From a bacterium (GTDB lineage Bacteria; Electryoneota; JAOADG01): a DNA stretch of 64,000 nucleotides. The stretch's first letter is position 1, and every line of letters begins with the position of its first letter. The notes beneath the pieces were generated by a model. That model searched no databases, was not told where the DNA came from, and saw only the letters and a program-made list of their open reading frames with translations. The position numbers were made by a program, and so were the translations under genes. Where the stretch lies: contig OY820579.1 of assembly GCA_963681965.1 (NCBI GenBank), positions 448,001 through 512,000 of the forward strand, given 5' to 3'. Below, piece after piece: positions 1 to 64,000 of this stretch.

Positions 1-405
1 CCGGTCGATCCGCGCTGGTTCCGCAATCCGCGTCGCGACATGCTCTGGGTCGCGTTGGCAGGACCGGCAATGAATTTTCTGCTGGCAGTCATCTCGGCAC
101 TCCTGATCCGGTTCACGATCGCCCCCGACTCCGACAGTATCCTCGGTGGGGTACTCTGGTATACTATGATCGTAAATGTCACATTGGCAGTATTTAACCT
201 GATCCCTGTCCCGCCACTAGACGGTTCCCGCGTACTCACCGGACTTTTACCGGAAAATCTGGCAGTATGGTATGCCGGGCTCGAACGCTATTCGATGTTT
301 CTTCTGGTCGGACTTTTTCTTTACATTCAGTTTGTATCACCCGGGTTCATTAATACCCTGGTTCGCCCGTTTACGCAATTTTTTGCCGGATTAGCCGGAG
401 GTTGA
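1..405 (+). CDS. Site-2 protease family (M50) membrane metalloprotease, 5'-truncated by window edge
   Basis: AGPxxN and NLIPVPPLDG motifs, hydrophobic segments; frame is open back to base 1 (PVDPRWFRNPRRD). Confidence 0.85.
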   Translation, partial: PVDPRWFRNPRRDMLWVALAGPAMNFLLAVISALLIRFTIAPDSDSILGGVLWYTMIVNVTLAVFNLIPVPPLDGSRVLTGLLPENLAVWYAGLERYSMFLLVGLFLYIQFVSPGFINTLVRPFTQFFAGLAGG

Positions 406-412
406 CCGCCGC

Positions 413-2107
413 ATGACTTTTCGCAGCATTTTATCGCTCGTCGCGTGTTTCGCGATTCTTCATATTTTTAGCGCCGGATCGCCGGTCATCGCGAAAACAT
501 CGCGAAAACACCGCACTCCGAACGTGAATCCGATCGAAGCTGCAACCGCCGATTCGATTGAGCGCGCTAAAACTCACGATACCGATGAAGAAGCACCGGC
601 AGTGCCACTCGACTCCTTGTCGCGTGCTAAAACGCTGCAAGAACGGCTTGATGAGTGGATGAACAAACCGCATGTGAATCAGGGTCAATGGGGCGTTCGC
701 GTCGAGCATTTAGCCAATCGGGCAATCGTATACGACCACAATGGATCCAAACCGCTGATTCCCGCTTCTAACGCCAAGCTATTCACCGCCGCTGCCGCGT
801 ATGAGAAACTCGGACCGAATTATCGCTACCGCACCGCATTCGTAGGAACCTGCCCACTGGACAAGAACGGCGTACTCAACGGTGATTTGCAGTTGGTTGG
901 ATCGGGCGATCCGACGCTTTCGCGCATCTTCCACGACGACGATCTCTCGTCGCTTTTGCGGAGTTGGGCTGACTCGCTGATCGGTCGCGGTCTCAAACGA
1001 ATCACCGGAAAAATTGTCGTTCCGGAAGTCTTCTGGGCAGAATCGGGACCCGTTAAGGGATGGGAATGGAATGATCTTGCCGAAGAGTATGCCGCATTCC
1101 CCGACATCATGGCAATCAACGATAATTGTGTCGATCTGGTTGTCGATCCGGGCAAACAAGTCGGCGAACCAATCAAATGCTCGTTCGAACCACCCGAACT
1201 AGAGGGGGTGGAGGGTGTCGAAGTCGATGCCGTCACTGCCGAACAGAACACCGAATACAAGCTTTCAATCATCCCGGCGATCTGGACTGGACAATGGAAA
1301 GTGATGGGATCCATTCCGCTCGCAGCAAAGACGCGACGCACCCGCATGACGATTCGCAATCCGCGGGAAGTCTGGCGTCGCACATTCGAGTCAATTTTGA
1401 AATCGCGTGGCGTTGTCGTTGGCGCCGAACCGAAAAAGAAAAGGATCGCAGGGTTCGATGCCGAAGCCGCTACACTGAAACCGCAGAGTAAACCCGATAC
1501 CCTCTTGATCGTGGAATCGCTGCCGATGAAGCGGATTGTACACGAAGTGCTGAAACGATCGCACAATCTTTCCGCGGAACATCTCTTTCGTACGGTCGGA
1601 TATTTCGAAAGCGACGAATGGTCTACTGACGCCGGACGAGAAGCCGTCACCGAATTGATGAAAAAGTGGGGTTTGGACACCAAAACATTCGAATTGCAGG
1701 ATGGAAGCGGTCTCGGTCGCGGTGCGTGTGTTCCGCCGGCAGTATTTTGTCAATTACTCGAAGTCGTTGCCCAAAAACCCTGGTTTCCCGATTTCTATGA
1801 AGAAATGGCAGCCGCGGGCGAACAGGAAACAACGATGCAAAAACGCCACCTGTTGCTTCCCGATAACATTACGATCAAAGCCAAGACTGGTACGTTGCAT
1901 AAAGTATCGACGCTGTCCGGTTATATTTGCAGCCCAAGCGACACGTTGACTTTTTCCATTTTGAGTAACTTTTATTACGGCAGTGTACGTCGTGTAAAAG
2001 AAATTCAAAACGGTATTCTAACCGAATTGGCATGGTCGATCGCCGATCGCGGACCACAGAAAAAAGAAATTAGCGAACCGCCACCGGCGAAACGCTTCCC
2101 GAAATAG
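413..2107 (+). CDS. dacB: D-alanyl-D-alanine carboxypeptidase/endopeptidase (PBP4, peptidase S13)
   Basis: PASNAK (SxxK), SHN (SxN), KTGTL, GSGDPTL and DGSGL motifs; signal peptide. Confidence 0.92.
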   Translation: MTFRSILSLVACFAILHIFSAGSPVIAKTSRKHRTPNVNPIEAATADSIERAKTHDTDEEAPAVPLDSLSRAKTLQERLDEWMNKPHVNQGQWGVRVEHLANRAIVYDHNGSKPLIPASNAKLFTAAAAYEKLGPNYRYRTAFVGTCPLDKNGVLNGDLQLVGSGDPTLSRIFHDDDLSSLLRSWADSLIGRGLKRITGKIVVPEVFWAESGPVKGWEWNDLAEEYAAFPDIMAINDNCVDLVVDPGKQVGEPIKCSFEPPELEGVEGVEVDAVTAEQNTEYKLSIIPAIWTGQWKVMGSIPLAAKTRRTRMTIRNPREVWRRTFESILKSRGVVVGAEPKKKRIAGFDAEAATLKPQSKPDTLLIVESLPMKRIVHEVLKRSHNLSAEHLFRTVGYFESDEWSTDAGREAVTELMKKWGLDTKTFELQDGSGLGRGACVPPAVFCQLLEVVAQKPWFPDFYEEMAAAGEQETTMQKRHLLLPDNITIKAKTGTLHKVSTLSGYICSPSDTLTFSILSNFYYGSVRRVKEIQNGILTELAWSIADRGPQKKEISEPPPAKRFPK

Positions 2108-2197
2108 CGAACTTGATCGGTTCGGTCGTTCGCAACTCTAGCGTGAAAATTACTTGATCTTTTTTGCAGTAACAGTACTATCGAAAGGAGTGTATTT

Positions 2198-3889
2198 ATG
2201 CGCGCTCTAGTCGAGTGCGTCCCGAATTTCTCGGATGGACGTAACCAAGACACAATTCAAGCCATCTCAGCGGCAATTTCCTCGGTACCGGGTGTTGCAC
2301 TATTGAACGTCGAACCGGATCCGGATTACAATCGCACCGTGGTAACATTTGTCGGCGATCCATTGGCTTCAGTTGAAGCGGCATTCCGTGCTCATAAAGT
2401 TGCCGCGCAACGGATCGACATGACGAAACAAACCGGTAATCATCCCCGAATGGGTGCGGCGGATGTCGTTCCATTTATTCCGATTGCCAACAGTTCGATG
2501 AAAGAGTGCGTTACGCTGGCAGAATTGTACGCCGAGCGAGTTTGGACTGAATTGGGCATTCCGATGTACCTGTACGAAGCAGCCGCGCGGAAGCCCGATC
2601 GCAGAAACCTCGCCTCGATCCGAGCCGGTGAATATGAAGGATTGGAAGCAAAACTGCGCGACGAGAATTGGGCGCCAGATATCGGCAAACCGGTATTTGT
2701 TCCAAAAAGTGGCGCCACTGTAACCGGCGCACGTTTCTTCCTAGTGGCTTACAACGTAAATATCGACACTCCCGATTCGAAGTTAGTGAACGAAATTGCA
2801 CTCGACATCCGTTCGCTCGGTCGCCCCAAAGTCGATGAAAATGGACAACCGGTACTCAATGAAAAGGGCAAGAAGATTTTCATCCCCGGTCGATTGAAAG
2901 AGATCAAGGCAATGGGAGTTCCGTTGGAACGCGATGGGCGTTCTTTATCTCAAGTATCGATCAACGTGATCAACTATCGTATCACCGCACCGCATACCGC
3001 ATTCGATGAAGTTGTCAACGACGCGACCAAACTTGGATTAAAAATTACCGGAAGTGAAATTGTCGGACTTGTACCGCAAGAAGCATTGGTCCTTGCAGGA
3101 AAACATTCCCTCGAAAAGAAGGGTGTATCATCCAATGCGATTTCCGACGACGACTTGATGATGAAGGGTGTCGACTATCTGGGTCTGAACGATTTGTATC
3201 CATTCGATGTTTCGGAAAAGGTGATTGAGAAAATCGTCGAGAAGAAATTCGGCAGTAGCTCCACAGAAGCACTCGTTGATTTATCGGTCGAAAATTTTAC
3301 CAACAAGGTTGCTTCCGATAGCCCCGCCCCCGGCGGTGGCTCGGTCGCGGCAGCAGTCGCAGCACAAGGCGTAGCGCTGTTGGAAATGGTCTGTTGTTTA
3401 ACCGTTGGAAAGAAAAAATACGAAGCGGTTTGGGATGAATTATCGAAGATCCGCGAAGAAATCATGCCCTATCGTCAGGAACTGGTACGCGCAGTCGATC
3501 GCGATACCATCGCATTCAATTCCTTGATGGCTGCGATGAAGATGCCGAAAGAAACCGAACCGGACAAGGCAATTCGAAAGCAAGCGATCCTCGATGCAAC
3601 GCGCTTTGCCACCCAAGTACCGCTGCATGTTGTCCGAATTGCTTCTACAGCTCTTCAATTCGCTCAAGACATTGCCGCCAAAGGTAATACGAATGCGCTA
3701 TCGGATGTCGGGGTTGGTGCATCGATGTTACTTGCCGGCGCGCGCGGCGCAATGATGAACGTGATGATCAATCTGCCGGGATTACCAGAACCCGAACAAA
3801 TTATTATTCGTCATCAACTCGAGCAACTCATGGAATCGACTGAACGGGTTGCAGCGTCGGTTGTTGCTGAAGTGCAATCTAAGCTTTAA
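2198..3889 (+). CDS. ftcD: Bifunctional glutamate formiminotransferase / formiminotetrahydrofolate cyclodeaminase
   Basis: LVECVPNFSDG start, HPRMGAADVVPF, SEIVGLVP, then cyclodeaminase PAPGGGSVAA and GNTNALSD; AAGGAG RBS. Confidence 0.92.
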   Translation: MRALVECVPNFSDGRNQDTIQAISAAISSVPGVALLNVEPDPDYNRTVVTFVGDPLASVEAAFRAHKVAAQRIDMTKQTGNHPRMGAADVVPFIPIANSSMKECVTLAELYAERVWTELGIPMYLYEAAARKPDRRNLASIRAGEYEGLEAKLRDENWAPDIGKPVFVPKSGATVTGARFFLVAYNVNIDTPDSKLVNEIALDIRSLGRPKVDENGQPVLNEKGKKIFIPGRLKEIKAMGVPLERDGRSLSQVSINVINYRITAPHTAFDEVVNDATKLGLKITGSEIVGLVPQEALVLAGKHSLEKKGVSSNAISDDDLMMKGVDYLGLNDLYPFDVSEKVIEKIVEKKFGSSSTEALVDLSVENFTNKVASDSPAPGGGSVAAAVAAQGVALLEMVCCLTVGKKKYEAVWDELSKIREEIMPYRQELVRAVDRDTIAFNSLMAAMKMPKETEPDKAIRKQAILDATRFATQVPLHVVRIASTALQFAQDIAAKGNTNALSDVGVGASMLLAGARGAMMNVMINLPGLPEPEQIIIRHQLEQLMESTERVAASVVAEVQSKL

Positions 3890-3914
3890 CAATCCAACTC
3901 AATTTGAATATCGT

Positions 3915-3940
3915 AAAGGGCGCGTAATGCGCCCTTTTTT
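3915..3940 (+). terminator. Rho-independent terminator
   Basis: AAAGGGCGC-GTAAT-GCGCCCTTTTTT directly after ftcD. Confidence 0.8.
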
Positions 3941-4143
3941 GGTGCCCTGAGAGTCCGATGCTACCGACATTTTCTCGTTTGCGTCGAATCAATCAATCTC
4001 CAACCTCAATCAATGATTGTAACAAAAATGATTGCAACTTTCGATCTTATATTTGCACCAGTTTAGTAGAAACCATTGCTTACCTCTAAACCGACGTGTT
4101 ACATTTAAGTCATACTAAGAGACACTAACTAGCCGAGGAAGCT

Positions 4144-5715
4144 ATGAGCCGCAAACTGGTGGTTTCAATATTTTTGCTTACAGCAATTCTCCACTTTGCT
4201 ATCTCCTCGACCGGAACTCCAGAAAAAAATCTCAACGCTGCCAATCCCGAAATAAACCGAGTACAAATCGAAAAGGCGATCGCATACTATCGTCAATTAG
4301 GGGATTCGTTGAAATTTGAGGCGTTGCGATTATTGATAACAAATATGAGTCGTCTCTACTACGAAGAGTATACATTAATCGATTCGTCGCGCGTTGAGGT
4401 TCCTTTCGATGTTATGTCGTTTACCACGTATGACGATGCAACTGAAGCGATGTCAAAATTAGCAACATCGTATCGCGGACTACATTTCGAATTGAAAAAA
4501 CGAGATTTCGACATTGAGTCAGTGCGAGCAGAATTTATCATCAACAACATCGAATTGGCGTTTAAGGCTTGGCGAACAAAACCGTGGGCCCGGTCGCTGC
4601 CATTTCGAACCTTTGAAGAGTATATTCTTCCCTATCGCGGATCGCATGAAAAGCTTTCAAACTGGCGTGAATACTTCTACAATAAATTCCGAGATGTACC
4701 AACTCAGTTGGAAGATCCAACCGACCCGGTTGCCGCGGCACGGGTAATTTGTAAAGGTGTCCTCGATAGTTTTCAAGTCGATTCGCGCTTTTATTATCGT
4801 CCTACAGATTTAACTTTCGACGAGATGATGACACTTAAGCATGGTCGGTGCGAAGATGTATCGAACATGGTTCAGTATGCCGGTCGTGCCAACGGAATCG
4901 TGATCTACAGCGATTTTGTACCTTGCTGGGCGAATGCTGAAAACAATCACATCTGGAATGTCGTTCGTGGTCGCAATGGAAAAGCCGTATCGATCGAAAC
5001 AGGTGAAGACCTTCACGAAGCATTTGCGCTGCAAGGTAAAGCACCCAAGATTTATCGGACGACGTTCTCCGATCAAAAATCAAGTTTAGCGATGCAAATT
5101 CGATCCGGCGAAGAAATACCGCCGTTGCTAATTCTTCGCTCGATGATCGATGTTACGAAAGATTATGTGGACGTAGCCGACGTCGATATCGATATACCGG
5201 TACAGGTTCCGACGAATTCGCGGTTCGCTTATCTCTGTGTCTTTAACAGTGGATCTTGGAAACCAGTCGACTGGGCGCGAATCAATAAAGGTCATGCGAA
5301 CTTTCGAAATATTGGAAAATCGATTGTCTACTGTCCGGCGTTTTATGTGAACAGTACGGTTGTCCCGTTCGGAGATCCATTCTTATTGGACGAAAATGGC
5401 GAGACGCATCCTCTAACAAGCGATTCATTGCAAATGGCGACCTATTCTCTCAAAACCTTACTGCGGAAAGAGATTATCGGTGTAACTGTCGAACGTAATG
5501 TGATGGATCTCGATTCCGGAGCTACTTACGAATTGTACTACTGGAAAAATGGCTGGAAGCCAGTCGGTTCCGAGGTTTACACAAAAGAAAATGGATCGCT
5601 GGTATTTCAGCAAGTTCCGGTCAATCAACTATACTGGTTGGTCAAGCGGGAATCGGCAAAAAAATTCGACGAGCGGATTTTCACTATTCAAAAAGGGAAA
5701 CAAGTTTGGTGGTAA
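4144..5715 (+). CDS. Secreted transglutaminase-like (cysteine protease fold) protein, paralog 1
   Basis: Signal peptide; YILPYR, GRCED (Cys), NHIWN (His), DVT..Y; C-terminus ERIFT...QVWW. Confidence 0.7.
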   Translation: MSRKLVVSIFLLTAILHFAISSTGTPEKNLNAANPEINRVQIEKAIAYYRQLGDSLKFEALRLLITNMSRLYYEEYTLIDSSRVEVPFDVMSFTTYDDATEAMSKLATSYRGLHFELKKRDFDIESVRAEFIINNIELAFKAWRTKPWARSLPFRTFEEYILPYRGSHEKLSNWREYFYNKFRDVPTQLEDPTDPVAAARVICKGVLDSFQVDSRFYYRPTDLTFDEMMTLKHGRCEDVSNMVQYAGRANGIVIYSDFVPCWANAENNHIWNVVRGRNGKAVSIETGEDLHEAFALQGKAPKIYRTTFSDQKSSLAMQIRSGEEIPPLLILRSMIDVTKDYVDVADVDIDIPVQVPTNSRFAYLCVFNSGSWKPVDWARINKGHANFRNIGKSIVYCPAFYVNSTVVPFGDPFLLDENGETHPLTSDSLQMATYSLKTLLRKEIIGVTVERNVMDLDSGATYELYYWKNGWKPVGSEVYTKENGSLVFQQVPVNQLYWLVKRESAKKFDERIFTIQKGKQVWW

Positions 5716-5817
5716 TACACTATCTTTCCGATTAACCACAGGTGAATCTAATTCGATATGGGCGATCTTCTCGCCCATTTTTATTTGTCTTGGGTTTAAT
5801 TATGGATCGTTGCCTCA

Positions 5818-5869
5818 ATTCAATGTCAGAGATCACCTGACTTCGGGAGGACGACCGACGACACCTACT
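5818..5869. repeat. Degenerate copy of the internal REP-like core of the adjacent element
   Basis: ATTCAaTGTCAG...CCTGAC..CGGGaGGACG...CCTACT aligns with 5912-5966. Confidence 0.5.
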
Positions 5870-5881
5870 CTAGTGAACCGG

Positions 5882-5999
5882 TATAGTGATTCTTGAAAAT
5901 AAGTTGTCATGATTCAGTGTCAGGCTTCGCCTGACCTGCGGGCGGACGCGGGGATCCGCCCCTACTACCGATAACAACTTATTTTCAAGAGATACTATA
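5882..5999. mobile_element. 118-bp non-autonomous MITE/REP-like element, copy 1
   Basis: 26-bp terminal inverted repeats (TATAGTgatTCTTGAAAATAAGTTGT / ACAACTTATTTTCAAGAgatACTATA), two internal hairpins, near-identical second copy at 52798-52915. Confidence 0.75.
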
Positions 6000-6036
6000 T
6001 ACTTGCAATCTGAATCAGTAAACCTGATCAAGAATG

Positions 6037-6066
6037 AAAAAAGGCGAACCGGATGGTTCGCCTTTT
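6037..6066 (-). terminator. Rho-independent terminator of the S8 protease gene
   Basis: AAAAAAGGCGAACC-GGAT-GGTTCGCCTTTT. Confidence 0.75.
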
Positions 6067-6088
6067 CTCGCAATCGATGAATCGATGC

Positions 6089-9000
6089 TTAGCGCATCAG
6101 CATCAATTTCTGCGTGCTATTGAAATTCTTTCCGGAAATTACTCGAACCAGATAAACGCCGCTCGGGACATCGTGACCGGCAGCATTCTTGCCATTCCAG
6201 CGCAAAGTATGGAAGCCAGCCGCCAATTGTCCACTTTGAATCGTCGCAATATGACGACCCATGACGTTGAATACGTCGACAGTTACATCGTCGTTTTTTG
6301 GCAATCCAATCTGGAATTTCGTTTCGGGATTGAATGGATTCGGTGCTGCTGGATACATCGCGTATTCAGTCGGAATACCGCTTAGGTGATCTAATACGCT
6401 TGAGGAACCGATCGAAAAATCGCCATCGCTAGTATCGGCAAACGATGGGGTACCCGCGTACGAAACCCGGAACCGACAGTGTTGCGATGCCCCTGACGCC
6501 GTCCACGGCATACTACCATTGTTTTCAAAGTTGTTGTAAAGTACCGACCATTGGGCGGAGGGGAACGATCGATTCAATTCAATTTTCACAATACCACCCA
6601 TATTCGATTCCCAGCGCAGGGTTTGAACAGTACTCATTGGCCAAACTTCGCCGCCGTTAGGATAAGTGATATGGATCCAACCGATCAACATCGTGTTGTC
6701 GGTATTGGAGATATTTGAAACAGTCGTATCGGTTACCGATGTGACCTTAAATCGAATCGTATTCGATAATTCACCACCCGGCGTCCAGCGATAGGCACCA
6801 TTGTTCGCAGTCGATACAACGACCTGTTCCCAAGTTCCCGAGGGATAGGTTCGATTCATTTGAATGCGAATATTTCCCAATACGCCGATCGAAGTCCACG
6901 TGACATTCAATGGCAATCCACGGAAAATCGTATCGTTGTCGGAAGGATAGGTTACTGAAATCGCCGGTCGAGCGATTGTAAAGCTTGCATTCGATTCGTC
7001 ATACTGGGTAAGATTAGCCGGATTAACCAATCGGATTCGACAATTTGTCGATGCCGGACTGGTGATCGTCCATGCATACGCAGTATCCGAATTCAAACGA
7101 TTGACGGCAACGGTGTCCCAAGTACCGGTAGGATAGTTGGTATTGACCAGAATATTGACGCGCGAGAAGCCTAGTGGTTTCCACGTGATCATATGCTGGG
7201 TGTTCTGCGTCCAATTTTCGCCACCGTTGGGAATTTTTACTTCGATTGTCGATGCCAGAATCGTGAAGTTTACATCGGAAGTATCGCCCATCGTCGCATT
7301 TTGCGCGTTAATTATTCGAACACGGGCACTATTGGAAACTGGACCGGTCACAGTCCAATTATAGGTTCCATTGCTCGCATAATTTGCAAACAAGGTTTCC
7401 CACGTACCGGTAGGATAGGATCGATTGATCTCGATATTGACGGATCGAACGCCCATCGATACCCAATGCACGGCATAGATCATACCGATATGTGTCGTAT
7501 CGTTACCATTTGGCGCTGTGACCGTAAGATTCGGCGTTAACACCGTTAAATTGGAATCGGACATATCGGCAAACGTTGTGTCATTGGCTTTCGTGATCCG
7601 CAGACGGGCAGTCGTTGTTGCCGGTCCGGTAACAATCCAACCATACTGACCGGTATTACTGATTCCACCAGCGATACGTTCCCACGTTCCACCGGGATAA
7701 GTCCGCATAAAATCGATATCGACCGAATCGATGCCTTCCGAAGTCCAATCGATCGCCAGCGGAACGCCAAGACGCAAGACATCACCGCCATTGGGAGTCG
7801 TTAGACTGATCGATGGGCGTTTGACACTAAATTCAGTTCGGCTAGTGTCGCCTTGTAACGGATGATCGGGATTGTAAACCCGAATGCGAGCCGTACTAGT
7901 CGTATCGCCACCAACTGTCCACGTTTCAGAACTATCGTTAATTGTACTGGTAAACAAGGTTTCCCAAGTTCCCGTCGGATAAGTGCGATTGATCTGAATA
8001 CACACGTCCGAGACACTGTCGGCGGCTGCCCAGCGAATGGGTCTCCGTTGCGAGTGCCACCACACTTCGCCGCCACGCGGGCTCAATAACGTAATGACTG
8101 ACGGTTCGAAAAGCTGCATTGCCAAATTGGCATCAATCTCTCCGGCTCCCAGCATACTGTCTAATTCGGCTGGATTGTCCGGATAAATATCCCATGCGGA
8201 AATACGAAGGAGCGTATCCACCAGATCGGGGGTAAGATTGGTATTTCGCGATAAAATCAGCGCACCGACCGAAGCTGCCAACGGCGTTGCAACGGAAGTA
8301 CCCTGCATTTGAGCATAAGGATCGGTGTGATATGTATTCACGACCATGGTCGACCAAAGGTCGATACCGGGTGCACAAATATCAACAAATCGACCCCAGT
8401 TGGCACCGTCGAGCTTCGTGTTTTGAGGTGTCGTTGCCGTAACGGCAATCACATGATCGAATGCTGCGGGATAGCGCGATACCGGTGTTGTTCCTGTATT
8501 ATTACCCGCCGATGCGAAGACGCAAACGCCATTGCGGTAAGCGTAATTGATGACATCGCGATACGCTTGCGAAGCTTGTGTCCATGCCCAGGAAATACTA
8601 ACAATTCGAGCACCACGATTGACGGCATACTGAATACCGGCAATAAAATCATCGTCATATCCGGCGACGAATAATTGATTCTGCGATGTAACGGCACAAG
8701 CCGCTTTTACCGCTAGGGTCTTGATCCCGAATGAAGCTGCGGGAATACCGACTCCATTATTGGTCTGTGCCGCCAACGTTCCAGCGACATGGGTACCATG
8801 CCCGTAAACATCCATCGGCCACCAGTCGCGAGCACCGTAACGTTCGCCTTCAGCGGCATCGGCACCTTGGAAATCCGCCAACGGGTGCGACATAAAGTTG
8901 TAACCGATCGCGTCGTCGACAAATCCGTTACCGTCGTTATCTACACCGTTGCTGTCGGCAATCGTCATAAGCGTATCGCCGTTAATGTGTTCAGGGGAAT

Positions 9001-9628
9001 ATAAAAATTGATTGACTAAATCGGGATGAGTGAAATCGACACCGGTATCGATCGATACTGCAAGAACGTTGGTACTTCCGCGTTGCCGATCCCAGGCTTG
9101 ACGAATATGAATCGTGTCCAACTGCCAGAGATCCCGGTTATCAAGACTCCAATCCGACGGGGTGAAACAGGCTTGTCCACCGTTGACCGAACTGGCTTCA
9201 TCGATACCACTGCAGTTTTTGATTCGTGTGGTAAGTTTATCGATCACCGACTTGTCGGCTGACCATTTGGATTTATCGCCGATGTTGAACACGTAATATC
9301 GATCTAGTCCAATTTCATGGAACAGTGGATTTCGCATGGAAATCGGGTCGTGAGTCAACAGAGGTTTCAGCGATGAAACTTGATACTCTTCCATTAACCG
9401 GTCGAGTCCAAGGTTGTGAGTCGGATATAAAATCGAACCATCCGATTGGGGTTGTAGCGAGGCGTATTGGTAAGGTGCAAATTGCAGCCAAACCCGGCTC
9501 GCAGCATAATATTCATTCGCAAACGGGTTGGCAATCGCCCCCGAGCATAATATCGACAAAACGACCAGCACTGCCGCTATTTTCAGGCAGGAAGTCATCA
9601 TACATAATTTTCGATTCATCCTAAACAT
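6089..9628 (-). CDS. S8 (subtilisin-like) serine protease with six ~90-aa Ig-like repeats and a T9SS-type C-terminal domain
   Basis: Triad IDTG / HGTHVAG / GTSVATP; repeats starting PNGGE-like; PNPFNP tail; AGGAG RBS before ATG at 9628. Confidence 0.9.
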   Translation of the reverse strand: MFRMNRKLCMMTSCLKIAAVLVVLSILCSGAIANPFANEYYAASRVWLQFAPYQYASLQPQSDGSILYPTHNLGLDRLMEEYQVSSLKPLLTHDPISMRNPLFHEIGLDRYYVFNIGDKSKWSADKSVIDKLTTRIKNCSGIDEASSVNGGQACFTPSDWSLDNRDLWQLDTIHIRQAWDRQRGSTNVLAVSIDTGVDFTHPDLVNQFLYSPEHINGDTLMTIADSNGVDNDGNGFVDDAIGYNFMSHPLADFQGADAAEGERYGARDWWPMDVYGHGTHVAGTLAAQTNNGVGIPAASFGIKTLAVKAACAVTSQNQLFVAGYDDDFIAGIQYAVNRGARIVSISWAWTQASQAYRDVINYAYRNGVCVFASAGNNTGTTPVSRYPAAFDHVIAVTATTPQNTKLDGANWGRFVDICAPGIDLWSTMVVNTYHTDPYAQMQGTSVATPLAASVGALILSRNTNLTPDLVDTLLRISAWDIYPDNPAELDSMLGAGEIDANLAMQLFEPSVITLLSPRGGEVWWHSQRRPIRWAAADSVSDVCIQINRTYPTGTWETLFTSTINDSSETWTVGGDTTSTARIRVYNPDHPLQGDTSRTEFSVKRPSISLTTPNGGDVLRLGVPLAIDWTSEGIDSVDIDFMRTYPGGTWERIAGGISNTGQYGWIVTGPATTTARLRITKANDTTFADMSDSNLTVLTPNLTVTAPNGNDTTHIGMIYAVHWVSMGVRSVNIEINRSYPTGTWETLFANYASNGTYNWTVTGPVSNSARVRIINAQNATMGDTSDVNFTILASTIEVKIPNGGENWTQNTQHMITWKPLGFSRVNILVNTNYPTGTWDTVAVNRLNSDTAYAWTITSPASTNCRIRLVNPANLTQYDESNASFTIARPAISVTYPSDNDTIFRGLPLNVTWTSIGVLGNIRIQMNRTYPSGTWEQVVVSTANNGAYRWTPGGELSNTIRFKVTSVTDTTVSNISNTDNTMLIGWIHITYPNGGEVWPMSTVQTLRWESNMGGIVKIELNRSFPSAQWSVLYNNFENNGSMPWTASGASQHCRFRVSYAGTPSFADTSDGDFSIGSSSVLDHLSGIPTEYAMYPAAPNPFNPETKFQIGLPKNDDVTVDVFNVMGRHIATIQSGQLAAGFHTLRWNGKNAAGHDVPSGVYLVRVISGKNFNSTQKLMLMR

Positions 9629-9757
9629 GGGATTTTCTCCTATCGGAATGGCACCGCATCTTTGCAATCCAAGTCTTCCGAATTCGATTTCGGCGGGATA
9701 ATGCAATATGCACCGTAGAGATCCGCTAGTCAAGCTTTGATGAGGAATTCAAGGGAG

Positions 9758-9792
9758 AAAACGAGGACAGGGGCACAACTTGCACCCCTGTC
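9758..9792 (-). terminator. Probable terminator after the lipoprotein gene
   Basis: GACAGGGG...CCCCTGTC stem with a short T-run on the minus strand. Confidence 0.55.
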
Positions 9793-9817
9793 GCAATTCA
9801 ATATGAACCTGAAAACA

Positions 9818-10723
9818 CTAATTAACCCTGTACATTAATCCCCAGATATCGGCGGCATAAGGCGCATCGCTATCGTGAACCGTGCCATCGGTCATAAAGT
9901 CGATGTACAATCTTCGAAGCGCCCCGTTTTGCGAGGCGGGGATCTGTCCAGTAATGGTAAACACCGAGTCGTTTTCGGTTATGAATGCCCGTCGATAACC
10001 TGCCATTCGCCACGGGCGATAATGAAGGACGCCAAACCAATTTCCGGCATGACTCATGGTTACTTCTACGCGAATCAAATCATTTGCAACGTAATGCGGT
10101 ATACTGTCGCGGAGCTGCCAGAACGAAGTGGGATTGACGACCGTAGTACCAATTTGGATCCAATTAACGTCGTTCGATGCTTTTTTATACCATTTGACCG
10201 ATCCGATTGCGACATCCGTGGTATTTTGCGTTCTCCCTTCGATGCCACTCACTCGTACTAGCACCCAATTACGGTACCGGTGCGATGTGCGAGCGATCCG
10301 GTGAAAGACGCCGTACCTGTGGTAGATATCGGTAAAGGGTTTTTCGATCCTCGAGTTATTAACCACTAGCCGCATCACGCCGCTCACGGTTCGAATCACA
10401 TGAATTCTTGCCGTATCGGGTGCAAGACTATCGATCGAAACTTCCCGGACAATATTTTCCGATCGAATGACCCGACCCCAGCGAGTTGGGGCAATCGTGC
10501 TGTCCAGTTCATCGGTTGGTGACGTTGTACTTCCATTGTCGAAGGTCGCATCATTCTCTTCGAGATCGTCGAAGGTGAAATAGTCTGAGTATTCATTTGA
10601 AGACAATTGCTGGATTTGCTCTTGATCGGTTCCGTCCGACTCAGTGCTGGTCGAATTTTTCGAGCAACTAGCTGCAAATAAAATTACAGCGATGCTAATT
10701 GCCAGCCCAATAATCCGATTCAT
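9818..10723 (-). CDS. Hypothetical lipoprotein
   Basis: Lipobox FAASC, acidic Ser/Thr linker, GGAGG RBS. Confidence 0.7.
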   Translation of the reverse strand: MNRIIGLAISIAVILFAASCSKNSTSTESDGTDQEQIQQLSSNEYSDYFTFDDLEENDATFDNGSTTSPTDELDSTIAPTRWGRVIRSENIVREVSIDSLAPDTARIHVIRTVSGVMRLVVNNSRIEKPFTDIYHRYGVFHRIARTSHRYRNWVLVRVSGIEGRTQNTTDVAIGSVKWYKKASNDVNWIQIGTTVVNPTSFWQLRDSIPHYVANDLIRVEVTMSHAGNWFGVLHYRPWRMAGYRRAFITENDSVFTITGQIPASQNGALRRLYIDFMTDGTVHDSDAPYAADIWGLMYRVN

Positions 10724-10792
10724 TATTAATCCTCCCTAATCCGTTCGATCGGCGAGTTACCGTTCGAATTGTGAGTTTCATGCGGTCGAGGA

Positions 10793-10821
10793 TGAGACGA
10801 TGGGAATTTAAAAACGGTTTA
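10793..10821 (-). promoter_or_regulatory. Putative ECF-sigma promoter for the lipoprotein gene
   Basis: Minus strand TAAAC-N17-CGTCTCA, 70 bp upstream of the start; fits the AAC/CGT ECF consensus. Confidence 0.35.
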
Positions 10822-10958
10822 GCGTTCCCGAGAGTCGGTACCGAATAACAACAAAACCCAGAAACTTAGTGTAAGTGCATACTTTCATTCGACGTTTGGT
10901 AGTATATTGTTTTTGTTATTGATTATACAAACCCATGCCGTGATTGTCGGAGATCGTT

Positions 10959-11432
10959 ATGAAATACACTATTATTCTATTGACACTGTTACTAATTAAC
11001 GGGCTTGCGCTAGCCGAAACAACTCAAATCACGAGCTTTACATCGTTATTGGAATCCCTAACCAAAGGCGAAGAAGTCACTGCAATTATGCACTACGGGA
11101 AGTGTACGCTTGTTGCCGATGGTAAAGAAGAGGGAAAGGGTCCCGAAGCGATCGGTGGCATGAAAATGATGCCGTTCGAGTATTTTGCAGTTGGTTCAGT
11201 ACACAATAAGAAAGCGTATGTTTCCTGTTCGGAGAATATCCTGATTTCGATGCCTTCGGGGTATGTCTACGATTACGTAAAAATTCGCATTTTCGACGAC
11301 AATACGATCGAAATCGTTGCCAGATATCTGTCTCCCAAAGATTTAGAAGTAAAGATGGACGAGAAATTTTTGACCACGATCAACGATGGCAAAAACGAGG
11401 GTGGCGTCTCCTTTTTCCACCAGTCGAAATAA
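10959..11432 (+). CDS. Secreted VirK-family-like protein
   Basis: Signal peptide, then ITSFTSLLESLTKGEEV...YGKC, which resembles the VirK (PF06903) N-terminus; GGAG RBS. Confidence 0.5.
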   Translation: MKYTIILLTLLLINGLALAETTQITSFTSLLESLTKGEEVTAIMHYGKCTLVADGKEEGKGPEAIGGMKMMPFEYFAVGSVHNKKAYVSCSENILISMPSGYVYDYVKIRIFDDNTIEIVARYLSPKDLEVKMDEKFLTTINDGKNEGGVSFFHQSK

Positions 11433-11499
11433 CCAATTTTAGCACGGGGTGACGCACTTACCGGTAGAATTGTGTCCAAATCACTGAAAAGGATCGATT

Positions 11500-12684
11500 A
11501 TGCACCGAAAATCAGGGTATCTTCTCATTGCTCTCGGACTCGTAATTGCTTTGACCATACCTGCATCAGCGATCAGTCTGACCGAGTATACCTTCCCGAC
11601 GAGTCGCTCGCAGGAAGCTTATATGAATGGTACTTTCAGCTCGGATGGTAGCACCAGCAAAAACTCGCAGACCGGTTACAATGCTTCCGGTGGCGCATCC
11701 TACAATTATTACTATCTCTCGCTCCCCTTCACCACGAAGTTGCTAAGTCAGGGATACTATCGAGTTAGTCGCGGTGATAGCATTTCGAATCCAAGAAATA
11801 GCAGCTATGATTTTACCGTAGCACCGAGTGTTAGTCGATACTTTCGATCCGAAGATAAATTCTTCAGTTTCGGAAGTGGACAAATCGAATATTTAAAGAC
11901 ACCGAATAATGATCACGCTTATAAACCATACATTCAGGTAACCACGGGTATCGGCTACGGTCGAACGATTAATGCGACGGTATTGAAACAAGCGGTTCGG
12001 ATGTCTGAAGATTTCAAGCGATTTCAGGTAACAAAGGGTGATATTCCGGATGAATCATTGTTGAAGTTGGCGCAAATTATCAACAATGAAAGTGAGTATC
12101 GCACTAAATACGGTAGTGAAGAGTATGGTAAATATTGGTATAATGCGATGGAAGAAGTTCTCCGCGAGACGGGAATGCTAAACGGGGATCGGTTGAGTGC
12201 CATTGGCATCTTACGTATCCAGGAAGTATTAAAAGAATTGACCGGACAACGATTTTACGGTTGGGAAGCTCGGATCGGATTCAGTAAGGTTGTTTCCGAT
12301 ACTTTCGGTAAATCCTACCCGGCTACCGTTCAACTCTCGCTCGATTGGTCGCGTCCTATCAGCATGGCACTACAATTGAACAACAATTTTTATTGCAACA
12401 CTAATTCCGATTCCATTTTCAATATTGGAAACAGGTTCCAGATTTATTACGAATTCAGCAATAGGATACACTGGAACAATTATCTCGACATCAATGCCGT
12501 GTTACGGACGAAATCGGGACACAAACACTCCCACCAGAGTACTGTATACAGCGATTTTCAATTCTACATCGAGAATCAATTCTGGTTCAATACGACATTC
12601 CGGCTGGATCGCTCGGACAATCGGATTGACAAACCACTATCGACATGGTCCTATACTAGCGGTATAAATTACCGGTTAAGATGA
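11500..12684 (+). CDS. Putative outer-membrane beta-barrel protein
   Basis: Signal peptide, alternating aromatic/polar strands, C-terminal GINYRLR. Confidence 0.55.
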   Translation: MHRKSGYLLIALGLVIALTIPASAISLTEYTFPTSRSQEAYMNGTFSSDGSTSKNSQTGYNASGGASYNYYYLSLPFTTKLLSQGYYRVSRGDSISNPRNSSYDFTVAPSVSRYFRSEDKFFSFGSGQIEYLKTPNNDHAYKPYIQVTTGIGYGRTINATVLKQAVRMSEDFKRFQVTKGDIPDESLLKLAQIINNESEYRTKYGSEEYGKYWYNAMEEVLRETGMLNGDRLSAIGILRIQEVLKELTGQRFYGWEARIGFSKVVSDTFGKSYPATVQLSLDWSRPISMALQLNNNFYCNTNSDSIFNIGNRFQIYYEFSNRIHWNNYLDINAVLRTKSGHKHSHQSTVYSDFQFYIENQFWFNTTFRLDRSDNRIDKPLSTWSYTSGINYRLR

Positions 12685-12711
12685 GCCGCTCGGACGATGT
12701 ATGTTCATTAG

Positions 12712-12747
12712 AAAAGACTTCATTGGGAAAATGAAGTCTTTTTTTTT
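12712..12747 (+). terminator. Rho-independent terminator
   Basis: AAAAGACTTCATT-GGGAA-AATGAAGTCTTTTTTTTT. Confidence 0.75.
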
Positions 12748-12812
12748 CGCCTGATCGCAGACCTTATATTGATGGCATCATGAAATCCAAGCAAACAACC
12801 GACGAGGTATCC

Positions 12813-14435
12813 ATGAAATTCCGCATCATCGTTGTCGCAATCGTTCTGTTAGCGATCGGTGTATCTCTTGCTTTCGCAGATCAGTACACCGAAAAGATTA
12901 CAAGGAATCTCGATAGCGCCAAAGCCAACCGTAGCGAATTGGAAAAAACGATTGGGTATTTTGAAAAGAAAGGGGACGCACAGCAACTCGATGCCGTTCG
13001 TTTTCTGATTGCCAATATGGACGACGCCTGCTATTCCGAAACCGCCATTTTCGATAGTAACAAAGTCGAGATTGCCTTTAACATCCTCGATTATCCCAAT
13101 ATCGATTCGGCATCGAAAGCACTTGAAGCCATCGAAAAAAAACGCGGTCGGTTAAAATTCGATCGGAAACAATTGGTTTTCGATTTGGAAACAATGAAAG
13201 CCGATCTATTGATCCGCAATGTCGAACAAGCTTTCTCCGCATGGAAAACCCGTCCGTGGTCGAAAACCATCCCCTATTCCGACTTCCGCGATTACATCCT
13301 GCCGTACCGTGGGAGCAACGAACCGATCGAAGACTGGCGGACCTATTTCATCGACAAATACCGTGATTTACCGAAGACGATGAAAGATTCGACCGATCCG
13401 ATCGAAGCAGCCACTTTGATCAATCGCGAATTGGCAAAAATCTTTACTTTCGACAGCCGCTACTATCTTCACCCTACCGATCTGGGCCTAACGGAAATGT
13501 TGAAAACCCATCTCGGTCGTTGCGAGGATATGACGAATTTTACCATTTTCGCATTGCGCGCAAATGGCATCTGTGTGGTTAGCGACTACACGCCGTATTG
13601 GGCGAACAGTGGCAACAATCACGCTTGGAATGCGGTGATGGATCGCGACGGCAAAGCCATTCCGTTCATGGGTTGCGAGGCGGATCCTAAAGCTTACAAG
13701 CTTAGCGGTAAGATCGGGAAAGCGTATCGAAAATCGTTCGGACACCAGCGTGACAATTTGTCGGCGAAATTGAACAAAAACGAGCGTTCACCGGGCTGGT
13801 TGTCTGGCGACGAATTTATCGATGTTACCAAGGATTATGCCACCATCGCCGATGTATCGCTTAAGTTGACCGACCCCATTCCCGACAGCGTTCGCTTTGC
13901 CTACCTTTGTGTCTTCAATTCCGGCGAATGGAAACCAATTCACTGGTCATGGATCAAAGGCAAGAAAACCAATTTCACAGCGATGGGTTGCGATGTGATG
14001 TATGCCCCGGCTTTCTATTACAAAAAGAAACCGGATGAAAAAGCAAAATTGGAAACGACCGGTTCAGCTTTCATTCTGACCCATCGAAAACTGCTCGGAA
14101 TATTTCCGCAATCCGGTAAGTGCATTACGCTGGATGGCGATACTGCCAATAAAATCTCGGTCGCGCTATGGTCGACGACGAAGAAGGTGTATGCCAACGC
14201 TACGGAAGAGAAGCGAATTGCGGCGCTTGATAGCGGTGCGACGTACGAATTATCCTATTGGGACAAGGAGTGGAAATCACTCGGTAAGAAACTGTTTTCC
14301 GATAAGAGCAAGCCGCTGGTTTTCGATAATGTACCCGCGAATCGGGTATACTGGTTGGTGAAGGATATTGTGAGCGACGAACACGAAGAACGAATATTTA
14401 CGATCGATCCCCAGGGTGCACAAGTCTGGTGGTAA
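12813..14435 (+). CDS. Secreted transglutaminase-like protein, paralog 2
   Basis: GAGGT RBS, signal peptide; GRCED, NHAWN, YILPYRGS; ends ERIFT...QVWW; colinear with 4144-5715. Confidence 0.72.
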   Translation: MKFRIIVVAIVLLAIGVSLAFADQYTEKITRNLDSAKANRSELEKTIGYFEKKGDAQQLDAVRFLIANMDDACYSETAIFDSNKVEIAFNILDYPNIDSASKALEAIEKKRGRLKFDRKQLVFDLETMKADLLIRNVEQAFSAWKTRPWSKTIPYSDFRDYILPYRGSNEPIEDWRTYFIDKYRDLPKTMKDSTDPIEAATLINRELAKIFTFDSRYYLHPTDLGLTEMLKTHLGRCEDMTNFTIFALRANGICVVSDYTPYWANSGNNHAWNAVMDRDGKAIPFMGCEADPKAYKLSGKIGKAYRKSFGHQRDNLSAKLNKNERSPGWLSGDEFIDVTKDYATIADVSLKLTDPIPDSVRFAYLCVFNSGEWKPIHWSWIKGKKTNFTAMGCDVMYAPAFYYKKKPDEKAKLETTGSAFILTHRKLLGIFPQSGKCITLDGDTANKISVALWSTTKKVYANATEEKRIAALDSGATYELSYWDKEWKSLGKKLFSDKSKPLVFDNVPANRVYWLVKDIVSDEHEERIFTIDPQGAQVWW

Positions 14436-14461
14436 CGAATTATAACCAGTATGAAAACATC

Positions 14462-14487
14462 AAAGGCGGATCTTTCGATCCGCCTTT
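14462..14487. terminator. Bidirectional terminator between convergent genes
   Basis: AAAGGCGGATC-TTTC-GATCCGCCTTT. Confidence 0.7.
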
Positions 14488-14515
14488 AGTATTGATGGTA
14501 GAAATCAAACGCAAC

Positions 14516-14869
14516 TTAACTTGGGTTCCGTACGAAATGAGGCATCTCTTGGGGAATTTCCAACGACAGCTCGACCAAACCTCGATATTCGCCTTCTTCG
14601 TACCAAGGTTGTTGATAGATCAGTTTTTTGGTTCCGTTTTTTTCGATCGTATAAGAATTGGATTCTCGGGTGACCAACATTCTTTTAACCTTCGATCGCG
14701 AGGGTTCGGGATGACAGTCAATCAGATTCGTTCCAATTAGAGCCGCGCCACCGTCCTTTTCAAAGGTCTTGATGGCTTTCTCATTCATGGCAAGGATAAC
14801 TCCATCTACATCGCAGATGGTTACTGCTCCAGTAAATTCTGCTACCCATGCTTCCAGCGCTTTGTTCAT
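14516..14869 (-). CDS. Small stand-alone PAS-domain protein
   Basis: AVTICDxDGxILxMN...LIGTNLIDCHP...GLVELS pattern. Confidence 0.75.
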   Translation of the reverse strand: MNKALEAWVAEFTGAVTICDVDGVILAMNEKAIKTFEKDGGAALIGTNLIDCHPEPSRSKVKRMLVTRESNSYTIEKNGTKKLIYQQPWYEEGEYRGLVELSLEIPQEMPHFVRNPS

Positions 14870-15241
14870 TTCAATCCTCTCGGTATCCTCAGCAAGCGCC
14901 TTAAGATACAGCGATTCCCGCTCTCGTCAAAATCGGCAAAAAGTTTCCAATTATTAATCACTTTCCCAGAGGTTCCGCGATGAGTTTGAGTTAACCAATG
15001 TACCATTGAGCTACTGATTCGAACTCGCTTTACGAGGTGTGATTTGTGAACAATGAAATAAGAATATTATCGCAATTCATTACTTCATAATGTATTAAGG
15101 ATGTTAGAAGCGAAACCACCGGCATGATAAATCAACCGAAGAGATGAATTAATTGTAGGGTAGTGAGTTACTCAGCTACCTTTTCATACATCGCAATTCC
15201 GTTTCTTCACCTTCTTCCTCATACTAGATGGAGTGAGCCAA

Positions 15242-16432
15242 ATGAATAGATTGTTCTTTACTAGCGCTTGTGTCCTCATTTTTCTCTCCATGGTGCTGCC
15301 CGTTTTTGCTCAGGATAGTGCCTATGTATCCACTCAATCCCGCTTGGCAACCCAAAATAATGGTGCACTTGCCGTAGCGATATCCAACAATATTGCAGTG
15401 TTAGCCAGTGGATCTTATGGATTGAAAACGATCGATATTTCCAATCCAACCATACCGGTTCAAGTTGGCAATTTGACACTTGCCGGTCTAGCACGTAAAG
15501 TATATCTGGTTGACACGCTCGCGTATATTGCCGCTAGTGCAAGCGGATTGCGAGTGGTCAATATTGCCCATCCCACATCACCGAGTGAAATTGGATTCGT
15601 GGTTCCACCGAATAATTGTCAGGGAGTGTTTGTTAAAGAGGGTATTGCTTACTTGGCGATGTCGAACGGTATTCGAACCGTTGATGTATCGAATCCCGCC
15701 AATCCCGTACAGCTCGGATATTTGAACACCGGCTCTGCGGCTGATATCTGTGTCGATGGTCAATACGCATATGTCTGTTGTATGCAGAATGGATTGAAAA
15801 TTATCGATGTTCAAAATCCCACTCAGATGCAGCTAGTGAGCACCTACGATACCCCCGGCAATGCCTTTGCAGTGGTCGTTTTCAATAGCTACGCCTTTGT
15901 TGCCGACTATACTTTTGGATTGCAAATCATCGACGTTCACGATCCTCTCCATCCGGCTCTGACCTCTACCTTCGATACCCCCGGTACGGCTGTCGCGCTT
16001 TCCGTGAGCCAGTATAATGTGATTGTCTGCGATTACGATCGCGGTTTCGAGATAATCGATATCTCCGATCTAACGCAACCGATGCAGGTCGGTAATTTTA
16101 ACACACCCGGCTATGCCTATGGTCTGACGGAGTTCAATAATTCGGTATTCGTTGCCGACATCAATGCGTTGGGTATTTACGATGTTTCCGCAGCATCCAA
16201 CGTCCAAACCCCCGGTAGTGTTTCCATTAGTATCTCAGAATCCAGCACAAGTTCGGAATTAGTTTGGAATGCTACCCCGAATATTATCAGAGGGTATAAA
16301 ATCTACTCATCCAACAACGCTTACTTTACTCCGAACGCTTCAAATTTATTTTCAACTGTTCCAACCTCGACCACATCGCTAGTCGTTCCGACCAGTGGAT
16401 CCAGTTACTATCGAATTGCCGCCTACCGATAA
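15242..16432 (+). CDS. Secreted LVIVD-repeat beta-propeller protein with C-terminal FN3-like domain
   Basis: About six YAYVA...GLxIIDVSNPxxP repeats; signal peptide; tail GYKIY...YYRIAAYR. Confidence 0.85.
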   Translation: MNRLFFTSACVLIFLSMVLPVFAQDSAYVSTQSRLATQNNGALAVAISNNIAVLASGSYGLKTIDISNPTIPVQVGNLTLAGLARKVYLVDTLAYIAASASGLRVVNIAHPTSPSEIGFVVPPNNCQGVFVKEGIAYLAMSNGIRTVDVSNPANPVQLGYLNTGSAADICVDGQYAYVCCMQNGLKIIDVQNPTQMQLVSTYDTPGNAFAVVVFNSYAFVADYTFGLQIIDVHDPLHPALTSTFDTPGTAVALSVSQYNVIVCDYDRGFEIIDISDLTQPMQVGNFNTPGYAYGLTEFNNSVFVADINALGIYDVSAASNVQTPGSVSISISESSTSSELVWNATPNIIRGYKIYSSNNAYFTPNASNLFSTVPTSTTSLVVPTSGSSYYRIAAYR

Positions 16433-16497
16433 ATGAATTTCGCAATTTGATTTGTTGCGGTGAGTAGATCAGTATTTCTACGGAGCATTCTAAAGCG

Positions 16498-16522
16498 AAA
16501 AAGGCAGCCAGATGGCTGCCTT
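16498..16522. terminator. Terminator between convergent genes
   Basis: AAAAAGGCAGCCA-GA-TGGCTGCCTT. Confidence 0.65.
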
Positions 16523-16548
16523 ATCGTTATGATATCTGAGTGCTCACG

Positions 16549-18561
16549 TTACTTGAGCAATACTGCTTTGCGGGTTGCAACCGCCTTCGGGGTTGTCATT
16601 GTGACGAAATAGATACCCGACGCAACTCGCAAACCGTTGCGATCCGATCCATTCCAATTCACTTCGAATTTACCTGCCTCGAAGTTTCGATCCGCCAAAG
16701 TAACGATTTCGCGTCCATTCGCATCGAAAACGGAAATATTCGCGTGACTTGCTTCCGACAGTTCAAATCGGATCAGCGACGATGCATTGAAGGGATTCGG
16801 ATACACCGGCAACAAATTGATCGTTTGCGGTAGTTTCACCGCCGGGTTAGACTGAATTTGCGCATCACTGCCCATCATCAATTCGTTAAACTCTGCCAAT
16901 CGACGAATATTGGCTTGATTGCGTGCCGCCTCGGATTGAACCCCGACCTTCATAGTCGACGGTCGCAGCACTTGCGATACATCGATATCGTAAGCTACCC
17001 GCAACGAGTCGCGATGACGAGCGTGGCGCAAGATTTGATTGCGAATTCGGTCGGCTTGTGCAAACTCATTTTCGGCATCGTAACCGTAAGACGCCGAGAA
17101 TCGCGATGCCTGTTGCAAATCTTGACCGACTTCGGGCAAATCTTCGGGATTGATTTTGGATAATTGTTTCAATGAATAAACCGCTTCCGAGGTCGAGTCG
17201 CCGGATTCTTCGATTGCCAGCGAATAGGTTGCCACGGCACTGGAAACCATACCGTTTGCGGCATAAGCACTCGCAACCATCGCAGTACCACCGGTTTCCA
17301 AAGCATAGCTTCCAAGCTGAGCACCGCAATTGGTTCCGGTGCTCTGGGTGCCGATTTGCCACAACACTGGATCGGCAGGAATAAAGTGAGAGATCGATGC
17401 ACCGTTGGCAAATTGATTCAATTTGAGATAATGAGTCACTGGTTTTGCCGATGCCTCTTGCATATAGATGTCGCTTGAAGTTGCCAGATGGAAGGTATTT
17501 TCACCATACAGGAAATAGGGAGCAGCTTCATTGATGTAAACGATTGGATGACCTTGGATTCCGAAAAACTCGTTGCCACCGACTTTGCTGTTGGCAATGT
17601 CGAAAAATGCCGGTGCGGCATTACCGCTTAGATTCAGTGCGTAGGGATGATTGTCTTCAAACCGATTGCAGAGAAATACCGGATCGCAGGCATACCCAAC
17701 AAAAGCGCCTAAATTCGTGTTGTGACCATTATGCATGAATACGCATTCTTCAATTTGACCAGTGTTTGGTCCAGGATAGTCATGCGACCACCGAATCGCG
17801 CAGTCGCCGGCATATTCCATTGAATTACCCTTAAGGTGCGGGCTGCTATAAAGAATATCGAATTCGGAAGTCCAGTCGATCAAATCGGAATAATCGGTTT
17901 TGAGCGTATCGCACGATTCCATTTTGATCGCAGTACCCACGCCATAGCCTTCAAACGAGCAGTATTCAATCGTGCCCTTTAATACTTTATACAGGTCGAT
18001 TGCCGATTCGGTCGGTCCGACAAATTGATTGTTTGCTAGATACAAAAAGCAGTTCGCCGAACCATTCGAGCAAGCTTTAATGTGATTCGTTCCCTCGAGG
18101 AAATAGGAATTCGTGATGGAAATCGTGTCACAGTAACTGGCAATTTTCACAGAATAGGTATTACTGGAGAATTCTACCGAGTCTAGAATGACTTTACCGT
18201 CATTGACATACAGTGCAATCGGGAGACTCTGGAAAACAACATGTTTACCAGTCACCTTGCCGGTAGGATTCACTTCGATCGCTGACCATCCGGTTGGCAT
18301 TGTTCCACTTTTGACGAACGTTGTTACATCAGTCGATAAGGAATTCGACTTTCGACCTTCAAACAGAAGCGTTGCGCCAGCAGAAACGACAAAATGTCCG
18401 GTGTTGGAAAAAACATAGCGTGTAGCCACAGGTATAGAATACACTGTATTCTGTGGGATGACTACCGGTTGCGAAATCGTGATAACTGTTTCAGCCATCG
18501 CTACCATCGCAGAAAGACTAAGAATTGCGATAATTAGTAATGGTAAACGGTTTCTAAGCAT
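16549..18561 (-). CDS. Secreted right-handed beta-helix protein with T9SS-type C-terminal domain
   Basis: Signal peptide, beta-helix-like repeats, YPNPFN...SGIYF tail; GGAGGT RBS. Confidence 0.7.
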   Translation of the reverse strand: MLRNRLPLLIIAILSLSAMVAMAETVITISQPVVIPQNTVYSIPVATRYVFSNTGHFVVSAGATLLFEGRKSNSLSTDVTTFVKSGTMPTGWSAIEVNPTGKVTGKHVVFQSLPIALYVNDGKVILDSVEFSSNTYSVKIASYCDTISITNSYFLEGTNHIKACSNGSANCFLYLANNQFVGPTESAIDLYKVLKGTIEYCSFEGYGVGTAIKMESCDTLKTDYSDLIDWTSEFDILYSSPHLKGNSMEYAGDCAIRWSHDYPGPNTGQIEECVFMHNGHNTNLGAFVGYACDPVFLCNRFEDNHPYALNLSGNAAPAFFDIANSKVGGNEFFGIQGHPIVYINEAAPYFLYGENTFHLATSSDIYMQEASAKPVTHYLKLNQFANGASISHFIPADPVLWQIGTQSTGTNCGAQLGSYALETGGTAMVASAYAANGMVSSAVATYSLAIEESGDSTSEAVYSLKQLSKINPEDLPEVGQDLQQASRFSASYGYDAENEFAQADRIRNQILRHARHRDSLRVAYDIDVSQVLRPSTMKVGVQSEAARNQANIRRLAEFNELMMGSDAQIQSNPAVKLPQTINLLPVYPNPFNASSLIRFELSEASHANISVFDANGREIVTLADRNFEAGKFEVNWNGSDRNGLRVASGIYFVTMTTPKAVATRKAVLLK

Positions 18562-19212
18562 GACATACCTCCCAATAGAAATAAATCAAGTCCCACCAAA
18601 ATATTCTACCAACAATTATCGTGTTAAACAGAATCTCGATTCATCGATCATTGTCAGGGCTTGATGTAATATGAACTAGATTGAAGTTTTCTTCTAGTTG
18701 AAAAACATTTTCAAACATCCGACCGCTTTAAGAAATAACGGGATCAGAGATTTCAAGATGATTCAATCAATTGTCTACTCGTACATCCACTCGAATGAAA
18801 AGTCGGTGCAACTGATTATTTGATAAAAGCGGTTTAATATAACATAAAAACTATTTTAACAAAAATTGTATCGCAATGTCTATACAAAGGTCGTGTTAAA
18901 ACTCGTAAAAAGTCAACTCTTTACAAAATATTTTGTGTTTTTTAGCAGAGGAACCAAGTGCTAATCTTTTGTATCTCTAGAATATTCTTAGAAATTTACT
19001 TGCAGGATTTTGGATTGATTGCTTTTACTCTGGGAGTTTCACGGGCAGTCAAAACAACGAAAGTGAAGAAAAACAGATTAATGGGTGCTGAGTTGAACAG
19101 AATAACCCCATCACTGGAGTGAAACATTTTTTAACAGTTGATAATTTTTATTGTTTTTTAACAACATAAAAATTGATGGTATGAATTAATAAATCTTGTG
19201 TGCAAGATCACA

Positions 19213-21450
19213 CTACATTAGTACCCAGCTAATGAGGAGTACGACACTCAGACCTATCGCAGTGAACTCCATACCGAATAATGGAACGATGAAAATTGCA
19301 CTGATCCAGCACGCGAGTAGGCTTCCAAAGGCATCGGCAGCAAAAATTCTTCCCCCACTTTTATTCGAGCCCAACAACTGATTGCAATATCCAAACAAGC
19401 CTCCGACCGATATTCCAACAATTATTAAACTTGTACAAATGACTCCAAAACTACTTCCAAACTCAAACCACCGATCAATGAGGGTAATGCAAACCGTCAA
19501 CAGAAAAACCGTAAAGAGATTTCTCGAACTGATCCATCGTTTCATCCCGTGATTTTGTGCGACATTTTTATGAAGCAAACTAACGTTTCCAAACCGATGA
19601 AATAAGATCGCTCCAACCGCCATACCAACCATGAATAACACCATTAACCAACCCAAGTCGCGGTATAGCACACCATTCGTCGATTGGTAGCGGTACAACA
19701 AAACGGTTTCGATCGTCATTCCACAAAACCCGACTAGTATCATTAATACGATTGGGCGGAATCTCGACTTGCGAATTCTCATTGCGATAGCAAGTCCAAT
19801 AATGAGTACCGCAATCAGTGAACAATAACCGGAAATAGTATCAATCTCTTTAAAATTCCAACGATCAGACAACAATGTGTTGGGATAAAATTTCGACAAC
19901 CAGATCAACTGAGTATTAAACACAGTTGCAGAGAGTGCATCTCGATTGATTTCTGTCTTCGAAGCTGTGAGTAATTGTTCGACAGTTCCTATTCGGTCGG
20001 TTTGAAACCGGTAGCGGATATATTCGGGAATCACCAGGTGCGGGTGTAACCTTCGGTGTTCGAACCGCGCGATGAGAGATTCGGCATCCCGACTAAGTTC
20101 CGTTTGCGATGCAACGACGATACTGGTTGCATCGGGTAAGAGCACCACCGATTTGAAAGCACTCCTCAATGCCGCGATAATTCCACCAGTTCGCAACGTT
20201 AACGCTTTCGTCCAGTAGTTTTCCGCCGATTGAAAGCGGAAAGCAACAATTCCTCCCGGCGAAAGATGTCGATTGACAAGATCAAAGAATTCTTTCGTGT
20301 AAAATCGATTATTTTGAATCGTCGATGGTTCTGGCATATCGATCAGGATCGCATCGAAGCGACTCGTGTGCTGCAAGTAGTTGCGGAGATCGTCGACGAC
20401 AAACTCTACCGATGGATATGAATTCGAATTCAAGTTGACCAAGTTCTTTTTGCGATGCAATAATTGAAAAGCGGTGTTGTCCAATTCGCAACAAACAACC
20501 TGTATAGGATGGTGTTGCAGGATTTCTTCAATTGCACCATTGATACTGCTCCCCAACAGCAAAACCGATTGCGGATTGGGGTGTTGTAAGAGTGAAAGAT
20601 GAACCAATTCTTCAATCGAATGCCCTTCAGATTCGTAGGCAAGTGCATCATTCTCATAGACGACAATTTGTTGCTCGCGACTGGTAATGATTACTCTTCC
20701 GTACGGGGTGTCTTTTAAACCAATTAAAGTCGGATGATTCCATTTTGTGGATGCCCAATCAATTTTTCCCGACCACGGTATCACCCCTAAACCAACGATC
20801 AACATCAAAATGGATACATATTCGCGGAATGAGTGTTGCCAAGTCTCATTGTTTCTCCGAAAAATCGAACCACAGAATTGAATAATAATTGGTGTAAGGG
20901 CAATGAAAGCAGTGACAATGATTGCGGTAAAATTGGGGATCGACCAAATCAGTATCAGTACGGAAAGAAACGCACCAAATGCCGCACCGAAACACTCTAA
21001 TCCATACGCAAGCGCGACACTACGATTGGATTGTAACAATCGATTTGCACTGATCTGAAAGATCCGACCGGAAAAAAATCCCAGCGGAAATAGTGTAGTC
21101 ATCATCTCGAATAAGAGAAATGGAGGGGATATATAAGCGCCTGCAGTTGCACCAATTACAATGCGGAAACCACGTATAAGAACAGTACTAGTTGGTAATA
21201 CTAAGGAAAACAAAATCCATAAACTATCGACATTTGTTCGATTGCGGTTTATCTTAAGTTCGCCAATCCACGATCCACAAGCGGTTCCCAGTAACCAGAA
21301 GCCAATTCCCAGAATGTAGAGTAATTCAATTCCCAGCGAGGTCGCAATCAATTCACGCAATATCAGTACTTGTCCGAATTGCGAAACGATACCCACAACG
21401 ATGAGGTTTAACGAAGGATGAATTCCTGTTGGATCACGACTCATTGTCAT
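19213..21450 (-). CDS. Membrane-embedded spermidine-synthase-like (aminopropyl/methyltransferase fold) protein
   Basis: N- and C-terminal multi-TM regions flanking TPYG, EELVH, ELD, FDAILID, RFYTKEFF, LSPGG motifs. Confidence 0.75.
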   Translation of the reverse strand: MTMSRDPTGIHPSLNLIVVGIVSQFGQVLILRELIATSLGIELLYILGIGFWLLGTACGSWIGELKINRNRTNVDSLWILFSLVLPTSTVLIRGFRIVIGATAGAYISPPFLLFEMMTTLFPLGFFSGRIFQISANRLLQSNRSVALAYGLECFGAAFGAFLSVLILIWSIPNFTAIIVTAFIALTPIIIQFCGSIFRRNNETWQHSFREYVSILMLIVGLGVIPWSGKIDWASTKWNHPTLIGLKDTPYGRVIITSREQQIVVYENDALAYESEGHSIEELVHLSLLQHPNPQSVLLLGSSINGAIEEILQHHPIQVVCCELDNTAFQLLHRKKNLVNLNSNSYPSVEFVVDDLRNYLQHTSRFDAILIDMPEPSTIQNNRFYTKEFFDLVNRHLSPGGIVAFRFQSAENYWTKALTLRTGGIIAALRSAFKSVVLLPDATSIVVASQTELSRDAESLIARFEHRRLHPHLVIPEYIRYRFQTDRIGTVEQLLTASKTEINRDALSATVFNTQLIWLSKFYPNTLLSDRWNFKEIDTISGYCSLIAVLIIGLAIAMRIRKSRFRPIVLMILVGFCGMTIETVLLYRYQSTNGVLYRDLGWLMVLFMVGMAVGAILFHRFGNVSLLHKNVAQNHGMKRWISSRNLFTVFLLTVCITLIDRWFEFGSSFGVICTSLIIVGISVGGLFGYCNQLLGSNKSGGRIFAADAFGSLLACWISAIFIVPLFGMEFTAIGLSVVLLISWVLM

Positions 21451-21459
21451 TGACTTTTA

Positions 21460-22992
21460 CTACTTCAATTCGTGCTCGGAAAATACGACTGCTTGGAAGG
21501 TTAAAAATTCCGCCTTCGATTTCCAGGCATCACGTGGTAACCCGGCTTTTAAACAGAGATTATCCAGCAACTCAGTTCGAGACCAATTTTGCTCGGTAGC
21601 GACTTGAGGAAGAAATACCGCCGATCGACCATCTTTTCGAATTACGACACCATCGCGACCTATGACAATGGCATCGGTACTAGCGATCGGTTTGATCGGG
21701 GTTAATACCGATATTTCCACCTCAATTGACGATAGCTCATCGCTGGTTACCGGATCGAACCGGCGATCTTCGAATGCGGCTGCCAACGCCATTTGACCAA
21801 CTGTATTCATTAATGGTTGATCTTCGGACATGTGACCGATACAACCACACAGTTCACCTTTTTTCTTCAGTGTTACAAAAGCACCTTCGTTTATATTTAA
21901 AGCTGCGGAGGAGGATCGATTCAATGGTGTCGTCGAACTTGATAGATACCACTCAATCGATTTTCGGGCATGATTAAGCAACCATCGTTTCTCTACCTCT
22001 GTTAATTGCGTATTGGATGAAGCAGTCAACTGATCATCATGACATTTAAACCAAGATGTATCTATTTTAGAGCCTTGACCCAACACGATTGCACCATACC
22101 CAACCACTCGATTTCGATCGCCGACCGAACAGTCACCGGAATTGGCATACGAAATCACACGACTACCCGGTATTCCGACTGACAGAGCAGCATACATCGC
22201 AGTTAAAATCGGTGCTTCGCCGCAAGCGCAAGTCTCGAGATTATGAAAGCGATCAAGTTCGGATTGCGTACATGCCGTTTTCAATCGGCCTGGATTTATT
22301 GTTGCAATTGCTTTCACGGTTTCGCGATCGACCGAATTCGCCGTTTCGTAATCCGGATAATGAGATAGATCGGAACTTGCGACAATGAGTAAGTCGTATT
22401 GTTTGGACAAATTTGCAAGCGCTTGTCCAAGATGCTCGCACATTCGGGAATCCGGTTCTCCCACAACAATCGGAAGGATTTTGGCGGTAGGGAATAGCGT
22501 TTGCACAAAGGGGAGTTGTACTTCGATCGAGTGTTCACGCTCGTGAACCATCGTCTCGGAGCTGAAAGATTGATCCGAAGACAATAGTCGATTCGCGGCA
22601 GTTTCATCGATTCGGACTTTCCCTAACGGAGTTTCGAAGGTTCCTCGGGGAAAGATCGAAACGCCCGAAAAACCCGCGATCGTATGATTGGTACCGAGTA
22701 ATACTATTAGATTGTATTTGTAGTTTTTCGTTTGAGCGAAGGCATCGGCGGCGATTTGCCCACTAAAAATGAATCCGGCATGAGGGACGACAATCGCGAA
22801 CGGTTTTTGTGAATTGATCGGTTCGGCATTTTCGAGGTAGCGGTTGACTGCGAGTTTTAGTGCAACGGGATCGTCAGGATAGAATTTTCCCGCTACGGCG
22901 GGTCGTCGATTGATATCCTCTTTTCCTGCCGCATGACAACCCGTTAACAGGATCGACAGAAGCAGCAGTATGATTACTCGATTGGTCCGCAT
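21460..22992 (-). CDS. amrB: AmmeMemoRadiSam protein B (MEMO1) fused to protein A (AMMECR1), with lipoprotein signal
   Basis: RRPAVAGKFYP, PHAG, EHSIEVQLPF, SSDLSHY, then GAFVTL...LCGCIG, EVEISVL, AVFLPQV, LCLKAG; lipobox LLTGC. Confidence 0.9.
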   Translation of the reverse strand: MRTNRVIILLLLSILLTGCHAAGKEDINRRPAVAGKFYPDDPVALKLAVNRYLENAEPINSQKPFAIVVPHAGFIFSGQIAADAFAQTKNYKYNLIVLLGTNHTIAGFSGVSIFPRGTFETPLGKVRIDETAANRLLSSDQSFSSETMVHEREHSIEVQLPFVQTLFPTAKILPIVVGEPDSRMCEHLGQALANLSKQYDLLIVASSDLSHYPDYETANSVDRETVKAIATINPGRLKTACTQSELDRFHNLETCACGEAPILTAMYAALSVGIPGSRVISYANSGDCSVGDRNRVVGYGAIVLGQGSKIDTSWFKCHDDQLTASSNTQLTEVEKRWLLNHARKSIEWYLSSSTTPLNRSSSAALNINEGAFVTLKKKGELCGCIGHMSEDQPLMNTVGQMALAAAFEDRRFDPVTSDELSSIEVEISVLTPIKPIASTDAIVIGRDGVVIRKDGRSAVFLPQVATEQNWSRTELLDNLCLKAGLPRDAWKSKAEFLTFQAVVFSEHELK

Positions 22993-23017
22993 GGCAAATT
23001 TCCCTGAATAGAAAGTA

Positions 23018-24274
23018 TTAACTCCAAATTCCAGCAATCGGTTCACGACAATACTCACACTTCCCATCCTTCATCTGCATCGATTGTACAAAGAACCCTT
23101 CCCGACTAATCACCTTTTTATGGCAACTGGGACAATATGTGTGATTCCCTTCGCTACCGGGTACGTTTCCAACATAGACATAGTGCAATCCGCTATTCAT
23201 TGCTTTTTCGCGTGCACGTTCCAGTGTCGCAACCGGTGTCGGAGGAAGATTGAGTAATTGATAGTCAGGATGAAAGCGGGTGAAATGCAGTGGAACATCG
23301 ACACCAATTTCGCCGACGAGCCAGTCGATTAAATTGGTAAGCATCGCATCGGAATCATTTAACGTCGGTACAACTAAATTTACGATTTCGAGATGTGTCC
23401 GCGATTTTGCGATCTGTTTGATCGATTTCAAAACCGGTGCCAATTCTGCCGAACAGACAGTTCGATAAAAGTCGGGACTGAACCCTTTTAAATCGATTTT
23501 AATTGCATCCAATACCGAGCACAATTCCGTTAACGGTTCGGGATTCATAAATCCGCAACTGATCATTACCGTCCGCAGTTGCTGATTTCGGGCTGCCCGC
23601 GCGATGTCGGTCAGATATTCGATAAAGACCGTTGGTTCATTGTAAGTAAAAGCGATTATGGGAGTGTTATTTTCATTCGCACTCGATACAATCGTATTGG
23701 GAACCGTATAGTTGGCACTGTACTCTTCGGGGGATATTTGCGAGATTTCCCAATTTTGACAAAACTTACACTGCAACGGACATCCGGAAGTTGCCAGTGA
23801 ATACGCCAACGATCCTGGCAAAAAATGATAAAATGGTTTCTTTTCGATCGGATCGGTGTGAATCGCAATCGGACGTCCATACACTAATGATCGCAGCTCC
23901 CCATTTCGGTTGATTCGGGTTCGGCAGCGACCGCGCTCTCCCTCATTAATTCTACAGTTTTGGGCACAGAGCAGGCATTTTATCTGATTCTTTCGATGGT
24001 GGTGCTGGGCTTCTTGCAAATCCTCCTCAGCACCATGACAATCGAGACAGTGCCCTGTTGCGGAATTCGCGCCGATCCAATACCGTGCAAGTGGTGCTGC
24101 TTGCGCAAGAAGATCCAAGCGGTTGGCAGCAAATGCTTGATCCGCTTTGGTTAAGAGTGATGTAAGCCAACCAAACTGCGACAACAATAAGTAAGTGCTC
24201 GCTGCAGAAATCCCCGTCTTTCCGGTTTGTTTTAAAAATTCCCGTCGAGGTAGCAGATCATTAGAAGGTGTCAT
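23018..24274 (-). CDS. amrS: AmmeMemoRadiSam radical SAM enzyme with Tat signal peptide
   Basis: DPIEKKPFYHF, CPLQCKFCQNWEISQ, TYNEP, RFHPDY, YVYVGNVPG...CPSC; N-terminal RREFLK. Confidence 0.9.
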   Translation of the reverse strand: MTPSNDLLPRREFLKQTGKTGISAASTYLLLSQFGWLTSLLTKADQAFAANRLDLLAQAAPLARYWIGANSATGHCLDCHGAEEDLQEAQHHHRKNQIKCLLCAQNCRINEGERGRCRTRINRNGELRSLVYGRPIAIHTDPIEKKPFYHFLPGSLAYSLATSGCPLQCKFCQNWEISQISPEEYSANYTVPNTIVSSANENNTPIIAFTYNEPTVFIEYLTDIARAARNQQLRTVMISCGFMNPEPLTELCSVLDAIKIDLKGFSPDFYRTVCSAELAPVLKSIKQIAKSRTHLEIVNLVVPTLNDSDAMLTNLIDWLVGEIGVDVPLHFTRFHPDYQLLNLPPTPVATLERAREKAMNSGLHYVYVGNVPGSEGNHTYCPSCHKKVISREGFFVQSMQMKDGKCEYCREPIAGIWS

Positions 24275-24588
24275 TTCGAATCACCTTCCCCACAATCGTG
24301 ATTTTCAAAAAGCTCGACGATTGTCGCACCCCAACTCGATCCGTCGGGTGCGAGATAAAATTCACGAATCTGGGGTAGTTTCCGTAAAATTGCGTGAACG
24401 CGTTCTCGCAGTGCACCCGTTCCTTTACCGTGAATGATTCGAACGGTTAATATGTCGCGCGATTGACATTGAAGAAGATATTCGGGGATAAGAAGCTTGA
24501 CATCTTGTGGGTGGAAGGTGTGTAAATCGAGGACACCGTCGATCGGTACCTCGAAAATCGCATCGGACTGTTCTTCGTCACTGGTCAT
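24271..24588 (-). CDS. Stand-alone Smr (MutS2 C-terminal) domain endonuclease
   Basis: LDLH, VRIIHGKGTGAL, SWGATIV; stop overlaps the amrS start (ATGA). Confidence 0.85.
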   Translation of the reverse strand: MTSDEEQSDAIFEVPIDGVLDLHTFHPQDVKLLIPEYLLQCQSRDILTVRIIHGKGTGALRERVHAILRKLPQIREFYLAPDGSSWGATIVELFENHDCGEGDSK

Positions 24589-25404
24589 AGAGTCAAGTTA
24601 CGAACGGAATTTAAAACGTGCATCTCTAATTAGAAGATTGCACAATTCAATCCAAATCGAATTGGTAATTTCTTAGGCGAATTTTTTGAGTAAGAATGAT
24701 AATTCCGATCAATGGGGTCGGGTAAATGAAAAGTAAAGAAGAGGTTTAACAAAATGAGCGATGTTGGGTGTTAATTGTTATTTTTTGGCGATACTTGTTC
24801 CTGTGAATTGTTGTTTGTAAATACGAATTCAAACAACGAGGTTTCAATTAAGGGAAAGTTCAATGAAGGTACAACGGCAATCGTCATTGAAAATTGTGGT
24901 GAACTGTTTTCGACACAAAATGTAAAGCGTGTACCCAATGCGTCATGTTTGCGGTGCATTAAGTAATCCTCCAGAAACTGCACTACGGTAATGAAGACTG
25001 AAGAAAAAAAGTTGTACTGTAGAAAAGCTTCAGCGACAATCGTACTAATTTATTAGTCAATCTACTTGATACAAAATAATACATTTGTTGGTGGATTTCC
25101 ACAACTATTAACGACAAAATAAATGTATCCGATAACTGTATTTAATATTTAACCGATCATTAATTATAATTCCAATAATATTATATTCTTACTAATATTT
25201 GCTGTAATAATTTACATGCATATTGTTTTACATATAAACATATAAATAACGTTTTTGTCGGTTTATTATTAACCGATCCCTACTCGGTGAGATCAAACAA
25301 ACTCATTATAACATGTTAATATTACTTAATATAACTGGATTAATAAAAAAAATGGGGATCTGGTTCGAATGCGTCGTTTTGGTGCATATTTGTCTGTCGC
25401 TAAC

Positions 25405-25430
25405 AAGAAACCCCCAAAGAATGGGGGTTT
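25405..25430 (-). terminator. Terminator of the AraC gene
   Basis: AAACCCCCA-AAGAA-TGGGGGTTT. Confidence 0.6.
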
Positions 25431-25448
25431 AGAGAAGCTTATGATTAG

Positions 25449-26333
25449 TTATCGTTGAACCGGGATATAGATATCGATCTCGGTTTCGTCGTTGTCAACC
25501 CCTTTGAAGCGCTCATCGTAATATTCAAAATCGATTTTACCGATCGTCTTCAATTCCGATTTCGGAAACCATGTTCCATAAATATAATCGTACGATTTCA
25601 TCAATCGATCGGGGAAAAAACGTCCTTTGTGGGTGAATACTGCATATTCCTGTGCCGGAACTTGCCGATGAACCATCCCTTGGGGAATTTTGTCGACTTT
25701 AGACACCGGTACCGACACCACCGCAGTAAATGGTGAGTCGTCATCGGCAGTTTTCGGATCGAATGGTTCATTCATCATACACAATCCATAACAGATTTTT
25801 TTTCCGATTTTGTGTTGTACTTCGTGTGCTCGGGGTAGAAACTGCTCCCACAAATCTGGGATAATATTATTGTTCTTCGTTGAGACCCCTTCGATTCCGA
25901 CCACATCGAACGCGTCTTTTTTCACGAATCGCGGTTCGTGACTGATACCGTCAAATAAGTGCATAATCATTTCTCCAGTTAGTTGTTTTTTATCGAATAT
26001 TGGCATCACTTGTCGATTTTTTCGGTATTGACTCGGTGTCATACCGTAAACCGACTTAAATGCGCGGGTAAATGCCTCATGGGATTCAAAGCCAAAATCG
26101 AGTGCAATCCCAAGAATTTGTTGTTTTGTGGTTAGCAGAATATTTGCTGCCTCGGTCAATCTTCGACGACGGAGATAATCACCAGGGGTCGTACCGACAA
26201 TTGCGTAAAAGATGCGGTAAAAATGATAAAGGGATACTCCAGCGGTTCCAACGGCTGTAGTTAAGACATTCCGATCTAAAAGATGTTGTTCGCAATAATC
26301 AACTACGAGTTGGATCCGCTCGACACCAGTCAT
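25449..26333 (-). CDS. AraC-family regulator with C-terminal GyrI-like effector domain (Rob-like)
   Basis: HFYRIF, YLRRRRL, FESHEAFTRAFKxxYGMTP; YAVFTHKG, FEYYDE, IDIYIPV. Confidence 0.9.
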   Translation of the reverse strand: MTGVERIQLVVDYCEQHLLDRNVLTTAVGTAGVSLYHFYRIFYAIVGTTPGDYLRRRRLTEAANILLTTKQQILGIALDFGFESHEAFTRAFKSVYGMTPSQYRKNRQVMPIFDKKQLTGEMIMHLFDGISHEPRFVKKDAFDVVGIEGVSTKNNNIIPDLWEQFLPRAHEVQHKIGKKICYGLCMMNEPFDPKTADDDSPFTAVVSVPVSKVDKIPQGMVHRQVPAQEYAVFTHKGRFFPDRLMKSYDYIYGTWFPKSELKTIGKIDFEYYDERFKGVDNDETEIDIYIPVQR

Positions 26334-26634
26334 CGTTCATCCTTTGTTTTCATAAAGTACACAACTTTTGAGGTAGAAATCTTGACTTTTTTTGCGCTCA
26401 CCGATAGTGCAGTAAATCCTTTCGAAATCATTTCATCATTCGGTTTTTCAAATACTTCTCTGAAGTTATCGGATCTAGCAGTTCGGTCGCAAATCATTGC
26501 TAACGTTTCAATTTTACTGCATATTATTTTCAACGAACATATCTTCTGATAGTTACAAAGCCATTTTTAAATCGGATGTCAATCGTTACCCAATTCGGAT
26601 CGGTGGTAAGATCTGTTTCTTACCGGGAGGCACA

Positions 26635-29600
26635 ATGATCAACTCACGTGTCAGGTTGCGCTACTGCTTCCTTACAATCATACTAATCGCGAGCTACCAC
26701 ATTGCGATTGCCCAATCGATCATTTCTAATGTACTGGTTTCCCCTCCCGAAAATACCCCGCAAGCGATCGATAACTGGGGTGCTCCCGATAACGATGGAT
26801 ACATGTGGCGCGACAACTTTGAACCGAATGGTCCAACCTATCGGTGGTTCGACATTTCACTCACTGGTACTGACGCTGGAATTTACGGTACCGATCGGCG
26901 TTCGCGCCGGTTTCCGCTGGGAATTACGTTTTCGATTTACGATTCGCTCGTCGATATGTTCAATATCTCGACTGACGGTGAACTCAAATTATATCGCGGT
27001 TTGATTGTAAGATATTCATTGCTTCCCTTTTTTACCCACATGTCCATCGATTCTGCACGAGGCGACTGGATTAAGTATCAGAATTTAGGAACCGACACAT
27101 TGGTTGTCAGTTGGCGAGCACACATTTTGCCGGGAACCAATCGGCTGATCGAATTTCAAGCGCTTCTGGTAACACATAGTTCAATTTTATTCCAATACCG
27201 AACAGTTCCGCAGCCAGCGCTGGCGCGTATCGGATTGAAAAACAGTCTCAACACGCAACTGATGTTGATGAGCGATTCACTTTCATCGTACGCGCTCCCG
27301 GAATTAGCAATCGCAATTAGTCAAACTTCTCACCCGGTATCACCGGTCAATAATTCGTTTATCGCTCCTTCCCAACCGGTCACACTGCAATGGTCTCGGG
27401 ATATTTTCAGCGATTATGTCGATCTCTACCTTTCCGACAATCGCGATAGCATAAGTAATTTGGCGGCTTCAGCCCGAATCGGTTCGAATTTGACGACATC
27501 GAGTTATGTGCTACTAAACAACTTGAACCAGTGGACCAATTATTACTGGACAGTGGTGGGAGTAAATTCAACGACTCATGAACGGATCCCCGGACCATTG
27601 TTCACATTTTTGATCACCGGTTTACCGATGTCGGGGAATTACACAATCGGCGGATTGTACTCGAATTTTGCCTCGATCCATGATGCGATTCGCGTATTGA
27701 ACATTGTCGGAACCACTAGCGACGTTACCTTTCTAATCCAAGGTGGAACCTATTCCGAACCGAGCGATACAATTCTCGCAAGTGCCGGAAGTGGTGCTTC
27801 GCATCGAATCTGCTTCCGACCTGCCAGCAGTTCAGCCGTTCGGATAAATTTTCTTGGAACAGCTGATACGCCCGGTTTAACGCTATTGAATGCCCCGTAC
27901 ATCACATTTGATGGGCGACCGAATAATTCGACCGATTCATCTTTCCTGACCATCACGACACCTGCGAGCCGGGCGATTCTGGTTGCGGAAGCGAGTCACT
28001 ATTGTTCATTCCGCTATCTAACTATATCGATCACCGATTCGGTTCACTCCTCGCATGGCGTGATTGGCGTATCCTTCGATGTGACAGCACCGCAGAATGA
28101 TTCGATCATCCACTGTCAAATATCGGGAGGAGCCAACGGAATTTACTTGTTCGGTGGATCGAGTGCGGCACTGAATGGTTGGTGGATCGAGCAAAACGAG
28201 ATCGTCAACAGCTATAACAAAGGGATTGTTTTAAGTCATAATGTGAATCGTACGACGGTCGTACGCAACTATCTGCATTGGTCGGATCGACATAACGCCA
28301 TTACGGGAATCGAAGTATTGTCGCCTTCGGTAAACGATTCCCTGATTGGAAATAAAGTAATTTGTCCGATCACGTCTGGAGCTGCAACCGGTATCCATTT
28401 TCAAAGTACTACCAGCGGCACGATTGCAAACAATATGATCAGTTTAACTTCGCAATCCGGTAATAGTGTTGCAGGTATTCTGGTGCAGGGTTCCGGAATT
28501 CGAATCTTGCACAATTCGGTCTATGTTTCTTCTGCAGTCAATCCTACAGCGTTCTCGTATGCATTTGGTACGGAAGACATTTTTCCCGGATCGAATTCGA
28601 TTTCTGCGTTCAATAATTTTTTCATATTGATCGATCGTCAGCAGTCGAGTTGCCTGCAACTGGACAATCTGGATAGTAATTCGCAGATCGATTACAACCT
28701 GTATTCGGTAGGGTACAACGGAACGGAAGACACGCAGTATCTTGCCCGTGTCGATGGTACACTGTATAACGATCTGAGTGAGTTGCAATCGTTAATCAAC
28801 GATCAATGGAATATGCATTCCTGGGAAAACTACCCCCCGTTTTTGTCTGCTACCGATCTTCATTTTCCTTCACAAGTATCGACGATAATTGAAAGTCGCG
28901 GAACCCCGACATCGATTCGCTCCGATATCGATGGTCGGCTTCGTAATAGTATGACTCCCGATATCGGATGTGTAGAAGGGGATTTTACCTTTACTACAGA
29001 TTTCACCCCTCCACTCATTCAACACGAGACGTTAACCAATACTTCGTTACGAACACCACGAGTCTGCGTTGCGACAATTACCGATTCGCAACTAGCAACG
29101 GGACCCTTGGCTCCGCGAATCTATTTCAAATCAAAAACTGCGACCACATGGACTAGTGCATCTGCCGATTCGATTCGGAATAACCGATTTTACTTTACCA
29201 TTTCCGGCTATATGACCGGAACAATCGTACAATATTATTTTCTCGCTTGCGATAACAGCAACAATGTGGCGACACTTCCCCTTGGCGGATTCGGTGCAGC
29301 TCCCTACGGTCAGTATCGTCCTCCCACCTTTTTCGAATACACTGTCGAGTTTGGTGCCAGTGCGACTGTCGGTTCCAGTAATGCCGATTTCAGAACGCTC
29401 ACAGAAATTGTAAGAATATTGAATCAAATTGGAATTTCAAGAGACGTTACCGTGTATATCCAAGGCGGCTACTATTATGACTCCACGTTAACTTTTACCA
29501 GATCCATTCACTCCGGCTCCAATGCGCATTTAACTTTTCGACCTGCAGCTGCTCAGGCGGTTGTGGTAATTTCTCGATCGGGACCGAATATTGTATTAAA

Positions 29601-32600
29601 TCAAGCCGACGGAATTACATTCGATGGAAGTACAACCAGTTCCAATACGAACAACTACTTCAATTTCTACGCTAATCTTACGAACATTGAGATCGAAAAC
29701 AGCAGTTTTTGCACGTTCAGCAATATTAATTTTCACGGATACGACGACTCACACGCTTCGGAAACCGCGATTAGCGCAACGGGTGGTCAGTTAACGGTAG
29801 CCAACACGGTTCGACGGTGTGCGATATACTCGAATTACGGGATTTCATTCGAAACGAACGAGCTAACATCCGATTGGACTATTCACAAAAACACTTTTTA
29901 TGGAGACACTTTCGGATATTCAGTTGCCATTTACTTACGTTATGCCGAGAATTTCCGAATCATTCAAAATCAATTAAATCAAACACACATTGTCGGAGTG
30001 AGAGCCGACCGTCTATCGAATTCCATTCTCGATGGCAATTATTTTCCCGTCTCCTCATACGGTATTCAAATTCTCTCGGGTGGCGACAATCGCTTCTCGA
30101 ATAATATGATTGCAGTCAATATGCTTTCGAGCGCCTCGGCATACGGAATCTCCACCGTTCAAGGCAGTAACAATGTTTTTGTTTATAATACGATTCGCGT
30201 CGATGGCCCCCCCTCAACGAACACCACCGTATGCCTCGATATCAAATTGAATTCCGGGATCACGACGATTCACAACAATATTCTGGTAAATGCCCGGTCG
30301 ATGGAAGTAGCAAACCGTTTCAGTGCCTGTCTATCGATCGACTCGCTTTCCGAAAACGATTCGATCGATTACAATGTGCTATCACTTGTCAACGAAACTC
30401 AATACGGTTACCAAAGTGTGTATAAATTCGGCGATCGCACGTTTTTATCAGTCGATGAGCTTCAACTGGATACTACTTATCGTATCGAACGAAATTCAAT
30501 CGGATTGATGCCGATTTTTACCAGCAATACCGATTTAAGCATCGACCCGTTTATTCCCTCACCCGTCGCAGATCGCGGTACTCCACTACTAATTGCCGGT
30601 TTCGATATGGATAGTATACCCAGAAATCGGTTAACTCCGGATATCGGTTGTCAGGAGCGAAATTACCTGTTTCTCGCCGACGTCAGATCTCCGCGCATCA
30701 AACTTACTCCGCTGGCATCGACCTCGGAAACGACACCTCGTGTCGTTCGCACCATTATTACCGACGATCATGCGATTGCATCGGGAACAAACGCTCCACG
30801 GATTTATTACAAGAATTCGACATCGCAGAATTTGAGTTGGCAATACGCCGATTCGATTCGATCAGATTCGGTCTACTATTTTTCGATCCCCGGGTTTCCG
30901 TATGGTTCGGAGATTGAATATTATATTGCGGCACAAGATTCGGTTGAGCATGTGTTCTCAATGCCAGTAGGGGGGCATCGCGCAAATCCTCCTCAAATGA
31001 TCGGGAGTCTCAATCTATACTCTTATTTTGTAATCAGTCCACTTGTCGGCGTAAAAACGATCGGCGGAATCAATCCCGACTTCACCTCACTTAGCAGCGC
31101 ATTTCGTGCACTGAACCTGATGAATGTTGAACCCGGTGGTGTAATTTTTCGAATTCGCGACGGTGTTTACCACGATTCCGATCTTTTTCTTCAGTGCGCG
31201 ACACAATCCAATCGGTCGATACTATTTACGGTCGATTCCGGTGCCACCGTTACGATCGATTTGTCCGGTACACTGTCATTGCAATCTTCCTACACCAGTT
31301 TCGATGGACGGTGGGTCGGATATGCCACCGGCACTCATCTCACGTTTCGAACAAGCGCGCAACTTCCAGCGCTAATCGCCATTGGCGAGAATGTACACAA
31401 TACCCAGTTAACCAACTGTAGGCTGGATCTGTCGCAGCAACTCAATTCTCCCACCTGTCTGACAATTCACACGGGTAATTCCAATTTACCCACATCCGAT
31501 ATCACCATCCGGAATTGCGAAATCATTGGAGGAACCAACGGTATCGTAATCGGTGGATCAAGTACCACAACCGACTCGACGCTCATCTCGAATGTTCAAA
31601 TCGACAATTGTCAGATCGATCGATTTATTCAAAACGGAATTCAAGCAAATATCAGTCGCGGTTTGAGTATCGCACACAGTCGAATTTCAACGGCTTCCAC
31701 CGCCGACACGAATGTCACGGGAATATATCTTGCCGATCATATTGTCGATGGTACGATCAATGGCAACCGGATCGGACCGCTGAGTGGCGGTGCTCAATCG
31801 AAAATTTACGGTATTTTATCACGCGCTTCCCGATCGACGATCATCAACAATATGCTGCTTCTGGGCGACTCAGTATTGAATCGACCAATTAGCGGAATCT
31901 CCCTGAATGGATCGACGATTGGGTCTAATAAAATTCTATTCAACTCGATCGCAATCAGAGGAACATCCACTTCAACCAGCGATGCACTCGAATATAATCG
32001 ATCATCAATTCAGGCAGATACGATCTGGGGCAATGTCTTCCAAAACATACGGTCATGCGGTAGTGCGACTGCAACCTACGCTGTAGCGATTTCGCTGATA
32101 CAACCGAATAGCGGGCTCTTCAGCAACTTCAATATTCTAGCTGTACCGATCGAATCCACGCATCCCAATCAATGTTTGATTCTCGATCGCAGTTCCAATA
32201 CTCGTATATCCTCATTGAATGATCTGAACAATACCTTCTGGTCGAATAACGAACACGATTCCTATACCGGTACCGTTCCATTTATCTCAGACACGAATCT
32301 GCATGTGCAACCGAGTGTTCCAACATTTATCGAGCACAATGCCAGCTGGCGGTCGGATGTGCTGCGCGATTTCGATAACGAGTTACGAACAACTCCGCGG
32401 TGCGATATCGGTGCCGATGAAGGGGTTTTCACGGCAATTCCGCTGGTTACCATTAGCGGCTCGGTACGGGATTCCATCAATACTACGCCACCACTGGCTG
32501 GAGCTACTGTCCGAGTCGGCAACCGCACGAGTATCACCGCGAGTGACGGTAGATTTTCGATCTCCATTCCCGCAGGTCGTTATACGGTCACTTCCTCAAA

Positions 32601-33990
32601 GCCGTGTTTTCAGACCGATACGGTAACATTAAACATCTATTCCGACATGGTTGTCAACCGATATCTCCTGCACCCGGTCATGCAGCCTGATCAATCGTCG
32701 CTCGAATTAGTCGCGACAGTGGGGCAGACAATTCCTACAGCCATTACCCTAACCAATACCGGTTCTTCACCGTTGTACTGGCGAGGACGAATCCGGATGA
32801 ATCCACCATCGTCCGACCGACTGCTACGTTCCACGATGTCTTCGATTAAGTTGTCTGGTCAAGCGGATGCGCCAACAATTTCCTCGATCGATCAAACGTG
32901 GGGACCCGATGGTTACGGGTATGTGGCGAGAGACAATCGCGAACCGGGATTTCCGCAATTCCTTGAGTTTCGCGATATCTCCAGTGTCGGTACGACTATT
33001 CTCAATGGCGACGATCAAGCGATTGCGGTTGCATTGAACAATTTCGAGTTCTCTTACTATCATCGCCCGATCAATCAGATGTGGGTTTGTACGAATGGCT
33101 TTGTTCAATTAGGGAACTCGGTCGGATCGGTTTCTTCATTCAATCCACCGTTGCCGAATGGTTATACCGTCAATGGAGTATTTGTATTGCAAACCGACTT
33201 GATCGCCACGGTAACCACGTATTTCGATGTCTATCACAACATCTACTATGTGCAGTGGTCGGGAAATATTGCCAACTACAATAATGATCGGGTGCAGTTT
33301 CAATTACAACTTCATGGCGACAATAATGCGATCGTGATGGCTTATCAATCTGTCGTTGTCAACCATTTGAACGCGGTCATCGGAATTCAAGACAGTCTGG
33401 GTACTGCACGCCGGTACCTACAGTCGGGTTATAATATCAATCCGCGAACACCCTTGAATGGATATATTGTTTCATACAACGATTTGAATCCCGGGAACAA
33501 TGGTGGTTGGCAAACGTGGTTGCAACTGGTTGATCCGGATTCCGGACGATTGGATCCCCATCTTTCGACTCAAATTCAGTTGCAAGCCGTCATTCCCGAC
33601 ACAATCGCCCGACCTACCGTATTAACCGGTGAATTGCTGCTAACGGGAAATGTCTGTCCCACGGAAACATCGATTCCGATATCGATTACGGTATTAACTT
33701 CTGTTGCCGAAACTAGCGTTTTACCGACAGTCTTTAAATTGTATCAGAATTACCCGAATCCATTCAATCCATCCACTGAAATTCGGTTCGACTTGAAACA
33801 AGCCGGTCACACCCGGTTGATTGTCTTCAACACACTGGGTCGACAAGTTGCAGAACTGGTCAACCAATCGCTACCAGCAGGTTTCCATTCGATCCAATTT
33901 GACGGTTCTCAACTTGCGAATGGGGTGTATTTCTATCGCATCGAGAGTGGTTCATTCCGCGACCTTAAAAAGATGATACTGGTTAAATAA
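26635..33990 (+). CDS. Giant secreted protein: three tandem beta-helix modules, carboxypeptidase-regulatory-like domain, T9SS-type C-terminal domain
   Basis: GGAGG RBS at the 26635 ATG, signal peptide; three modules from TIGG...F.S up to PDIGCxE; QNYPNPFNP tail. Confidence 0.8.
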   Translation: MINSRVRLRYCFLTIILIASYHIAIAQSIISNVLVSPPENTPQAIDNWGAPDNDGYMWRDNFEPNGPTYRWFDISLTGTDAGIYGTDRRSRRFPLGITFSIYDSLVDMFNISTDGELKLYRGLIVRYSLLPFFTHMSIDSARGDWIKYQNLGTDTLVVSWRAHILPGTNRLIEFQALLVTHSSILFQYRTVPQPALARIGLKNSLNTQLMLMSDSLSSYALPELAIAISQTSHPVSPVNNSFIAPSQPVTLQWSRDIFSDYVDLYLSDNRDSISNLAASARIGSNLTTSSYVLLNNLNQWTNYYWTVVGVNSTTHERIPGPLFTFLITGLPMSGNYTIGGLYSNFASIHDAIRVLNIVGTTSDVTFLIQGGTYSEPSDTILASAGSGASHRICFRPASSSAVRINFLGTADTPGLTLLNAPYITFDGRPNNSTDSSFLTITTPASRAILVAEASHYCSFRYLTISITDSVHSSHGVIGVSFDVTAPQNDSIIHCQISGGANGIYLFGGSSAALNGWWIEQNEIVNSYNKGIVLSHNVNRTTVVRNYLHWSDRHNAITGIEVLSPSVNDSLIGNKVICPITSGAATGIHFQSTTSGTIANNMISLTSQSGNSVAGILVQGSGIRILHNSVYVSSAVNPTAFSYAFGTEDIFPGSNSISAFNNFFILIDRQQSSCLQLDNLDSNSQIDYNLYSVGYNGTEDTQYLARVDGTLYNDLSELQSLINDQWNMHSWENYPPFLSATDLHFPSQVSTIIESRGTPTSIRSDIDGRLRNSMTPDIGCVEGDFTFTTDFTPPLIQHETLTNTSLRTPRVCVATITDSQLATGPLAPRIYFKSKTATTWTSASADSIRNNRFYFTISGYMTGTIVQYYFLACDNSNNVATLPLGGFGAAPYGQYRPPTFFEYTVEFGASATVGSSNADFRTLTEIVRILNQIGISRDVTVYIQGGYYYDSTLTFTRSIHSGSNAHLTFRPAAAQAVVVISRSGPNIVLNQADGITFDGSTTSSNTNNYFNFYANLTNIEIENSSFCTFSNINFHGYDDSHASETAISATGGQLTVANTVRRCAIYSNYGISFETNELTSDWTIHKNTFYGDTFGYSVAIYLRYAENFRIIQNQLNQTHIVGVRADRLSNSILDGNYFPVSSYGIQILSGGDNRFSNNMIAVNMLSSASAYGISTVQGSNNVFVYNTIRVDGPPSTNTTVCLDIKLNSGITTIHNNILVNARSMEVANRFSACLSIDSLSENDSIDYNVLSLVNETQYGYQSVYKFGDRTFLSVDELQLDTTYRIERNSIGLMPIFTSNTDLSIDPFIPSPVADRGTPLLIAGFDMDSIPRNRLTPDIGCQERNYLFLADVRSPRIKLTPLASTSETTPRVVRTIITDDHAIASGTNAPRIYYKNSTSQNLSWQYADSIRSDSVYYFSIPGFPYGSEIEYYIAAQDSVEHVFSMPVGGHRANPPQMIGSLNLYSYFVISPLVGVKTIGGINPDFTSLSSAFRALNLMNVEPGGVIFRIRDGVYHDSDLFLQCATQSNRSILFTVDSGATVTIDLSGTLSLQSSYTSFDGRWVGYATGTHLTFRTSAQLPALIAIGENVHNTQLTNCRLDLSQQLNSPTCLTIHTGNSNLPTSDITIRNCEIIGGTNGIVIGGSSTTTDSTLISNVQIDNCQIDRFIQNGIQANISRGLSIAHSRISTASTADTNVTGIYLADHIVDGTINGNRIGPLSGGAQSKIYGILSRASRSTIINNMLLLGDSVLNRPISGISLNGSTIGSNKILFNSIAIRGTSTSTSDALEYNRSSIQADTIWGNVFQNIRSCGSATATYAVAISLIQPNSGLFSNFNILAVPIESTHPNQCLILDRSSNTRISSLNDLNNTFWSNNEHDSYTGTVPFISDTNLHVQPSVPTFIEHNASWRSDVLRDFDNELRTTPRCDIGADEGVFTAIPLVTISGSVRDSINTTPPLAGATVRVGNRTSITASDGRFSISIPAGRYTVTSSKPCFQTDTVTLNIYSDMVVNRYLLHPVMQPDQSSLELVATVGQTIPTAITLTNTGSSPLYWRGRIRMNPPSSDRLLRSTMSSIKLSGQADAPTISSIDQTWGPDGYGYVARDNREPGFPQFLEFRDISSVGTTILNGDDQAIAVALNNFEFSYYHRPINQMWVCTNGFVQLGNSVGSVSSFNPPLPNGYTVNGVFVLQTDLIATVTTYFDVYHNIYYVQWSGNIANYNNDRVQFQLQLHGDNNAIVMAYQSVVVNHLNAVIGIQDSLGTARRYLQSGYNINPRTPLNGYIVSYNDLNPGNNGGWQTWLQLVDPDSGRLDPHLSTQIQLQAVIPDTIARPTVLTGELLLTGNVCPTETSIPISITVLTSVAETSVLPTVFKLYQNYPNPFNPSTEIRFDLKQAGHTRLIVFNTLGRQVAELVNQSLPAGFHSIQFDGSQLANGVYFYRIESGSFRDLKKMILVK

Positions 33991-34017
33991 ATACGATCCG
34001 ATTCGCGATCATAAAAT

Positions 34018-34052
34018 AAATCGTCTCCAGATCGCTCTGGAGACGATTTTTT
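34018..34052. terminator. Bidirectional terminator
   Basis: AAATCGTCTCCAGA-TCGC-TCTGGAGACGATTTTTT. Confidence 0.8.
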
Positions 34053-34072
34053 CAATCATAATCCGATGTATT

Positions 34073-34594
34073 CTAGAGATCCAAATTCGCCGGTTCGAAG
34101 TACTCGCGCGGATGTTTGCAGCAGGGGCATTTCAACGGTGGCTCTTTGCCTTCATGGATATAACCGCATACCGCACACTTCCAGGTAATCGGAGACTCGC
34201 GTTTCCAGAGCGTTCCTGCCTCAAGCATCTCCAACAGTTTCTCATATCGTTTGCGATGGTGATCTTCGATTTTGGCGATCGTCTTGAACAAGATTGCTGC
34301 GTCACGATTTCCCTCGGCTTCGGCATCTTTCGCAAATTGCGGATACATTTCCGTGGTTTCGTAGGCTTCTCCGGCGATTGCTTCGCGGAGGTTCGCAGCA
34401 GTTTCGCCGATTCCGTTCAGCATGCGAAATTCATCTTTAGCGTGACGCATTTCGTTATCGGCAGTCTCTTCAAAAATTTTCGCTACATAATGCAGTCCCT
34501 CTTTTCGCGCTACTGCGGCAAAATAGGTATACTTGTTTCTTGCCTGCGATTCTCCCGCAAATGCTGCTTTTAAATTTTCTTCAGTTTTACTCAT
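34073..34594 (-). CDS. rbr: Rubrerythrin
   Basis: AFAGESQA, ExxH twice, EAYE, C-terminal CAVCGY...CPCC rubredoxin knuckle. Confidence 0.93.
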   Translation of the reverse strand: MSKTEENLKAAFAGESQARNKYTYFAAVARKEGLHYVAKIFEETADNEMRHAKDEFRMLNGIGETAANLREAIAGEAYETTEMYPQFAKDAEAEGNRDAAILFKTIAKIEDHHRKRYEKLLEMLEAGTLWKRESPITWKCAVCGYIHEGKEPPLKCPCCKHPREYFEPANLDL

Positions 34595-34636
34595 ATCGGT
34601 CTCCTTAGCAAATATTGTTCGATCGGGTTGGAAATA

Positions 34637-36580
34637 TCATCGACTTCGGTTGATATTCTCCAAATTGCTAATAATGTTCCCTTGATATTGATCGCGGATA
34701 TCGCGGATCAAGTCGCGGTTTTCATCGATTTTTGCTTGTAGTTGTTTCAGTTTATCTTTTTCCGCTTTTGTTAGCGGCTTTCCTTCCATGTGCACTGGAT
34801 GCATGTTGATTTCACGCATTTGTTGTTGAATCACTTCGATTTCGTCAAGGACCCCACTGATTTGCAAATTCTTATCCTGAACACTCTGCACGATGGCAAC
34901 CGCCATGGCGTACTGAGCATCGTCGATCCCTTTGGCTAGCAGTGATGCTTTGTCCATCTGCGCAATCGTGGTAAGCATCTTGATGTCGGAATAGTCAATT
35001 TCCGGGTGTCCGGCGTCGGATTTCTTTACTTGCTTTCCCTTGGTCTTCGGTACTGCATGTAACGATTTTTTCCGATCTTTCGCCGCTTGAATTAATGCCG
35101 TGAAAATGGGATTCTTTTCCGGTCCGAATTCGGGATGGTATTGGACACCGAGATGAAAACGATGTGTTTTCAATTCCATCGTCTCGATCAAATTGGTTTT
35201 TTCGTCGCGACCTGAAACAATAAAGTCTTTGGTTTTGAAATCGGGTGAAATTTCATACCGATGCCGGTGGCGCTGCACGATCCGGTTGGAACCGTAGATG
35301 CGCGATACGATCGTATCGGGTTTGAATACTGTCGTCCAATTACCCAAACGCGCCGTACCGCCCAAGTTCTTCGATTTCTTCTGTTCTTCCTGCAATTTTA
35401 CTACCGGATAGGGGGTGTTGGGATCGAATTCGGTACTGTTAGCGTTCTTCATTCCCAATACATTTCTCGCATATTCAATCAGCAGAATTTGCAGACCCAG
35501 ACAAATTCCTAGTACCGGTATTTGCGATTCCCGGCAGATGCGTGCCGTTTCGACCATCTCCTCGATACCGCGCTTACCCCAACCTCCCGGAATAATCACC
35601 GCATCGAAATTCTCCAATCCTGCAGGTGACTCCATGAATGTAACGGAATGCACGCCATTCATTTTCAACTGCTGCATAATGGAAACATACGCATCGGGGT
35701 GCGAATACTTTCCGACCATCGCGATCTTGATCTCTTTCGGTTCGGCAAAGCGGTGATACCAATCATCCAATTTATCGACAGTCGATTTAATCTTCATCGT
35801 ATTCATGATGTATAAATCGATTTTTACCGAGCGAAGATAGCGCGGTAGTTCGTATTCGTTGTCCAGATCCGGTACGCAAAAAGTCGCTTCTTTGGGAACC
35901 TCGCAGAACAATCGGATTTTATTGAGTTGGTAGTCGGGGATCGAATCGATATCGGTAGTTCGAGCAATGATAATATCTGCCTTCAAACCTTTGCTGCGGA
36001 GTTCATGAACCGATCGTTGGCAACCCATGGTTTTAATCTCACCGACATTCATCAGGAATGGGAAGTGCGACAACAGTACAAACATGCAATTACTGCTTCC
36101 CAGCTCCGAGATCAGTTGACGGCAGGCTTCGAGAAAGTAAATTCCTTTGATGTCGCCGATCGTTGCCCCTAACTCTACAATCCCGACATCGCATTGCGAA
36201 GCGAAATTGCGGATCCGGTCCTTGATTTCATCGATAACGTGTTCGACCGAAACGGTTTTGCCAAGATACTTTCCGGCTCGTTCATTCAAATAAACCTGAT
36301 GGAACACCCGACCGGAAGTGAGATAGTCTAGAGTATTGCATTCCTGACCGAGAAAGCGTTCGTAGATTCCGAGATCCTGATCGGTCTCGGTACCGTCGGC
36401 TAGGACATATACTTCGCCATGCTCCCCGGGATTAATCGTACCGGCATCGTAATTGTAGTAAAGATCGCATTTCATTACGCGAGTATCGATCGAACGGGAC
36501 TTAAAGACACGACCAAGTGAAGCGGCAAATGTCCCCTTACCCAGACCGGAAAAATCGGATGCGACGAAGATCAATTTCAT
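34637..36580 (-). CDS. pyrG: Divergent CTP synthase-like glutamine amidotransferase with ~140-aa C-terminal extension
   Basis: SGLGKG P-loop, HGEVYV, ETDQDLGIYERF; GATase GICLG, RHRHRYE, QYHPEF. Confidence 0.75.
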   Translation of the reverse strand: MKLIFVASDFSGLGKGTFAASLGRVFKSRSIDTRVMKCDLYYNYDAGTINPGEHGEVYVLADGTETDQDLGIYERFLGQECNTLDYLTSGRVFHQVYLNERAGKYLGKTVSVEHVIDEIKDRIRNFASQCDVGIVELGATIGDIKGIYFLEACRQLISELGSSNCMFVLLSHFPFLMNVGEIKTMGCQRSVHELRSKGLKADIIIARTTDIDSIPDYQLNKIRLFCEVPKEATFCVPDLDNEYELPRYLRSVKIDLYIMNTMKIKSTVDKLDDWYHRFAEPKEIKIAMVGKYSHPDAYVSIMQQLKMNGVHSVTFMESPAGLENFDAVIIPGGWGKRGIEEMVETARICRESQIPVLGICLGLQILLIEYARNVLGMKNANSTEFDPNTPYPVVKLQEEQKKSKNLGGTARLGNWTTVFKPDTIVSRIYGSNRIVQRHRHRYEISPDFKTKDFIVSGRDEKTNLIETMELKTHRFHLGVQYHPEFGPEKNPIFTALIQAAKDRKKSLHAVPKTKGKQVKKSDAGHPEIDYSDIKMLTTIAQMDKASLLAKGIDDAQYAMAVAIVQSVQDKNLQISGVLDEIEVIQQQMREINMHPVHMEGKPLTKAEKDKLKQLQAKIDENRDLIRDIRDQYQGNIISNLENINRSR

Positions 36581-36809
36581 GAGGCACTCCCTGCAGACTA
36601 TATGCGATCAGATAAAGATCGAAGTGTGGAGAATTTTCGGTTAAAGGTACTCTTTAGCGATGATAGTTTGCAAACGCTTCACCTAAAAATGATAACTCGT
36701 GTAGAATTCGAAGATCGATCATTTCGATCAGATTGATCGGTAACTAAACACCGTGGTTGTATTCAGTTTGATCCAATTTCGATAAAATGTGATGGTATTG
36801 CTTGTAGAA

Positions 36810-39100
36810 TCAAATTGATTCTTGCCGATCAAGTATTTCTCGAACTTTTGAGGTTAATTCCTTCATTGAAAACGGTTTCTGAATTAAATCAATTCCGGAA
36901 TCCAAGATTCCATGATTGGCAATCACATCAGCTGTATACCCCGACATGTACAATAATTTGAGATTTGGGTGATTGAGCAGTAAGCTATTCGCTAAATCCA
37001 GACCGTTCATTTCCGGCATCACGACATCAGTTACCAGTAAATGAATTTCGCGTCCACAATCTTTGGCTATTTTCAACGCTTCGATCGGATTGTCAGCCGT
37101 AAGAACGGTATAACCGTTTTTGGCGAGCATTGCTGCGGCTAACCGAATAATTGCCGGTTCATCCTCGACCAACAATATCGTTTCTTTTCCTTGCTTTATC
37201 TGCTCCGAAATTGGTTCACTTCCAGTTAAAACGGTATTATTGATATACCGTGGAAAATAAACCTTGATGGTCGTTCCAGTACTCAGTTCACTAACAAAAT
37301 TGATAAATCCCTTATTCTGTTTTACTGCTCCATAGACTGTTGCCAGTCCAAGCCCTGTTCCTTTTCCCATCTCCTTTGTCGTAAAATGGTTCGAATATAT
37401 GCGCTTGATGTTTTTTATCAATTCCCGTTCCATTGTCGGTAACAGATAACATCACAAATTCTCCGGGTAAATAATCGGCATGATCGCTACAAAATGCCTC
37501 ATCGAAAACGCAATTTGTCGTTTCGATTGTCACTGCGCCGACATCAATTATGGCATCGCGTGAATTCACACACAGATTGGTTAAAATTTGATCAATTTGC
37601 GATGGATCCACTCGAACTTGCCATAAACTTGCTCCGGGTTTCCAGAGTAAGGCAATATCCTCGCCGATGAGACGGCTCAACATTTTCAAAGTACTTTCTA
37701 CTGTCTCATTCAGATCTAGAATTTTGGGTAAAATGATTTGTTTTCGAGCGAATGCTAGCAATTGTCGGGTTAAATCCGCCGACCGATTAGCCGATTTCCG
37801 AATCTCCACCAAATCGTTATTCAGCGGAAGATTGGGATCGACTTGACTCATTGCCAATTCGGAGTGACCGAGAATTACTCCAAGCATATTATTGAAATCG
37901 TGCGCAACTCCACCCGCCAATCTTCCCACCGATTCCAATTTCATCGCTTGTTGAAGCTGTAATTCGAGGCGATCTCGTTCCTGTTCAGCACGCTTCTGTT
38001 CGGATATATCGAAAAATGACACCAGCATACAACGCTTCGATCCGATATCGAGCAATTCACCCGAAGCAAGGATGGTAATTAATTCGCCGGACTTATTTTT
38101 TATCGTCATTTCAATATTGTGCACCGAACCGTTCGTTAGCAGTTCATTGACAAAATTGTGACGATCTTCCGCTGAACACCAAATTCCCAGTTCCAGGGTT
38201 GTACGCCCAATTGCTTCTTCCCGGCTAAACCCCATTGTAGAGCGATAACTATCGTTGATTTCGATTAATCGACCGGTTTCCAGATCGGTGATCGAGAATA
38301 CTTGTGGGCTGGAACGAAATGCTTTCGCGAACTTATCTTCGGATGCACGCAATTCTTCTTCGGCATGTTTGCGCTCGGTAATATCGATGATAATGGGCAG
38401 AAAAAGCTGTGGTTTTCCTCGATCGTCAGATAACAAGATTAGGTTCAATTCACCCCAAACGATTTTCCCATCTTTCCGGATATACCGTTTTACAACATTA
38501 ACCTGATTTACTTCTCCGGCTACCAGTTTTTTTATTTCGTCAATACCGATATCGCGATCTTCCGGATGGGTGAATTCCAAGAAAGATTTTCCAATTATCT
38601 CTTCTTCGGGATAGCCCCAAAAGTCGCAAAACACTTTATTACATCGAACAAATCGAAAGTCCAGACTCACCATTCCAGCACATACCGGTGATAAATCGAA
38701 GGTTCTGCGAAACAACTCTTCGCTGTGATACAAGGCATCTTCTGCTCGTTTTCGTTCGGTAATATCGCGGATAAAGCTAACTAATCGACCATCGTCGATT
38801 TGCTGGTACAATACGCTAACTTCCACACGAAGATCTGACCATTTTTTCGTCGATGTTTTGTTTCAAATCGATCACGACCGATAGTTAAAATATTTTGGAT
38901 TGGATTTTCGGTCCAATTTGTACTCGGGCGATCGGGATATTCTGATTGATAAGTCGATCAAAGCGGATTTCATGAAGATTAATGAGATTTCGTGATTGCA
39001 TGACCTTTATAAAATGTGCATTAGCTGGACTGACGGTCACCCAAAGAAGAGTGACAATTGCGATCGTATGAAGCCGATTTAGCAATAATTTACCGAGCAT
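36810..39100 (-). pseudogene. Disrupted PAS-PAS-HisKA-HATPase-REC hybrid histidine kinase
   Basis: AGGVAHDFNN H-box in 37312-38826; the frame changes at 37383-37386 into FTTKEMGKGTGLGL and REC; a second frameshift at ~38827 (RFETKHRRKNG in another frame); signal-peptide remnant at 38885-39100. Confidence 0.75.
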
Positions 39101-39535
39101 ACTTTATCTCTAATAAATTAGTTCTTTACGACATACCACGTAACCAAACAGAAGGAGAGCAAACGCCGAAATAATTTTGTTAACGTCACGGACAGGATTT
39201 CAGAATTGTCGTTGGGGGGATAGGTCATAATAACGATACATATTGATATTGTCAATCTGTGTAAGGATAGAATCTCAAAATAATACTTTCAATCGTTTCG
39301 ATCTTGAGGAAGAATCTCACTTTTCGCGGCATCTTCGCTGAGATACTCATTCGTCAAAATTTCTCATTCCATGTTCTATCTCATTGCATGTGCAGAGTAT
39401 AACATTGTGAATTACTACCACTTGAACGTTTCAAGTGACAAGTGTGTCGAAAGATCAGACTGAAGATCACAGTTATCCTCAAAAAATTTCTTCAGTGGGA
39501 TAGAGGTACTTATTCCGGTTACGGATCAAAAACAA

Positions 39536-40114
39536 TTGTTAGCAGAGCTGCGAACCGGCTCTGAAACAGCTTTTCGGAAATTGGTCGACGATAATGTCCA
39601 CCAAGTCACGAATTTGTGCTATCGTTTTGTTCAAAACCGTAAAGATGCTGAAGATTTAGCGCAAGACACCTTCACTGAAGTCTATTTCGCGTTATCCAAA
39701 TTTCGAGGTGATTCGGCTCTATCAACTTGGATTCACCAAATCGCCGTGCGAAAATCGCTCGATCATCTTCGCAGTCAAAGCCGTCAAAAGCGCAAAGGGT
39801 ATCTCACTCGGCTTTTTACTGGTGACCGCGATGATCACGACGATCCGGGCATCGATCTTCCATCCACCTCCAATCCTGAGGAAGAGGTTGAACTTGCCGA
39901 ATGTCGTTTCGTACTTCAGTCTGCTCTCGAAAAATTACCTAAAAATCAGCATATTGCCTTTGTTTTAAGTAAAATGGATGGCTTATCTTATGAGGAGATT
40001 GCGCAGATTCTTGAAACCACGGTATCGTCGGTTACTTCGCTCATTCATCGCGCAAAGAAAAGCTTGTACTCAGATTTAAAGCATTATTACTTAACATCCG
40101 ATAAAGGGTTATAG
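39536..40114 (+). CDS. ECF RNA polymerase sigma factor
   Basis: DAEDLAQDTF, STWIHQIA (region 2); LSYEEIA...VTSLIHRA (region 4); start uncertain. Confidence 0.9.
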   Translation: MLAELRTGSETAFRKLVDDNVHQVTNLCYRFVQNRKDAEDLAQDTFTEVYFALSKFRGDSALSTWIHQIAVRKSLDHLRSQSRQKRKGYLTRLFTGDRDDHDDPGIDLPSTSNPEEEVELAECRFVLQSALEKLPKNQHIAFVLSKMDGLSYEEIAQILETTVSSVTSLIHRAKKSLYSDLKHYYLTSDKGL

Positions 40115-40122
40115 GGTAATTT

Positions 40123-40150
40123 GCAAGGTCTCATGGAATTAATCGTCTAA
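40123..40150 (+). promoter_or_regulatory. ECF-type promoter, copy 1
   Basis: GCAAGGT-N13-TCGTCTAA, repeated with identical spacing at 41183-41210. Confidence 0.6.
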
Positions 40151-40167
40151 TAATGTGAATACAGGAA

Positions 40168-40527
40168 GTGGCTGAAATGCAATCGACTGATCGCGACAAT
40201 ATCGCTCATCGTAAAGTGGAAAAAACATTGTCTTCACTTGATCGGATCCCCGATCTAGCAGTCAATCCTTTTTTCTACACCCGATTGCGTCAAGCAATTT
40301 CCGAGCAGGAATCGGAACGTGCCGGATGGCTATATCGCGTTACCAACGGCTATCGAATGCTACCGGTTGCAATCGGTCTCATCTTGATTCTAAATGTGGT
40401 CACACTGACTGTATTCCTCCAATTTCAACAAACTTCTCGCGAAAATCAGACGAATATCGTCGATGACGTTGTTCGGGAATATTCACTGACATCATGGAAT
40501 TTTTCCGATAATCGCGATGGGGGTTGA
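40168..40527 (+). CDS. Putative single-TM anti-sigma factor
   Basis: Directly after the ECF gene; NPFFYTRL motif plus one TM helix. Confidence 0.65.
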   Translation: MAEMQSTDRDNIAHRKVEKTLSSLDRIPDLAVNPFFYTRLRQAISEQESERAGWLYRVTNGYRMLPVAIGLILILNVVTLTVFLQFQQTSRENQTNIVDDVVREYSLTSWNFSDNRDGG

Positions 40528-40531
40528 ATGA

Positions 40532-41083
40532 ATGGATCGAAATCGAATGAATAAATTATTGGTAGGATCTATCCTTGCGTTAGTGCTAGTCAATATCGCT
40601 TCACTTGGTGGATTGTGGTACGTACTGAGCCAACGACAACAATATCCGCCTCCGCCGATGCATAACGAGGGTCAGTTCGAAGATCGGTTCGGCATGGAAC
40701 TCGGATTATCCGAACCGCAATTGCAACAATTCCGCGAGCTGGAAAACAAGCATCACCGCAACACCGACAGTATCAACGTCGAGTTGTATCAAGTGCGATC
40801 GAAGATATTAGCTGAATTGAAACAAGCTGTTCCAGACACGAACAAGTTGACTGCATATACCGAGCAGATCGGTATCCTTCAAATTAAATTCGAGCGTAAG
40901 GTACTCTCTCATTTTCTACAAGTGAAAGCGATGCTCAAACCGGAGCAGTTTGACCGATTCTGCTCGATTTTAAATCAAATGGTTCTTTCGATGCATAACG
41001 GTATGCCGCCGAATAGTAGGATGCCGAATTTCCCGCAGCATGGTCAATCGCCAGGCGCTCCACCACCCGACCCAACACGATGA
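40532..41083 (+). CDS. Periplasmic Spy/CpxP-like (heavy-metal sensor) protein
   Basis: N-terminal TM, ELGLSEPQ and MLKPEQ (LTxxQ-like) motifs. Confidence 0.75.
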   Translation: MDRNRMNKLLVGSILALVLVNIASLGGLWYVLSQRQQYPPPPMHNEGQFEDRFGMELGLSEPQLQQFRELENKHHRNTDSINVELYQVRSKILAELKQAVPDTNKLTAYTEQIGILQIKFERKVLSHFLQVKAMLKPEQFDRFCSILNQMVLSMHNGMPPNSRMPNFPQHGQSPGAPPPDPTR

Positions 41084-41102
41084 CAAGTTCTTCGACAAAA
41101 CC

Positions 41103-41126
41103 AACCGGGGCAACCCGGTTTTTTTT
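41103..41126 (+). terminator. Rho-independent terminator
   Basis: AACCGGG-GCAA-CCCGGTTTTTTTT. Confidence 0.8.
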
Positions 41127-41182
41127 CCATTAACCTTCCAACCATCATTAACTGCATAATCCCAACGCTTCATAAAAGTCGC

Positions 41183-41210
41183 GCAAGGTTTTCGACACAA
41201 TATCGTCTAA
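41183..41210 (+). promoter_or_regulatory. ECF-type promoter, copy 2
   Basis: GCAAGGT-N13-TCGTCTAA downstream of a terminator and upstream of the methyltransferase gene. Confidence 0.6.
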
Positions 41211-41347
41211 CAAATATCTGACCAACAATCTCAGTAGATCGGACCCAAACATTCCGAAACCCTCAGCTATTTGGACGTGATCGATACGTCGTTGATCTGA
41301 TACCAAGAATCGACCTCGCATCGATGAACCGATATAAGGAATCGTCA

Positions 41348-42391
41348 ATGTCGCAAGACTGGAGTTACAATCGCATCTGGACACTAGCCAATAGTTATAT
41401 GGAGTCCAGGATTCTGTTGACGGGATTTGAAATCGGTTTATTCGATCTTCTCGCCATCAATTCATTGACCGTGGAAGAGGTGGCACTGCGGTACCGAACA
41501 AGTGCGCGAAAGATTGCTATTTTTCTCGATGCTCTAACCGCAATGGGCGTACTAATTTACGAGAGTGGTACTTATCGATGCGATCCATCGCTGGCGCCGG
41601 TAATTACCCGCGACGGAACATGTTCGGCAGCGTGGATGCTCCAACAGGTTTCTGCTAAATATTGCGAATGGGAAAAACTTTCTCGGTATGTGACCGTCGA
41701 TTTGACAACAGACGTTACCGATCAAACAGACACTGATTCAGGTGCGCACAAAGAAAAAAACAACGTCACTCAAATTGAATGGGATGGTGTGGTCGAACTG
41801 ATCAATCCACAAGAAGTCCGGCGACTGTTGATGATTGGAATTTCATCAGGTCGGTATTTGAAAGCATTCTTGAATTTCGTTCCCGGAATGAGTATCGCGG
41901 TTTCGGACGAGAAAAAGAAACTCGATTTCCTTCACCAAAGTTTAATCAACAACAATCTCAGCGAGCAACCAGTTGGATTCCGACACGATTTTCCGGCGTC
42001 ACCATTTAACATTCACCGGGTTACCTTCCAACCCTTGGATTTTCTAAAAAACGCTTTACCGCAAGAATTCAATCTGGCGTTTTTATCGTCTATTGTACAA
42101 AAATATTACTTTGCTCAGAACATCACTTTTTTGGGCAACGTGTATAAGTCACTCCTTCCCGGAGGGCGCATTATTATTCGCGAAGCGCTATGCGCTCCGG
42201 AACGAAACAGCAGCTATGCCAGCGCGATCTACGCGGTGAGCTCGATTGTCGAAACGCATGGGAAAACACCCTATACTTTCGAAGAAATTAAATCTGCGCT
42301 CGAACAATCAGGATTTGTCAGTGTAAAATTGTTGAATCCGGATTCTTGGATGGATTGCGTCATCGAAGCTTATAAGCCGATGGGATATTAA
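41348..42391 (+). CDS. O-methyltransferase-family protein (dimerisation plus SAM-binding fold), degenerate motif I
   Basis: SRILLTGFEIGLFD...LDALTAMG N-domain; LLPGGRIII, YTFEEI...SGF; motif I reads LMIGISSG. Confidence 0.65.
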   Translation: MSQDWSYNRIWTLANSYMESRILLTGFEIGLFDLLAINSLTVEEVALRYRTSARKIAIFLDALTAMGVLIYESGTYRCDPSLAPVITRDGTCSAAWMLQQVSAKYCEWEKLSRYVTVDLTTDVTDQTDTDSGAHKEKNNVTQIEWDGVVELINPQEVRRLLMIGISSGRYLKAFLNFVPGMSIAVSDEKKKLDFLHQSLINNNLSEQPVGFRHDFPASPFNIHRVTFQPLDFLKNALPQEFNLAFLSSIVQKYYFAQNITFLGNVYKSLLPGGRIIIREALCAPERNSSYASAIYAVSSIVETHGKTPYTFEEIKSALEQSGFVSVKLLNPDSWMDCVIEAYKPMGY

Positions 42392-42430
42392 TTCGAGTCG
42401 AAGCACTGTGACGGTAGGAAGGAATAAATC

Positions 42431-43228
42431 ATGTTAACCGGAAGACGGTCTGCAATTGGTATTGCGTTCCTTGTCGGGATTCTGCAGATAGCGCTGATGG
42501 GTTGCTCGAAATCGATCAAATATTATTCCGCATATAACCCGAACGACTACAAAATTGCGGCAGTTATTATACCGAGTGGACCCCAGCGTGAACTATTGGA
42601 TCGCTTATTCGATCAGATCGAAGAAGCACCATTTAAAGTCGTCTGGTTTCAGGAAAAAAGTCTTCGCAATTTACCGGGGATTGCTGCGATTTTGGATTCA
42701 ACGCACCGCATTACTCCTGAACTCGCAGCTCAAATTGCCAAATCGTGCAATGCGACTCTCGTGATCTATCAAGAACCGCAATTACCTATATCCAAATCTC
42801 ATCGACCACAACGTACCCAGCGCTCCGAAAGCGGTTCAACCCCTAATAATTTTGATTCGGATGCACCACCACCTGACGATTCGGAAACGGATCAACCGCC
42901 TGACGGTAAAGGCGAGAAACCGCAAGGCATGGGTGGTGGTCATCCGGGGGATTTCAGTGGCGGACAGCCGGGTGGAATGGGTGGACCCGGCGGAATGGGT
43001 CCTGGTGGTCAAGGCGGTAGTCGAGATGGAAAACGCGGCATGCCGGGGAGAGGTCCCGGTGGCATGGATCGGAAGAACCACCCCCGATCGGATGATCGAC
43101 CAATTCGCTTCAACGTAATCGATGTAACAAATGGATCGATGATCTGGCAACAAACAATCGAAGATGCGTCATCGAATTCCGAAATCAAGAAATTTGCCAA
43201 GCACCTTGTAACCGCTGGTAAACCTTGA
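42431..43228 (+). CDS. Lipoprotein with a Gly/Met/Pro-rich low-complexity insert
   Basis: Lipobox LMGC; GGMGGPGGMGPGG region. Confidence 0.7.
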   Translation: MLTGRRSAIGIAFLVGILQIALMGCSKSIKYYSAYNPNDYKIAAVIIPSGPQRELLDRLFDQIEEAPFKVVWFQEKSLRNLPGIAAILDSTHRITPELAAQIAKSCNATLVIYQEPQLPISKSHRPQRTQRSESGSTPNNFDSDAPPPDDSETDQPPDGKGEKPQGMGGGHPGDFSGGQPGGMGGPGGMGPGGQGGSRDGKRGMPGRGPGGMDRKNHPRSDDRPIRFNVIDVTNGSMIWQQTIEDASSNSEIKKFAKHLVTAGKP

Positions 43229-43431
43229 TTTATTAGATCGATGTATCATTACTGTGATACCAGTTCAACTTCGAATTATTGGAGCAATTAAACTCATCGA
43301 GTGATCTTCACTTTCTTAAACAATTCGATGCGATTTTTGTCAAAAGAACAAGTGCAGGCAGCACACAATTACGTCCATTAGGTATTTATTCAATTTCGAT
43401 TGATTGAGCATTAACGTAACCGGGCAACGGA

Positions 43432-44421
43432 ATGCGATTCACGATTTACGCACTTCTTCTAATATTGGGTCTACTTATTCATGCCAGTTCAGGGCAAAGT
43501 TTGCAGACTGTAAGCGGCGACCTACGAGTCTATTTTCTCGATGTCGGAAAAGCCGATGCGATTTACATTGTATGCCCAACCGGTGAGCATTCCATGCTGA
43601 TCGATGCCGCCGACTCCAGTCTACCGGAAAGTGCCGAGAAATTTCGATCCGAATTACAGAAACTAACCGGTGGGTTGAATCAAAAAATCGATGTCGTCGT
43701 TGCTTCGCATGGCGATAAAGATCATATCGGCAATATGAAATGGGTGCTGGATAATTATCGGGTTGAGCGGTATCTGGACAATGGCAGCAATACCGGTACC
43801 GGGTTATATCGAGAATTGCAAATTCGGATTGCTGACCTAAAACAGATCAACCCCGGTTTTCGTTACCATTCACTTGCTACAGTCGAACCTATCTTCGCCG
43901 ATTTTTGTCCTGCTGAAAATGTGTCGGTAGAAATTTTGAATCGCGCCCCGATCAGCGAATTTTCCGATGAGAACAATCGATCGATCATCTTACGGTTGGA
44001 TTACAATACAACCTCTTTCCTCTTTCCCGGTGATGCCGATAAAGAATTGGAAACGTCGCTTCTCATCGGTCATGCAAAGCTAACAGCCAACGTTTTGAAA
44101 GCTGCTCATCACGGCGGTAATTCTGCATCCTCGAAACTTTTTCTTGAGGTAATTCGTCCCGATTATATCGTGGTAACGAGTGGAAAACCCAATTTCGATG
44201 TCTCCCAAAAACATTTATTACCCCAGCGAAAAGCCATCGATAGAATGAACGAAATTGTACCGGGATCACAATTCCGTAAGGATTTAATACCGGCATACGA
44301 CAAAAAAACAAATCAATGGCAACAGATACCAGTGAAACAAAATATTCTATTTCCATATCTCGATGGAACGATCGAAATCAGATCCGATGGCACAAGATTG
44401 ACTCTTCACGACTCGAAGTAA
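43432..44421 (+). CDS. Secreted ComEC/Rec2-type metallo-beta-lactamase-fold hydrolase
   Basis: FLDVGKADA, SHGDKDHIG, NNRS, FPGDA, AHHG. Confidence 0.85.
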   Translation: MRFTIYALLLILGLLIHASSGQSLQTVSGDLRVYFLDVGKADAIYIVCPTGEHSMLIDAADSSLPESAEKFRSELQKLTGGLNQKIDVVVASHGDKDHIGNMKWVLDNYRVERYLDNGSNTGTGLYRELQIRIADLKQINPGFRYHSLATVEPIFADFCPAENVSVEILNRAPISEFSDENNRSIILRLDYNTTSFLFPGDADKELETSLLIGHAKLTANVLKAAHHGGNSASSKLFLEVIRPDYIVVTSGKPNFDVSQKHLLPQRKAIDRMNEIVPGSQFRKDLIPAYDKKTNQWQQIPVKQNILFPYLDGTIEIRSDGTRLTLHDSK

Positions 44422-44666
44422 CACCGATTCTCGACTAAATCGTCGAATCCTAAATCGACTATTTCGTCGAGAACCGCAACAAATCATTATATGCGATTTT
44501 TAAGATTTTATTAATACAGATTTATAAATGTGGCACAACTTCTGCTAATGATAGAATCAGGGTTACGCTTTTCAATTGAATATTCCAATGGTAGCATTCG
44601 CAATCTCGCATGCAATGCACTTCGGTAATCTCAGTAATGATCCATCATCAGACAAGGAAGTACATC

Positions 44667-46226
44667 ATGCTACCCAGAACTAAAATAAATTACTCGCATA
44701 TTTCCTGTTTCATCCTATTGCTTTTAGCAATCGCACAATTTGCAATTGCAGTACCCTATCCCGGCTATACGCTGTATTGTCCAAACAACGGTCGGTACAC
44801 TTATCTGAAGAACTTGAGCAACACGACGGTTCACAGTTGGACGCATTCTCGCAGCGGTGGCTACTCCTGCTACTTGCTCGAAAATGGCGACTTGATTCGA
44901 TCAGCCGTTTCTTCGAGCAGTTCGATGAATGGTGGCGGTGCCGAAGGGATCGTGCAGAAGTACAATTGGAGTGGAACGCTAATTTGGGAATACACTTATA
45001 GTACGACTACCTACCGGTCTCATCATGACATTTGTCCGATGCCGAACGGCAACGTGATTTTAATTGCATGGGAATCGAAAACTGCAGCACAGGCTGTCGC
45101 TGCGGGTTTAAGTAGAAGCTCGGCAATTTGGCCGGATCATTTGGTCGAAGTACAACCGAGTGGTTCCACCGGCGGTACGATCGTATGGCAGTGGCACGCA
45201 TGGGATCATTTAATTCAAGCGTACGATGCATCGAAAGCAAATTACGGCGTTATTGCCGATCATCCGGAATTGCTTAATCTTAATTGCGGCAGCAGCGGTG
45301 TCGGACCGGGTGGCGGTGATTGGATGCATGTCAATTCGGTTAGCTACAATCCCACATTGGATCAAATAACGTTCTCATCGCACAATTTGAATGAACTGTA
45401 TGTAATCGACCACAGTACAACTACCGCCGAAGCGGCAACCCATACTGGTGGTCGGTGGGGGCGCGGCGGCGATTTCTTGTATCGGTGGGGTAATCCGGCA
45501 AACTACGGCACAACCGGAACACAAGTTTTCGATGTCGTGCATTGTGCGTGGTGGGTTCCGGCTGGTTTACCGGGTGCCGGACATATTCTTGCATTCAACA
45601 ATCGCTCTTCATCATCAACGTCGATGATCGTCGAAATCGTACCGCCAATGGATACGCTTGGAAATTATACTCGCACGACACGCACTGCGTTTGGTCCAGC
45701 ATCTCCGGTGTGGAGCTACACCGCGACCGGGTTCTATTCGCAGCATCTCGGCGGCAATCAACGACTACCGAACGGCAATACGATGATCGCCGAAGCGACG
45801 AGTGGCAATCTCTTCGAAGTCGATTCCGCAGGTCGAACCGTTTGGAGTTACACACCCGGCGGTGAAATCGTACGTGTTTTACGATACGGTACCGAATATC
45901 CCGGCGTAGCAATTCTTGGCACTGAGGAGGAAGTTGCCGCACTTCCCAACTCCGTTCATTTACTTTCGAACTATCCCAATCCATTCAATTCATCTACCAA
46001 GATTAATATTAAAATCGATAAACTTGCTTCGGTAAAACTGTCGATCTATAACGCCAATGGCGAATTAATCAGCAAACTGGTCGATGGAAGACTCATTGCA
46101 GGCGATCACAATTTCGATTGGAATGGGAAAAACATGAATGGAATGTCGGTAAATTCCGGAGTTTATTTCTGCAGGCTTCAGTCCGGATCAACTGTGCAAA
46201 CTAGAAAATTGGTGCTAGTTAAATAA
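44667..46226 (+). CDS. Arylsulfotransferase (ASST) family protein with T9SS-type C-terminal domain
   Basis: SHHD, DWMHVNSV, GDFLYRWGNPANY, QRLPNGNT; YPNPFN tail. Confidence 0.8.
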   Translation: MLPRTKINYSHISCFILLLLAIAQFAIAVPYPGYTLYCPNNGRYTYLKNLSNTTVHSWTHSRSGGYSCYLLENGDLIRSAVSSSSSMNGGGAEGIVQKYNWSGTLIWEYTYSTTTYRSHHDICPMPNGNVILIAWESKTAAQAVAAGLSRSSAIWPDHLVEVQPSGSTGGTIVWQWHAWDHLIQAYDASKANYGVIADHPELLNLNCGSSGVGPGGGDWMHVNSVSYNPTLDQITFSSHNLNELYVIDHSTTTAEAATHTGGRWGRGGDFLYRWGNPANYGTTGTQVFDVVHCAWWVPAGLPGAGHILAFNNRSSSSTSMIVEIVPPMDTLGNYTRTTRTAFGPASPVWSYTATGFYSQHLGGNQRLPNGNTMIAEATSGNLFEVDSAGRTVWSYTPGGEIVRVLRYGTEYPGVAILGTEEEVAALPNSVHLLSNYPNPFNSSTKINIKIDKLASVKLSIYNANGELISKLVDGRLIAGDHNFDWNGKNMNGMSVNSGVYFCRLQSGSTVQTRKLVLVK

Positions 46227-46302
46227 CACGTCAACCTTCTTTAAGAGTATCGCTGTCACCGGATCATCGCTCGCATGATACGATGACTAGGAAAGGACAA
46301 CA

Positions 46303-47247
46303 ATGATTAGCCGTCGACTTTATTCAACACTCGCTTTGGCGGTAATACTTGCACTGCTTAATTCGTGTAGTAAAGACAGTTCAACTAGTCCGACCACAAC
46401 CAACACCGATCCAGCCGGGATGGCGAAGATTGCGGCAAACAACCATAGTTTCTCAATGGGATCGACGACTGGTTTAACTGACGAACTACCGGTTCACACG
46501 GTGAGTTTCACCCACGATTTTTGGATGGACCGCACCGAAGTAACCCAATCGGATTACAATAGTCTGATGCAACAATATTATTCCGGCTATCTCGCACCGA
46601 CGTGGTCGGCGACTTATGGCTTAGGCAATCAATATCCCGTGTATTCGATTTATTGGGGCGATGCCGCGCTATACTGCAACGCCCGAAGTCGCCGCGATGG
46701 ACTCGATACGGTTTACAGCTATTCAGCCATTTCCGGAACTCCGGGTCGTCTTTGTCAATTGGTTAATGTTGTAATCGATTACACGAAAAACGGCTATCGG
46801 TTGCCAACCGAAGCGGAGTGGGAATTTGCTGCTCGTGGCGGTTCGACAAACGACTACTATTGGGGAAAAAATTACAATCCCTATCCCAACAGCAATAGCG
46901 ATTCAACTGAATTCAATCGCTATGCCGTCTGGACCGCCAATTCGTTGTCGCTGGGAATCGATACCAGCGCTTATGGAACTCACATTGTTGGATCCAAGCT
47001 CGCCAATTCATACGGTTTGTATGACATGATTGGTAATCTGTACGAGTACTGCAACGATTGGTTCGGTGACTATTCCAGCACAGCCAGCTCCAATCCGACC
47101 GGTCCAACGAGTGGTACAACTCGGTGTATCCGGGGTGGTAGTTGGGGTAACAATGCCGATTACTTACGCGTTTCGACCCGTGATTTTAATCCAGCCGGTT
47201 ACGAATTCTATTTCGTCGGATTTAGAGCTGTTCGAACGATATTCTAA
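46303..47247 (+). CDS. Formylglycine-generating-enzyme (SUMF1/FGE) domain lipoprotein
   Basis: Lipobox LNSC; FSMGS, EVTQ, YRLPTEAEWEFAARGG, GLYDMIGN, RGGSW, GFR. Confidence 0.85.
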   Translation: MISRRLYSTLALAVILALLNSCSKDSSTSPTTTNTDPAGMAKIAANNHSFSMGSTTGLTDELPVHTVSFTHDFWMDRTEVTQSDYNSLMQQYYSGYLAPTWSATYGLGNQYPVYSIYWGDAALYCNARSRRDGLDTVYSYSAISGTPGRLCQLVNVVIDYTKNGYRLPTEAEWEFAARGGSTNDYYWGKNYNPYPNSNSDSTEFNRYAVWTANSLSLGIDTSAYGTHIVGSKLANSYGLYDMIGNLYEYCNDWFGDYSSTASSNPTGPTSGTTRCIRGGSWGNNADYLRVSTRDFNPAGYEFYFVGFRAVRTIF

Positions 47248-47270
47248 TCGACTTGAAAGACTGACTGACA

Positions 47271-49643
47271 ATGAAAACCGCGTCCATGGTTCTCGGTTCG
47301 GCATTCATTCTAGCCATACTACTCTTGGCTCTACCGGAGCGATGTGACGCGGTTGTCATTAACGAGATTTTAGCGGACAATACTCAGACGATCCGCGATC
47401 AAAATGGAAATTACGACGACTGTATCGAGCTGTACAATCCATCCGATCAATCCGTCCGTCTGAGTGGTTATTTTCTCTCCGACCGACTAACCAATCATAC
47501 AAAATGGCAATTCCCCGATACATCCATCGCTGCTCATAGTTACCTGATTGTGTGGGCTGATAACGAACCAACGCAAACCGGTTTACATACCAATTTCGGA
47601 ATTTCCCGATCCAGCGAATCAATTATTTTCAGCGATGCACAAGCACGAATTGTCGATTCGATTTCCATCGGTATGCAGATGATGGATGTATCATTCGGAC
47701 GATTTCCCGATGGTTCTGGCGCATTCCGGTTTATGTATCCAACGATCGGGTATACGAACCGATTCGATGGTCCCGGTATTGTCGATCCGGCAGTCGATTT
47801 CTTCGGCGACACCACCATTTACCGTATTCGCCTCAGTTTTTATACACCGAAGTGGCGCGATTCACTTCAGTATAATTTCGAAGTGTTGAACAAACAGTAT
47901 ATGCCCGCACGAATGATTATCAACGATACCCTCGTGCTCGATAGTATCGGCATACGCTACAAAGGGAATTCATCTTATACCAACTCACGAAACACCCCGA
48001 AGAAACCATTGAAGATCAGCTTCAATCATTATAAAAGCGATCAAACGCTGGCGGGAATGCACCGCTTGAATTTTCATAACGGCGTCAGCGATCCCAGCTT
48101 TTTACGGGAAAATCTTGCATACAAAATCGCAAGACGATATCTCCCGGCATCGCGAACGGCATATGCCGATGTTTATGTAAACGACACGTTGCTGGGTTTT
48201 TATTCGTTAGTCGAACAAGTGGATAAAGTCTTTTTGAGCAAATTCTTTACTCACAATGGCGGCAACCTTTTTAAAGCATCGAATGACGGTGCATCACTGC
48301 AGTACCTCGGAACCAAAAAATCACCGTACAAGAATCAGTATGTGCTGAAAACGAATGAGGATCTTGACGACTGGTCCCATTTTATCAAATTAACCGACCT
48401 GCTTGCCAATACTCCCGATTCGGTTTTCATCGACACACTATCACGATATCTCGACCTCGATTGGTGCATTCACGCACTGGCGTTCAATACTGTATTATCG
48501 AATTACGACAGCTATACCGGTTCAGGAAGAAATTTCTATTTATACGACGATCCAACTTCTGGGTTGTTCCAATTCATTCCCTGGGATATGAACGAAGCAT
48601 TTGGCGTATACACCAATAGCTGGAATACAACCACTCAAGAAATCGTCAATGCATCGAATTTGGCGATACGTCCACTCGTTCGTCGAATCATGAGTAACGA
48701 TTCATTGCGATCCAATTACCTCCGGTATATCACCGAAATGAGCACCGGCATTGCCAGCTACGATTCGATCGCGATCATGGCAGACGCCTTTCACGCCGCG
48801 ATTGCCAGCCATGTTCTAGCAGATACGAACAAACTTTATAGCTCGCAATTCTTCATCGATAATCTGAATAGTAGTGTTACTGTAGGAATAGCTCGACAGA
48901 TTCCCGGCATAAAATCGTTTATTCGCGATCGATCGGCTAATATTCGCACACAACTGGCAAGCGAGTGGGTGTATCCCGGCGATACCGATGACAATGGGGT
49001 CGTCGATGCGTACGACATCGTTCCATTGGGTCTCTACTTTGCTGCTCAAGGAACAACCCGCACCAGTGGCAACAACACTTGGTTCATTCAACGTTCTGCA
49101 CCCTGGGGTAATCGCGCTACTACCTATGCCGATGCAAATGGCGACGGAATCGTCGATGAGCGCGATATCGTGGCAATCGGTATCAATTGGAACTGTCGTC
49201 ACCACATTTATTCCACTACTGCAACCATGAGTCGACTCGATCCTTCACTGGTATCATTACACCATGCCGATTTCCTGAGAATTTATCGCTCACTGTCCGG
49301 TGATAGTGAACCAATTCTGTCTATGAAAAAAGTGTTGGAAGAATTACTCGAAATTGAAGCTACGTCTATCGTTCCGATCGATTTTTCACTAGACCAGAAT
49401 TACCCGAATCCATTCAATAATTCGACGACGATTCGATTCGGATTACCCGCAAGCGGTCCGGTAAAATTATCGATTTACAATGCACTCGGCGAAAAGGTCG
49501 CAGAACCGTATGTACGCAAAAACGTCACTGCAGGTTATCATACTGCTGTGATCGATGCGCGAGAATTATCATCCGGACTCTATTTCTATCGCATCGAAAC
49601 CAATTCAGGCAGTAAACTGCGAAAAATGGTATTGGTGAAGTAG
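47271..49643 (+). CDS. cotH: CotH-family kinase with lamin-tail domain, dockerin and T9SS-type C-terminal domain
   Basis: VINEILA...IELYN (LTD); GIRYKGNSS, LRENLAY, VEQVD, NYDSY, NFYLY, IPWDMNEAFG; dockerin GDTDDNGVVDAYD / ADANGDGIVDERD; NYPNPFN. Confidence 0.88.
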   Translation: MKTASMVLGSAFILAILLLALPERCDAVVINEILADNTQTIRDQNGNYDDCIELYNPSDQSVRLSGYFLSDRLTNHTKWQFPDTSIAAHSYLIVWADNEPTQTGLHTNFGISRSSESIIFSDAQARIVDSISIGMQMMDVSFGRFPDGSGAFRFMYPTIGYTNRFDGPGIVDPAVDFFGDTTIYRIRLSFYTPKWRDSLQYNFEVLNKQYMPARMIINDTLVLDSIGIRYKGNSSYTNSRNTPKKPLKISFNHYKSDQTLAGMHRLNFHNGVSDPSFLRENLAYKIARRYLPASRTAYADVYVNDTLLGFYSLVEQVDKVFLSKFFTHNGGNLFKASNDGASLQYLGTKKSPYKNQYVLKTNEDLDDWSHFIKLTDLLANTPDSVFIDTLSRYLDLDWCIHALAFNTVLSNYDSYTGSGRNFYLYDDPTSGLFQFIPWDMNEAFGVYTNSWNTTTQEIVNASNLAIRPLVRRIMSNDSLRSNYLRYITEMSTGIASYDSIAIMADAFHAAIASHVLADTNKLYSSQFFIDNLNSSVTVGIARQIPGIKSFIRDRSANIRTQLASEWVYPGDTDDNGVVDAYDIVPLGLYFAAQGTTRTSGNNTWFIQRSAPWGNRATTYADANGDGIVDERDIVAIGINWNCRHHIYSTTATMSRLDPSLVSLHHADFLRIYRSLSGDSEPILSMKKVLEELLEIEATSIVPIDFSLDQNYPNPFNNSTTIRFGLPASGPVKLSIYNALGEKVAEPYVRKNVTAGYHTAVIDARELSSGLYFYRIETNSGSKLRKMVLVK

Positions 49644-49644
49644 C

Positions 49645-50166
49645 ATGAAGAACGCATACCGAATTTTTGTGATCATGATCATAGCGTTTGCATGCAATAC
49701 CGGATGCAAGAAGAACAGTAGTAACCCCGTGACACCGCAAGCGCCGATGCAGATGACAATCACTCCGGAGCGCATCCAAACAACGGTTGGGAGTAGTATT
49801 CAGCTTGAACTATCGCTCGCGAATGTAACGGGTTCGGTGTTCGCTGTTGCTACGCAAATTGAATACGACAATCGGGTATTGCAATTCGATTCGTCCGCTT
49901 CCGAGTCCGGTCTCTGGATCGGAAATAGTAGCATCAACTTCGCTCATGCCGATAGCGGTGTGATTCACCTTTCGATCTCCCGGCTTCGCGGCGATACACC
50001 GTGTTTGGGAAGCGGAACGATTGCACGGTTGAAATTCATCGCCATTTCCTCCGGTACGACACAAGTAACGGTACCGGTTGACCAATTGCATTTATACGAT
50101 TCCAATGGAACCGAACTCGGCAACACCGATCTTGATAGCGACAGCACTACTGTTATTGTGAATTAA
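49645..50166 (+). CDS. Cohesin-domain lipoprotein
   Basis: Lipoprotein signal (FAC/TGC); VGSSIQL, IEYDNRVLQF, GSGTIARLKF...SGT, LYDSNG cohesin pattern. Confidence 0.72.
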   Translation: MKNAYRIFVIMIIAFACNTGCKKNSSNPVTPQAPMQMTITPERIQTTVGSSIQLELSLANVTGSVFAVATQIEYDNRVLQFDSSASESGLWIGNSSINFAHADSGVIHLSISRLRGDTPCLGSGTIARLKFIAISSGTTQVTVPVDQLHLYDSNGTELGNTDLDSDSTTVIVN

Positions 50167-50214
50167 TCGTTCGAATTTCATCGTGATTTCGCAACGGCTA
50201 AAAGGACAATCAAA

Positions 50215-51300
50215 ATGAATTTCTATTCGAATTCACTTTCAAAACGTCGACTCTGGGTGGTAATCGTCATCGCTTTGTTGATGTTACAATCAGCGACGAT
50301 TCCCTATCGACACCAATTTCGGATGCCGCTGTATTTAACTCCGGTAACAATATGGAAATTGAAATTGGACGGTTCCGGACAAGTGACGGGAATCTGGCAG
50401 AAATCGTCACTACGCGAACAGGTGAGTTACTTGATGTTTCATTTCAATCGTCCCGATATCGTCGATATCCGATTAAGCGATCAAATGAAAGAGGGTAATC
50501 GAATCCACAAGGGCGATGTCGTCGGGTGGGTACAGTCGCGCGAAATGAATCGCTCATTGCCGGTAACCGAGGCGCAATTGAAGCACGCACAAGCTGAGGA
50601 ACTCGCATTAAAAGCCGGTGGCAGGACCGTCGATATTAAAGTTGCGCAAGAAAATTTAAAATCCGCTGAAATTGCGATGAATGCATACGAACCGGAATTT
50701 CAGCGATTTCGATCACTATTCGCGACGAAGCAAGTTGCCGAGGCTGAATTTCAACAGATTGAAAGTAAGTACAATTTACTCAAATCGGCGTATGAATTGG
50801 CTTTAGCCAAAGTCCATGCCCTTGAAGCCGGTAGCCGCAATGAAGATGTATTGGTTGCTCAAGCCGAAGTAGATCGGTTGAATCAACAACTCACGAAGGA
50901 AAAAAATATTCTTGGCAATGAAGAACCGATTTACTCGCCAATCGACGGCATCGTTCAGCTTGGTGGAGAACGCGATGTATTATTTGCAATTCAACGAACC
51001 GATACCCTCGACGCCACATTAATTCTCCCCGACAGCTATGCACCATTTGTAAGACTTGGGAAACCGGTGTCGGTGCAATTGTTTGCATCGCCGGAGGACA
51101 AACTCACCGCTACGATTTCCAATCTCGAATATTGTGCCGGCGATACTGCCGGGATTCGCGCACACATGTTGTTGCCCAATCCCACGGGGTCGCTTAGTTC
51201 CGGAATGGAAGGGTTTGGCGTGGTCTACAGCGATCGCATGACGCTGTTAAGGAGTCTGCGAATTCGTTCGTCGCAGTGGAATCAACTTTGGTCGCTCTGA
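50215..51300 (+). CDS. HlyD-family periplasmic adaptor (membrane fusion protein)
   Basis: N-terminal TM, EGNRIHKGD lipoyl half, long alpha-hairpin, IYSPIDGIV, LSSGMEG. Confidence 0.75.
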   Translation: MNFYSNSLSKRRLWVVIVIALLMLQSATIPYRHQFRMPLYLTPVTIWKLKLDGSGQVTGIWQKSSLREQVSYLMFHFNRPDIVDIRLSDQMKEGNRIHKGDVVGWVQSREMNRSLPVTEAQLKHAQAEELALKAGGRTVDIKVAQENLKSAEIAMNAYEPEFQRFRSLFATKQVAEAEFQQIESKYNLLKSAYELALAKVHALEAGSRNEDVLVAQAEVDRLNQQLTKEKNILGNEEPIYSPIDGIVQLGGERDVLFAIQRTDTLDATLILPDSYAPFVRLGKPVSVQLFASPEDKLTATISNLEYCAGDTAGIRAHMLLPNPTGSLSSGMEGFGVVYSDRMTLLRSLRIRSSQWNQLWSL

Positions 51301-51309
51301 GCCGGCATC

Positions 51310-52059
51310 ATGTTTCAAGATAGTTTTCTTCGAAAAGAGTTGAAGTTTTACGTCCCGTCGCAGAAGATTGGACCGCTACGCAACTATATCCTGCGATACA
51401 TGGAATACGATCCATTTTGTATCGGTCGTCCCAATATGTTATACAGCGTCAGGAGTATTTATTTCGATACGCCCCATTATCTATTTTTCTTCGAAAAAAT
51501 CGGCGGTATTGATAAACGAAAAAAATTACGGATTAGAACTTACAACGAACCGAATGAATTTGCGCCGGCATTTTTGGAGATTAAGAATAAATTCACCGAT
51601 AACATTTTCAAAGAACGCGCCAAAGTGCCGTTAATGAATATTACCGAAGTGCTTGACGGATTCGATAATGAGACTGGTGAAAATGTTTCAACGGCATCGC
51701 GAAAAGCACTCAACAAATTTATCTTTCTTGTGCATGGTCTCAATCTAATCCCGCGAGTTCTTATTAGCTATGAACGGGAAGCATTCGTCGGTCTGGATGA
51801 CCCGGATGTCCGGATAACGTTTGACATCGACGTTCGCAGTTATCCCAACCCTTCACTGGACGACTTCTTTCGCGAAGCCGATTTGATTACGATTTCCGAC
51901 CCGTATTTCATCCTCGAAATAAAATTTTTCAATCGCATGCCGATCTGGACAAGACAGCTAGTCAGCACTTTCGGTCTCCAGCAAGAATCAATTTCTAAAT
52001 ACTGCAATGGATTGGAAGCTTGGGTTCCATCCTTGCAAGGATTAGGATCGCTCTTATGA
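51310..52059 (+). CDS. VTC-domain (TTM-fold) polyphosphate polymerase-like protein
   Basis: RKELKF, YSVRSIYFDT, RKKLRIRTY, FLEIK, YEREAF, RITFD, ILEIKF, SKY. Confidence 0.88.
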   Translation: MFQDSFLRKELKFYVPSQKIGPLRNYILRYMEYDPFCIGRPNMLYSVRSIYFDTPHYLFFFEKIGGIDKRKKLRIRTYNEPNEFAPAFLEIKNKFTDNIFKERAKVPLMNITEVLDGFDNETGENVSTASRKALNKFIFLVHGLNLIPRVLISYEREAFVGLDDPDVRITFDIDVRSYPNPSLDDFFREADLITISDPYFILEIKFFNRMPIWTRQLVSTFGLQQESISKYCNGLEAWVPSLQGLGSLL

Positions 52060-52739
52060 ACCTATTGAACAACGTTCCGTTAACCGCATATCCGTTGACG
52101 ATCATTGAGATTATTCTCAATCTTGGATTGGCATTTACGCTCGGTTTGACAATTACCGGTGTTTATCGACTCACCAATCGCAATCAACCAATCAGTTCAT
52201 CGTACGTCATAACGTTAGTCCTGCTGACGATGGTTATTGCGTTGGTAATGATGATTATCGGCAATAGTATCGCGCGGGCATTCGGTTTAGTCGGTGCATT
52301 ATCGATCATTCGATTCCGAACTGCAGTGAAAGACAATCGCGATATCGCCTACGTCTTTTTCGCGATTGCCGCCGGTATGGCTGCCGGTGTCGGCAATTAT
52401 CTCTTGTCAATCTACGGAGTCGGGTTCCTGTGTCTTTTGTTGTTGCTGCTCGATTTCTTGCATTTCGGAAGATCCCGCAGCGGGTTGTATGTTTTGCGAC
52501 TGCAAATGACACAAACCGCTTCTACCAATCACGATTTGGAAACGATTTTCAATCAGTATCTTTCCGACTTCCGGCAGCTAGCGTTGAAATCGATTCGGAT
52601 GGGCCAGATGCTGGAGTACACTTATAACGCTAAACTTCGAGATGTAAAAAAACTATCGGAATTTGTTACTACCCTGAGCACACTGGAAGGTGTCGAACGG
52701 GTCAATATGCTGGCGGACGACGAGGAACCGGAGTCGTAA
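52056..52739 (+). CDS. DUF4956 membrane protein
   Basis: IGNSIARAFGLVGALSIIRFRTAVKD signature, 4-5 TM helices; ATGA overlap with the VTC gene. Confidence 0.88.
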   Translation: MNLLNNVPLTAYPLTIIEIILNLGLAFTLGLTITGVYRLTNRNQPISSSYVITLVLLTMVIALVMMIIGNSIARAFGLVGALSIIRFRTAVKDNRDIAYVFFAIAAGMAAGVGNYLLSIYGVGFLCLLLLLLDFLHFGRSRSGLYVLRLQMTQTASTNHDLETIFNQYLSDFRQLALKSIRMGQMLEYTYNAKLRDVKKLSEFVTTLSTLEGVERVNMLADDEEPES

Positions 52740-52758
52740 GAATTATTCATGTAAAAAT

Positions 52759-52793
52759 AAAACTGCGACGAGTATGATCCTCGTCGCAGTTTT
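52759..52793. terminator. Terminator ending the CotH/VTC operon
   Basis: AAAACTGCGACGAG-TATGATC-CTCGTCGCAGTTTT. Confidence 0.75.
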
Positions 52794-52797
52794 CATT

Positions 52798-52915
52798 TAT
52801 TGTGATTCTTGAAAATATGTTGTCATGATTCGGTGTCAGGCTTCGCCTGACCTGCGGGCGGACGCGGGGGTCCGCCCCTACTACCGATAACAACTCATTT
52901 TCAAGAGATACTATA
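52798..52915. mobile_element. 118-bp MITE/REP-like element, copy 2
   Basis: Same length as 5882-5999 with about five substitutions; same terminal inverted repeats. Confidence 0.75.
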
Positions 52916-52932
52916 GATCTGTCGGAACCGAA

Positions 52933-54375
52933 TTAATCGCCATTCCGGTAGGTCACCACACGGTAGTAGTACTTTCCGGTAACATTATTGTCGGTGTAAG
53001 TAAAATTACTGGGACCCACCATAGCAAGATAGGTTCCTTCCAACGGTGGTGAAAAGTAACCCGAAGTTTCGCTACGGTAAATTTTAAATCCGTCCGCATA
53101 TCCACCATAGGTCCAGCTTAACGTCGCGCTCCCATTCGCATAGGTGATTACCAGCATCGTCGGTGGATCTGGACTAATTACTACGGCAAATTCGTGCAGA
53201 TAATAAAGCGACCACTTCCCCTGATTGTCGCGTACTCGCACATATAGTTGATGATTCCCAGGTGTGGTAGATCGTAAATCGGCAACGAATCCGCTCTCGA
53301 TCGAACTCCCCGGAGTGATCACGATACCGTGTCCACTACCAATTCCGGGATCGGTATCGATAAAATATTCCGCTGCCAAAATTTGTCCGGAAGTGGAGGG
53401 TGCCGGTTCCACGAGAAACGGTTTAACAATCGGCAAACTCCACTTACCCGAGTTATCGCGACTTCGGATATATAGTGCATGAAAGCCCAGCGATAAACCG
53501 GATAAATCGGCGGTAAAATTCGCATTAATGGTACTTCCCATGGTAATCGCAATGGGACGACCATTACCTAAACCGGGATCGGAATCGATAAAATATTCCA
53601 CCGCCGAGAGCAATGGATTGACAGGTATCGGTTCAACCAGAAAGGGTTTGACGAGAGTAAGACTCCATTTACCGTTATTATCGCGCGTCCTAACCGAGAG
53701 TGCGTGATATCCAACTGGAACAGTCGACAGATCGACAGTAAAATTGGTCGAAATCTCGCTCTCTGGCGTAAATGAAATCGCGTGTCCATTCCCATATCCG
53801 GGATCGCTATCGACAAAATATTCTGCTGCAGCAACAGTACCGTTCAACCGCAACGGTTCGACTAGAAACGGTTTTACAATTACCAAACTCCAGCGACCTC
53901 GATTGTCTTTCACACGGATCGATAATGAATGATAACCGATCGCAATTCCGCTTAAATCGGCAATGAAATTAGCAGAAATCGTACTATCGGTCGATACCGA
54001 AATCACTCGACCCAGCCCGTAACCGGGATCGGAATCGATGAAATACTCGGCAGCAGCAATTCGTACGGTATTTCCCGGAATTGGTTCGACTAGAAACGGC
54101 TTCATACTTGTGAGACTCCAGCGATTGGAATCGTCTTGGACACGAACATATAATGTATGATATCCGACGGATAAGCCATTCAGATTGGCAACGAAACTTA
54201 CATTGATTGACGTATCGCTAACGATTCCAACCGAATTTCCACTACCATATCCCGGATCGGTATCGATATAATATTCGACTCGCGTAACGCGAAAGGCGTT
54301 CACTGTTGACGGTATCATTACGCATGCGAGTATCAGTACAATTAGCACACAGATTGATTTCCGGAAGCTGAACAT
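52933..54375 (-). CDS. Secreted protein with five ~75-aa EYFIDxDPGxGxG Ig-like repeats and an FN3-like tail
   Basis: Repeats EY(F/Y)IDxDPG...G(Y/F)HxLxVRxxD..xWS; tail GFKIY...YYYRVV; AGGAGG RBS. Confidence 0.75.
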   Translation of the reverse strand: MFSFRKSICVLIVLILACVMIPSTVNAFRVTRVEYYIDTDPGYGSGNSVGIVSDTSINVSFVANLNGLSVGYHTLYVRVQDDSNRWSLTSMKPFLVEPIPGNTVRIAAAEYFIDSDPGYGLGRVISVSTDSTISANFIADLSGIAIGYHSLSIRVKDNRGRWSLVIVKPFLVEPLRLNGTVAAAEYFVDSDPGYGNGHAISFTPESEISTNFTVDLSTVPVGYHALSVRTRDNNGKWSLTLVKPFLVEPIPVNPLLSAVEYFIDSDPGLGNGRPIAITMGSTINANFTADLSGLSLGFHALYIRSRDNSGKWSLPIVKPFLVEPAPSTSGQILAAEYFIDTDPGIGSGHGIVITPGSSIESGFVADLRSTTPGNHQLYVRVRDNQGKWSLYYLHEFAVVISPDPPTMLVITYANGSATLSWTYGGYADGFKIYRSETSGYFSPPLEGTYLAMVGPSNFTYTDNNVTGKYYYRVVTYRNGD

Positions 54376-54386
54376 CTGTCACCTCC

Positions 54387-55394
54387 TTATGGACGAACTC
54401 GCGCACGGATATTTACCGGTAAGCCGCTGGTTGTGCCGCCTTGAGCCGGTCCGCTAAAGCTGGTGATCGTTGGGATCGGCGGCAATCCAGCAATGATATA
54501 CTGATTGGGTCCCCCGAAGATTCCACAGTCGGTTCCACCCCAACCGGCACCGATTGCTGGCGATCCGATGCGAAGTCGCAACTTATTCTCGGTAGTACCG
54601 GTGTCATTAAAAACCGTACTCATATTTACCAGTTGCAGGTTTCCGTTTCCAGTGGGACACTGAGTGCTATCGCACACATTGTTGAAAAACGTATTCGAGT
54701 TACCAGACCATCTTCCCAAACGAATGACGTTATTCATAAAATTGCCGTTGTATACAACAGCGTTGCCGGTGATAATGTTGTTGTATGCTTCTAGCGGTCC
54801 GGCACTCGTTTGCATATTGATGGCAACCGGTATGACATCGCGATTTTCTATATTGTTATTGAGTAGCAATACGTTACCGCGGGTGATCTGTAACAGCACA
54901 TACGAACTGGAGTATGGATAGCTCCGGTACAGGTAACACTGTTTGATTGTCACTTGATTGCAATTTATCGAGATTGTGTTGTAGTCCCAAGAAGAGATGT
55001 AGCATCGACTAATTTCGACACTATCGACGGAAATATCCAAAAGTGTATAGACGTAGATACCGCAAACAGTCGATTTCGTCGAGCTGTTCCGGAAGTACAA
55101 AGTACTGACGTATGCTCCTAGTGGTCGTGCCTGACTATCGGGGTTTTCGGTGAGTAAAAAACCCGGTCCGAAGATGTGAATCGGAATATCGACCGACCCA
55201 CCTCCGTAATTATTCTGGCTACCCACCATATAGATCGTATCGTGTGCCGATGAAGCGTTGAGCGCAAGTTGCAAAGTGCGGTATGAATTGCCATTGGCAG
55301 GATTATTGTCGACGACTCGGATGGTGCTGAATGCCACCGTTGAACAAGCCATCACAAACAACGTTGAGAATAAAATTCGCAAAGAATACTGCAT
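54387..55394 (-). CDS. Secreted right-handed beta-helix protein, paralog B
   Basis: VDNNP...LQLA...DTIY...GPG; Asn-rich coils; DCGIFGG; signal peptide. Confidence 0.7.
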   Translation of the reverse strand: MQYSLRILFSTLFVMACSTVAFSTIRVVDNNPANGNSYRTLQLALNASSAHDTIYMVGSQNNYGGGSVDIPIHIFGPGFLLTENPDSQARPLGAYVSTLYFRNSSTKSTVCGIYVYTLLDISVDSVEISRCYISSWDYNTISINCNQVTIKQCYLYRSYPYSSSYVLLQITRGNVLLLNNNIENRDVIPVAINMQTSAGPLEAYNNIITGNAVVYNGNFMNNVIRLGRWSGNSNTFFNNVCDSTQCPTGNGNLQLVNMSTVFNDTGTTENKLRLRIGSPAIGAGWGGTDCGIFGGPNQYIIAGLPPIPTITSFSGPAQGGTTSGLPVNIRARVRP

Positions 55395-55442
55395 TGAACT
55401 CTCCTTAAAAAAATTCCGATCGTGATTATCCCAAAGACGTTC

Positions 55443-56453
55443 TTAATTTCGTGCTCGTGCTCGGAAATTCACTGGCAATCCGTTGGTAGTGGAACCATTC
55501 ATCGATGCACCTAAGAAAGTGATGGTTGGGATCGCTGGAATTCCTGATAACACATAAGGATTGGCGCCGCCAAAAATCCCACAGTCGGTACCGTCGAAAC
55601 CAACCTGAGATGCAGGTGATCCCGATGCCAATTGCCAACGTCGTTCGGCAGTTCCCGAACCGACAAAAACCACCGACATGTTGACATAGCTTTGATTGTT
55701 GTTGGCTGTACCGAAGTGGTTGGAATATCCCAGATTGTTGAAATAATTGTTGTTATTTTGCGCGATGGAGTTGCTGTACAAGATGTTGTTCGTAAATGTC
55801 GTATTCCACAAATTGATGTTTCCACCGTTGAAAATACAATTCGTAACCGTAAAGGGTCCAGCATCGCCGTTGGAGTGTAGCAAACTTGAGTTGTTACCCG
55901 ATGAGTTTTGAAAGAACGTGTTTCGAATGAAGACGTTATGCGACGAGTTGAAAATGATGTTATTCACAGTCGCCCACCACGATATTTCGAAGAAGCACTG
56001 ATCGATAAACAGAACATTGACATTGTTCGCCGTCAAGTGCTGAACGGCATCGAATGCGATGCGGCAACGACGTATTGCGATACTGTCGGAATTAATCGTA
56101 ATCAATCCGGTAAGCGACAATCCCGAAAAACTTGCATTTTCCGAACCGGTATCGATCGTCAAAGTTCCTATACATGCGGCACTTGATAAAGCTTGCGATT
56201 CGGAATTATCGGATAAATAATAACCCGGTCCGATCCATACGAGCCGCTTATTGGTAACAAGATTACCGTAAGATGCTGACCAACCACAGACATAGATCGT
56301 ATCGCCGACATTCGCTAGATCGTGTGCTGCCTGAACAGTACGAGAGGCATTGACGTCAACGGGATTCCCGTCAACGATCCGGATCGTTGCGATTGCAAGC
56401 AGTGGAATAAACAGACAGAATAAAATCACAAGACTTCGGAAATGAATATCCAT
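55443..56453 (-). CDS. Secreted right-handed beta-helix protein, paralog A
   Basis: Colinear with 54387-55394 (DTIY, GPGY, DCGIFGG, GLPVNxRAR); AAGGAG RBS before 56453. Confidence 0.7.
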   Translation of the reverse strand: MDIHFRSLVILFCLFIPLLAIATIRIVDGNPVDVNASRTVQAAHDLANVGDTIYVCGWSASYGNLVTNKRLVWIGPGYYLSDNSESQALSSAACIGTLTIDTGSENASFSGLSLTGLITINSDSIAIRRCRIAFDAVQHLTANNVNVLFIDQCFFEISWWATVNNIIFNSSHNVFIRNTFFQNSSGNNSSLLHSNGDAGPFTVTNCIFNGGNINLWNTTFTNNILYSNSIAQNNNNYFNNLGYSNHFGTANNNQSYVNMSVVFVGSGTAERRWQLASGSPASQVGFDGTDCGIFGGANPYVLSGIPAIPTITFLGASMNGSTTNGLPVNFRARARN

Positions 56454-56660
56454 AGGATGCTCCTTTCGATATTTGACTAATGGCATATAATTAATCACAT
56501 ACCAGATTTTATTTCATCCCACTCAAGAGGTCAATTGAGATTGTAATCTGAACTAAAATTGACATATCCTACTAAATCGGTAGGATTTTCGTCTGTTCAT
56601 TGTTTTTCTAATTGGTTATTTCTGGAAATCGTGGCTGACGACGATTTTACCGCTAAAACG

Positions 56661-56690
56661 AAAACCAGCTAGCGACTCACTAGCTGGTTT
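56661..56690 (-). terminator. Terminator ending the glycan-biosynthesis operon
   Basis: AAAACCAGCTAG...CTAGCTGGTTT. Confidence 0.7.
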
Positions 56691-56711
56691 ATATTTGGAA
56701 TTATTAATGAT

Positions 56712-57713
56712 TTAATTTACTCGATTACGAGGAGGGTGTCCGGTCAGCACGCGTAATGCGCCTTGGGCAGCTTTACGCCGCATCTCTTCGAATGCCTCTT
56801 TACACCAGAATGCACCGTGGGGTGAAATGATCAGCCGATCGGTAATCCAATCTTCACCTTCGATCCATGCTTTAATCAAAGGGTGCTCGCGGTTAGGTGG
56901 TTCGTCAGGCAATACATCAAGACCTGCCCCGCGTAGATGTTTCGTGCGTAGTGCCGATTCAAGCGCATCCAGATCAACAATGCGACCGCGAGCGGTATTG
57001 ATGAAGAGCGAACCGCACTGCATTTTCGCAAAAAAGTCGACGTTCACCATACCGCGCGTTTCATCGGTTAATGGCGTGTGGATTGTCACGATATCTGCGC
57101 GCTGAAGCAATTCATCCAATGTCTCCGCGCGTTCAATCCCAAGCGCCTTATCAACTCCATCCGGTAAATAGGGATCGTAGAATAAAATGTGCAATCCGAA
57201 TCCCTGCGCTCGTCGGGCGACCGCAGTACCGATTCGTCCCAGACCGACAATTCCCAGCGTCGCCCCAGACAGTCGTCGCAAATTCCCCATCTGCTCCCAC
57301 GTCCAGTTGTCATTGCTCTTGCGAACACCGGAATTCCCGGCAGCAAGACCGCGTGAAAGCGCGAGAATAAATGCCATAGCATGATCGGCGACATCGCCGG
57401 TACCGTAATCGGGAACATTACACACCGGTATACCGAGTTGAGCGGCGGCGATTAAATCGATGTTGTCAAATCCAACACCGACTCGAACAATGACCTTGCA
57501 ATTTTTCATCTTGGCAATCGTCGCCGCATCAAGATAGAGATCGTGCCATGGCAAAATGGCATCGGCAACTGCCCATTCTTCATCGGAAATCTCGGAAACA
57601 TGATTGGCTTGCAGTAGTCGAATCTCTGCCAAGTCTCCAAAGACTTGTTGTTCAATATCTGCAGGTGGAGCTAGTCGATCGGGGATAAGTACGACAAATC
57701 GATTTTTGTTCAC
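56712..57713 (-). CDS. D-isomer-specific 2-hydroxyacid dehydrogenase (CtBP/SerA-like)
   Basis: RVGVGFDNID, GLGRIG, INTARG, GAGLDV..EPP, SPHGA. Confidence 0.9.
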   Translation of the reverse strand: MNKNRFVVLIPDRLAPPADIEQQVFGDLAEIRLLQANHVSEISDEEWAVADAILPWHDLYLDAATIAKMKNCKVIVRVGVGFDNIDLIAAAQLGIPVCNVPDYGTGDVADHAMAFILALSRGLAAGNSGVRKSNDNWTWEQMGNLRRLSGATLGIVGLGRIGTAVARRAQGFGLHILFYDPYLPDGVDKALGIERAETLDELLQRADIVTIHTPLTDETRGMVNVDFFAKMQCGSLFINTARGRIVDLDALESALRTKHLRGAGLDVLPDEPPNREHPLIKAWIEGEDWITDRLIISPHGAFWCKEAFEEMRRKAAQGALRVLTGHPPRNRVN

Positions 57714-57752
57714 GATAATCCTCGAATTGTTTATTGGTCTGAATGCGTTTGA

Positions 57753-58571
57753 TCAAACACCGCTACACAGATATGCAATCGCGGAACCTTTCCAGCGTGC
57801 AATCTCGCGAAAAGTGAAATTAGGATTCCGTTCACGCCACTCTTTGAACGCTCGAAACTCGCCATGATTCTCGGAACCCCGATAGCGGAACCAATCGTCG
57901 AATACAACATACGTTCCCATTTGCATCAAAGGGGTACAGAAATCGAGTGCCGTCACAGTGGATTCATACAAATCGCAATCGATGTGAATCACCGCTGCTT
58001 TGGTCAAATTCAAAGCTTTTCGGGTTTCTTCATTCAATGTGTCTTGGAAGTATCCCGGAATTGCCATAAAACTATCCGGTGCCATCCCCGATTCCAAACA
58101 ACGTTCGACAAATTTCTCGGCAGAAAACGCCATCGATCCACCCGACCAGTGTACCGGTCGTAAATCATCCCCATCGATTCCTTTTCCTTCAGGTAATCCT
58201 TTCTCGAAGGCATCGAACGCGAAAAACCGCATCGGTGGTGGTAAATATCCGGTCTGCTTCTGTTTCATCCCACTGTGCGAGAGTAACTGCTGAGTATTCT
58301 CGCGATAGGTCTTGGCTGCCATCCGGAAAGTGAAACCACCATAAGCGCCGAATTCGAGATAATCACCGGGTACGTTATTGAAAACGGCATTCATTACCGA
58401 AATAGAAATCGTATGAAGATTCTCAATAATTCGCGTATCGATCCACTCCTCGATATCCTTCCGCAAATCCCGCTTTAATGCATTCAACAAGGTGGTATAC
58501 ATAATCTCATTCGATGCTCCAGCATCCGGATTGGGAGTACTTTGATTGGGATTTGAAGAGGGTAGTGACAT
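57753..58571 (-). CDS. TylF/MycF/NovP-family O-methyltransferase
   Basis: GDYLEFG, FDAFEKGLP, GYFQDTL, HIDCDLYES, FDDW. Confidence 0.85.
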   Translation of the reverse strand: MSLPSSNPNQSTPNPDAGASNEIMYTTLLNALKRDLRKDIEEWIDTRIIENLHTISISVMNAVFNNVPGDYLEFGAYGGFTFRMAAKTYRENTQQLLSHSGMKQKQTGYLPPPMRFFAFDAFEKGLPEGKGIDGDDLRPVHWSGGSMAFSAEKFVERCLESGMAPDSFMAIPGYFQDTLNEETRKALNLTKAAVIHIDCDLYESTVTALDFCTPLMQMGTYVVFDDWFRYRGSENHGEFRAFKEWRERNPNFTFREIARWKGSAIAYLCSGV

Positions 58572-58592
58572 GGGTTTTCTCCACAAGAATTT

Positions 58593-59366
58593 TTATGATT
58601 TAGGGTGTACTAATTCGACTACCGATTGAACAGCACTGGCGAGAAGCGCACAATCGGCTTCATACGCTAGAAACTGAACACCCAATTCGATGTAGCGTCT
58701 CAAATCGTCTGGAGTCGATGCCAAACAACCGGCACTCACACCGGCGCTACGGATTCGTCCGATATTTTCCTTGACCAGCGCAACTACTTCCGGACGACGA
58801 ATTTCACCTGGAAAACCTGCCGCTTGACTCAGATCATAGATGCCAAGATAGATGACATCGACCCCCGGAACTGCGGCAATCCGGTCAAGATTCGCCAACC
58901 CCTCCTGACCCTCGACCAGCAGAATAACCATCGTCCGATCGTTTTCTCGCGAAGTTAAGGTAGCCGCATTCTGTGCGGTATATCCGCCACTACGGGTATA
59001 GGGCGATAATCCTCGGTGTCCGAGAGGATGATATTTCACCGCATCGACGGCGGCAATGGCTTGTGCTTCGGTCTGGATCTGAGGAACTACTATCCCGTGA
59101 ACTCCCGTTTCCAGTGCGCGGAGAATCAAACTCTCGTCTAACGTTGGTACACGAACGATCGGTGTTTTCCCTTCACTCTCAACCGCACGAACGGTGCTCT
59201 CGAGTGTTTCGAAGGTCGCCGGACCATGTTCCATATCGGTAATGATGAAGTCGAGCCCGGAGGCTGCCAACACGTTTGCGACACCATCGGAGGGTAGGAC
59301 GTTCCATGTCCCTACGGCAACACCGCCATTTTTTAATAACGGCTTCAAACGATTATCAATTCTCAT
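58593..59366 (-). CDS. HpcH/HpaI-family pyruvate aldolase
   Basis: DMEHG, IVRVP, GHRG, VEGQEGL, GIYDLS. Confidence 0.88.
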   Translation of the reverse strand: MRIDNRLKPLLKNGGVAVGTWNVLPSDGVANVLAASGLDFIITDMEHGPATFETLESTVRAVESEGKTPIVRVPTLDESLILRALETGVHGIVVPQIQTEAQAIAAVDAVKYHPLGHRGLSPYTRSGGYTAQNAATLTSRENDRTMVILLVEGQEGLANLDRIAAVPGVDVIYLGIYDLSQAAGFPGEIRRPEVVALVKENIGRIRSAGVSAGCLASTPDDLRRYIELGVQFLAYEADCALLASAVQSVVELVHPKS

Positions 59367-59367
59367 A

Positions 59368-60123
59368 TCACACCTTGTCGTAGGGAGTGGTTGTTTCGGT
59401 AAAGCCTTTGTCGCGCAACCAGTGTTCAATCACTGGAATCTGCCATTCATAATCGATATCGAAACCAAAATCGTTTTCCAGCGCGTGGCTGCGATGCCCC
59501 ATCCACCGGAACGGGAGTTGACCGTCGCGCCAATTTCGAAGACAGTGTGGTCGCAATACTTGTACTGCGAGATCGACGAAATAACAATCACCTTCACCAC
59601 CGCGAATCGACGACATCGAGCGGACATCGCCCAATTTTTCCAGATCGACATAGGGTTGAATCAAACCATCGGCATCGACTTTTCGTGCCCGTAATGGCGC
59701 CCACATATTGAATTTGCACACCGTGAATGCCGAGTCTAAATCCGGGTTCGAGCGCAACAACTCGATCGCTTCGTCGATCCGTCCAACCGGAATAGTGGGA
59801 GCATTTGCAAACATCAACACGATAAATTCGATCGATTCACCGATCCGCTTTTCCATTTCGATTAAAGCATGTTCGAGCGCGTCTTCCGTCAATGCTTCCG
59901 GGGTTGCTAAATATGCCGGTCGTTCGATCCATTCGGCGTTATAGCGCTTTCCGACTTCCGCAATATTCGGTGAATCTGTCGAGGTAAAAATTTTATCGAT
60001 GTATCGACTATGTTTTGCGGCAATAAATGTGTATTCCACCATCGGGCGGTTCAATACCGGTCGAACATTTTTTCCCGGACAACCCATGCTTTTATGCTTA
60101 CCGATTACTAATGCGCAAATCAT
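59368..60123 (-). CDS. NeuA/KdsB-family ulosonate cytidylyltransferase
   Basis: SMGCPGKN, TSTDS, IERPAYLA, FDIDYEW. Confidence 0.82.
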   Translation of the reverse strand: MICALVIGKHKSMGCPGKNVRPVLNRPMVEYTFIAAKHSRYIDKIFTSTDSPNIAEVGKRYNAEWIERPAYLATPEALTEDALEHALIEMEKRIGESIEFIVLMFANAPTIPVGRIDEAIELLRSNPDLDSAFTVCKFNMWAPLRARKVDADGLIQPYVDLEKLGDVRSMSSIRGGEGDCYFVDLAVQVLRPHCLRNWRDGQLPFRWMGHRSHALENDFGFDIDYEWQIPVIEHWLRDKGFTETTTPYDKV

Positions 60124-60875
60124 TCTTGACTCCCGAATTGTGTCGTAATTTCGTTTACGATATCGCGAAGCGAATCAATTCCCGGAAAATCGGTACACCC
60201 GACAATACGATGATACCCCCAACTCGCCCACCGGCAATTCACACCGGTCGGAGCGACTTCGCGCAAATGACCGGGATGATCATCGATAAAATAAACCCGA
60301 TCCGGAGTGGTGTTGTTCAAGCGGATGATTTCGAGGATCGCATCCGATTTCGATAACTCGCAATCACGGGCATAAATCCGATCTTCAATTAATCCCAGCG
60401 ACCACTCCCGGTTGAATCGCCGGATCGATTCGAGATCCTTCTTCGTAACGATATACAAAGATACTTGTTGAGACAGCTCCTGCCATCCCGCTAGCGACTC
60501 GTCATATCGCCGATGCAGTTTTATCCAGCCATCCCAATCGGTATCGCGATACCGGTTGCGTTCAACATAGAATTGCCGTTCGTACGCCGACATAAAATCG
60601 ATGCGACCGTTGCACATTTGTTGAAATGCAACCTCCGACAATTCGGTAATTCCCTGCTGAATCGCATCGATCAGAATTCCGTATTCTCCCGATGGACGCA
60701 CCAGATAGCGCAGTTTGTAAAACGTGTCGACAAAATCCCGCGGCAATTGGTCAGGGGTCGAATTGTTAGCCAACTTGCCATTCATCGATAGATAGGCATT
60801 CCAAGCCGTGACGAGACATTCGTCGATACTGTCGCAGATAACGCCATCGAAATCGAGAGCAATGATTGTTTTCAT
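60120..60875 (-). CDS. HAD-superfamily phosphatase
   Basis: LDFDGVICDS, IVT, K, FIDD, ASWGY. Confidence 0.85.
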   Translation of the reverse strand: MKTIIALDFDGVICDSIDECLVTAWNAYLSMNGKLANNSTPDQLPRDFVDTFYKLRYLVRPSGEYGILIDAIQQGITELSEVAFQQMCNGRIDFMSAYERQFYVERNRYRDTDWDGWIKLHRRYDESLAGWQELSQQVSLYIVTKKDLESIRRFNREWSLGLIEDRIYARDCELSKSDAILEIIRLNNTTPDRVYFIDDHPGHLREVAPTGVNCRWASWGYHRIVGCTDFPGIDSLRDIVNEITTQFGSQE

Positions 60876-60879
60876 ATTG

Positions 60880-61935
60880 TTAAATGAATTTCGCCATCAG
60901 ATCGACCATATCGACAACACGCTGGCTGTAACCAAGTTCATTGTCGTACCAGACAACCAGCTTGCAGAGACCCTCGGCATTTATTTTCGTCCACCGCGGA
61001 TCGAATACAAACGATTGTTCCATTCCGAGATAATCGATACTAACCAACTGTTCCTCATCATAACCGACAATCCGACGACTGCGATTCGACTCCATTTCAA
61101 ATACTTTATTGATTTCCGCTGCAGTTGGACGTTTGCTTAGTGCGATCGTGATATCGGATGTCGCAACGATCCCCGTAGGAATGCGAAATGAAATCGCGTC
61201 GACGCGCGCTGCGACTTCGGGTAAAACCACTTTTACCGCATCCAGTGCAGTGGTCTCTTTCGGAATTAAACTCATCGTCGTGGCACGACCGAGTGAAAAA
61301 TCCTTCCAGTAATGCCCCGGGCTGGAAACCGTTCGAACACTGCCGTCGCTAAGGTTCTGATACGACAACCACGGATGAAGAGTGGTCACAAAACCGTGCT
61401 CGACACCGAAATGACGTTGTAAAATATGCAGGGTCGGTGCGATGGCATTGGCATCGCAGATACTGGTCGATACAATGTCGTGCTTCGCGGGATCGTACGA
61501 ATCTTCATTCACTCCGAAGATAATCGTGTGATCCAATCCTTTGCGCGGGGCATGTGTGATGACTGTTTTTCGAACGGTACCGCGTCCAATCAGCGCTCTA
61601 GCATTCAATACATTCTGCTGCACGCCGGAAGCGTCGATTACGACATTGACACCCTGCTCTTCCCACGGCACATCGGCAATATTGTCTTTGCAATAAAACG
61701 CAATCTGGTCGCCATCGACAATCATTTTACCGAGTGCGTTTTCCGAAGCATCCTCGGCATGTATTTTTCCGGGGAATTTGCCATAATAACTGTCGTACTT
61801 CAGCAAGTATGCGTGATTCTTGACATTCGGATCCAAATCATTGATTGCGACGATCTGGAATCGGGGATTATTGGCATTTATCCGAAATACCGCTCGTCCG
61901 ATTCGCCCAAAACCGTTAATTCCGACTCGAATCAT
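60880..61935 (-). CDS. Atypical GAPDH/erythrose-4-phosphate-dehydrogenase-family aldehyde dehydrogenase
   Basis: GINGFGRIGR, AIND, WYDNELGYS; catalytic loop SICDANAIAP instead of ASCTTNCLAP. Confidence 0.8.
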   Translation of the reverse strand: MIRVGINGFGRIGRAVFRINANNPRFQIVAINDLDPNVKNHAYLLKYDSYYGKFPGKIHAEDASENALGKMIVDGDQIAFYCKDNIADVPWEEQGVNVVIDASGVQQNVLNARALIGRGTVRKTVITHAPRKGLDHTIIFGVNEDSYDPAKHDIVSTSICDANAIAPTLHILQRHFGVEHGFVTTLHPWLSYQNLSDGSVRTVSSPGHYWKDFSLGRATTMSLIPKETTALDAVKVVLPEVAARVDAISFRIPTGIVATSDITIALSKRPTAAEINKVFEMESNRSRRIVGYDEEQLVSIDYLGMEQSFVFDPRWTKINAEGLCKLVVWYDNELGYSQRVVDMVDLMAKFI

Positions 61936-61961
61936 TTGGATCTCCTCCGTTCGTACTGTGA

Positions 61962-63332
61962 CTATTTAGTGGGCAATGCTTTCGAAATAATCTTATCACT
62001 AAGTATTCTCGCTGTTCGTTCCGCCGAGCCCTCGGGAATACCGGTAACGAGGCGATAGTTTGCCATCACCGCTTCAGGAATTTGATGTGTTGTTCGATTC
62101 CATCCCGAAACAATTTTAGAGAGTGTTTCGATATCACCGGCATTTGCGACTAACCCTAACGCTTCGTAAATCGAACCACGGCGTCCATCGGCAAGCTGCC
62201 TGAATTCGAGGACCTGACCATCCTGTGGATAACGATAGTATTCCACCACCGGTACACCGACCGCCAATGCATCCATCACCCCCGACGAAAACATGCTGAT
62301 CACACCATCGGTCAGCGACGCTAGTTGCGTCAGCGAAAGGTGACTCATCATCCATTTATTTTTGGGAACCGCGTCGAACCAGTGCTCTAATTCAGCTTGA
62401 TCTTGTCGTGGGTGCGGTTTGATAATCGTAACGGTATCCGGAAGAGTCGCAATCAAATCGGCAAGTTGTCGCATCACGAATTGATAATCTTCGGTTTTGT
62501 GATACAACCGATGCGGTCCCCGGGTAATCAATAGAATTCGACGCGATGCCGAATTAGAAAAAATCATTTCCCGGCTATTCGTGAGCGCGGGATCGTGTAA
62601 CGATTCGTCAATCCACCAAGGATCGTACCGGGTACATCCGGCATGAACAATCCGATCCGGTGTTGAAAACTGCAGCGCCATCGGTTCCAATTCAGGAGAG
62701 GTGGTAAGCCATAGTTGGTGCGCTTTCCGTAACGATTGGTAGCCAATCTGGGTATCAGTCGAACTGTTGGCATAGTAGCGCGCAATCTCAGCGAGATCGT
62801 CGGTTCGACGGGTAATGATCGCAGTACCACTGGGGAATACAACTTCAATATTCGAATGGATTTGATTACGGAGTTCCCGATGTAACGCGACATCGGGATC
62901 ATCGGATCGAAGAAATAGCACGATATTGTTCGTATCGATCCGCGCTAGTGGATTGGTTTCCGAACAGGGAAGGACGTGCGCCACCGACTGTAATCGTGCG
63001 AAATGAAAGGACGCTTCGACTAATTTTTGTTGAATAATCGGGTGAATCAGCGCAACAATTGCAAATTCTGGATGTATTTCTTTGAGTTTGCACAGTACTG
63101 GCAATAACCAATCAACTTCACCAATCGAGGCATAAAACAATACCAAAATGATTGGCTGATTTTGGAAAGCGAATGGTCGAGGCAAATTTCTTGAAAGTAT
63201 ATCCGCTTCATTTGTCAAACCAGCCTGTCGCAACATCTTTTCGATCGCAACGACAGTTTCGATGGCAAGTGGTTTTTCCGCCAGTAATTGTTCCAAAATC
63301 GTAAAAAATCGAGGGAGATCCCCTCGATCCAA
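61962..63332 (-). CDS. Putative GT-B glycosyltransferase (KPHP-motif, CMP-sugar-acid / CDP-polyol transferase-like); start uncertain
   Basis: GCTRYD, IIKPHPRQ, SMFSSGVMDALAVGVPVV. Confidence 0.5.
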   Translation of the reverse strand: MDRGDLPRFFTILEQLLAEKPLAIETVVAIEKMLRQAGLTNEADILSRNLPRPFAFQNQPIILVLFYASIGEVDWLLPVLCKLKEIHPEFAIVALIHPIIQQKLVEASFHFARLQSVAHVLPCSETNPLARIDTNNIVLFLRSDDPDVALHRELRNQIHSNIEVVFPSGTAIITRRTDDLAEIARYYANSSTDTQIGYQSLRKAHQLWLTTSPELEPMALQFSTPDRIVHAGCTRYDPWWIDESLHDPALTNSREMIFSNSASRRILLITRGPHRLYHKTEDYQFVMRQLADLIATLPDTVTIIKPHPRQDQAELEHWFDAVPKNKWMMSHLSLTQLASLTDGVISMFSSGVMDALAVGVPVVEYYRYPQDGQVLEFRQLADGRRGSIYEALGLVANAGDIETLSKIVSGWNRTTHQIPEAVMANYRLVTGIPEGSAERTARILSDKIISKALPTK

Positions 63333-63511
63333 GGCAATTTGCGCTTCGATTGCTGATAATTTTGCAGATTTGTCAGTTACAAGCGTCGTTGCTTGATCTC
63401 CAATATTTCTTGTTGACTTTCTAATTAGCGTAAAATCAAGTTGCTCTGAATTGATTCACGCCAAATCGTCGATTTGGTTTACTAATATAGGAAGAGAAAA
63501 TTGAAATAATC

Positions 63512-64000
63512 TTAAAGATTCACCACTTTCCGTGGTTTCCGTTGATTGTATTGCACCACCGTCAATGGTTGGTACGGCTCCATCTGTTTGGTAACACAGA
63601 CCTTACATAATGTCCCATCGACGTTGTTATCCAAGTGGCGTTGTCGAAAATCTTTAAATACTTGACTATGCCACGCTTCGGCAAGTGTTACCTGATTCAA
63701 GTCGGCAACGATGAGTTGGTTTTCATAATCGACACAACAACAAGTGAGGAATCCTTCCCACGTGATATGAATCCGGTTGAACAGCATGGTGCACGGCAAC
63801 GGGGTGTTCATCGAATTGGTTGGACCGACTGCGCCGGTTTCCGGTATAAAACAGAGATCGTCGACAACTTTGCCAATCAGACGCTGGAGTTCGTCGGTTT
63901 CGTCGGCACATTCCGGAGTTACCACACAAGTCGCGAATAGCTTCAGCTTGGTGCCCATGGCTTTGCGACGCCGATCGATTTCCTTGATAACCTCGATCAC
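63512..64000 (-). CDS. Radical SAM protein C-terminus with SPASM/twitch domain, 5'-truncated by window edge
   Basis: PCTMLFNRIHITWEG.LTCCCVD...W.S...FR...LCKVC. Confidence 0.75.
   Translation of the reverse strand: MIEVIKEIDRRRKAMGTKLKLFATCVVTPECADETDELQRLIGKVVDDLCFIPETGAVGPTNSMNTPLPCTMLFNRIHITWEGFLTCCCVDYENQLIVADLNQVTLAEAWHSQVFKDFRQRHLDNNVDGTLCKVCVTKQMEPYQPLTVVQYNQRKPRKVVNL

Follow-up and report, generated by a model that had tools for sequence, protein, structure and literature searches.

The question raised by this locus is what a cytoplasmic VTC-type domain does in a bacterium when its gene lies among those for a periplasmic adaptor and for secreted proteins, including a CotH-family kinase. 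In the window (the whole 64,000-nucleotide stretch of DNA analyzed), seven such genes had been interpreted, in a sequence-only reading, as one operon that exports polyphosphate. We infer polyphosphate export, which is the best-supported reading, and with somewhat less than even confidence we propose that the last three genes (adaptor, VTC and DUF4956) form a self-contained, envelope-spanning module for the synthesis and export of polyphosphate, with the four upstream genes as accessory cargo.

ORF and Pfam analysis of the window gave seven close-packed ORFs on the + strand, all with the domains named in that reading (Table 1) and separated, in order, by 76, 23, 1, 48, 9 and -4 bp. The described arrangement of tightly spaced co-directional genes with a 1 bp cotH–cohesin gap, an ATGA overlap and one terminator was borne out throughout; the overlap of the VTC and DUF4956 genes can be read directly in the sequence at 52056-52059. 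The spacing suggests that the seven genes are co-transcribed. The hairpin that follows them is the sole strong terminator-like site and is common to the operon and to the convergent downstream genes, which lie on the - strand. A scan of positions 43000-54000 for sigma-70-type promoters gave 18 matches against 20.3 expected, which is chance level, and the promoter was therefore not located. The longest ORF of the first gene begins at 44610; however, the alternative ATG at 44667 is the likelier start, because it is preceded by AAGGAAG and yields a clean signal peptide. Further upstream in the window, on the same strand, an ECF sigma factor gene and a Metal_resist gene occupy 39536-41083.

Table 1. 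Features of the locus, in window coordinates.
Feature	Position	Strand	Basis
Probable promoter region, 245-bp intergenic, 5' of the first gene	44422..44666	+	sequence read
Ribosome-binding site AAGGAAG, 5' of the ASST gene	44655-44661	+	sequence read
Secreted ASST-family beta-propeller protein, T9SS type-A C-terminal sorting domain	44667..46226	+	Pfam, TIGR04183
FGE-fold lipoprotein	46303..47247	+	PF03781 156 bits, 1.4e-45
Secreted LTD-CotH-dockerin-Por_Secre_tail protein, T9SS sorting domain	47271..49643	+	Pfam
Two 12-residue dockerin calcium-binding loops	48981-49016, 49131-49166	+	pattern scan
Cohesin-domain lipoprotein	49645..50166	+	PF00963 38.6 bits (cutoff 24.1), 1.5e-9
Divergent membrane-fusion/HlyD-type periplasmic adaptor	50215..51300	+	AF2 fold, Foldseek
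Cytoplasmic stand-alone VTC-type triphosphate-tunnel domain	51310..52059	+	PF09359 152 bits, 2e-44
DUF4956 protein, predicted five TM helices and C-terminal ACT/ferredoxin-like domain	52056..52739	+	PF16316 68.6 bits
Bidirectional hairpin terminator	52759-52793	.	14-pair stem, G-C in 7 pairs; called on both strands

The VTC protein has 249 residues and is a bare tunnel domain, with neither an SPX nor a transmembrane domain according to Pfam and with no signal peptide in its sequence. Its profile match was best to Vtc4 (3g3q, 6e-22), with Vtc2 and Vtc3 at 8e-12 and weaker. Residues K12, R74, R76, K92 and Y154 align with K200, R264, R266, K281 and Y359 of Vtc4, and R156, E203, S229 and K230 with R361, E426, S457 and K458. 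In the available portions of a study of the yeast enzyme, polyphosphate is lowered by Vtc4 mutations at K200, R264, R266, K281, Y359, R361, S457 and K458, E426 is an Mn-binding residue, and K458 is replaced by isoleucine or leucine in the inactive Vtc2 and Vtc3 (10.1101/2023.01.27.525886). The Vtc4-critical positions are mostly invariant among 28 bacterial homologues, and the K458 equivalent, K230, is lysine in 28/28. This conservation supports the assignment of a putative polyphosphate polymerase with a Vtc4-type, polymerase-competent active site, and the active-site part of the earlier claim that the VTC protein makes polyphosphate stands.

Triphosphate-tunnel enzymes also include triphosphatases and cyclases, and the protein might accordingly be of another kind, for instance one that hydrolyses triphosphate or one that forms a nucleotide or an oligophosphate; the module would then export or sense some small phosphorylated compound. 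Glu10, which is invariant in the bacterial family and lies two residues before the catalytic lysine, takes the place of T198 in Vtc4; it makes the site more like the E-x-K motif of classical triphosphatases and counts against a polymerase. Furthermore, a literature search found no assay or biochemical activity for any bacterial VTC-domain protein. However, the retention of the full polymerase-critical set, including the lysine that separates Vtc4 from the inactive Vtc2 and Vtc3, and the best profile match to Vtc4 make this alternative very unlikely.

The adaptor fell short of the thresholds in both Pfam and NCBIfam (21.2 bits, cutoff 30), and its assignment as HlyD-like was confirmed by the predicted fold only. 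The AF2 model (pLDDT 90.6) has a TM helix at 7-28, giving an N-terminal membrane anchor, and helices at 109-233 that form an alpha-hairpin of roughly 60 residues per arm. Foldseek returned 72 matches at E<=1e-3, headed by EmrA (4tko, 2e-15), MacA, EmrAB-TolC, AcrA, MexA and ZneB. The model thus indicates a true adaptor of the periplasmic type, anchored in the membrane and equipped with a long alpha-hairpin. An R-x3-L-x6-S spacing, a feature in common with tripartite efflux adaptors, is conserved at the hairpin tip of its relatives; the window protein has alanine at the position of the serine found in 45/62 relatives, which counts against the export reading. Adaptors function alongside a partner in the inner membrane, and in the trio DUF4956 is the only other membrane protein.

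Gene neighbourhoods were compared in the best 80 of 530 confirmed relatives, which are the closest only and are all diderm FCB-type. DUF4956 adjoins VTC on its 3' side in 78/80 of these loci, and an HlyD-like adaptor lies immediately 5' of VTC in 68/80. Where more than 1200 bp of upstream sequence was available, the adaptor was adjacent to VTC in 62/70 loci by script and in 63/70 when L034 was added on inspection, the stop and start codons of the two genes often overlapping. Seven diderm loci with room for an adaptor gene have none (L008, L013, L018, L019, L056, L071 and L078), and the adaptor is thus dispensable in some diderms. In six monoderm records from a plasmid collection (five Bacillota and one Actinomycetota), the VTC-DUF4956 pair was present in 6/6 and the adaptor in 0/6, compared with 63/70 in diderms (Fisher p 8e-6). 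A restriction of HlyD to diderms, which the sequence-only reading had put up for checking, agrees with the monoderm loci, but not every diderm locus has the gene. A TolC-like OEP gene lies directly 3' of DUF4956 in 3/80 loci (L062, L068 and L077; E 1e-38 to 1e-42); no outer-membrane factor gene was found among the window proteins scanned, and this, like the rarity of adjacent ones in relatives, counts against export.

The four upstream genes behave differently. CotH domains occur in 27/80 diderm loci, in 18/40 loci with full flanks and in 4/6 monoderm loci, whereas FGE was found in 5/80, ASST in 2/80 (L017 and L056), cohesin in 1/80 and dockerin in 0/80; the single cohesin homologue is in the equivalent place in L001, the closest relative. 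A Pfam scan of 223 unlabelled flanking genes gave unrelated housekeeping genes for the most part, so that the trio stands alone. The unit is modular, with adaptor-VTC-DUF4956 as its conserved core in diderm relatives. The VTC active site, the adaptor fold and the linkage of the trio support the polyphosphate-export proposal of the sequence-only reading in part, but the seven genes are not conserved together as a single unit. A literature search found no published description of an adaptor-VTC-DUF4956 module.

For the inner-membrane step, the DUF4956 match is above its cutoff of 30.6 bits (7.2e-19), with a weak match to MgtC in Pfam and a match to MgtC/SapB (PRK09977, 9.8e-5) covering nearly the full length. 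In the AF2 model (pLDDT 79), helices at 16-134 precede a beta-alpha-beta domain at 144-220, and the Foldseek matches, which cover the C-terminal domain only, include the MgtC C-terminal domains 2lqj and 7qa5. The predicted build is MgtC-like, with an invariant charged core (R74, R86, R88 and D96) between helices 3 and 4 and a conserved Arg/Lys-rich loop predicted on the cytoplasmic face. MgtC and SapB, the nearest named relatives, are regarded as regulators and not as channels, and DUF4956 has no relationship to channel subunits of the Vtc1 type; both points count against a role as a conduit. No fused VTC-DUF4956 or other long form was found, which is weak evidence against that role, and all of the best 150 DUF4956 representatives are stand-alone.

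An alternative is a system in which polyphosphate or a short oligophosphate stays in the cell or inner membrane, DUF4956 is an MgtC-like anchor and ACT-domain regulator of VTC, and the adaptor and secreted enzymes reflect shared stress or phosphate co-regulation and not a transport chain. The near end-to-end resemblance to MgtC/SapB and the match of the C-terminal domain to MgtC and ACT domains favour it, as do OmpR-type two-component genes flanking the pair in 3/6 monoderm loci and a Na/Pi cotransporter-PhoU gene adjoining the trio in L031. In addition, the portions available of an S. intermedius preprint suggest that the polymer may stay cytoplasmic (10.1101/2024.04.20.589940). However, the tie of the adaptor to VTC in 62-63/70 loci, the TolC-like gene in three loci, which is difficult to account for without export, and the recurrence of secreted proteins as partners leave this explanation unlikely. 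To our knowledge, an adaptor serving no transporter would be unprecedented.

Under the proposed export mechanism, the cytoplasmic VTC protein would polymerize phosphate out of nucleoside triphosphate as Vtc4 does, the growing chain would cross the inner membrane via DUF4956, whose ACT-like domain would lie in the cytoplasm, and the membrane-anchored adaptor would span the periplasm and meet an outer-membrane channel of the TolC type, whose gene would lie elsewhere in the genome here and is adjacent in some relatives. The eukaryotic VTC complex (Vtc4/Vtc3 or Vtc2/Vtc1), whose catalytic tunnel domain is homologous with every critical residue in common, is a polyphosphate polymerase-translocase that couples synthesis at the cytoplasmic face to membrane passage, according to the available parts of two sources (PMC9911596; 10.1101/2023.01.27.525886). 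The logic proposed here, synthesis at that face and passage through an associated membrane protein, is similar; however, the bacterial protein has no SPX or transmembrane domain of its own, the cluster contains no Vtc1-type subunit but an unrelated MgtC-like partner, and the destination would be the cell exterior instead of the vacuole. EmrAB-TolC, MacAB-TolC and HlyBD-TolC share the adaptor fold (N-terminal TM anchor and long alpha-hairpin), and three relatives of the locus have the TolC-like operon gene of such tripartite systems. Unlike them, the locus has no ABC, MFS or RND gene, its adaptor is under all curated family cutoffs, the inner-membrane partner would be DUF4956 with a cytoplasmic polymerase, and the substrate carried would be a polymer synthesized at the complex.

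The four upstream genes would be lineage-specific accessory cargo, co-expressed with the trio: a T9SS-secreted ASST-like propeller and LTD-CotH kinase, an FGE-fold lipoprotein, and a cohesin lipoprotein that would dock the kinase via its dockerin, all acting at the cell surface on, with or beside the polymer that is exported. The rare linkage of ASST, FGE and cohesin to VTC gives weak grounds for assigning them to this process. The ASST domain (PF05935) reached 75.6 bits (cutoff 24.2; 4.8e-21), with a C-terminal Por_Secre_tail (9e-10; TIGR04183, 2.7e-11) and no match by sequence among solved structures. The FGE-fold protein has the lipobox LLNSC; among proteins of solved structure its best match is Treponema denticola variable protein 1 (2y3c, 7.8e-25), and it also matches PorK/GldK, every NCBIfam match being below cutoff. 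In alignment with the true FGEs 5nxl and 6s07, both catalytic cysteines are replaced, by Asn and a gap; the domain assigned earlier is thus present, but the protein probably has no formylglycine-generating activity.

The CotH domain (196.5 bits, 1e-57) is accompanied by LTD (3.5e-15), Por_Secre_tail (9e-12) and Dockerin_1 (3.2e-5, 24.5 bits against a cutoff of 22.9). It matches the B. cereus CotH structure 5jd9, and D413 and D439 align with the catalytic D228 and D251 of B. subtilis CotH. The Pfam family and both aspartates are thus common to the Bacillus spore-coat kinase, whereas the window protein is not a spore protein but is T9SS-secreted and carries a lamin-tail domain and a dockerin in the same chain. 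Its use of polyphosphate as phosphoryl donor in place of ATP is speculation, the weakest step of the mechanism, and we consider it doubtful. Accessory genes for CotH, a polyphosphate polymerase and DUF4956 (/DUF4832) have been described beside Gram-positive pel operons, with no function assigned in the portions available (10.1101/768473; 10.1101/2024.04.20.589940), as the sequence-only reading had stated. The same three families are linked here, and the six monoderm loci give the same pair, four with CotH; the window differs in that the pair is accompanied by a periplasmic adaptor and not by pel genes, in the order adaptor-VTC-DUF4956 with CotH variable in position, and in the LTD, dockerin and T9SS sorting domain of its CotH.

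The absence of CotH from 53/80 loci leaves room for a trio that is chiefly a metal or cation device, with exported or periplasmic polyphosphate chelating or mineralizing metals or Ca/Mg at the surface and with CotH and the other upstream genes as a separate surface-enzyme cassette, adjacent by chance. L063 and L067 each have an HMA-domain protein directly 5' of the adaptor, with a multicopper oxidase beside it in L063, a Metal_resist/LTXXQ protein lies 5' of the trio in L032, and the upstream sigma factor and Metal_resist genes of the window point the same way. However, metal-related neighbours are limited to 3/80 loci and the window, and CotH is linked across phyla in diderms, monoderms and, in the portions available, the published pel-linked sets (10.1101/768473). 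This explanation, which we regard as quite unlikely, still requires export and is more a variant of the main explanation than an alternative.

Other secreted families recur near the trio: genes with a T9SS C-terminal domain in 41/80 loci, many of the CotH and LTD genes among them, small PLD-like proteins in six, phytase-like/SdiA-regulated propellers in four to eight, and beta-helix or Cthe_2159 proteins in at least eight. In the window, the cohesin protein has a signal peptide with a Cys lipobox and is presumed to anchor the dockerin of the preceding CotH product. When the whole window was scanned in six frames, the pattern D-x-[DN]-x-[DN]-G-x-[IVL]-x-x-x-D occurred twice, solely in this dockerin. 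As in non-cellulosomal cohesin-dockerin pairs, both modules pass Pfam cutoffs, with two canonical calcium loops and genes 1 bp apart; unlike in those pairs, carbohydrate-active enzymes are absent, a diderm lipoprotein with one cohesin is the presumed scaffold, and the protein presumed to dock on it is a kinase with a T9SS anchor signal as well.

The cluster consists of seven genes on the + strand, the products of which carry, in order, the Pfam domains ASST and Por_Secre_tail; FGE-sulfatase; LTD, CotH, Dockerin_1 and Por_Secre_tail; Cohesin; weak HlyD_D23/HlyD_3; VTC; and DUF4956 with a weak MgtC match. Successive genes are separated by 76, 23, 1, 48, 9 and -4 bp, the last being a readable ATGA overlap, and the array is closed by a hairpin that is shared with the convergent downstream genes. 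This layout, with its named domains, spacing, overlap and terminator, had been described in the sequence-only reading and was borne out by ORF calls, Pfam searches and reading of the sequence. A scan for sigma-70 promoters returned matches at chance level. Signal peptides were found on the ASST protein, counted from an ATG preceded by AAGGAAG, and on the CotH protein, lipoboxes on the FGE-fold and cohesin proteins, and a single membrane anchor at the N-terminus of the HlyD-like protein.

Relatives of the VTC protein were sought in one genome per species using a 17-sequence alignment as the query; 530 were confirmed, the best 80 loci were kept, and their ORFs were searched with the window proteins and iterated HMMs. 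All 80 loci are from metagenome-assembled genomes (MAGs) of FCB-type diderms, including Calditrichota, LCP-89, KSB1, Latescibacterota, Eisenbacteria, Ignavibacteria and Bacteroidota. Among these best 80 of 530, DUF4956 was found in 78 loci, an HlyD-like protein in 68, a T9SS C-terminal domain in 41, LTD in 32, a CotH domain in 27, FGE in five, an ASST domain in two, cohesin in one and dockerin in none. On these counts the seven-gene set was rejected as one conserved system. The conserved unit is the adaptor–VTC–DUF4956 trio, which keeps a constant order on a single strand in the same loci, in many cases with the stop codon of one gene overlapping the start codon of the next. Where more than 1200 bp lies upstream of VTC (70 loci), an adjacent adaptor was detected by script in 62, and in 63 when L034 is counted, a locus missed because its VTC ORF is over-extended; five more loci hold a partial adaptor at a contig edge. 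Seven loci lack the adaptor despite having room for it (L008, L013, L018, L019, L056, L071 and L078), and in six of these a CotH gene lies beside or near VTC–DUF4956. Forty loci have flanks of 9 kb or more on each side; the adaptor occurs in 37 of them and CotH in 18. Clustering of all genes of the best 80 of 530 loci revealed no further widely shared family. Loci L065 and L070 belong to the same MAG, which has two VTC genes, one lying at the start of a contig together with DUF4956, the second accompanied by an adaptor but not by DUF4956.

A monoderm sample was obtained by tblastn of the VTC protein against a plasmid collection, yielding six records, five from Bacillota and one from Actinomycetota. 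VTC and DUF4956 are adjacent in all six and a CotH gene is present in four; searches for an adaptor, with the HMM at E ≤ 0.01 and by Pfam on 23 proteins encoded nearby, found none in any record. Among the genes nearby are annotated exopolysaccharide genes and those for Cthe_2159, a two-domain PLD protein and OmpR-type two-component systems. The contrast between 63 of 70 diderm loci and none of six monoderm records corresponds to a Fisher p of 8e-6, both samples being narrow and drawn from different collections. Whether HlyD appears only in diderms was asked in the sequence-only reading; no exception came up in the six monoderm records. The seven diderm loci that lack the adaptor show it to be dispensable in some diderms. 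The monoderm pairs agree with the pel-linked cotH/polymerase/DUF4956 sets of Gram-positives in the available passages of two preprints (bioRxiv 10.1101/768473, 10.1101/2024.04.20.589940).

Coordinates of features in the window and in related loci (locus handles in the first column)
Place	Coordinates	Strand	Feature
Window	44610-52793	+	Seven cluster ORFs; no other sizeable ORF
Window	44667	+	ATG of ASST gene
Window	50215-52739	+	Adaptor–VTC–DUF4956 trio
Window	52056-52059	+	ATGA overlap
Window	52759-52793		Hairpin, 14 pairs
L062	11438-12787		TolC-like OEP gene
L068	11462-12802		TolC-like OEP gene
L077	11459-12808		TolC-like OEP gene
L004	8217-8903		PLD-like gene
L006	8345-8890		PLD-like gene
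L007	8339-8899		PLD-like gene
L012	291-830		PLD-like gene
L015	2724-3251		PLD-like gene
L016	8279-8911		PLD-like gene
L085 (Bacillota)	6495-8051		Two-domain PLD gene, 3' of DUF4956
L017	961-5938		VTC, LTD-ASST-CTD fusion and FGE-fold lipoprotein genes
L032	6218-6754		Metal_resist/LTXXQ gene, 5' of trio
L040	1568-4244		Radical SAM and AMMECR1-Memo pair, directly 5' of trio
L041	5831-8524		Radical SAM and AMMECR1-Memo pair, directly 5' of trio
Window	6089-9733		S8 peptidase, T9SS cargo
Window	16549-18561		T9SS cargo gene
Window	19213-21450		Spermine-synthase-domain protein, 745 residues
Window	21460-24274	-	Radical SAM gene adjoining fused Memo-AMMECR1 gene
Window	26497-33990	+	T9SS-sorted protein, 2497 residues
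Window	36810-37433	-	ORF with part of HATPase_c, plus receiver domain
Window	37312-38826	-	ORF with part of HATPase_c
Window	39536-41083	+	ECF sigma factor, 119-residue ORF, Metal_resist (LTXXQ-type) periplasmic protein

The VTC domain (PF09359) of the window protein scores 152.3 bits against a cutoff of 23. A profile was built from an alignment of 28 bacterial homologues, which also yields the invariant residue set, and among solved structures it matched yeast Vtc4 at 6e-22 and Vtc2/Vtc3 at 8e-12 or weaker. With Vtc4 numbered from the printed alignment and the full-length chain 8i6v_E, window residues K12, R74, R76, K92, Y154, R156, E203, S229 and K230 correspond to Vtc4 K200, R264, R266, K281, Y359, R361, E426, S457 and K458, respectively. 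According to the available text of a cryo-EM preprint (bioRxiv 10.1101/2023.01.27.525886), mutation of these Vtc4 residues, including the Mn-binding E426, lowers cellular polyphosphate (polyP), and the sole position changed in the inactive Vtc2/Vtc3 is K458, which becomes I or L. The K458 position is Lys in 28 of 28 bacterial sequences; in one difference, a Thr of Vtc4 is invariably Glu (E10) in the bacterial family. The window protein, a putative polyP polymerase, keeps the tunnel residues needed for polyP synthesis. It is 249 residues long and consists of the VTC domain alone; no SPX domain, transmembrane domain of its own or Vtc1-type partner subunit was found in the 41 window proteins scanned. 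A search for longer (fused) VTC proteins found none, with no score for any of 640 candidates, which is weak evidence. The protein has no signal peptide, which places the polymerase in the cytoplasm.

DUF4956 (PF16316) is matched at 68.6 bits against a cutoff of 30.6, and NCBIfam gives a weak MgtC/SapB match over nearly the full length of the protein. In its AF2 model (pLDDT 79), five helices lie within residues 16–134, followed by a ferredoxin/ACT-like beta-alpha-beta domain at 144–220. Foldseek matches, among them MgtC C-terminal domains, are limited to this C-terminal domain, and the transmembrane part returned none. A 71-sequence alignment shows an invariant charged core of R74, R86, R88 and D96, with K92 and D93 nearly so, at the junction of helices 3 and 4; this core would be at the cytoplasmic face if the ACT domain is cytoplasmic. 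Prediction of a VTC–DUF4956 complex gave a score of 0.00, which is no verdict and counts neither way. The family comprises 5461 representatives at E ≤ 1e-10 among 1.84 billion, the best 150 of which are all stand-alone proteins of ~225 residues. In the literature passages found on DUF4956 no function is assigned; in the part of PMC10434189 available, the gene is merely an entry in an expression table. Since DUF4956 is so widespread, a function for it would annotate thousands of genes.

The assignment of the HlyD-like protein as an adaptor, made in the sequence-only reading, failed at the sequence level, where scores fall below the curated cutoffs of Pfam (HlyD_D23, 21.2 versus 30; HlyD_3, 20.4 versus 22.2) and NCBIfam (PRK03598, 59 versus 393; RND_mfp, 51 versus 95), and was upheld by the predicted fold. 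The AF2 model from a 62-sequence alignment (pLDDT 90.6) comprises a transmembrane helix (7–28), beta domains and two helical arms of ~60 residues (109–170 and 176–233), and Foldseek against the PDB matched it to EmrA, MacA, EmrAB-TolC, AcrA, MexA and ZneB at 2e-15 to 1e-11, with 72 matches at E ≤ 1e-3. As modelled, with its membrane anchor, lipoyl and beta-barrel domains and alpha-hairpin, the protein is a real periplasmic adaptor of a divergent family. At the hairpin tip, R164 is kept in 59 of the 62 sequences, L168 in 53 and S175 in 45, the window protein having Ala at 175; the spacing matches that of the tip motif by which adaptors meet TolC, and may have that role here. No ABC, RND or MFS inner-membrane transporter recurs beside the adaptor in the window or in a flank census of the best 80 of 530 loci; its adjacent genes, in the window and in 68 of these 80, are VTC and DUF4956. 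An outer-membrane factor gene was absent among the scanned window proteins, and such genes are often unlinked. In three relatives among the best 80 of 530 loci an outer-membrane channel gene is added to the trio: these TolC-like OEP genes, in the Cytophagales/Bacteroidota loci L062, L068 and L077, are directly 3' of DUF4956, which they either overlap or follow at a distance of 3 to 163 bp. The same three loci have a weakly phytase-like gene 5' of the adaptor.

The variable genes near the trio code for proteins that are secreted or at the cell surface, and several belong to phosphate-handling families. A small single-domain PLD-like protein is encoded in six loci directly 5' of the adaptor, or in L012, which has no adaptor between, 5' of VTC. 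One PLD-like protein weakly matches the PLD-like domain of polyphosphate kinase. Phytase-like/SdiA-regulated propellers are found 3' of DUF4956 in four loci, with the same cluster family in four more, beta-helix proteins of ~520 residues in seven or eight, and an HMA-domain protein 5' of the adaptor in two; L032 has Metal_resist plus Cthe_2159, and L056 has two ASST genes and two LTD/CotH genes ahead of VTC. Unlabelled genes no more than two positions away from the trio, 223 in all, proved in a Pfam census to be mostly unrelated housekeeping genes. In L017, VTC occurs without DUF4956 and is followed by a 958-residue LTD-ASST-CTD fusion and a close homologue of the FGE-fold lipoprotein (E 1e-119); it is the only other locus among the best 80 of 530 with an ASST–FGE pair.

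In the window, the CotH domain (PF08757) scores 196.5 bits and matches B. cereus CotH. Its D413 and D439 align with B. subtilis D228 and D251, both of which are needed for activity in the available text of PMC7821199. In a set of 39 CotH domains, made up of the window's and those of related loci, D439 is present throughout (39 of 39), N421 in 38 and D413 in 30. Seven of the 39 have Ser at the position of D413 with N421 and D439 retained, and two CotH genes stand back to back in, for example, L011, L014, L020 and L021; this suggests that the Ser-413 copies may be pseudokinases or paralogues of altered chemistry paired with active copies. The cohesin and dockerin modules were both found by Pfam, and the two calcium loops of the dockerin have no counterpart elsewhere in the window; the CotH kinase is presumably held by the cohesin lipoprotein through this predicted cohesin–dockerin pair. 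The T9SS type-A sorting domain (TIGR04183, cutoff 23) scores 43.3 bits in the ASST protein and 47.0 bits in the CotH protein. The ASST domain (PF05935) reaches 75.6 bits against a cutoff of 24.2, and the protein had no sequence match among solved structures. The FGE-fold lipoprotein has its nearest matches in a Treponema denticola surface protein and in PorK/GldK. Compared with the true FGEs 5nxl and 6s07, the catalytic Cys pair after the GGS motif is replaced by Asn and a gap; a role as sulfatase maturase was rejected because both catalytic cysteines are absent.

Polyphosphate synthesis coupled to export is the simplest reading of the trio. Adaptors depend on a partner in the inner membrane, a place that within the trio only DUF4956 could fill, so DUF4956 would be that partner. 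Export by the trio would resemble the eukaryotic VTC complex, differing from it in a membrane part that is not homologous and in an extension specific to diderms. The trio relates to two known kinds of system, the VTC polymerase-translocase and the tripartite efflux system, and may with fair probability be a machine of a new kind. In the window, the accessory set would comprise a T9SS-secreted CotH kinase held by the cohesin lipoprotein, an ASST-like propeller and a non-catalytic FGE-fold lipoprotein. Polyphosphate is reported to be carried at or released from the bacterial cell surface, and we know of no polyP exporter described in bacteria. It is possible, and in our judgement rather unlikely, that the genes encode an undescribed envelope-spanning machine in which a triphosphate-tunnel polymerase, an MgtC-like DUF4956 conduit, the adaptor and a TolC-type channel synthesize and extrude polyP in one step, the polymer then being used outside by CotH kinases and PLD-like, phytase-like and beta-helix partners as a source of phosphoryl groups or energy where ATP is absent. 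The sequence-only reading had proposed polyP as the donor of an exported kinase, and had stated correctly that the CotH–VTC–DUF4956 association is in print; in the passages available it comes without a function (bioRxiv 10.1101/768473, 10.1101/2024.04.20.589940), and those of the second preprint suggest that the polymer stays cytoplasmic. A search of the openly readable literature found no paper linking Vtc4 with HlyD, or describing an adaptor or TolC together with VTC, DUF4956 or CotH genes, and the available passages of reviews on VTC-domain polymerases or extracellular polyP mention no bacterial polyP exporter. If the trio is a polyP synthase-exporter, it would add to PPK a second bacterial route to polyP, and would parallel the eukaryotic VTC complex while using a different membrane part. 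This would also explain why an extracellular CotH kinase family travels with a cytoplasmic polymerase across phyla, and the power source of extracellular phosphorylation would become directly testable.

On the 5' side of the cluster, the same strand encodes an ECF sigma factor, a small ORF, a Metal_resist protein, an O-methyltransferase, an unknown protein and a metallo-beta-lactamase-fold protein. The first three are 3.6 kb from the cluster, and none of these genes recurs near VTC in the best 80 of 530 loci except Metal_resist in L032. The radical SAM gene and its fused Memo-AMMECR1 neighbour, beside the spermine-synthase-domain protein, have counterparts in L040 and L041. The two overlapping ORFs that share HATPase_c resemble the two pieces of a hybrid histidine kinase, broken by a frameshift or a sequencing error. 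Other T9SS cargo genes are present in the window, and the 2497-residue T9SS-sorted protein contains beta-helix, NosD and CarboxypepD_reg domains.

Follow-up and report, generated by a model that had tools for sequence, protein, structure and literature searches.

In other pathways to CMP-activated 2-keto sugar acids, the acid is supplied by NeuB or KdsA. TagF, TarL and Bcs3 are GT-B proteins using cytidine-nucleotide donors, and the transferase encoded at the locus described here resembles them in its predicted fold. In Tannerella forsythia, the genetically supported Pse and Leg transferases are TagB-like HP-motif proteins of about 445 aa, according to PMC5420450. A literature search returned no paper describing the cassette presented below, which combines a NeuA-type cytidylyltransferase with a pyruvate aldolase, a HAD phosphatase and two dehydrogenases.

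Organization of the Operon

The window, meaning the whole stretch of 64,000 nucleotides that was analysed (C1:448,001-512,000), contains most of an operon of eight genes, all on the minus strand, located from 56712 to 64558 by ORF coordinates and Pfam, thus extending 558 nt beyond the window edge. The initial annotation had named these eight gene types at this place, and Pfam and motifs bear it out; its radical SAM gene is indeed present, but cut by the window edge, as the whole gene ends at window-equivalent 64558.

63512..64000, minus strand: radical SAM/SPASM (twitch) enzyme, C-terminal 162 aa (Pfam SPASM 2e-10)
61962..63332, minus strand: GT-B fold transferase with a KPHPRQD motif (motif and predicted fold)
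60880..61935, minus strand: atypical GAPDH-family dehydrogenase (Pfam Gp_dh_N 1.9e-29, Gp_dh_C 3.2e-31)
60120..60875, minus strand: HAD-superfamily phosphatase (HAD_2 1.7e-4, kept HAD motif residues)
59368..60123, minus strand: NeuA-type cytidylyltransferase, clade "CTP3'" (CTP_transf_3 2.3e-11)
58593..59429, minus strand: HpcH/HpaI class II aldolase (HpcH_HpaI 2.6e-30)
57753..58586, minus strand: TylF-family SAM-dependent O-methyltransferase (TylF 1.9e-12)
56712..57713, minus strand: NAD-dependent D-2-hydroxyacid dehydrogenase, 2-HADH (2-Hacid_dh_C 4.4e-54, 2-Hacid_dh 2.6e-24)
56662..56690 (L001 690-662), minus strand: terminator-like hairpin (13-bp stem, 6 G-C pairs)

The radical SAM gene is the first of the operon and the 2-HADH gene its last. 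From the GAPDH-like gene through the 2-HADH gene, intergenic gaps range from -4 to 39 nt, the HAD stop and the cytidylyltransferase start overlapping by 4 nt, and the true aldolase start is probably the ATG at 59366 (M22), immediately past the upstream stop codon. A promoter-like TTGACA-16-TAGAAT (11/12) precedes the radical SAM start, outside the window (window-equivalent 64868-64841). The hairpin lies 22 nt downstream of the 2-HADH stop codon and is suggestive by position only, because the terminator-like sites across the region do not exceed shuffles (10 found, 10.2 expected). The tight gaps and the promoter-like and terminator-like sites at the ends support a single operon-like block.

No NeuB or KdsA synthase had been seen near the operon, and this still holds for the 12 kb past the window edge and for the 28 ORFs of at least 120 aa that were searched with Pfam between window positions 25449 and 56498. 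The NeuB gene of this genome maps to C1:3,947,817, and two DAHP_synth_1 genes, of the KdsA/DAHP-synthase family, map to 1.609 and 2.967 Mb. The genome also holds a complete Pse cluster, at least 0.8 Mb from the operon (3.4 Mb on a linear contig, 0.8 Mb should the single contig be circular), with its own PseF-PseH fusion and an 804-aa protein having a weak HP-motif match (hhalign probability 34%); therefore, the operon has an activating enzyme and a transferase of its own.

Features of the Core Enzymes

Each of the five core enzymes (GAPDH-like, HAD, cytidylyltransferase, HpcH and 2-HADH) retains its catalytic residues across 30-63 orthologues. The cytidylyltransferase matches CTP_transf_3 at 44.3 bits (Pfam cut-off 22.6), its best NCBIfam match is PseF (2e-20, far under the cut-off of that model), and its best PDB sequence match is the NeuA 9ftb (2.3e-16). 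In a structural comparison of its AF2 model (pLDDT 88.9), the top eight rows comprise only synthetases of CMP-Neu5Ac, CMP-Pse or CMP-Kdn (Z 21.3-25.4; 211-224 residues aligned), at least 2 units higher than KdsB (Z 19.1) and IspD (Z about 18-19), and at least 95% of 63 sequences retain residues D222 and D224. The PDB match and the model thus support the NeuA-like label given initially, pointing to a full-length NeuA-type enzyme, similar to CMP-nonulosonate/Kdn synthetases, of a distinct clade.

The aldolase scores from 1e-49 to 1e-39 against the NCBIfam HpaI, GarL and RhmA models, all under their cut-offs. At least 95% of 36 orthologues share its residues H68, R93, E173 and D199, whose counterparts in an alignment with DDG aldolase 1dxe are likewise H, R, E and D; this agrees with the initial HpcH assignment and supports a predicted class II (metal-dependent) pyruvate aldolase with retained catalytic residues. 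The phosphatase gene matches HAD_2 at 22.2 bits, slightly below the 23.8 cut-off, and at least 90% of 30 orthologues retain its N-terminal DFDGV motif together with residues D8, D10, D198 and D199.

The GAPDH-like protein falls under the NCBIfam cut-offs for both GAPDH-I (277 versus 367) and Epd (225 versus 539), and a clade signature is present in 41/41 cassette copies (the window copy and 40 others), so that its description as atypical was well founded. In this signature, S-I-C-D replaces S-C-T-T (S148I, T150D) with Cys149 and H176 kept, T179 becomes leucine (isoleucine in L090), a 10-residue insert is present, and R194/R195 are replaced while R231 is kept; the housekeeping GAPDH of the same genome, unlike this enzyme, has the canonical residues. 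S148, T150 and R194/R195 are Pi-site residues of GAPDH, and the sequence suggests that the enzyme is probably a non-phosphorylating aldehyde dehydrogenase. Regarding the 2-HADH, its nearest solved relatives are CtBP (3e-60), the PGDH of M. tuberculosis (1e-46) and McyI (3e-45), its best NCBIfam match is PGDH (7.5e-70, under cut-off), and at least 95% of 38 orthologues retain R242, E271, H299, D180 and the GxGxxG motif.

Conservation of the Core and Its Relation to NeuB

Conservation was counted in 24 loci with at least 2.5 kb on either side of the cytidylyltransferase homologue, near-duplicates being L036/L037 and L041/L042/L044. Conserved synteny, proposed in the initial annotation as a check, was found for the five-gene core, whose gene order and strand are identical in 18 of the 24 loci, an arrangement well beyond chance. 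By gene, the presence is 21 for GAPDH-like, 17 for HAD, 19 for HpcH and 23 for 2-HADH, with GAPDH-like, HpcH and 2-HADH together in 19/24. The 2-HADH is at most 4 kb away from the cytidylyltransferase in 23/24 loci, and it is this enzyme, and not the aldolase, that is the steadiest partner of the cytidylyltransferase. L073, L080 and L089, whose flanks extend about 7-10 kb per side, are devoid of GAPDH-like and HpcH, so the aldolase is dispensable for some members; in a quick tree, these loci nest within the aldolase-type clade. GAPDH-like and HpcH are gained or lost jointly, and 2-HADH stays with the cytidylyltransferase. These 18 loci are from Desulfobacterota and marine metagenomes. Among the carriers are a second genome of the phylum of the window (L002 = G070), the Desulfobacterota MAGs L003 and L004 and many low-GC marine contigs, and the neighbours at other loci are glycan genes (flippases, GT1/GT2/GT4/GT9, NDP-sugar enzymes).

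The cassette is often found inside Pse/Leg/Neu-type nonulosonic-acid (NulO) islands, as in L003, L004, L039, L043, L059 and L090, which possess NeuB and, in addition to the cytidylyltransferase of the cassette, a canonical one; there, it may serve these pathways instead. NeuB is present in 7/8 distinct carrier genomes that were searched (G000, G070 = G079, G080, G081, G122, G142, G229, G303). In genome G438, the only NeuB matches are near 1e-13, and in G000, a match of about this strength falls on a DAHP_synth_1 gene. Five Desulfobacterota genomes possess the cytidylyltransferase and 2-HADH with neither a cassette-type GAPDH nor an adjacent HpcH, NeuB being within 20 kb in four. Cytidylyltransferases of the same clade (41-49% identity) are 2.6-18.5 kb from NeuB in four Desulfobacterota genomes; these carry no cassette-type GAPDH on the same contig, and HpcH occurs in only one of them, 12 kb off. 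Such pairs fit the view that HpcH with GAPDH-like, on one side, and NeuB, on the other, are alternative acid suppliers.

Lineage-Specific Enzymes

Three products of the operon (methyltransferase, GT-B transferase and radical SAM enzyme) are lineage-specific additions. The TylF gene (47.4 bits, cut-off 23; also Methyltransf_24 8.3e-7) has no homologue in 71 related loci by tblastn, and in L002, the aldolase and 2-HADH genes adjoin; it is a lineage-specific insertion between these two genes. The transferase and the radical SAM gene are each found in 4/71 loci. The full-length radical SAM protein has 348 aa (Radical_SAM 1e-21, SPASM 1.9e-9), its C-terminal domain has BtrN as its best solved relative (E 1e-6), the radical SAM genes of L003 and L004 share 48-53% identity with it, and P0006-P0009 are radical SAM relatives fused to the GT-B transferase.

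The transferase has no Pfam or NCBIfam match, and its residues K305, H307, P308, R309 and Q310 are invariant in 12/12 relatives; one relative (P0004) has a precomputed Glyphos_transf match. Its AF2 model (pLDDT 84.8) aligns by VIA-align with a UDP-GlcNAc 2-epimerase (Z 22.5, 334 aligned, rmsd 4.0), TagF 3l7k (Z 21.4, 349 aligned, rmsd 5.6), TarL (Z 21.1) and Bcs3 with CMP (Z 21.1); for the TagF-like domains of both Bcs3 and Cps3D, Z is about 21. The protein resembles TagB/TagF and is the candidate CMP-dependent transferase.

Proposed Pathway and Alternative Explanations

The reading to which we give somewhat better than even chances is that the operon encodes a self-contained, NeuB/KdsA-free route that yields a CMP-activated 2-keto (ulosonic-type) sugar acid and transfers it to a surface glycan, whose steps we infer from the gene content, conservation, catalytic residues and folds given above. 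The class II aldolase would condense pyruvate, or less likely hydroxypyruvate, with an aldose or aldose phosphate into a 4-hydroxy-2-keto acid, the HAD enzyme would strip the terminal phosphate, and the cytidylyltransferase would form the CMP-sugar. The GAPDH-like enzyme, having lost its phosphate-attack site, would irreversibly convert an aldehyde into a carboxylate and the 2-HADH would interconvert α-hydroxy and α-keto acid, both acting on the precursor or tailoring the acid. In this lineage, the TylF enzyme may then O-methylate the sugar, the HP-motif GT-B enzyme may transfer it from CMP, and the BtrN-like radical SAM enzyme may add a redox or epimerisation step. Catabolic cleavage pathways follow the same logic in pairing an HpcH aldolase with an aldehyde dehydrogenase, and the synthetic direction of the aldolase is put forward as a proposal.

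A different function, possible although we consider it unlikely, is that of an accessory of Pse/Leg-type NulO biosynthesis, adding a small hydroxy-acid substituent (e.g., glyceroyl-like) or remodelling the NulO, the NulO so modified being activated by the second cytidylyltransferase and transferred by the HP-motif GT-B enzyme. CMP-NulO synthetases are the best structural matches of the cytidylyltransferase, GAPDH, HAD and 2-HADH all belong to C3 acid chemistry, and the genome of the window has its complete Pse cluster. The cassettes of L003 and L004 are contiguous with PseG, PseI, HisF-type amidotransferase, PseB and PseC genes, L039 is accompanied by a relative of the BFO_1060 family (T. forsythia Leg transferase), and NeuB occurs in 6/24 well-flanked loci and within 20 kb on the same contig in 5/6 sampled Desulfobacterota carriers. 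Likewise, GT-B relatives lie 2-8 kb from distant CTP_transf_3 homologues (23-30% identity to that of the operon) in 12 loci (L005, L007-L011, L013, L014, L016-L018), and PMC5378307 described the origin of the N-glyceroyl group on Pse as unknown in 2017. However, that Pse cluster is distant and has its own PseF, the cassettes of the window and L002 are without NulO genes in the DNA seen, NeuB is absent within 10 kb on either side in L037, L039, L042, L044, L051 and L085, and G438, a possibly incomplete genome, has the cytidylyltransferase with no strong NeuB match. Moreover, known N-acylation chemistry would seem to have no role for an aldolase and a second CMP-activating enzyme, and no acyl-carrier or acyltransferase domain is found by Pfam in the eight genes.

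It is improbable that the operon instead makes a cytidine-nucleotide-linked small hydroxy acid (phosphoglycerate, glycerate), used by the TagF-like enzyme for a phosphodiester decoration in teichoic-acid style. The alignments with TagF, TarL and the TagF-like domains, the Glyphos_transf match of P0004 and the PGDH match of the 2-HADH agree with it, as GAPDH-like, HAD and PGDH-like enzymes use C3 phospho-acids; but the cytidylyltransferase is NeuA-type (Z 21-25) and not of the CDP-alcohol-making IspD/TarI type (Z about 18-19), the aldolase is left without explanation, the window protein itself has no Glyphos_transf match in Pfam, a TagF-like gene accompanies the cassette in only 4/71 loci, and the fold does not single out phosphotransfer because UDP-GlcNAc 2-epimerases tie with TagF. 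Very improbable is the reverse use of the aldolase, where a 2-keto-3-deoxy acid would be cleaved into pyruvate and an aldehyde, the latter oxidised by the GAPDH-like enzyme, and the shortened acid converted by 2-HADH into a non-3-deoxy 2-ulosonic acid, then CMP-activated. GAPDH-like followed by 2-HADH would mirror Epd followed by PdxB, and this use matches the joint gain and loss of GAPDH-like and HpcH, 2-HADH staying with the cytidylyltransferase. In P0051, a GAPDH-like protein is joined to an FAH-family domain (HpaG-like 8.4e-45; 2,4-didehydro-3-deoxy-L-rhamnonate hydrolase-like 1.2e-31), and an FAH hydrolase is the alternative to aldolase and aldehyde dehydrogenase in non-phosphorylative deoxy-sugar catabolism. 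However, this fusion is known from one cluster alone, on a contig of 3 kb, no 2-keto-3-deoxy acid can be proposed as the starting compound, and cleavage seems unnecessary, because G3P, E4P and A5P would already be available in the cell.

Returning to the NeuB/KdsA-free route, the roles of the GAPDH-like enzyme and 2-HADH are not accounted for by a simple KdsA/KdsC/KdsB analogy. The initial annotation had suggested, speculatively, a 3-deoxy-2-ulosaric acid such as Dha as the product, reached by oxidation of E4P or G3P, dephosphorylation, a redox step and the aldol reaction; judging from family chemistry, Dha from E4P would need a primary-alcohol oxidation, for which a 2-hydroxyacid dehydrogenase would be an unexpected enzyme type. 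As for the remaining steps, the aldolase would fill the role that NeuB or KdsA has elsewhere, the HAD step would be comparable to those of KdsC, NANP and Kdn-9-P phosphatase, and the transferase shares the GT-B fold of TagF, TarL and Bcs3 and carries the HP motif.

Organization of the Operon and Its Surroundings

The operon consists of eight genes on the minus strand, between positions 56712 and 64558, where positions above 64000 fall beyond the window edge.

Genes of the operon (window-equivalent coordinates; assigned by family searches, except the 456-aa protein, which is without family matches)
63512-64558, minus strand: radical SAM/SPASM enzyme (rSAM)
61962-63332, minus strand: 456-aa protein, GT-B transferase candidate
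60880-61935, minus strand: GAPDH-like enzyme
60120-60875, minus strand: HAD protein
59368-60123, minus strand: CTP_transf_3 cytidylyltransferase (CTP3')
58593-59429, minus strand: HpcH aldolase
57753-58586, minus strand: TylF methyltransferase
56712-57713, minus strand: D-2-hydroxyacid dehydrogenase (2-HADH)

The observation of an eight-gene run in the initial annotation is borne out, as all the gene types that it named are found on this strand. From the GAPDH-like gene to the 2-HADH gene, neighbours either share 4 nt or stand 4-39 nt apart. The annotated start of the aldolase is a TTG codon, giving a 62-nt overlap with the upstream gene; judging from the sequence, an ATG at residue 22, directly adjoining the stop codon of the gene before it, is the likelier start. 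Ahead of the rSAM start stands TTGACA-16-TAGAAT, the strongest promoter-like site of the region, and a 13-bp hairpin with a T-rich tail stands directly 3' of the 2-HADH stop codon. The counts of both kinds of sites in the region show no excess over shuffles, so that only their positions are suggestive. Rfam gave no match at gathering score in positions 1-9600 of L001, the locus of the operon.

A NeuB or KdsA synthase had been considered possible just past the window edge; none is found in the operon or in the 12 kb beyond the window. The window spans C1:448001-512000; the NeuB of its own genome (G000) lies on the same contig at C1:3,947,817, and two DAHP_synth_1 genes are located at 1.609 and 2.967 Mb. 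Past the operon there are a divergent Methyltransf_3 O-methyltransferase gene, a HEAT-repeat protein with a signal-like N-terminus and two class I methyltransferases (L001 8862-12185, window-equivalent 64862-68185), as well as a Rex-like regulator and gyrA. On the other side, immediately 3' of the operon, a separate promoter-like site precedes three minus-strand genes in a row (52933-56498; 480, 335 and 351 aa), whose products begin with signal-peptide-like segments and could be placed in no family with confidence; these genes are not found beside the cassette (GAPDH-like, HAD, CTP3', HpcH and 2-HADH) in other loci. Elsewhere in the window, a 2497-aa protein on the plus strand (26497-33990) bears beta-helix/NosD-like repeats, a CarboxypepD_reg domain and a T9SS C-terminal sorting domain, and a string of secreted or unusual genes is found at 44610-52739.

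Genes within 44610-52739, plus strand
Arylsulfotransferase with a T9SS tail
FGE-sulfatase-like protein
CotH kinase with LTD and a T9SS tail
Cohesin-domain protein
VTC-domain protein
DUF4956 protein

Other readings of the operon were considered and rejected. A RiPP pathway, in which the radical SAM/SPASM enzyme and the transferase modify a peptide, was rejected, since the 179-nt gap between both genes has no minus-strand ORF of at least 20 aa and the same gap measures only about 60 nt in the related locus L002. A phosphonate route was dropped because the PEP mutase domain is found in none of the eight operon genes. Regarding a FkbH-type glyceryl route, the HAD protein reaches 15 bits against the FkbH domain (E 0.0095; cut-off 147), and a carrier-protein domain is absent from all eight genes.

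Conservation and Spread of the Five-Gene Core

When the transferase alignment was run against species-representative genomes, 21 loci were retrieved, and tblastn finds the full set in three of them. L002, from a genome of the window's phylum (G070, the same as G079), carries the rSAM, transferase, GAPDH-like, HAD, CTP3', HpcH and 2-HADH genes at 38-68% identity. L003 and L004, both from Desulfobacterota MAGs, carry GAPDH-like, HAD, CTP3', HpcH, 2-HADH and transferase genes, with the rSAM 6-9 kb downstream of CTP3'. Additionally, a metagenome scan using an alignment of the four CTP3' sequences yielded 68 loci, most of them on low-GC marine contigs.

For counting, 71 loci with a CTP3' homologue at least 40% identical were considered, 24 of which have at least 2.5 kb on both sides. 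Within 4 kb of CTP3' in these well-flanked loci, the GAPDH-like enzyme is present in 21, HAD in 17, HpcH in 19 and 2-HADH in 23; GAPDH-like, HpcH and 2-HADH occur jointly in 19, and in 16 of those HAD is detectable as well. The core of the gene set that the initial annotation had read as one pathway is conserved together, with core order and strand kept in 18 of the 24, the independent number of loci being somewhat lower because L036/L037 and L041/L042/L044 are near-identical. Among all 71 loci, TylF is found in none, the transferase in four (L002, L003, L004 and L043) and rSAM in four; this rarity indicates that the conserved unit is the five-gene core, the other three genes being add-ons of this lineage. 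The spread is patchy, comprising 2/79 genomes of the window's phylum and 6/401 sampled Desulfobacterota. Overall, the cassette is real, conserved and uncharacterised.

The Predicted Activating Enzyme CTP3'

CTP3' matches Pfam CTP_transf_3 with 44.3 bits, above the 22.6 cut-off, and does not reach equivalog level in NCBIfam, with 73.4 bits for the PseF model (cut-off 205.7) and 20-34 bits for the KdsB models (cut-offs 193-255). Its sequence matches to NeuA and PseF cover only the first 158 residues. The AF2 model (pLDDT 88.9) superposes over the whole length on CMP-Neu5Ac, CMP-Pse5Ac7Ac and CMP-Kdn synthetases, which occupy the top eight rows of the structural search (Z 21.3-25.4), including 6ifd (Z 25.4, 214 aligned, rmsd 3.3), 9ftc (Z 23.3, 224 aligned, rmsd 2.4) and 9t4z (Z 23.3), compared to Z 19.1 for KdsB and about 18-19 for IspD. 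The identity to the solved enzymes is only 18-25%. Taken from sequence and model, CTP3' is predicted to be an activating enzyme of NeuA type, in a distinct clade.

In its relatives P0133 and P0139 (471-486 aa), a cytidylyltransferase of the CTP3' clade is extended at the C-terminus by a further domain that matches Methyltransf_23 weakly (23.9 bits, cut-off 27), and methylation may be coupled to activation there. The relatives of 471-486 aa had been considered as HAD-cytidylyltransferase fusions and have no HAD part (BLASTP E 0.29); P0138 as an aldolase fusion was ruled out as well.

A GAPDH Paralogue with a Remodelled Phosphate Site

The GAPDH-like enzyme is about 40% identical to solved GAPDHs and scores under the cut-offs of both GAPDH-I TIGR01534 (277 bits versus 367) and Epd NF010058 (225 versus 539). 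According to the alignment with 1hdg, the catalytic Cys149 and His176 are retained in 41/41 cassette copies, as is R231, and a 10-residue insert follows His176. In the same 41 copies, S-I-C-D replaces the S-C-T-T of GAPDH (S148I, T150D), R194/R195 are changed to S/A-L, and T179 is replaced, by L in 40 and by I in L090. The housekeeping GAPDH of G000 (3.04 Mb, 34% identical to the GAPDH-like enzyme) bears the canonical residues. Since S148, T150 and R195 make up the inorganic-phosphate site of GAPDH, their loss predicts thioester hydrolysis, that is, an irreversible oxidation of aldehyde to acid. Epd from E. coli also has a hydrophobic residue at 179 (M) but retains SCTT and RR, so the cassette clade is neither GAPDH nor Epd.

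At least 120 clusters at 47-64% identity occur in the protein collection, with source names such as 'aldehyde dehydrogenase' or 'GAPDH'. One protein of 612 aa, P0051, fuses a GAPDH-like domain of cassette type to a FAH-family domain resembling HpaG and 2,4-didehydro-3-deoxy-L-rhamnonate hydrolase, a fusion that may hint at the origin of the aldehyde.

Aldolase, HAD Protein and 2-HADH

The aldolase matches the HpcH_HpaI model with 105.8 bits (cut-off 25), and its H68, R93, E173 and D199 line up with the active-site and metal-binding positions of DDG aldolase (1dxe) and HpaI. At least 95% of 36 orthologues retain these four residues, which correspond to the catalytic His, the catalytic Arg and two acids that bind the metal. 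The HAD protein stands slightly below the cut-off of Pfam HAD_2 (22.2 bits versus 23.8), and its motif I DxD and motif IV acidic pair (D8, D10, D198 and D199) are present in at least 90% of 30 orthologues. Regarding 2-HADH, both domains, R242, E271, H299, G157/G159/G162 and D180 are present, with an NAD-type Rossmann motif. It reaches no equivalog cut-off (236 bits for PGDH, cut-off 454), and the closest solved proteins, CtBP, PGDH and McyI, do not fix its substrate.

The Candidate Transferase and the Radical SAM Enzyme

The 456-aa transferase has no match in Pfam or NCBIfam, including Glyphos_transf at E ≤0.01 and NF046086 (the BFO_1060 family) at E ≤0.001. Only 12 relatives, mostly unnamed, are found in a collection of 5.8 billion proteins; one of the 12 has a precomputed PF04464 match, and a relative in L039 scores 37.8 bits against NF046086 (cut-off 200). 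Its model (pLDDT 84.8) has a GT-B fold, and the fold search ends in a tie between UDP-GlcNAc 2-epimerases (Z 22.5), TagF (21.4), TarL (21.1) and the CMP-bound capsule polymerase Bcs3 (21.1), with many GT1 enzymes at Z 19-20. The motifs KPHPRQD and SSG..D, invariant in the relatives, recall the HP motif of sialyltransferases, as well as that of the TagB-like Pse/Leg transferases of Tannerella forsythia, as far as the available part of that source describes it (PMC5420450).

The rSAM possesses both the core and the C-terminal auxiliary-cluster domain (Radical_SAM 78.3 bits, SPASM 38.1 bits) and reaches no equivalog level; among solved structures, its auxiliary-cluster domain matches the carbohydrate dehydrogenase BtrN best (E 1e-6). 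Four of the 12 transferase relatives (P0006-P0009, 728-754 aa) are fused to a radical SAM/SPASM domain, which suggests that the two separate genes of the window (61962-64000) probably cooperate.

Nonulosonic-Acid Surroundings and Loci Lacking the Aldolase

PseG, PseI, HisF-type amidotransferase, PseB and PseC genes directly adjoin the cassette in both L003 and L004, and L004 has an additional, canonical CTP_transf_3 gene. NeuB, often with a NeuC-type epimerase, is found in the marine loci L031, L032, L043, L059, L062, L080, L087 and L090, and a second cytidylyltransferase in L039, L043, L059 and L090. Among six sampled Desulfobacterota carriers, five have NeuB within 20 kb on the same contig. 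In L100 (genome G142) the order is rSAM, CTP3', HAD_2, cyclase, 2-HADH and NeuB, and tblastn finds no PseB, PseC or PseF there. L037 and L087 have genes of heptose type on the flanks of the cassette (SIS_2, HldE-like kinase, HAD_2, NTP_transferase and GHMP kinase), and L089 has them next to the aldolase-less pair; judged by its ORF layout alone, L051 is arranged in the same way.

A second cassette type, lacking both HpcH and the GAPDH-like gene, is observed in the marine contigs L069, L073, L080 and L089 (also L063 and L070), L073, L080 and L089 being well flanked. Of the core it has only CTP3' and 2-HADH, followed by an unassigned 340-349-aa protein and then a 142-aa protein; a HAD_2::NTP_transferase fusion occurs in L069, L080 and L089, and GT9 or SIS_2 genes adjoin this cassette in L073 and L089. 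The 349-aa protein was rejected as a diverged GAPDH (BLASTP E 0.94), and the Atlas points only weakly to a glycosyltransferase-like protein (0.94, with GT11 among 17% of the members). In a quick tree with SH-aLRT support and midpoint root, the aldolase-less loci nest within the aldolase-type clade. Five Desulfobacterota genomes carry CTP3' at 41-49% identity; in these, all GAPDH matches are on other contigs at 38-40% identity, presumably being the housekeeping enzyme, and HpcH is found in G303 only, 12 kb from CTP3'.

Possible Pathways

The acid for CTP3' is apparently supplied in different ways, CTP3' standing beside NeuB in some genomes and served by the HpcH/GAPDH-like/HAD trio elsewhere, apparently including most marine loci and the window, with 2-HADH being a predicted requirement under either supply. 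HpcH, HAD and CTP3' would be the counterparts of the synthase, phosphatase and CMP-synthetase of the Kdo, Kdn and sialic acid pathways. As for the GAPDH-like enzyme and 2-HADH, they could introduce a second carboxylate, perform an Epd/PdxB-like conversion of an aldose phosphate to a 2-keto acid, or provide a hydroxypyruvate donor. The second carboxylate corresponds to the ulosaric acid of the initial annotation, whose general idea remains plausible; its specific product is unsupported. Dha from E4P would need the oxidation of a primary alcohol, for which the operon has no obvious enzyme.

Tentatively, and with considerable doubt, the cassette can be read as a NeuB-independent, aldolase-driven route to an undescribed CMP-activated keto-sugar, sialic-acid-like or ulosaric, where a GAPDH paralogue without the phosphate site would supply an extra carboxylate or an unusual precursor. 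If so, marine bacterioplankton and sulfate reducers would commonly possess this route, and it and NeuB could replace each other as suppliers to one CMP-synthetase clade. The main rival, that the cassette serves nonulosonic acid pathways, draws on the genes of these pathways around it in L003, L004, the marine loci and the Desulfobacterota carriers, and is regarded as rather unlikely, as the full Pse cluster of G000 (L029, C1:3936001-3956000) is at least 0.8 Mb away from the operon and has its own PseF. That cluster comprises PseB, PseI, a PseF-PseH fusion, PseC, a WbuX-type amidotransferase, HisH/HisF, PseG and a methyltransferase, along with an 804-aa protein having a C-terminal Methyltransf_23 domain and a GT-B-like region with a weak HP-motif match (hhalign probability 34%). 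The operon, in turn, has its own predicted activating enzyme and its own candidate CMP-type transferase; set beside the PseF and the weakly matching 804-aa protein of the Pse cluster, this inclines us slightly towards an autonomous second CMP-sugar route in G000. A teichoic-like decoration with a phospho-hydroxy acid is improbable, and a route that opens with cleavage by the aldolase is very improbable.

Significance

CMP-activated keto-sugar acids, such as Kdo and the sialic, pseudaminic and legionaminic acids, are capping residues of surface glycans in bacteria and influence how phages, predators and immune systems recognise their carriers. To our knowledge, all described routes to them depend on a PEP-dependent synthase of the NeuB/KdsA type. 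A cassette replacing or supplementing this enzyme, here by a class II pyruvate aldolase with a remodelled GAPDH and a 2-hydroxyacid dehydrogenase, would widen the chemistry and enzymology of this sugar class. With 68 loci in a single scan, low-GC marine contigs commonly carry the cassette, so its product may be a frequent, unrecognised component of marine cell surfaces. A literature search, with subscription journals outside its coverage, returned no relevant description of HpcH with a cytidylyltransferase or nonulosonic acids, of the five cassette genes together, of HpaI/sialic acid/pyruvate aldolase or of heptulosaric acid. Untargeted work describes unassigned CMP-linked alpha-keto acids in environmental bacteria and Magnetospirillum, and the available part of that source names no genes behind them (bioRxiv 10.64898/2026.04.20.719630); the cassette offers a concrete gene set to compare with those masses.

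Comparison with Known Systems

The operon resembles the phosphorylated pathways of sialic acid (NANS-NANP-CMAS) and of Kdn in Bacteroides thetaiotaomicron (Kdn-9-P synthase, HAD phosphatase and CMP-Kdn synthetase), having a HAD phosphatase followed by a NeuA-type cytidylyltransferase and a CMP-linked alpha-keto sugar acid presumably passed to a glycan. It differs by having a class II pyruvate aldolase in place of the NeuB-family PEP-dependent synthase, and by the addition of a non-canonical GAPDH and a D-2-hydroxyacid dehydrogenase. The CMP-Kdo pathway (KdsD-KdsA-KdsC-KdsB) is similar in that a C3 donor and an aldose phosphate are followed by a HAD phosphatase and a CTP_transf_3 enzyme; however, the operon lacks KdsA, and CTP3' is closer to NeuA than to KdsB (Z 25.4 versus 19.1).

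Epd, the erythrose-4-phosphate dehydrogenase, and PdxB act in PLP biosynthesis, where a non-phosphorylating dehydrogenase of the GAPDH family is likewise followed by an enzyme of the 2-HADH family. Both Epd and the cassette enzyme have a hydrophobic residue for T179 (M and L, respectively); S-C-T-T and R194/R195 are intact in Epd, whereas in the cassette clade the motif reads S-I-C-D, neither arginine remains and the 10-residue insert is present, and the scores are under the Epd and PdxB cut-offs of NCBIfam.

Tanf_01245 and BFO_1060 of T. forsythia are described, in the available part of the source, as transferases of Pse/Leg derivatives of about 445 aa with a GT-B/TagB-like domain and the HP motif, their genes adjoining the CMP-NulO pathway (PMC5420450). 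The candidate transferase of the operon also has a GT-B fold and an HP motif but does not match the BFO_1060 model. Finally, the catabolic aldolases HpcH/HpaI, GarL and RhmA belong to the same family and have the same catalytic residues as the operon aldolase, which stays under all equivalog cut-offs (HpaI 169 versus 369) and stands in a context of glycan biosynthesis, whereas HpaI, GarL and RhmA act in aromatic and sugar-acid catabolism.
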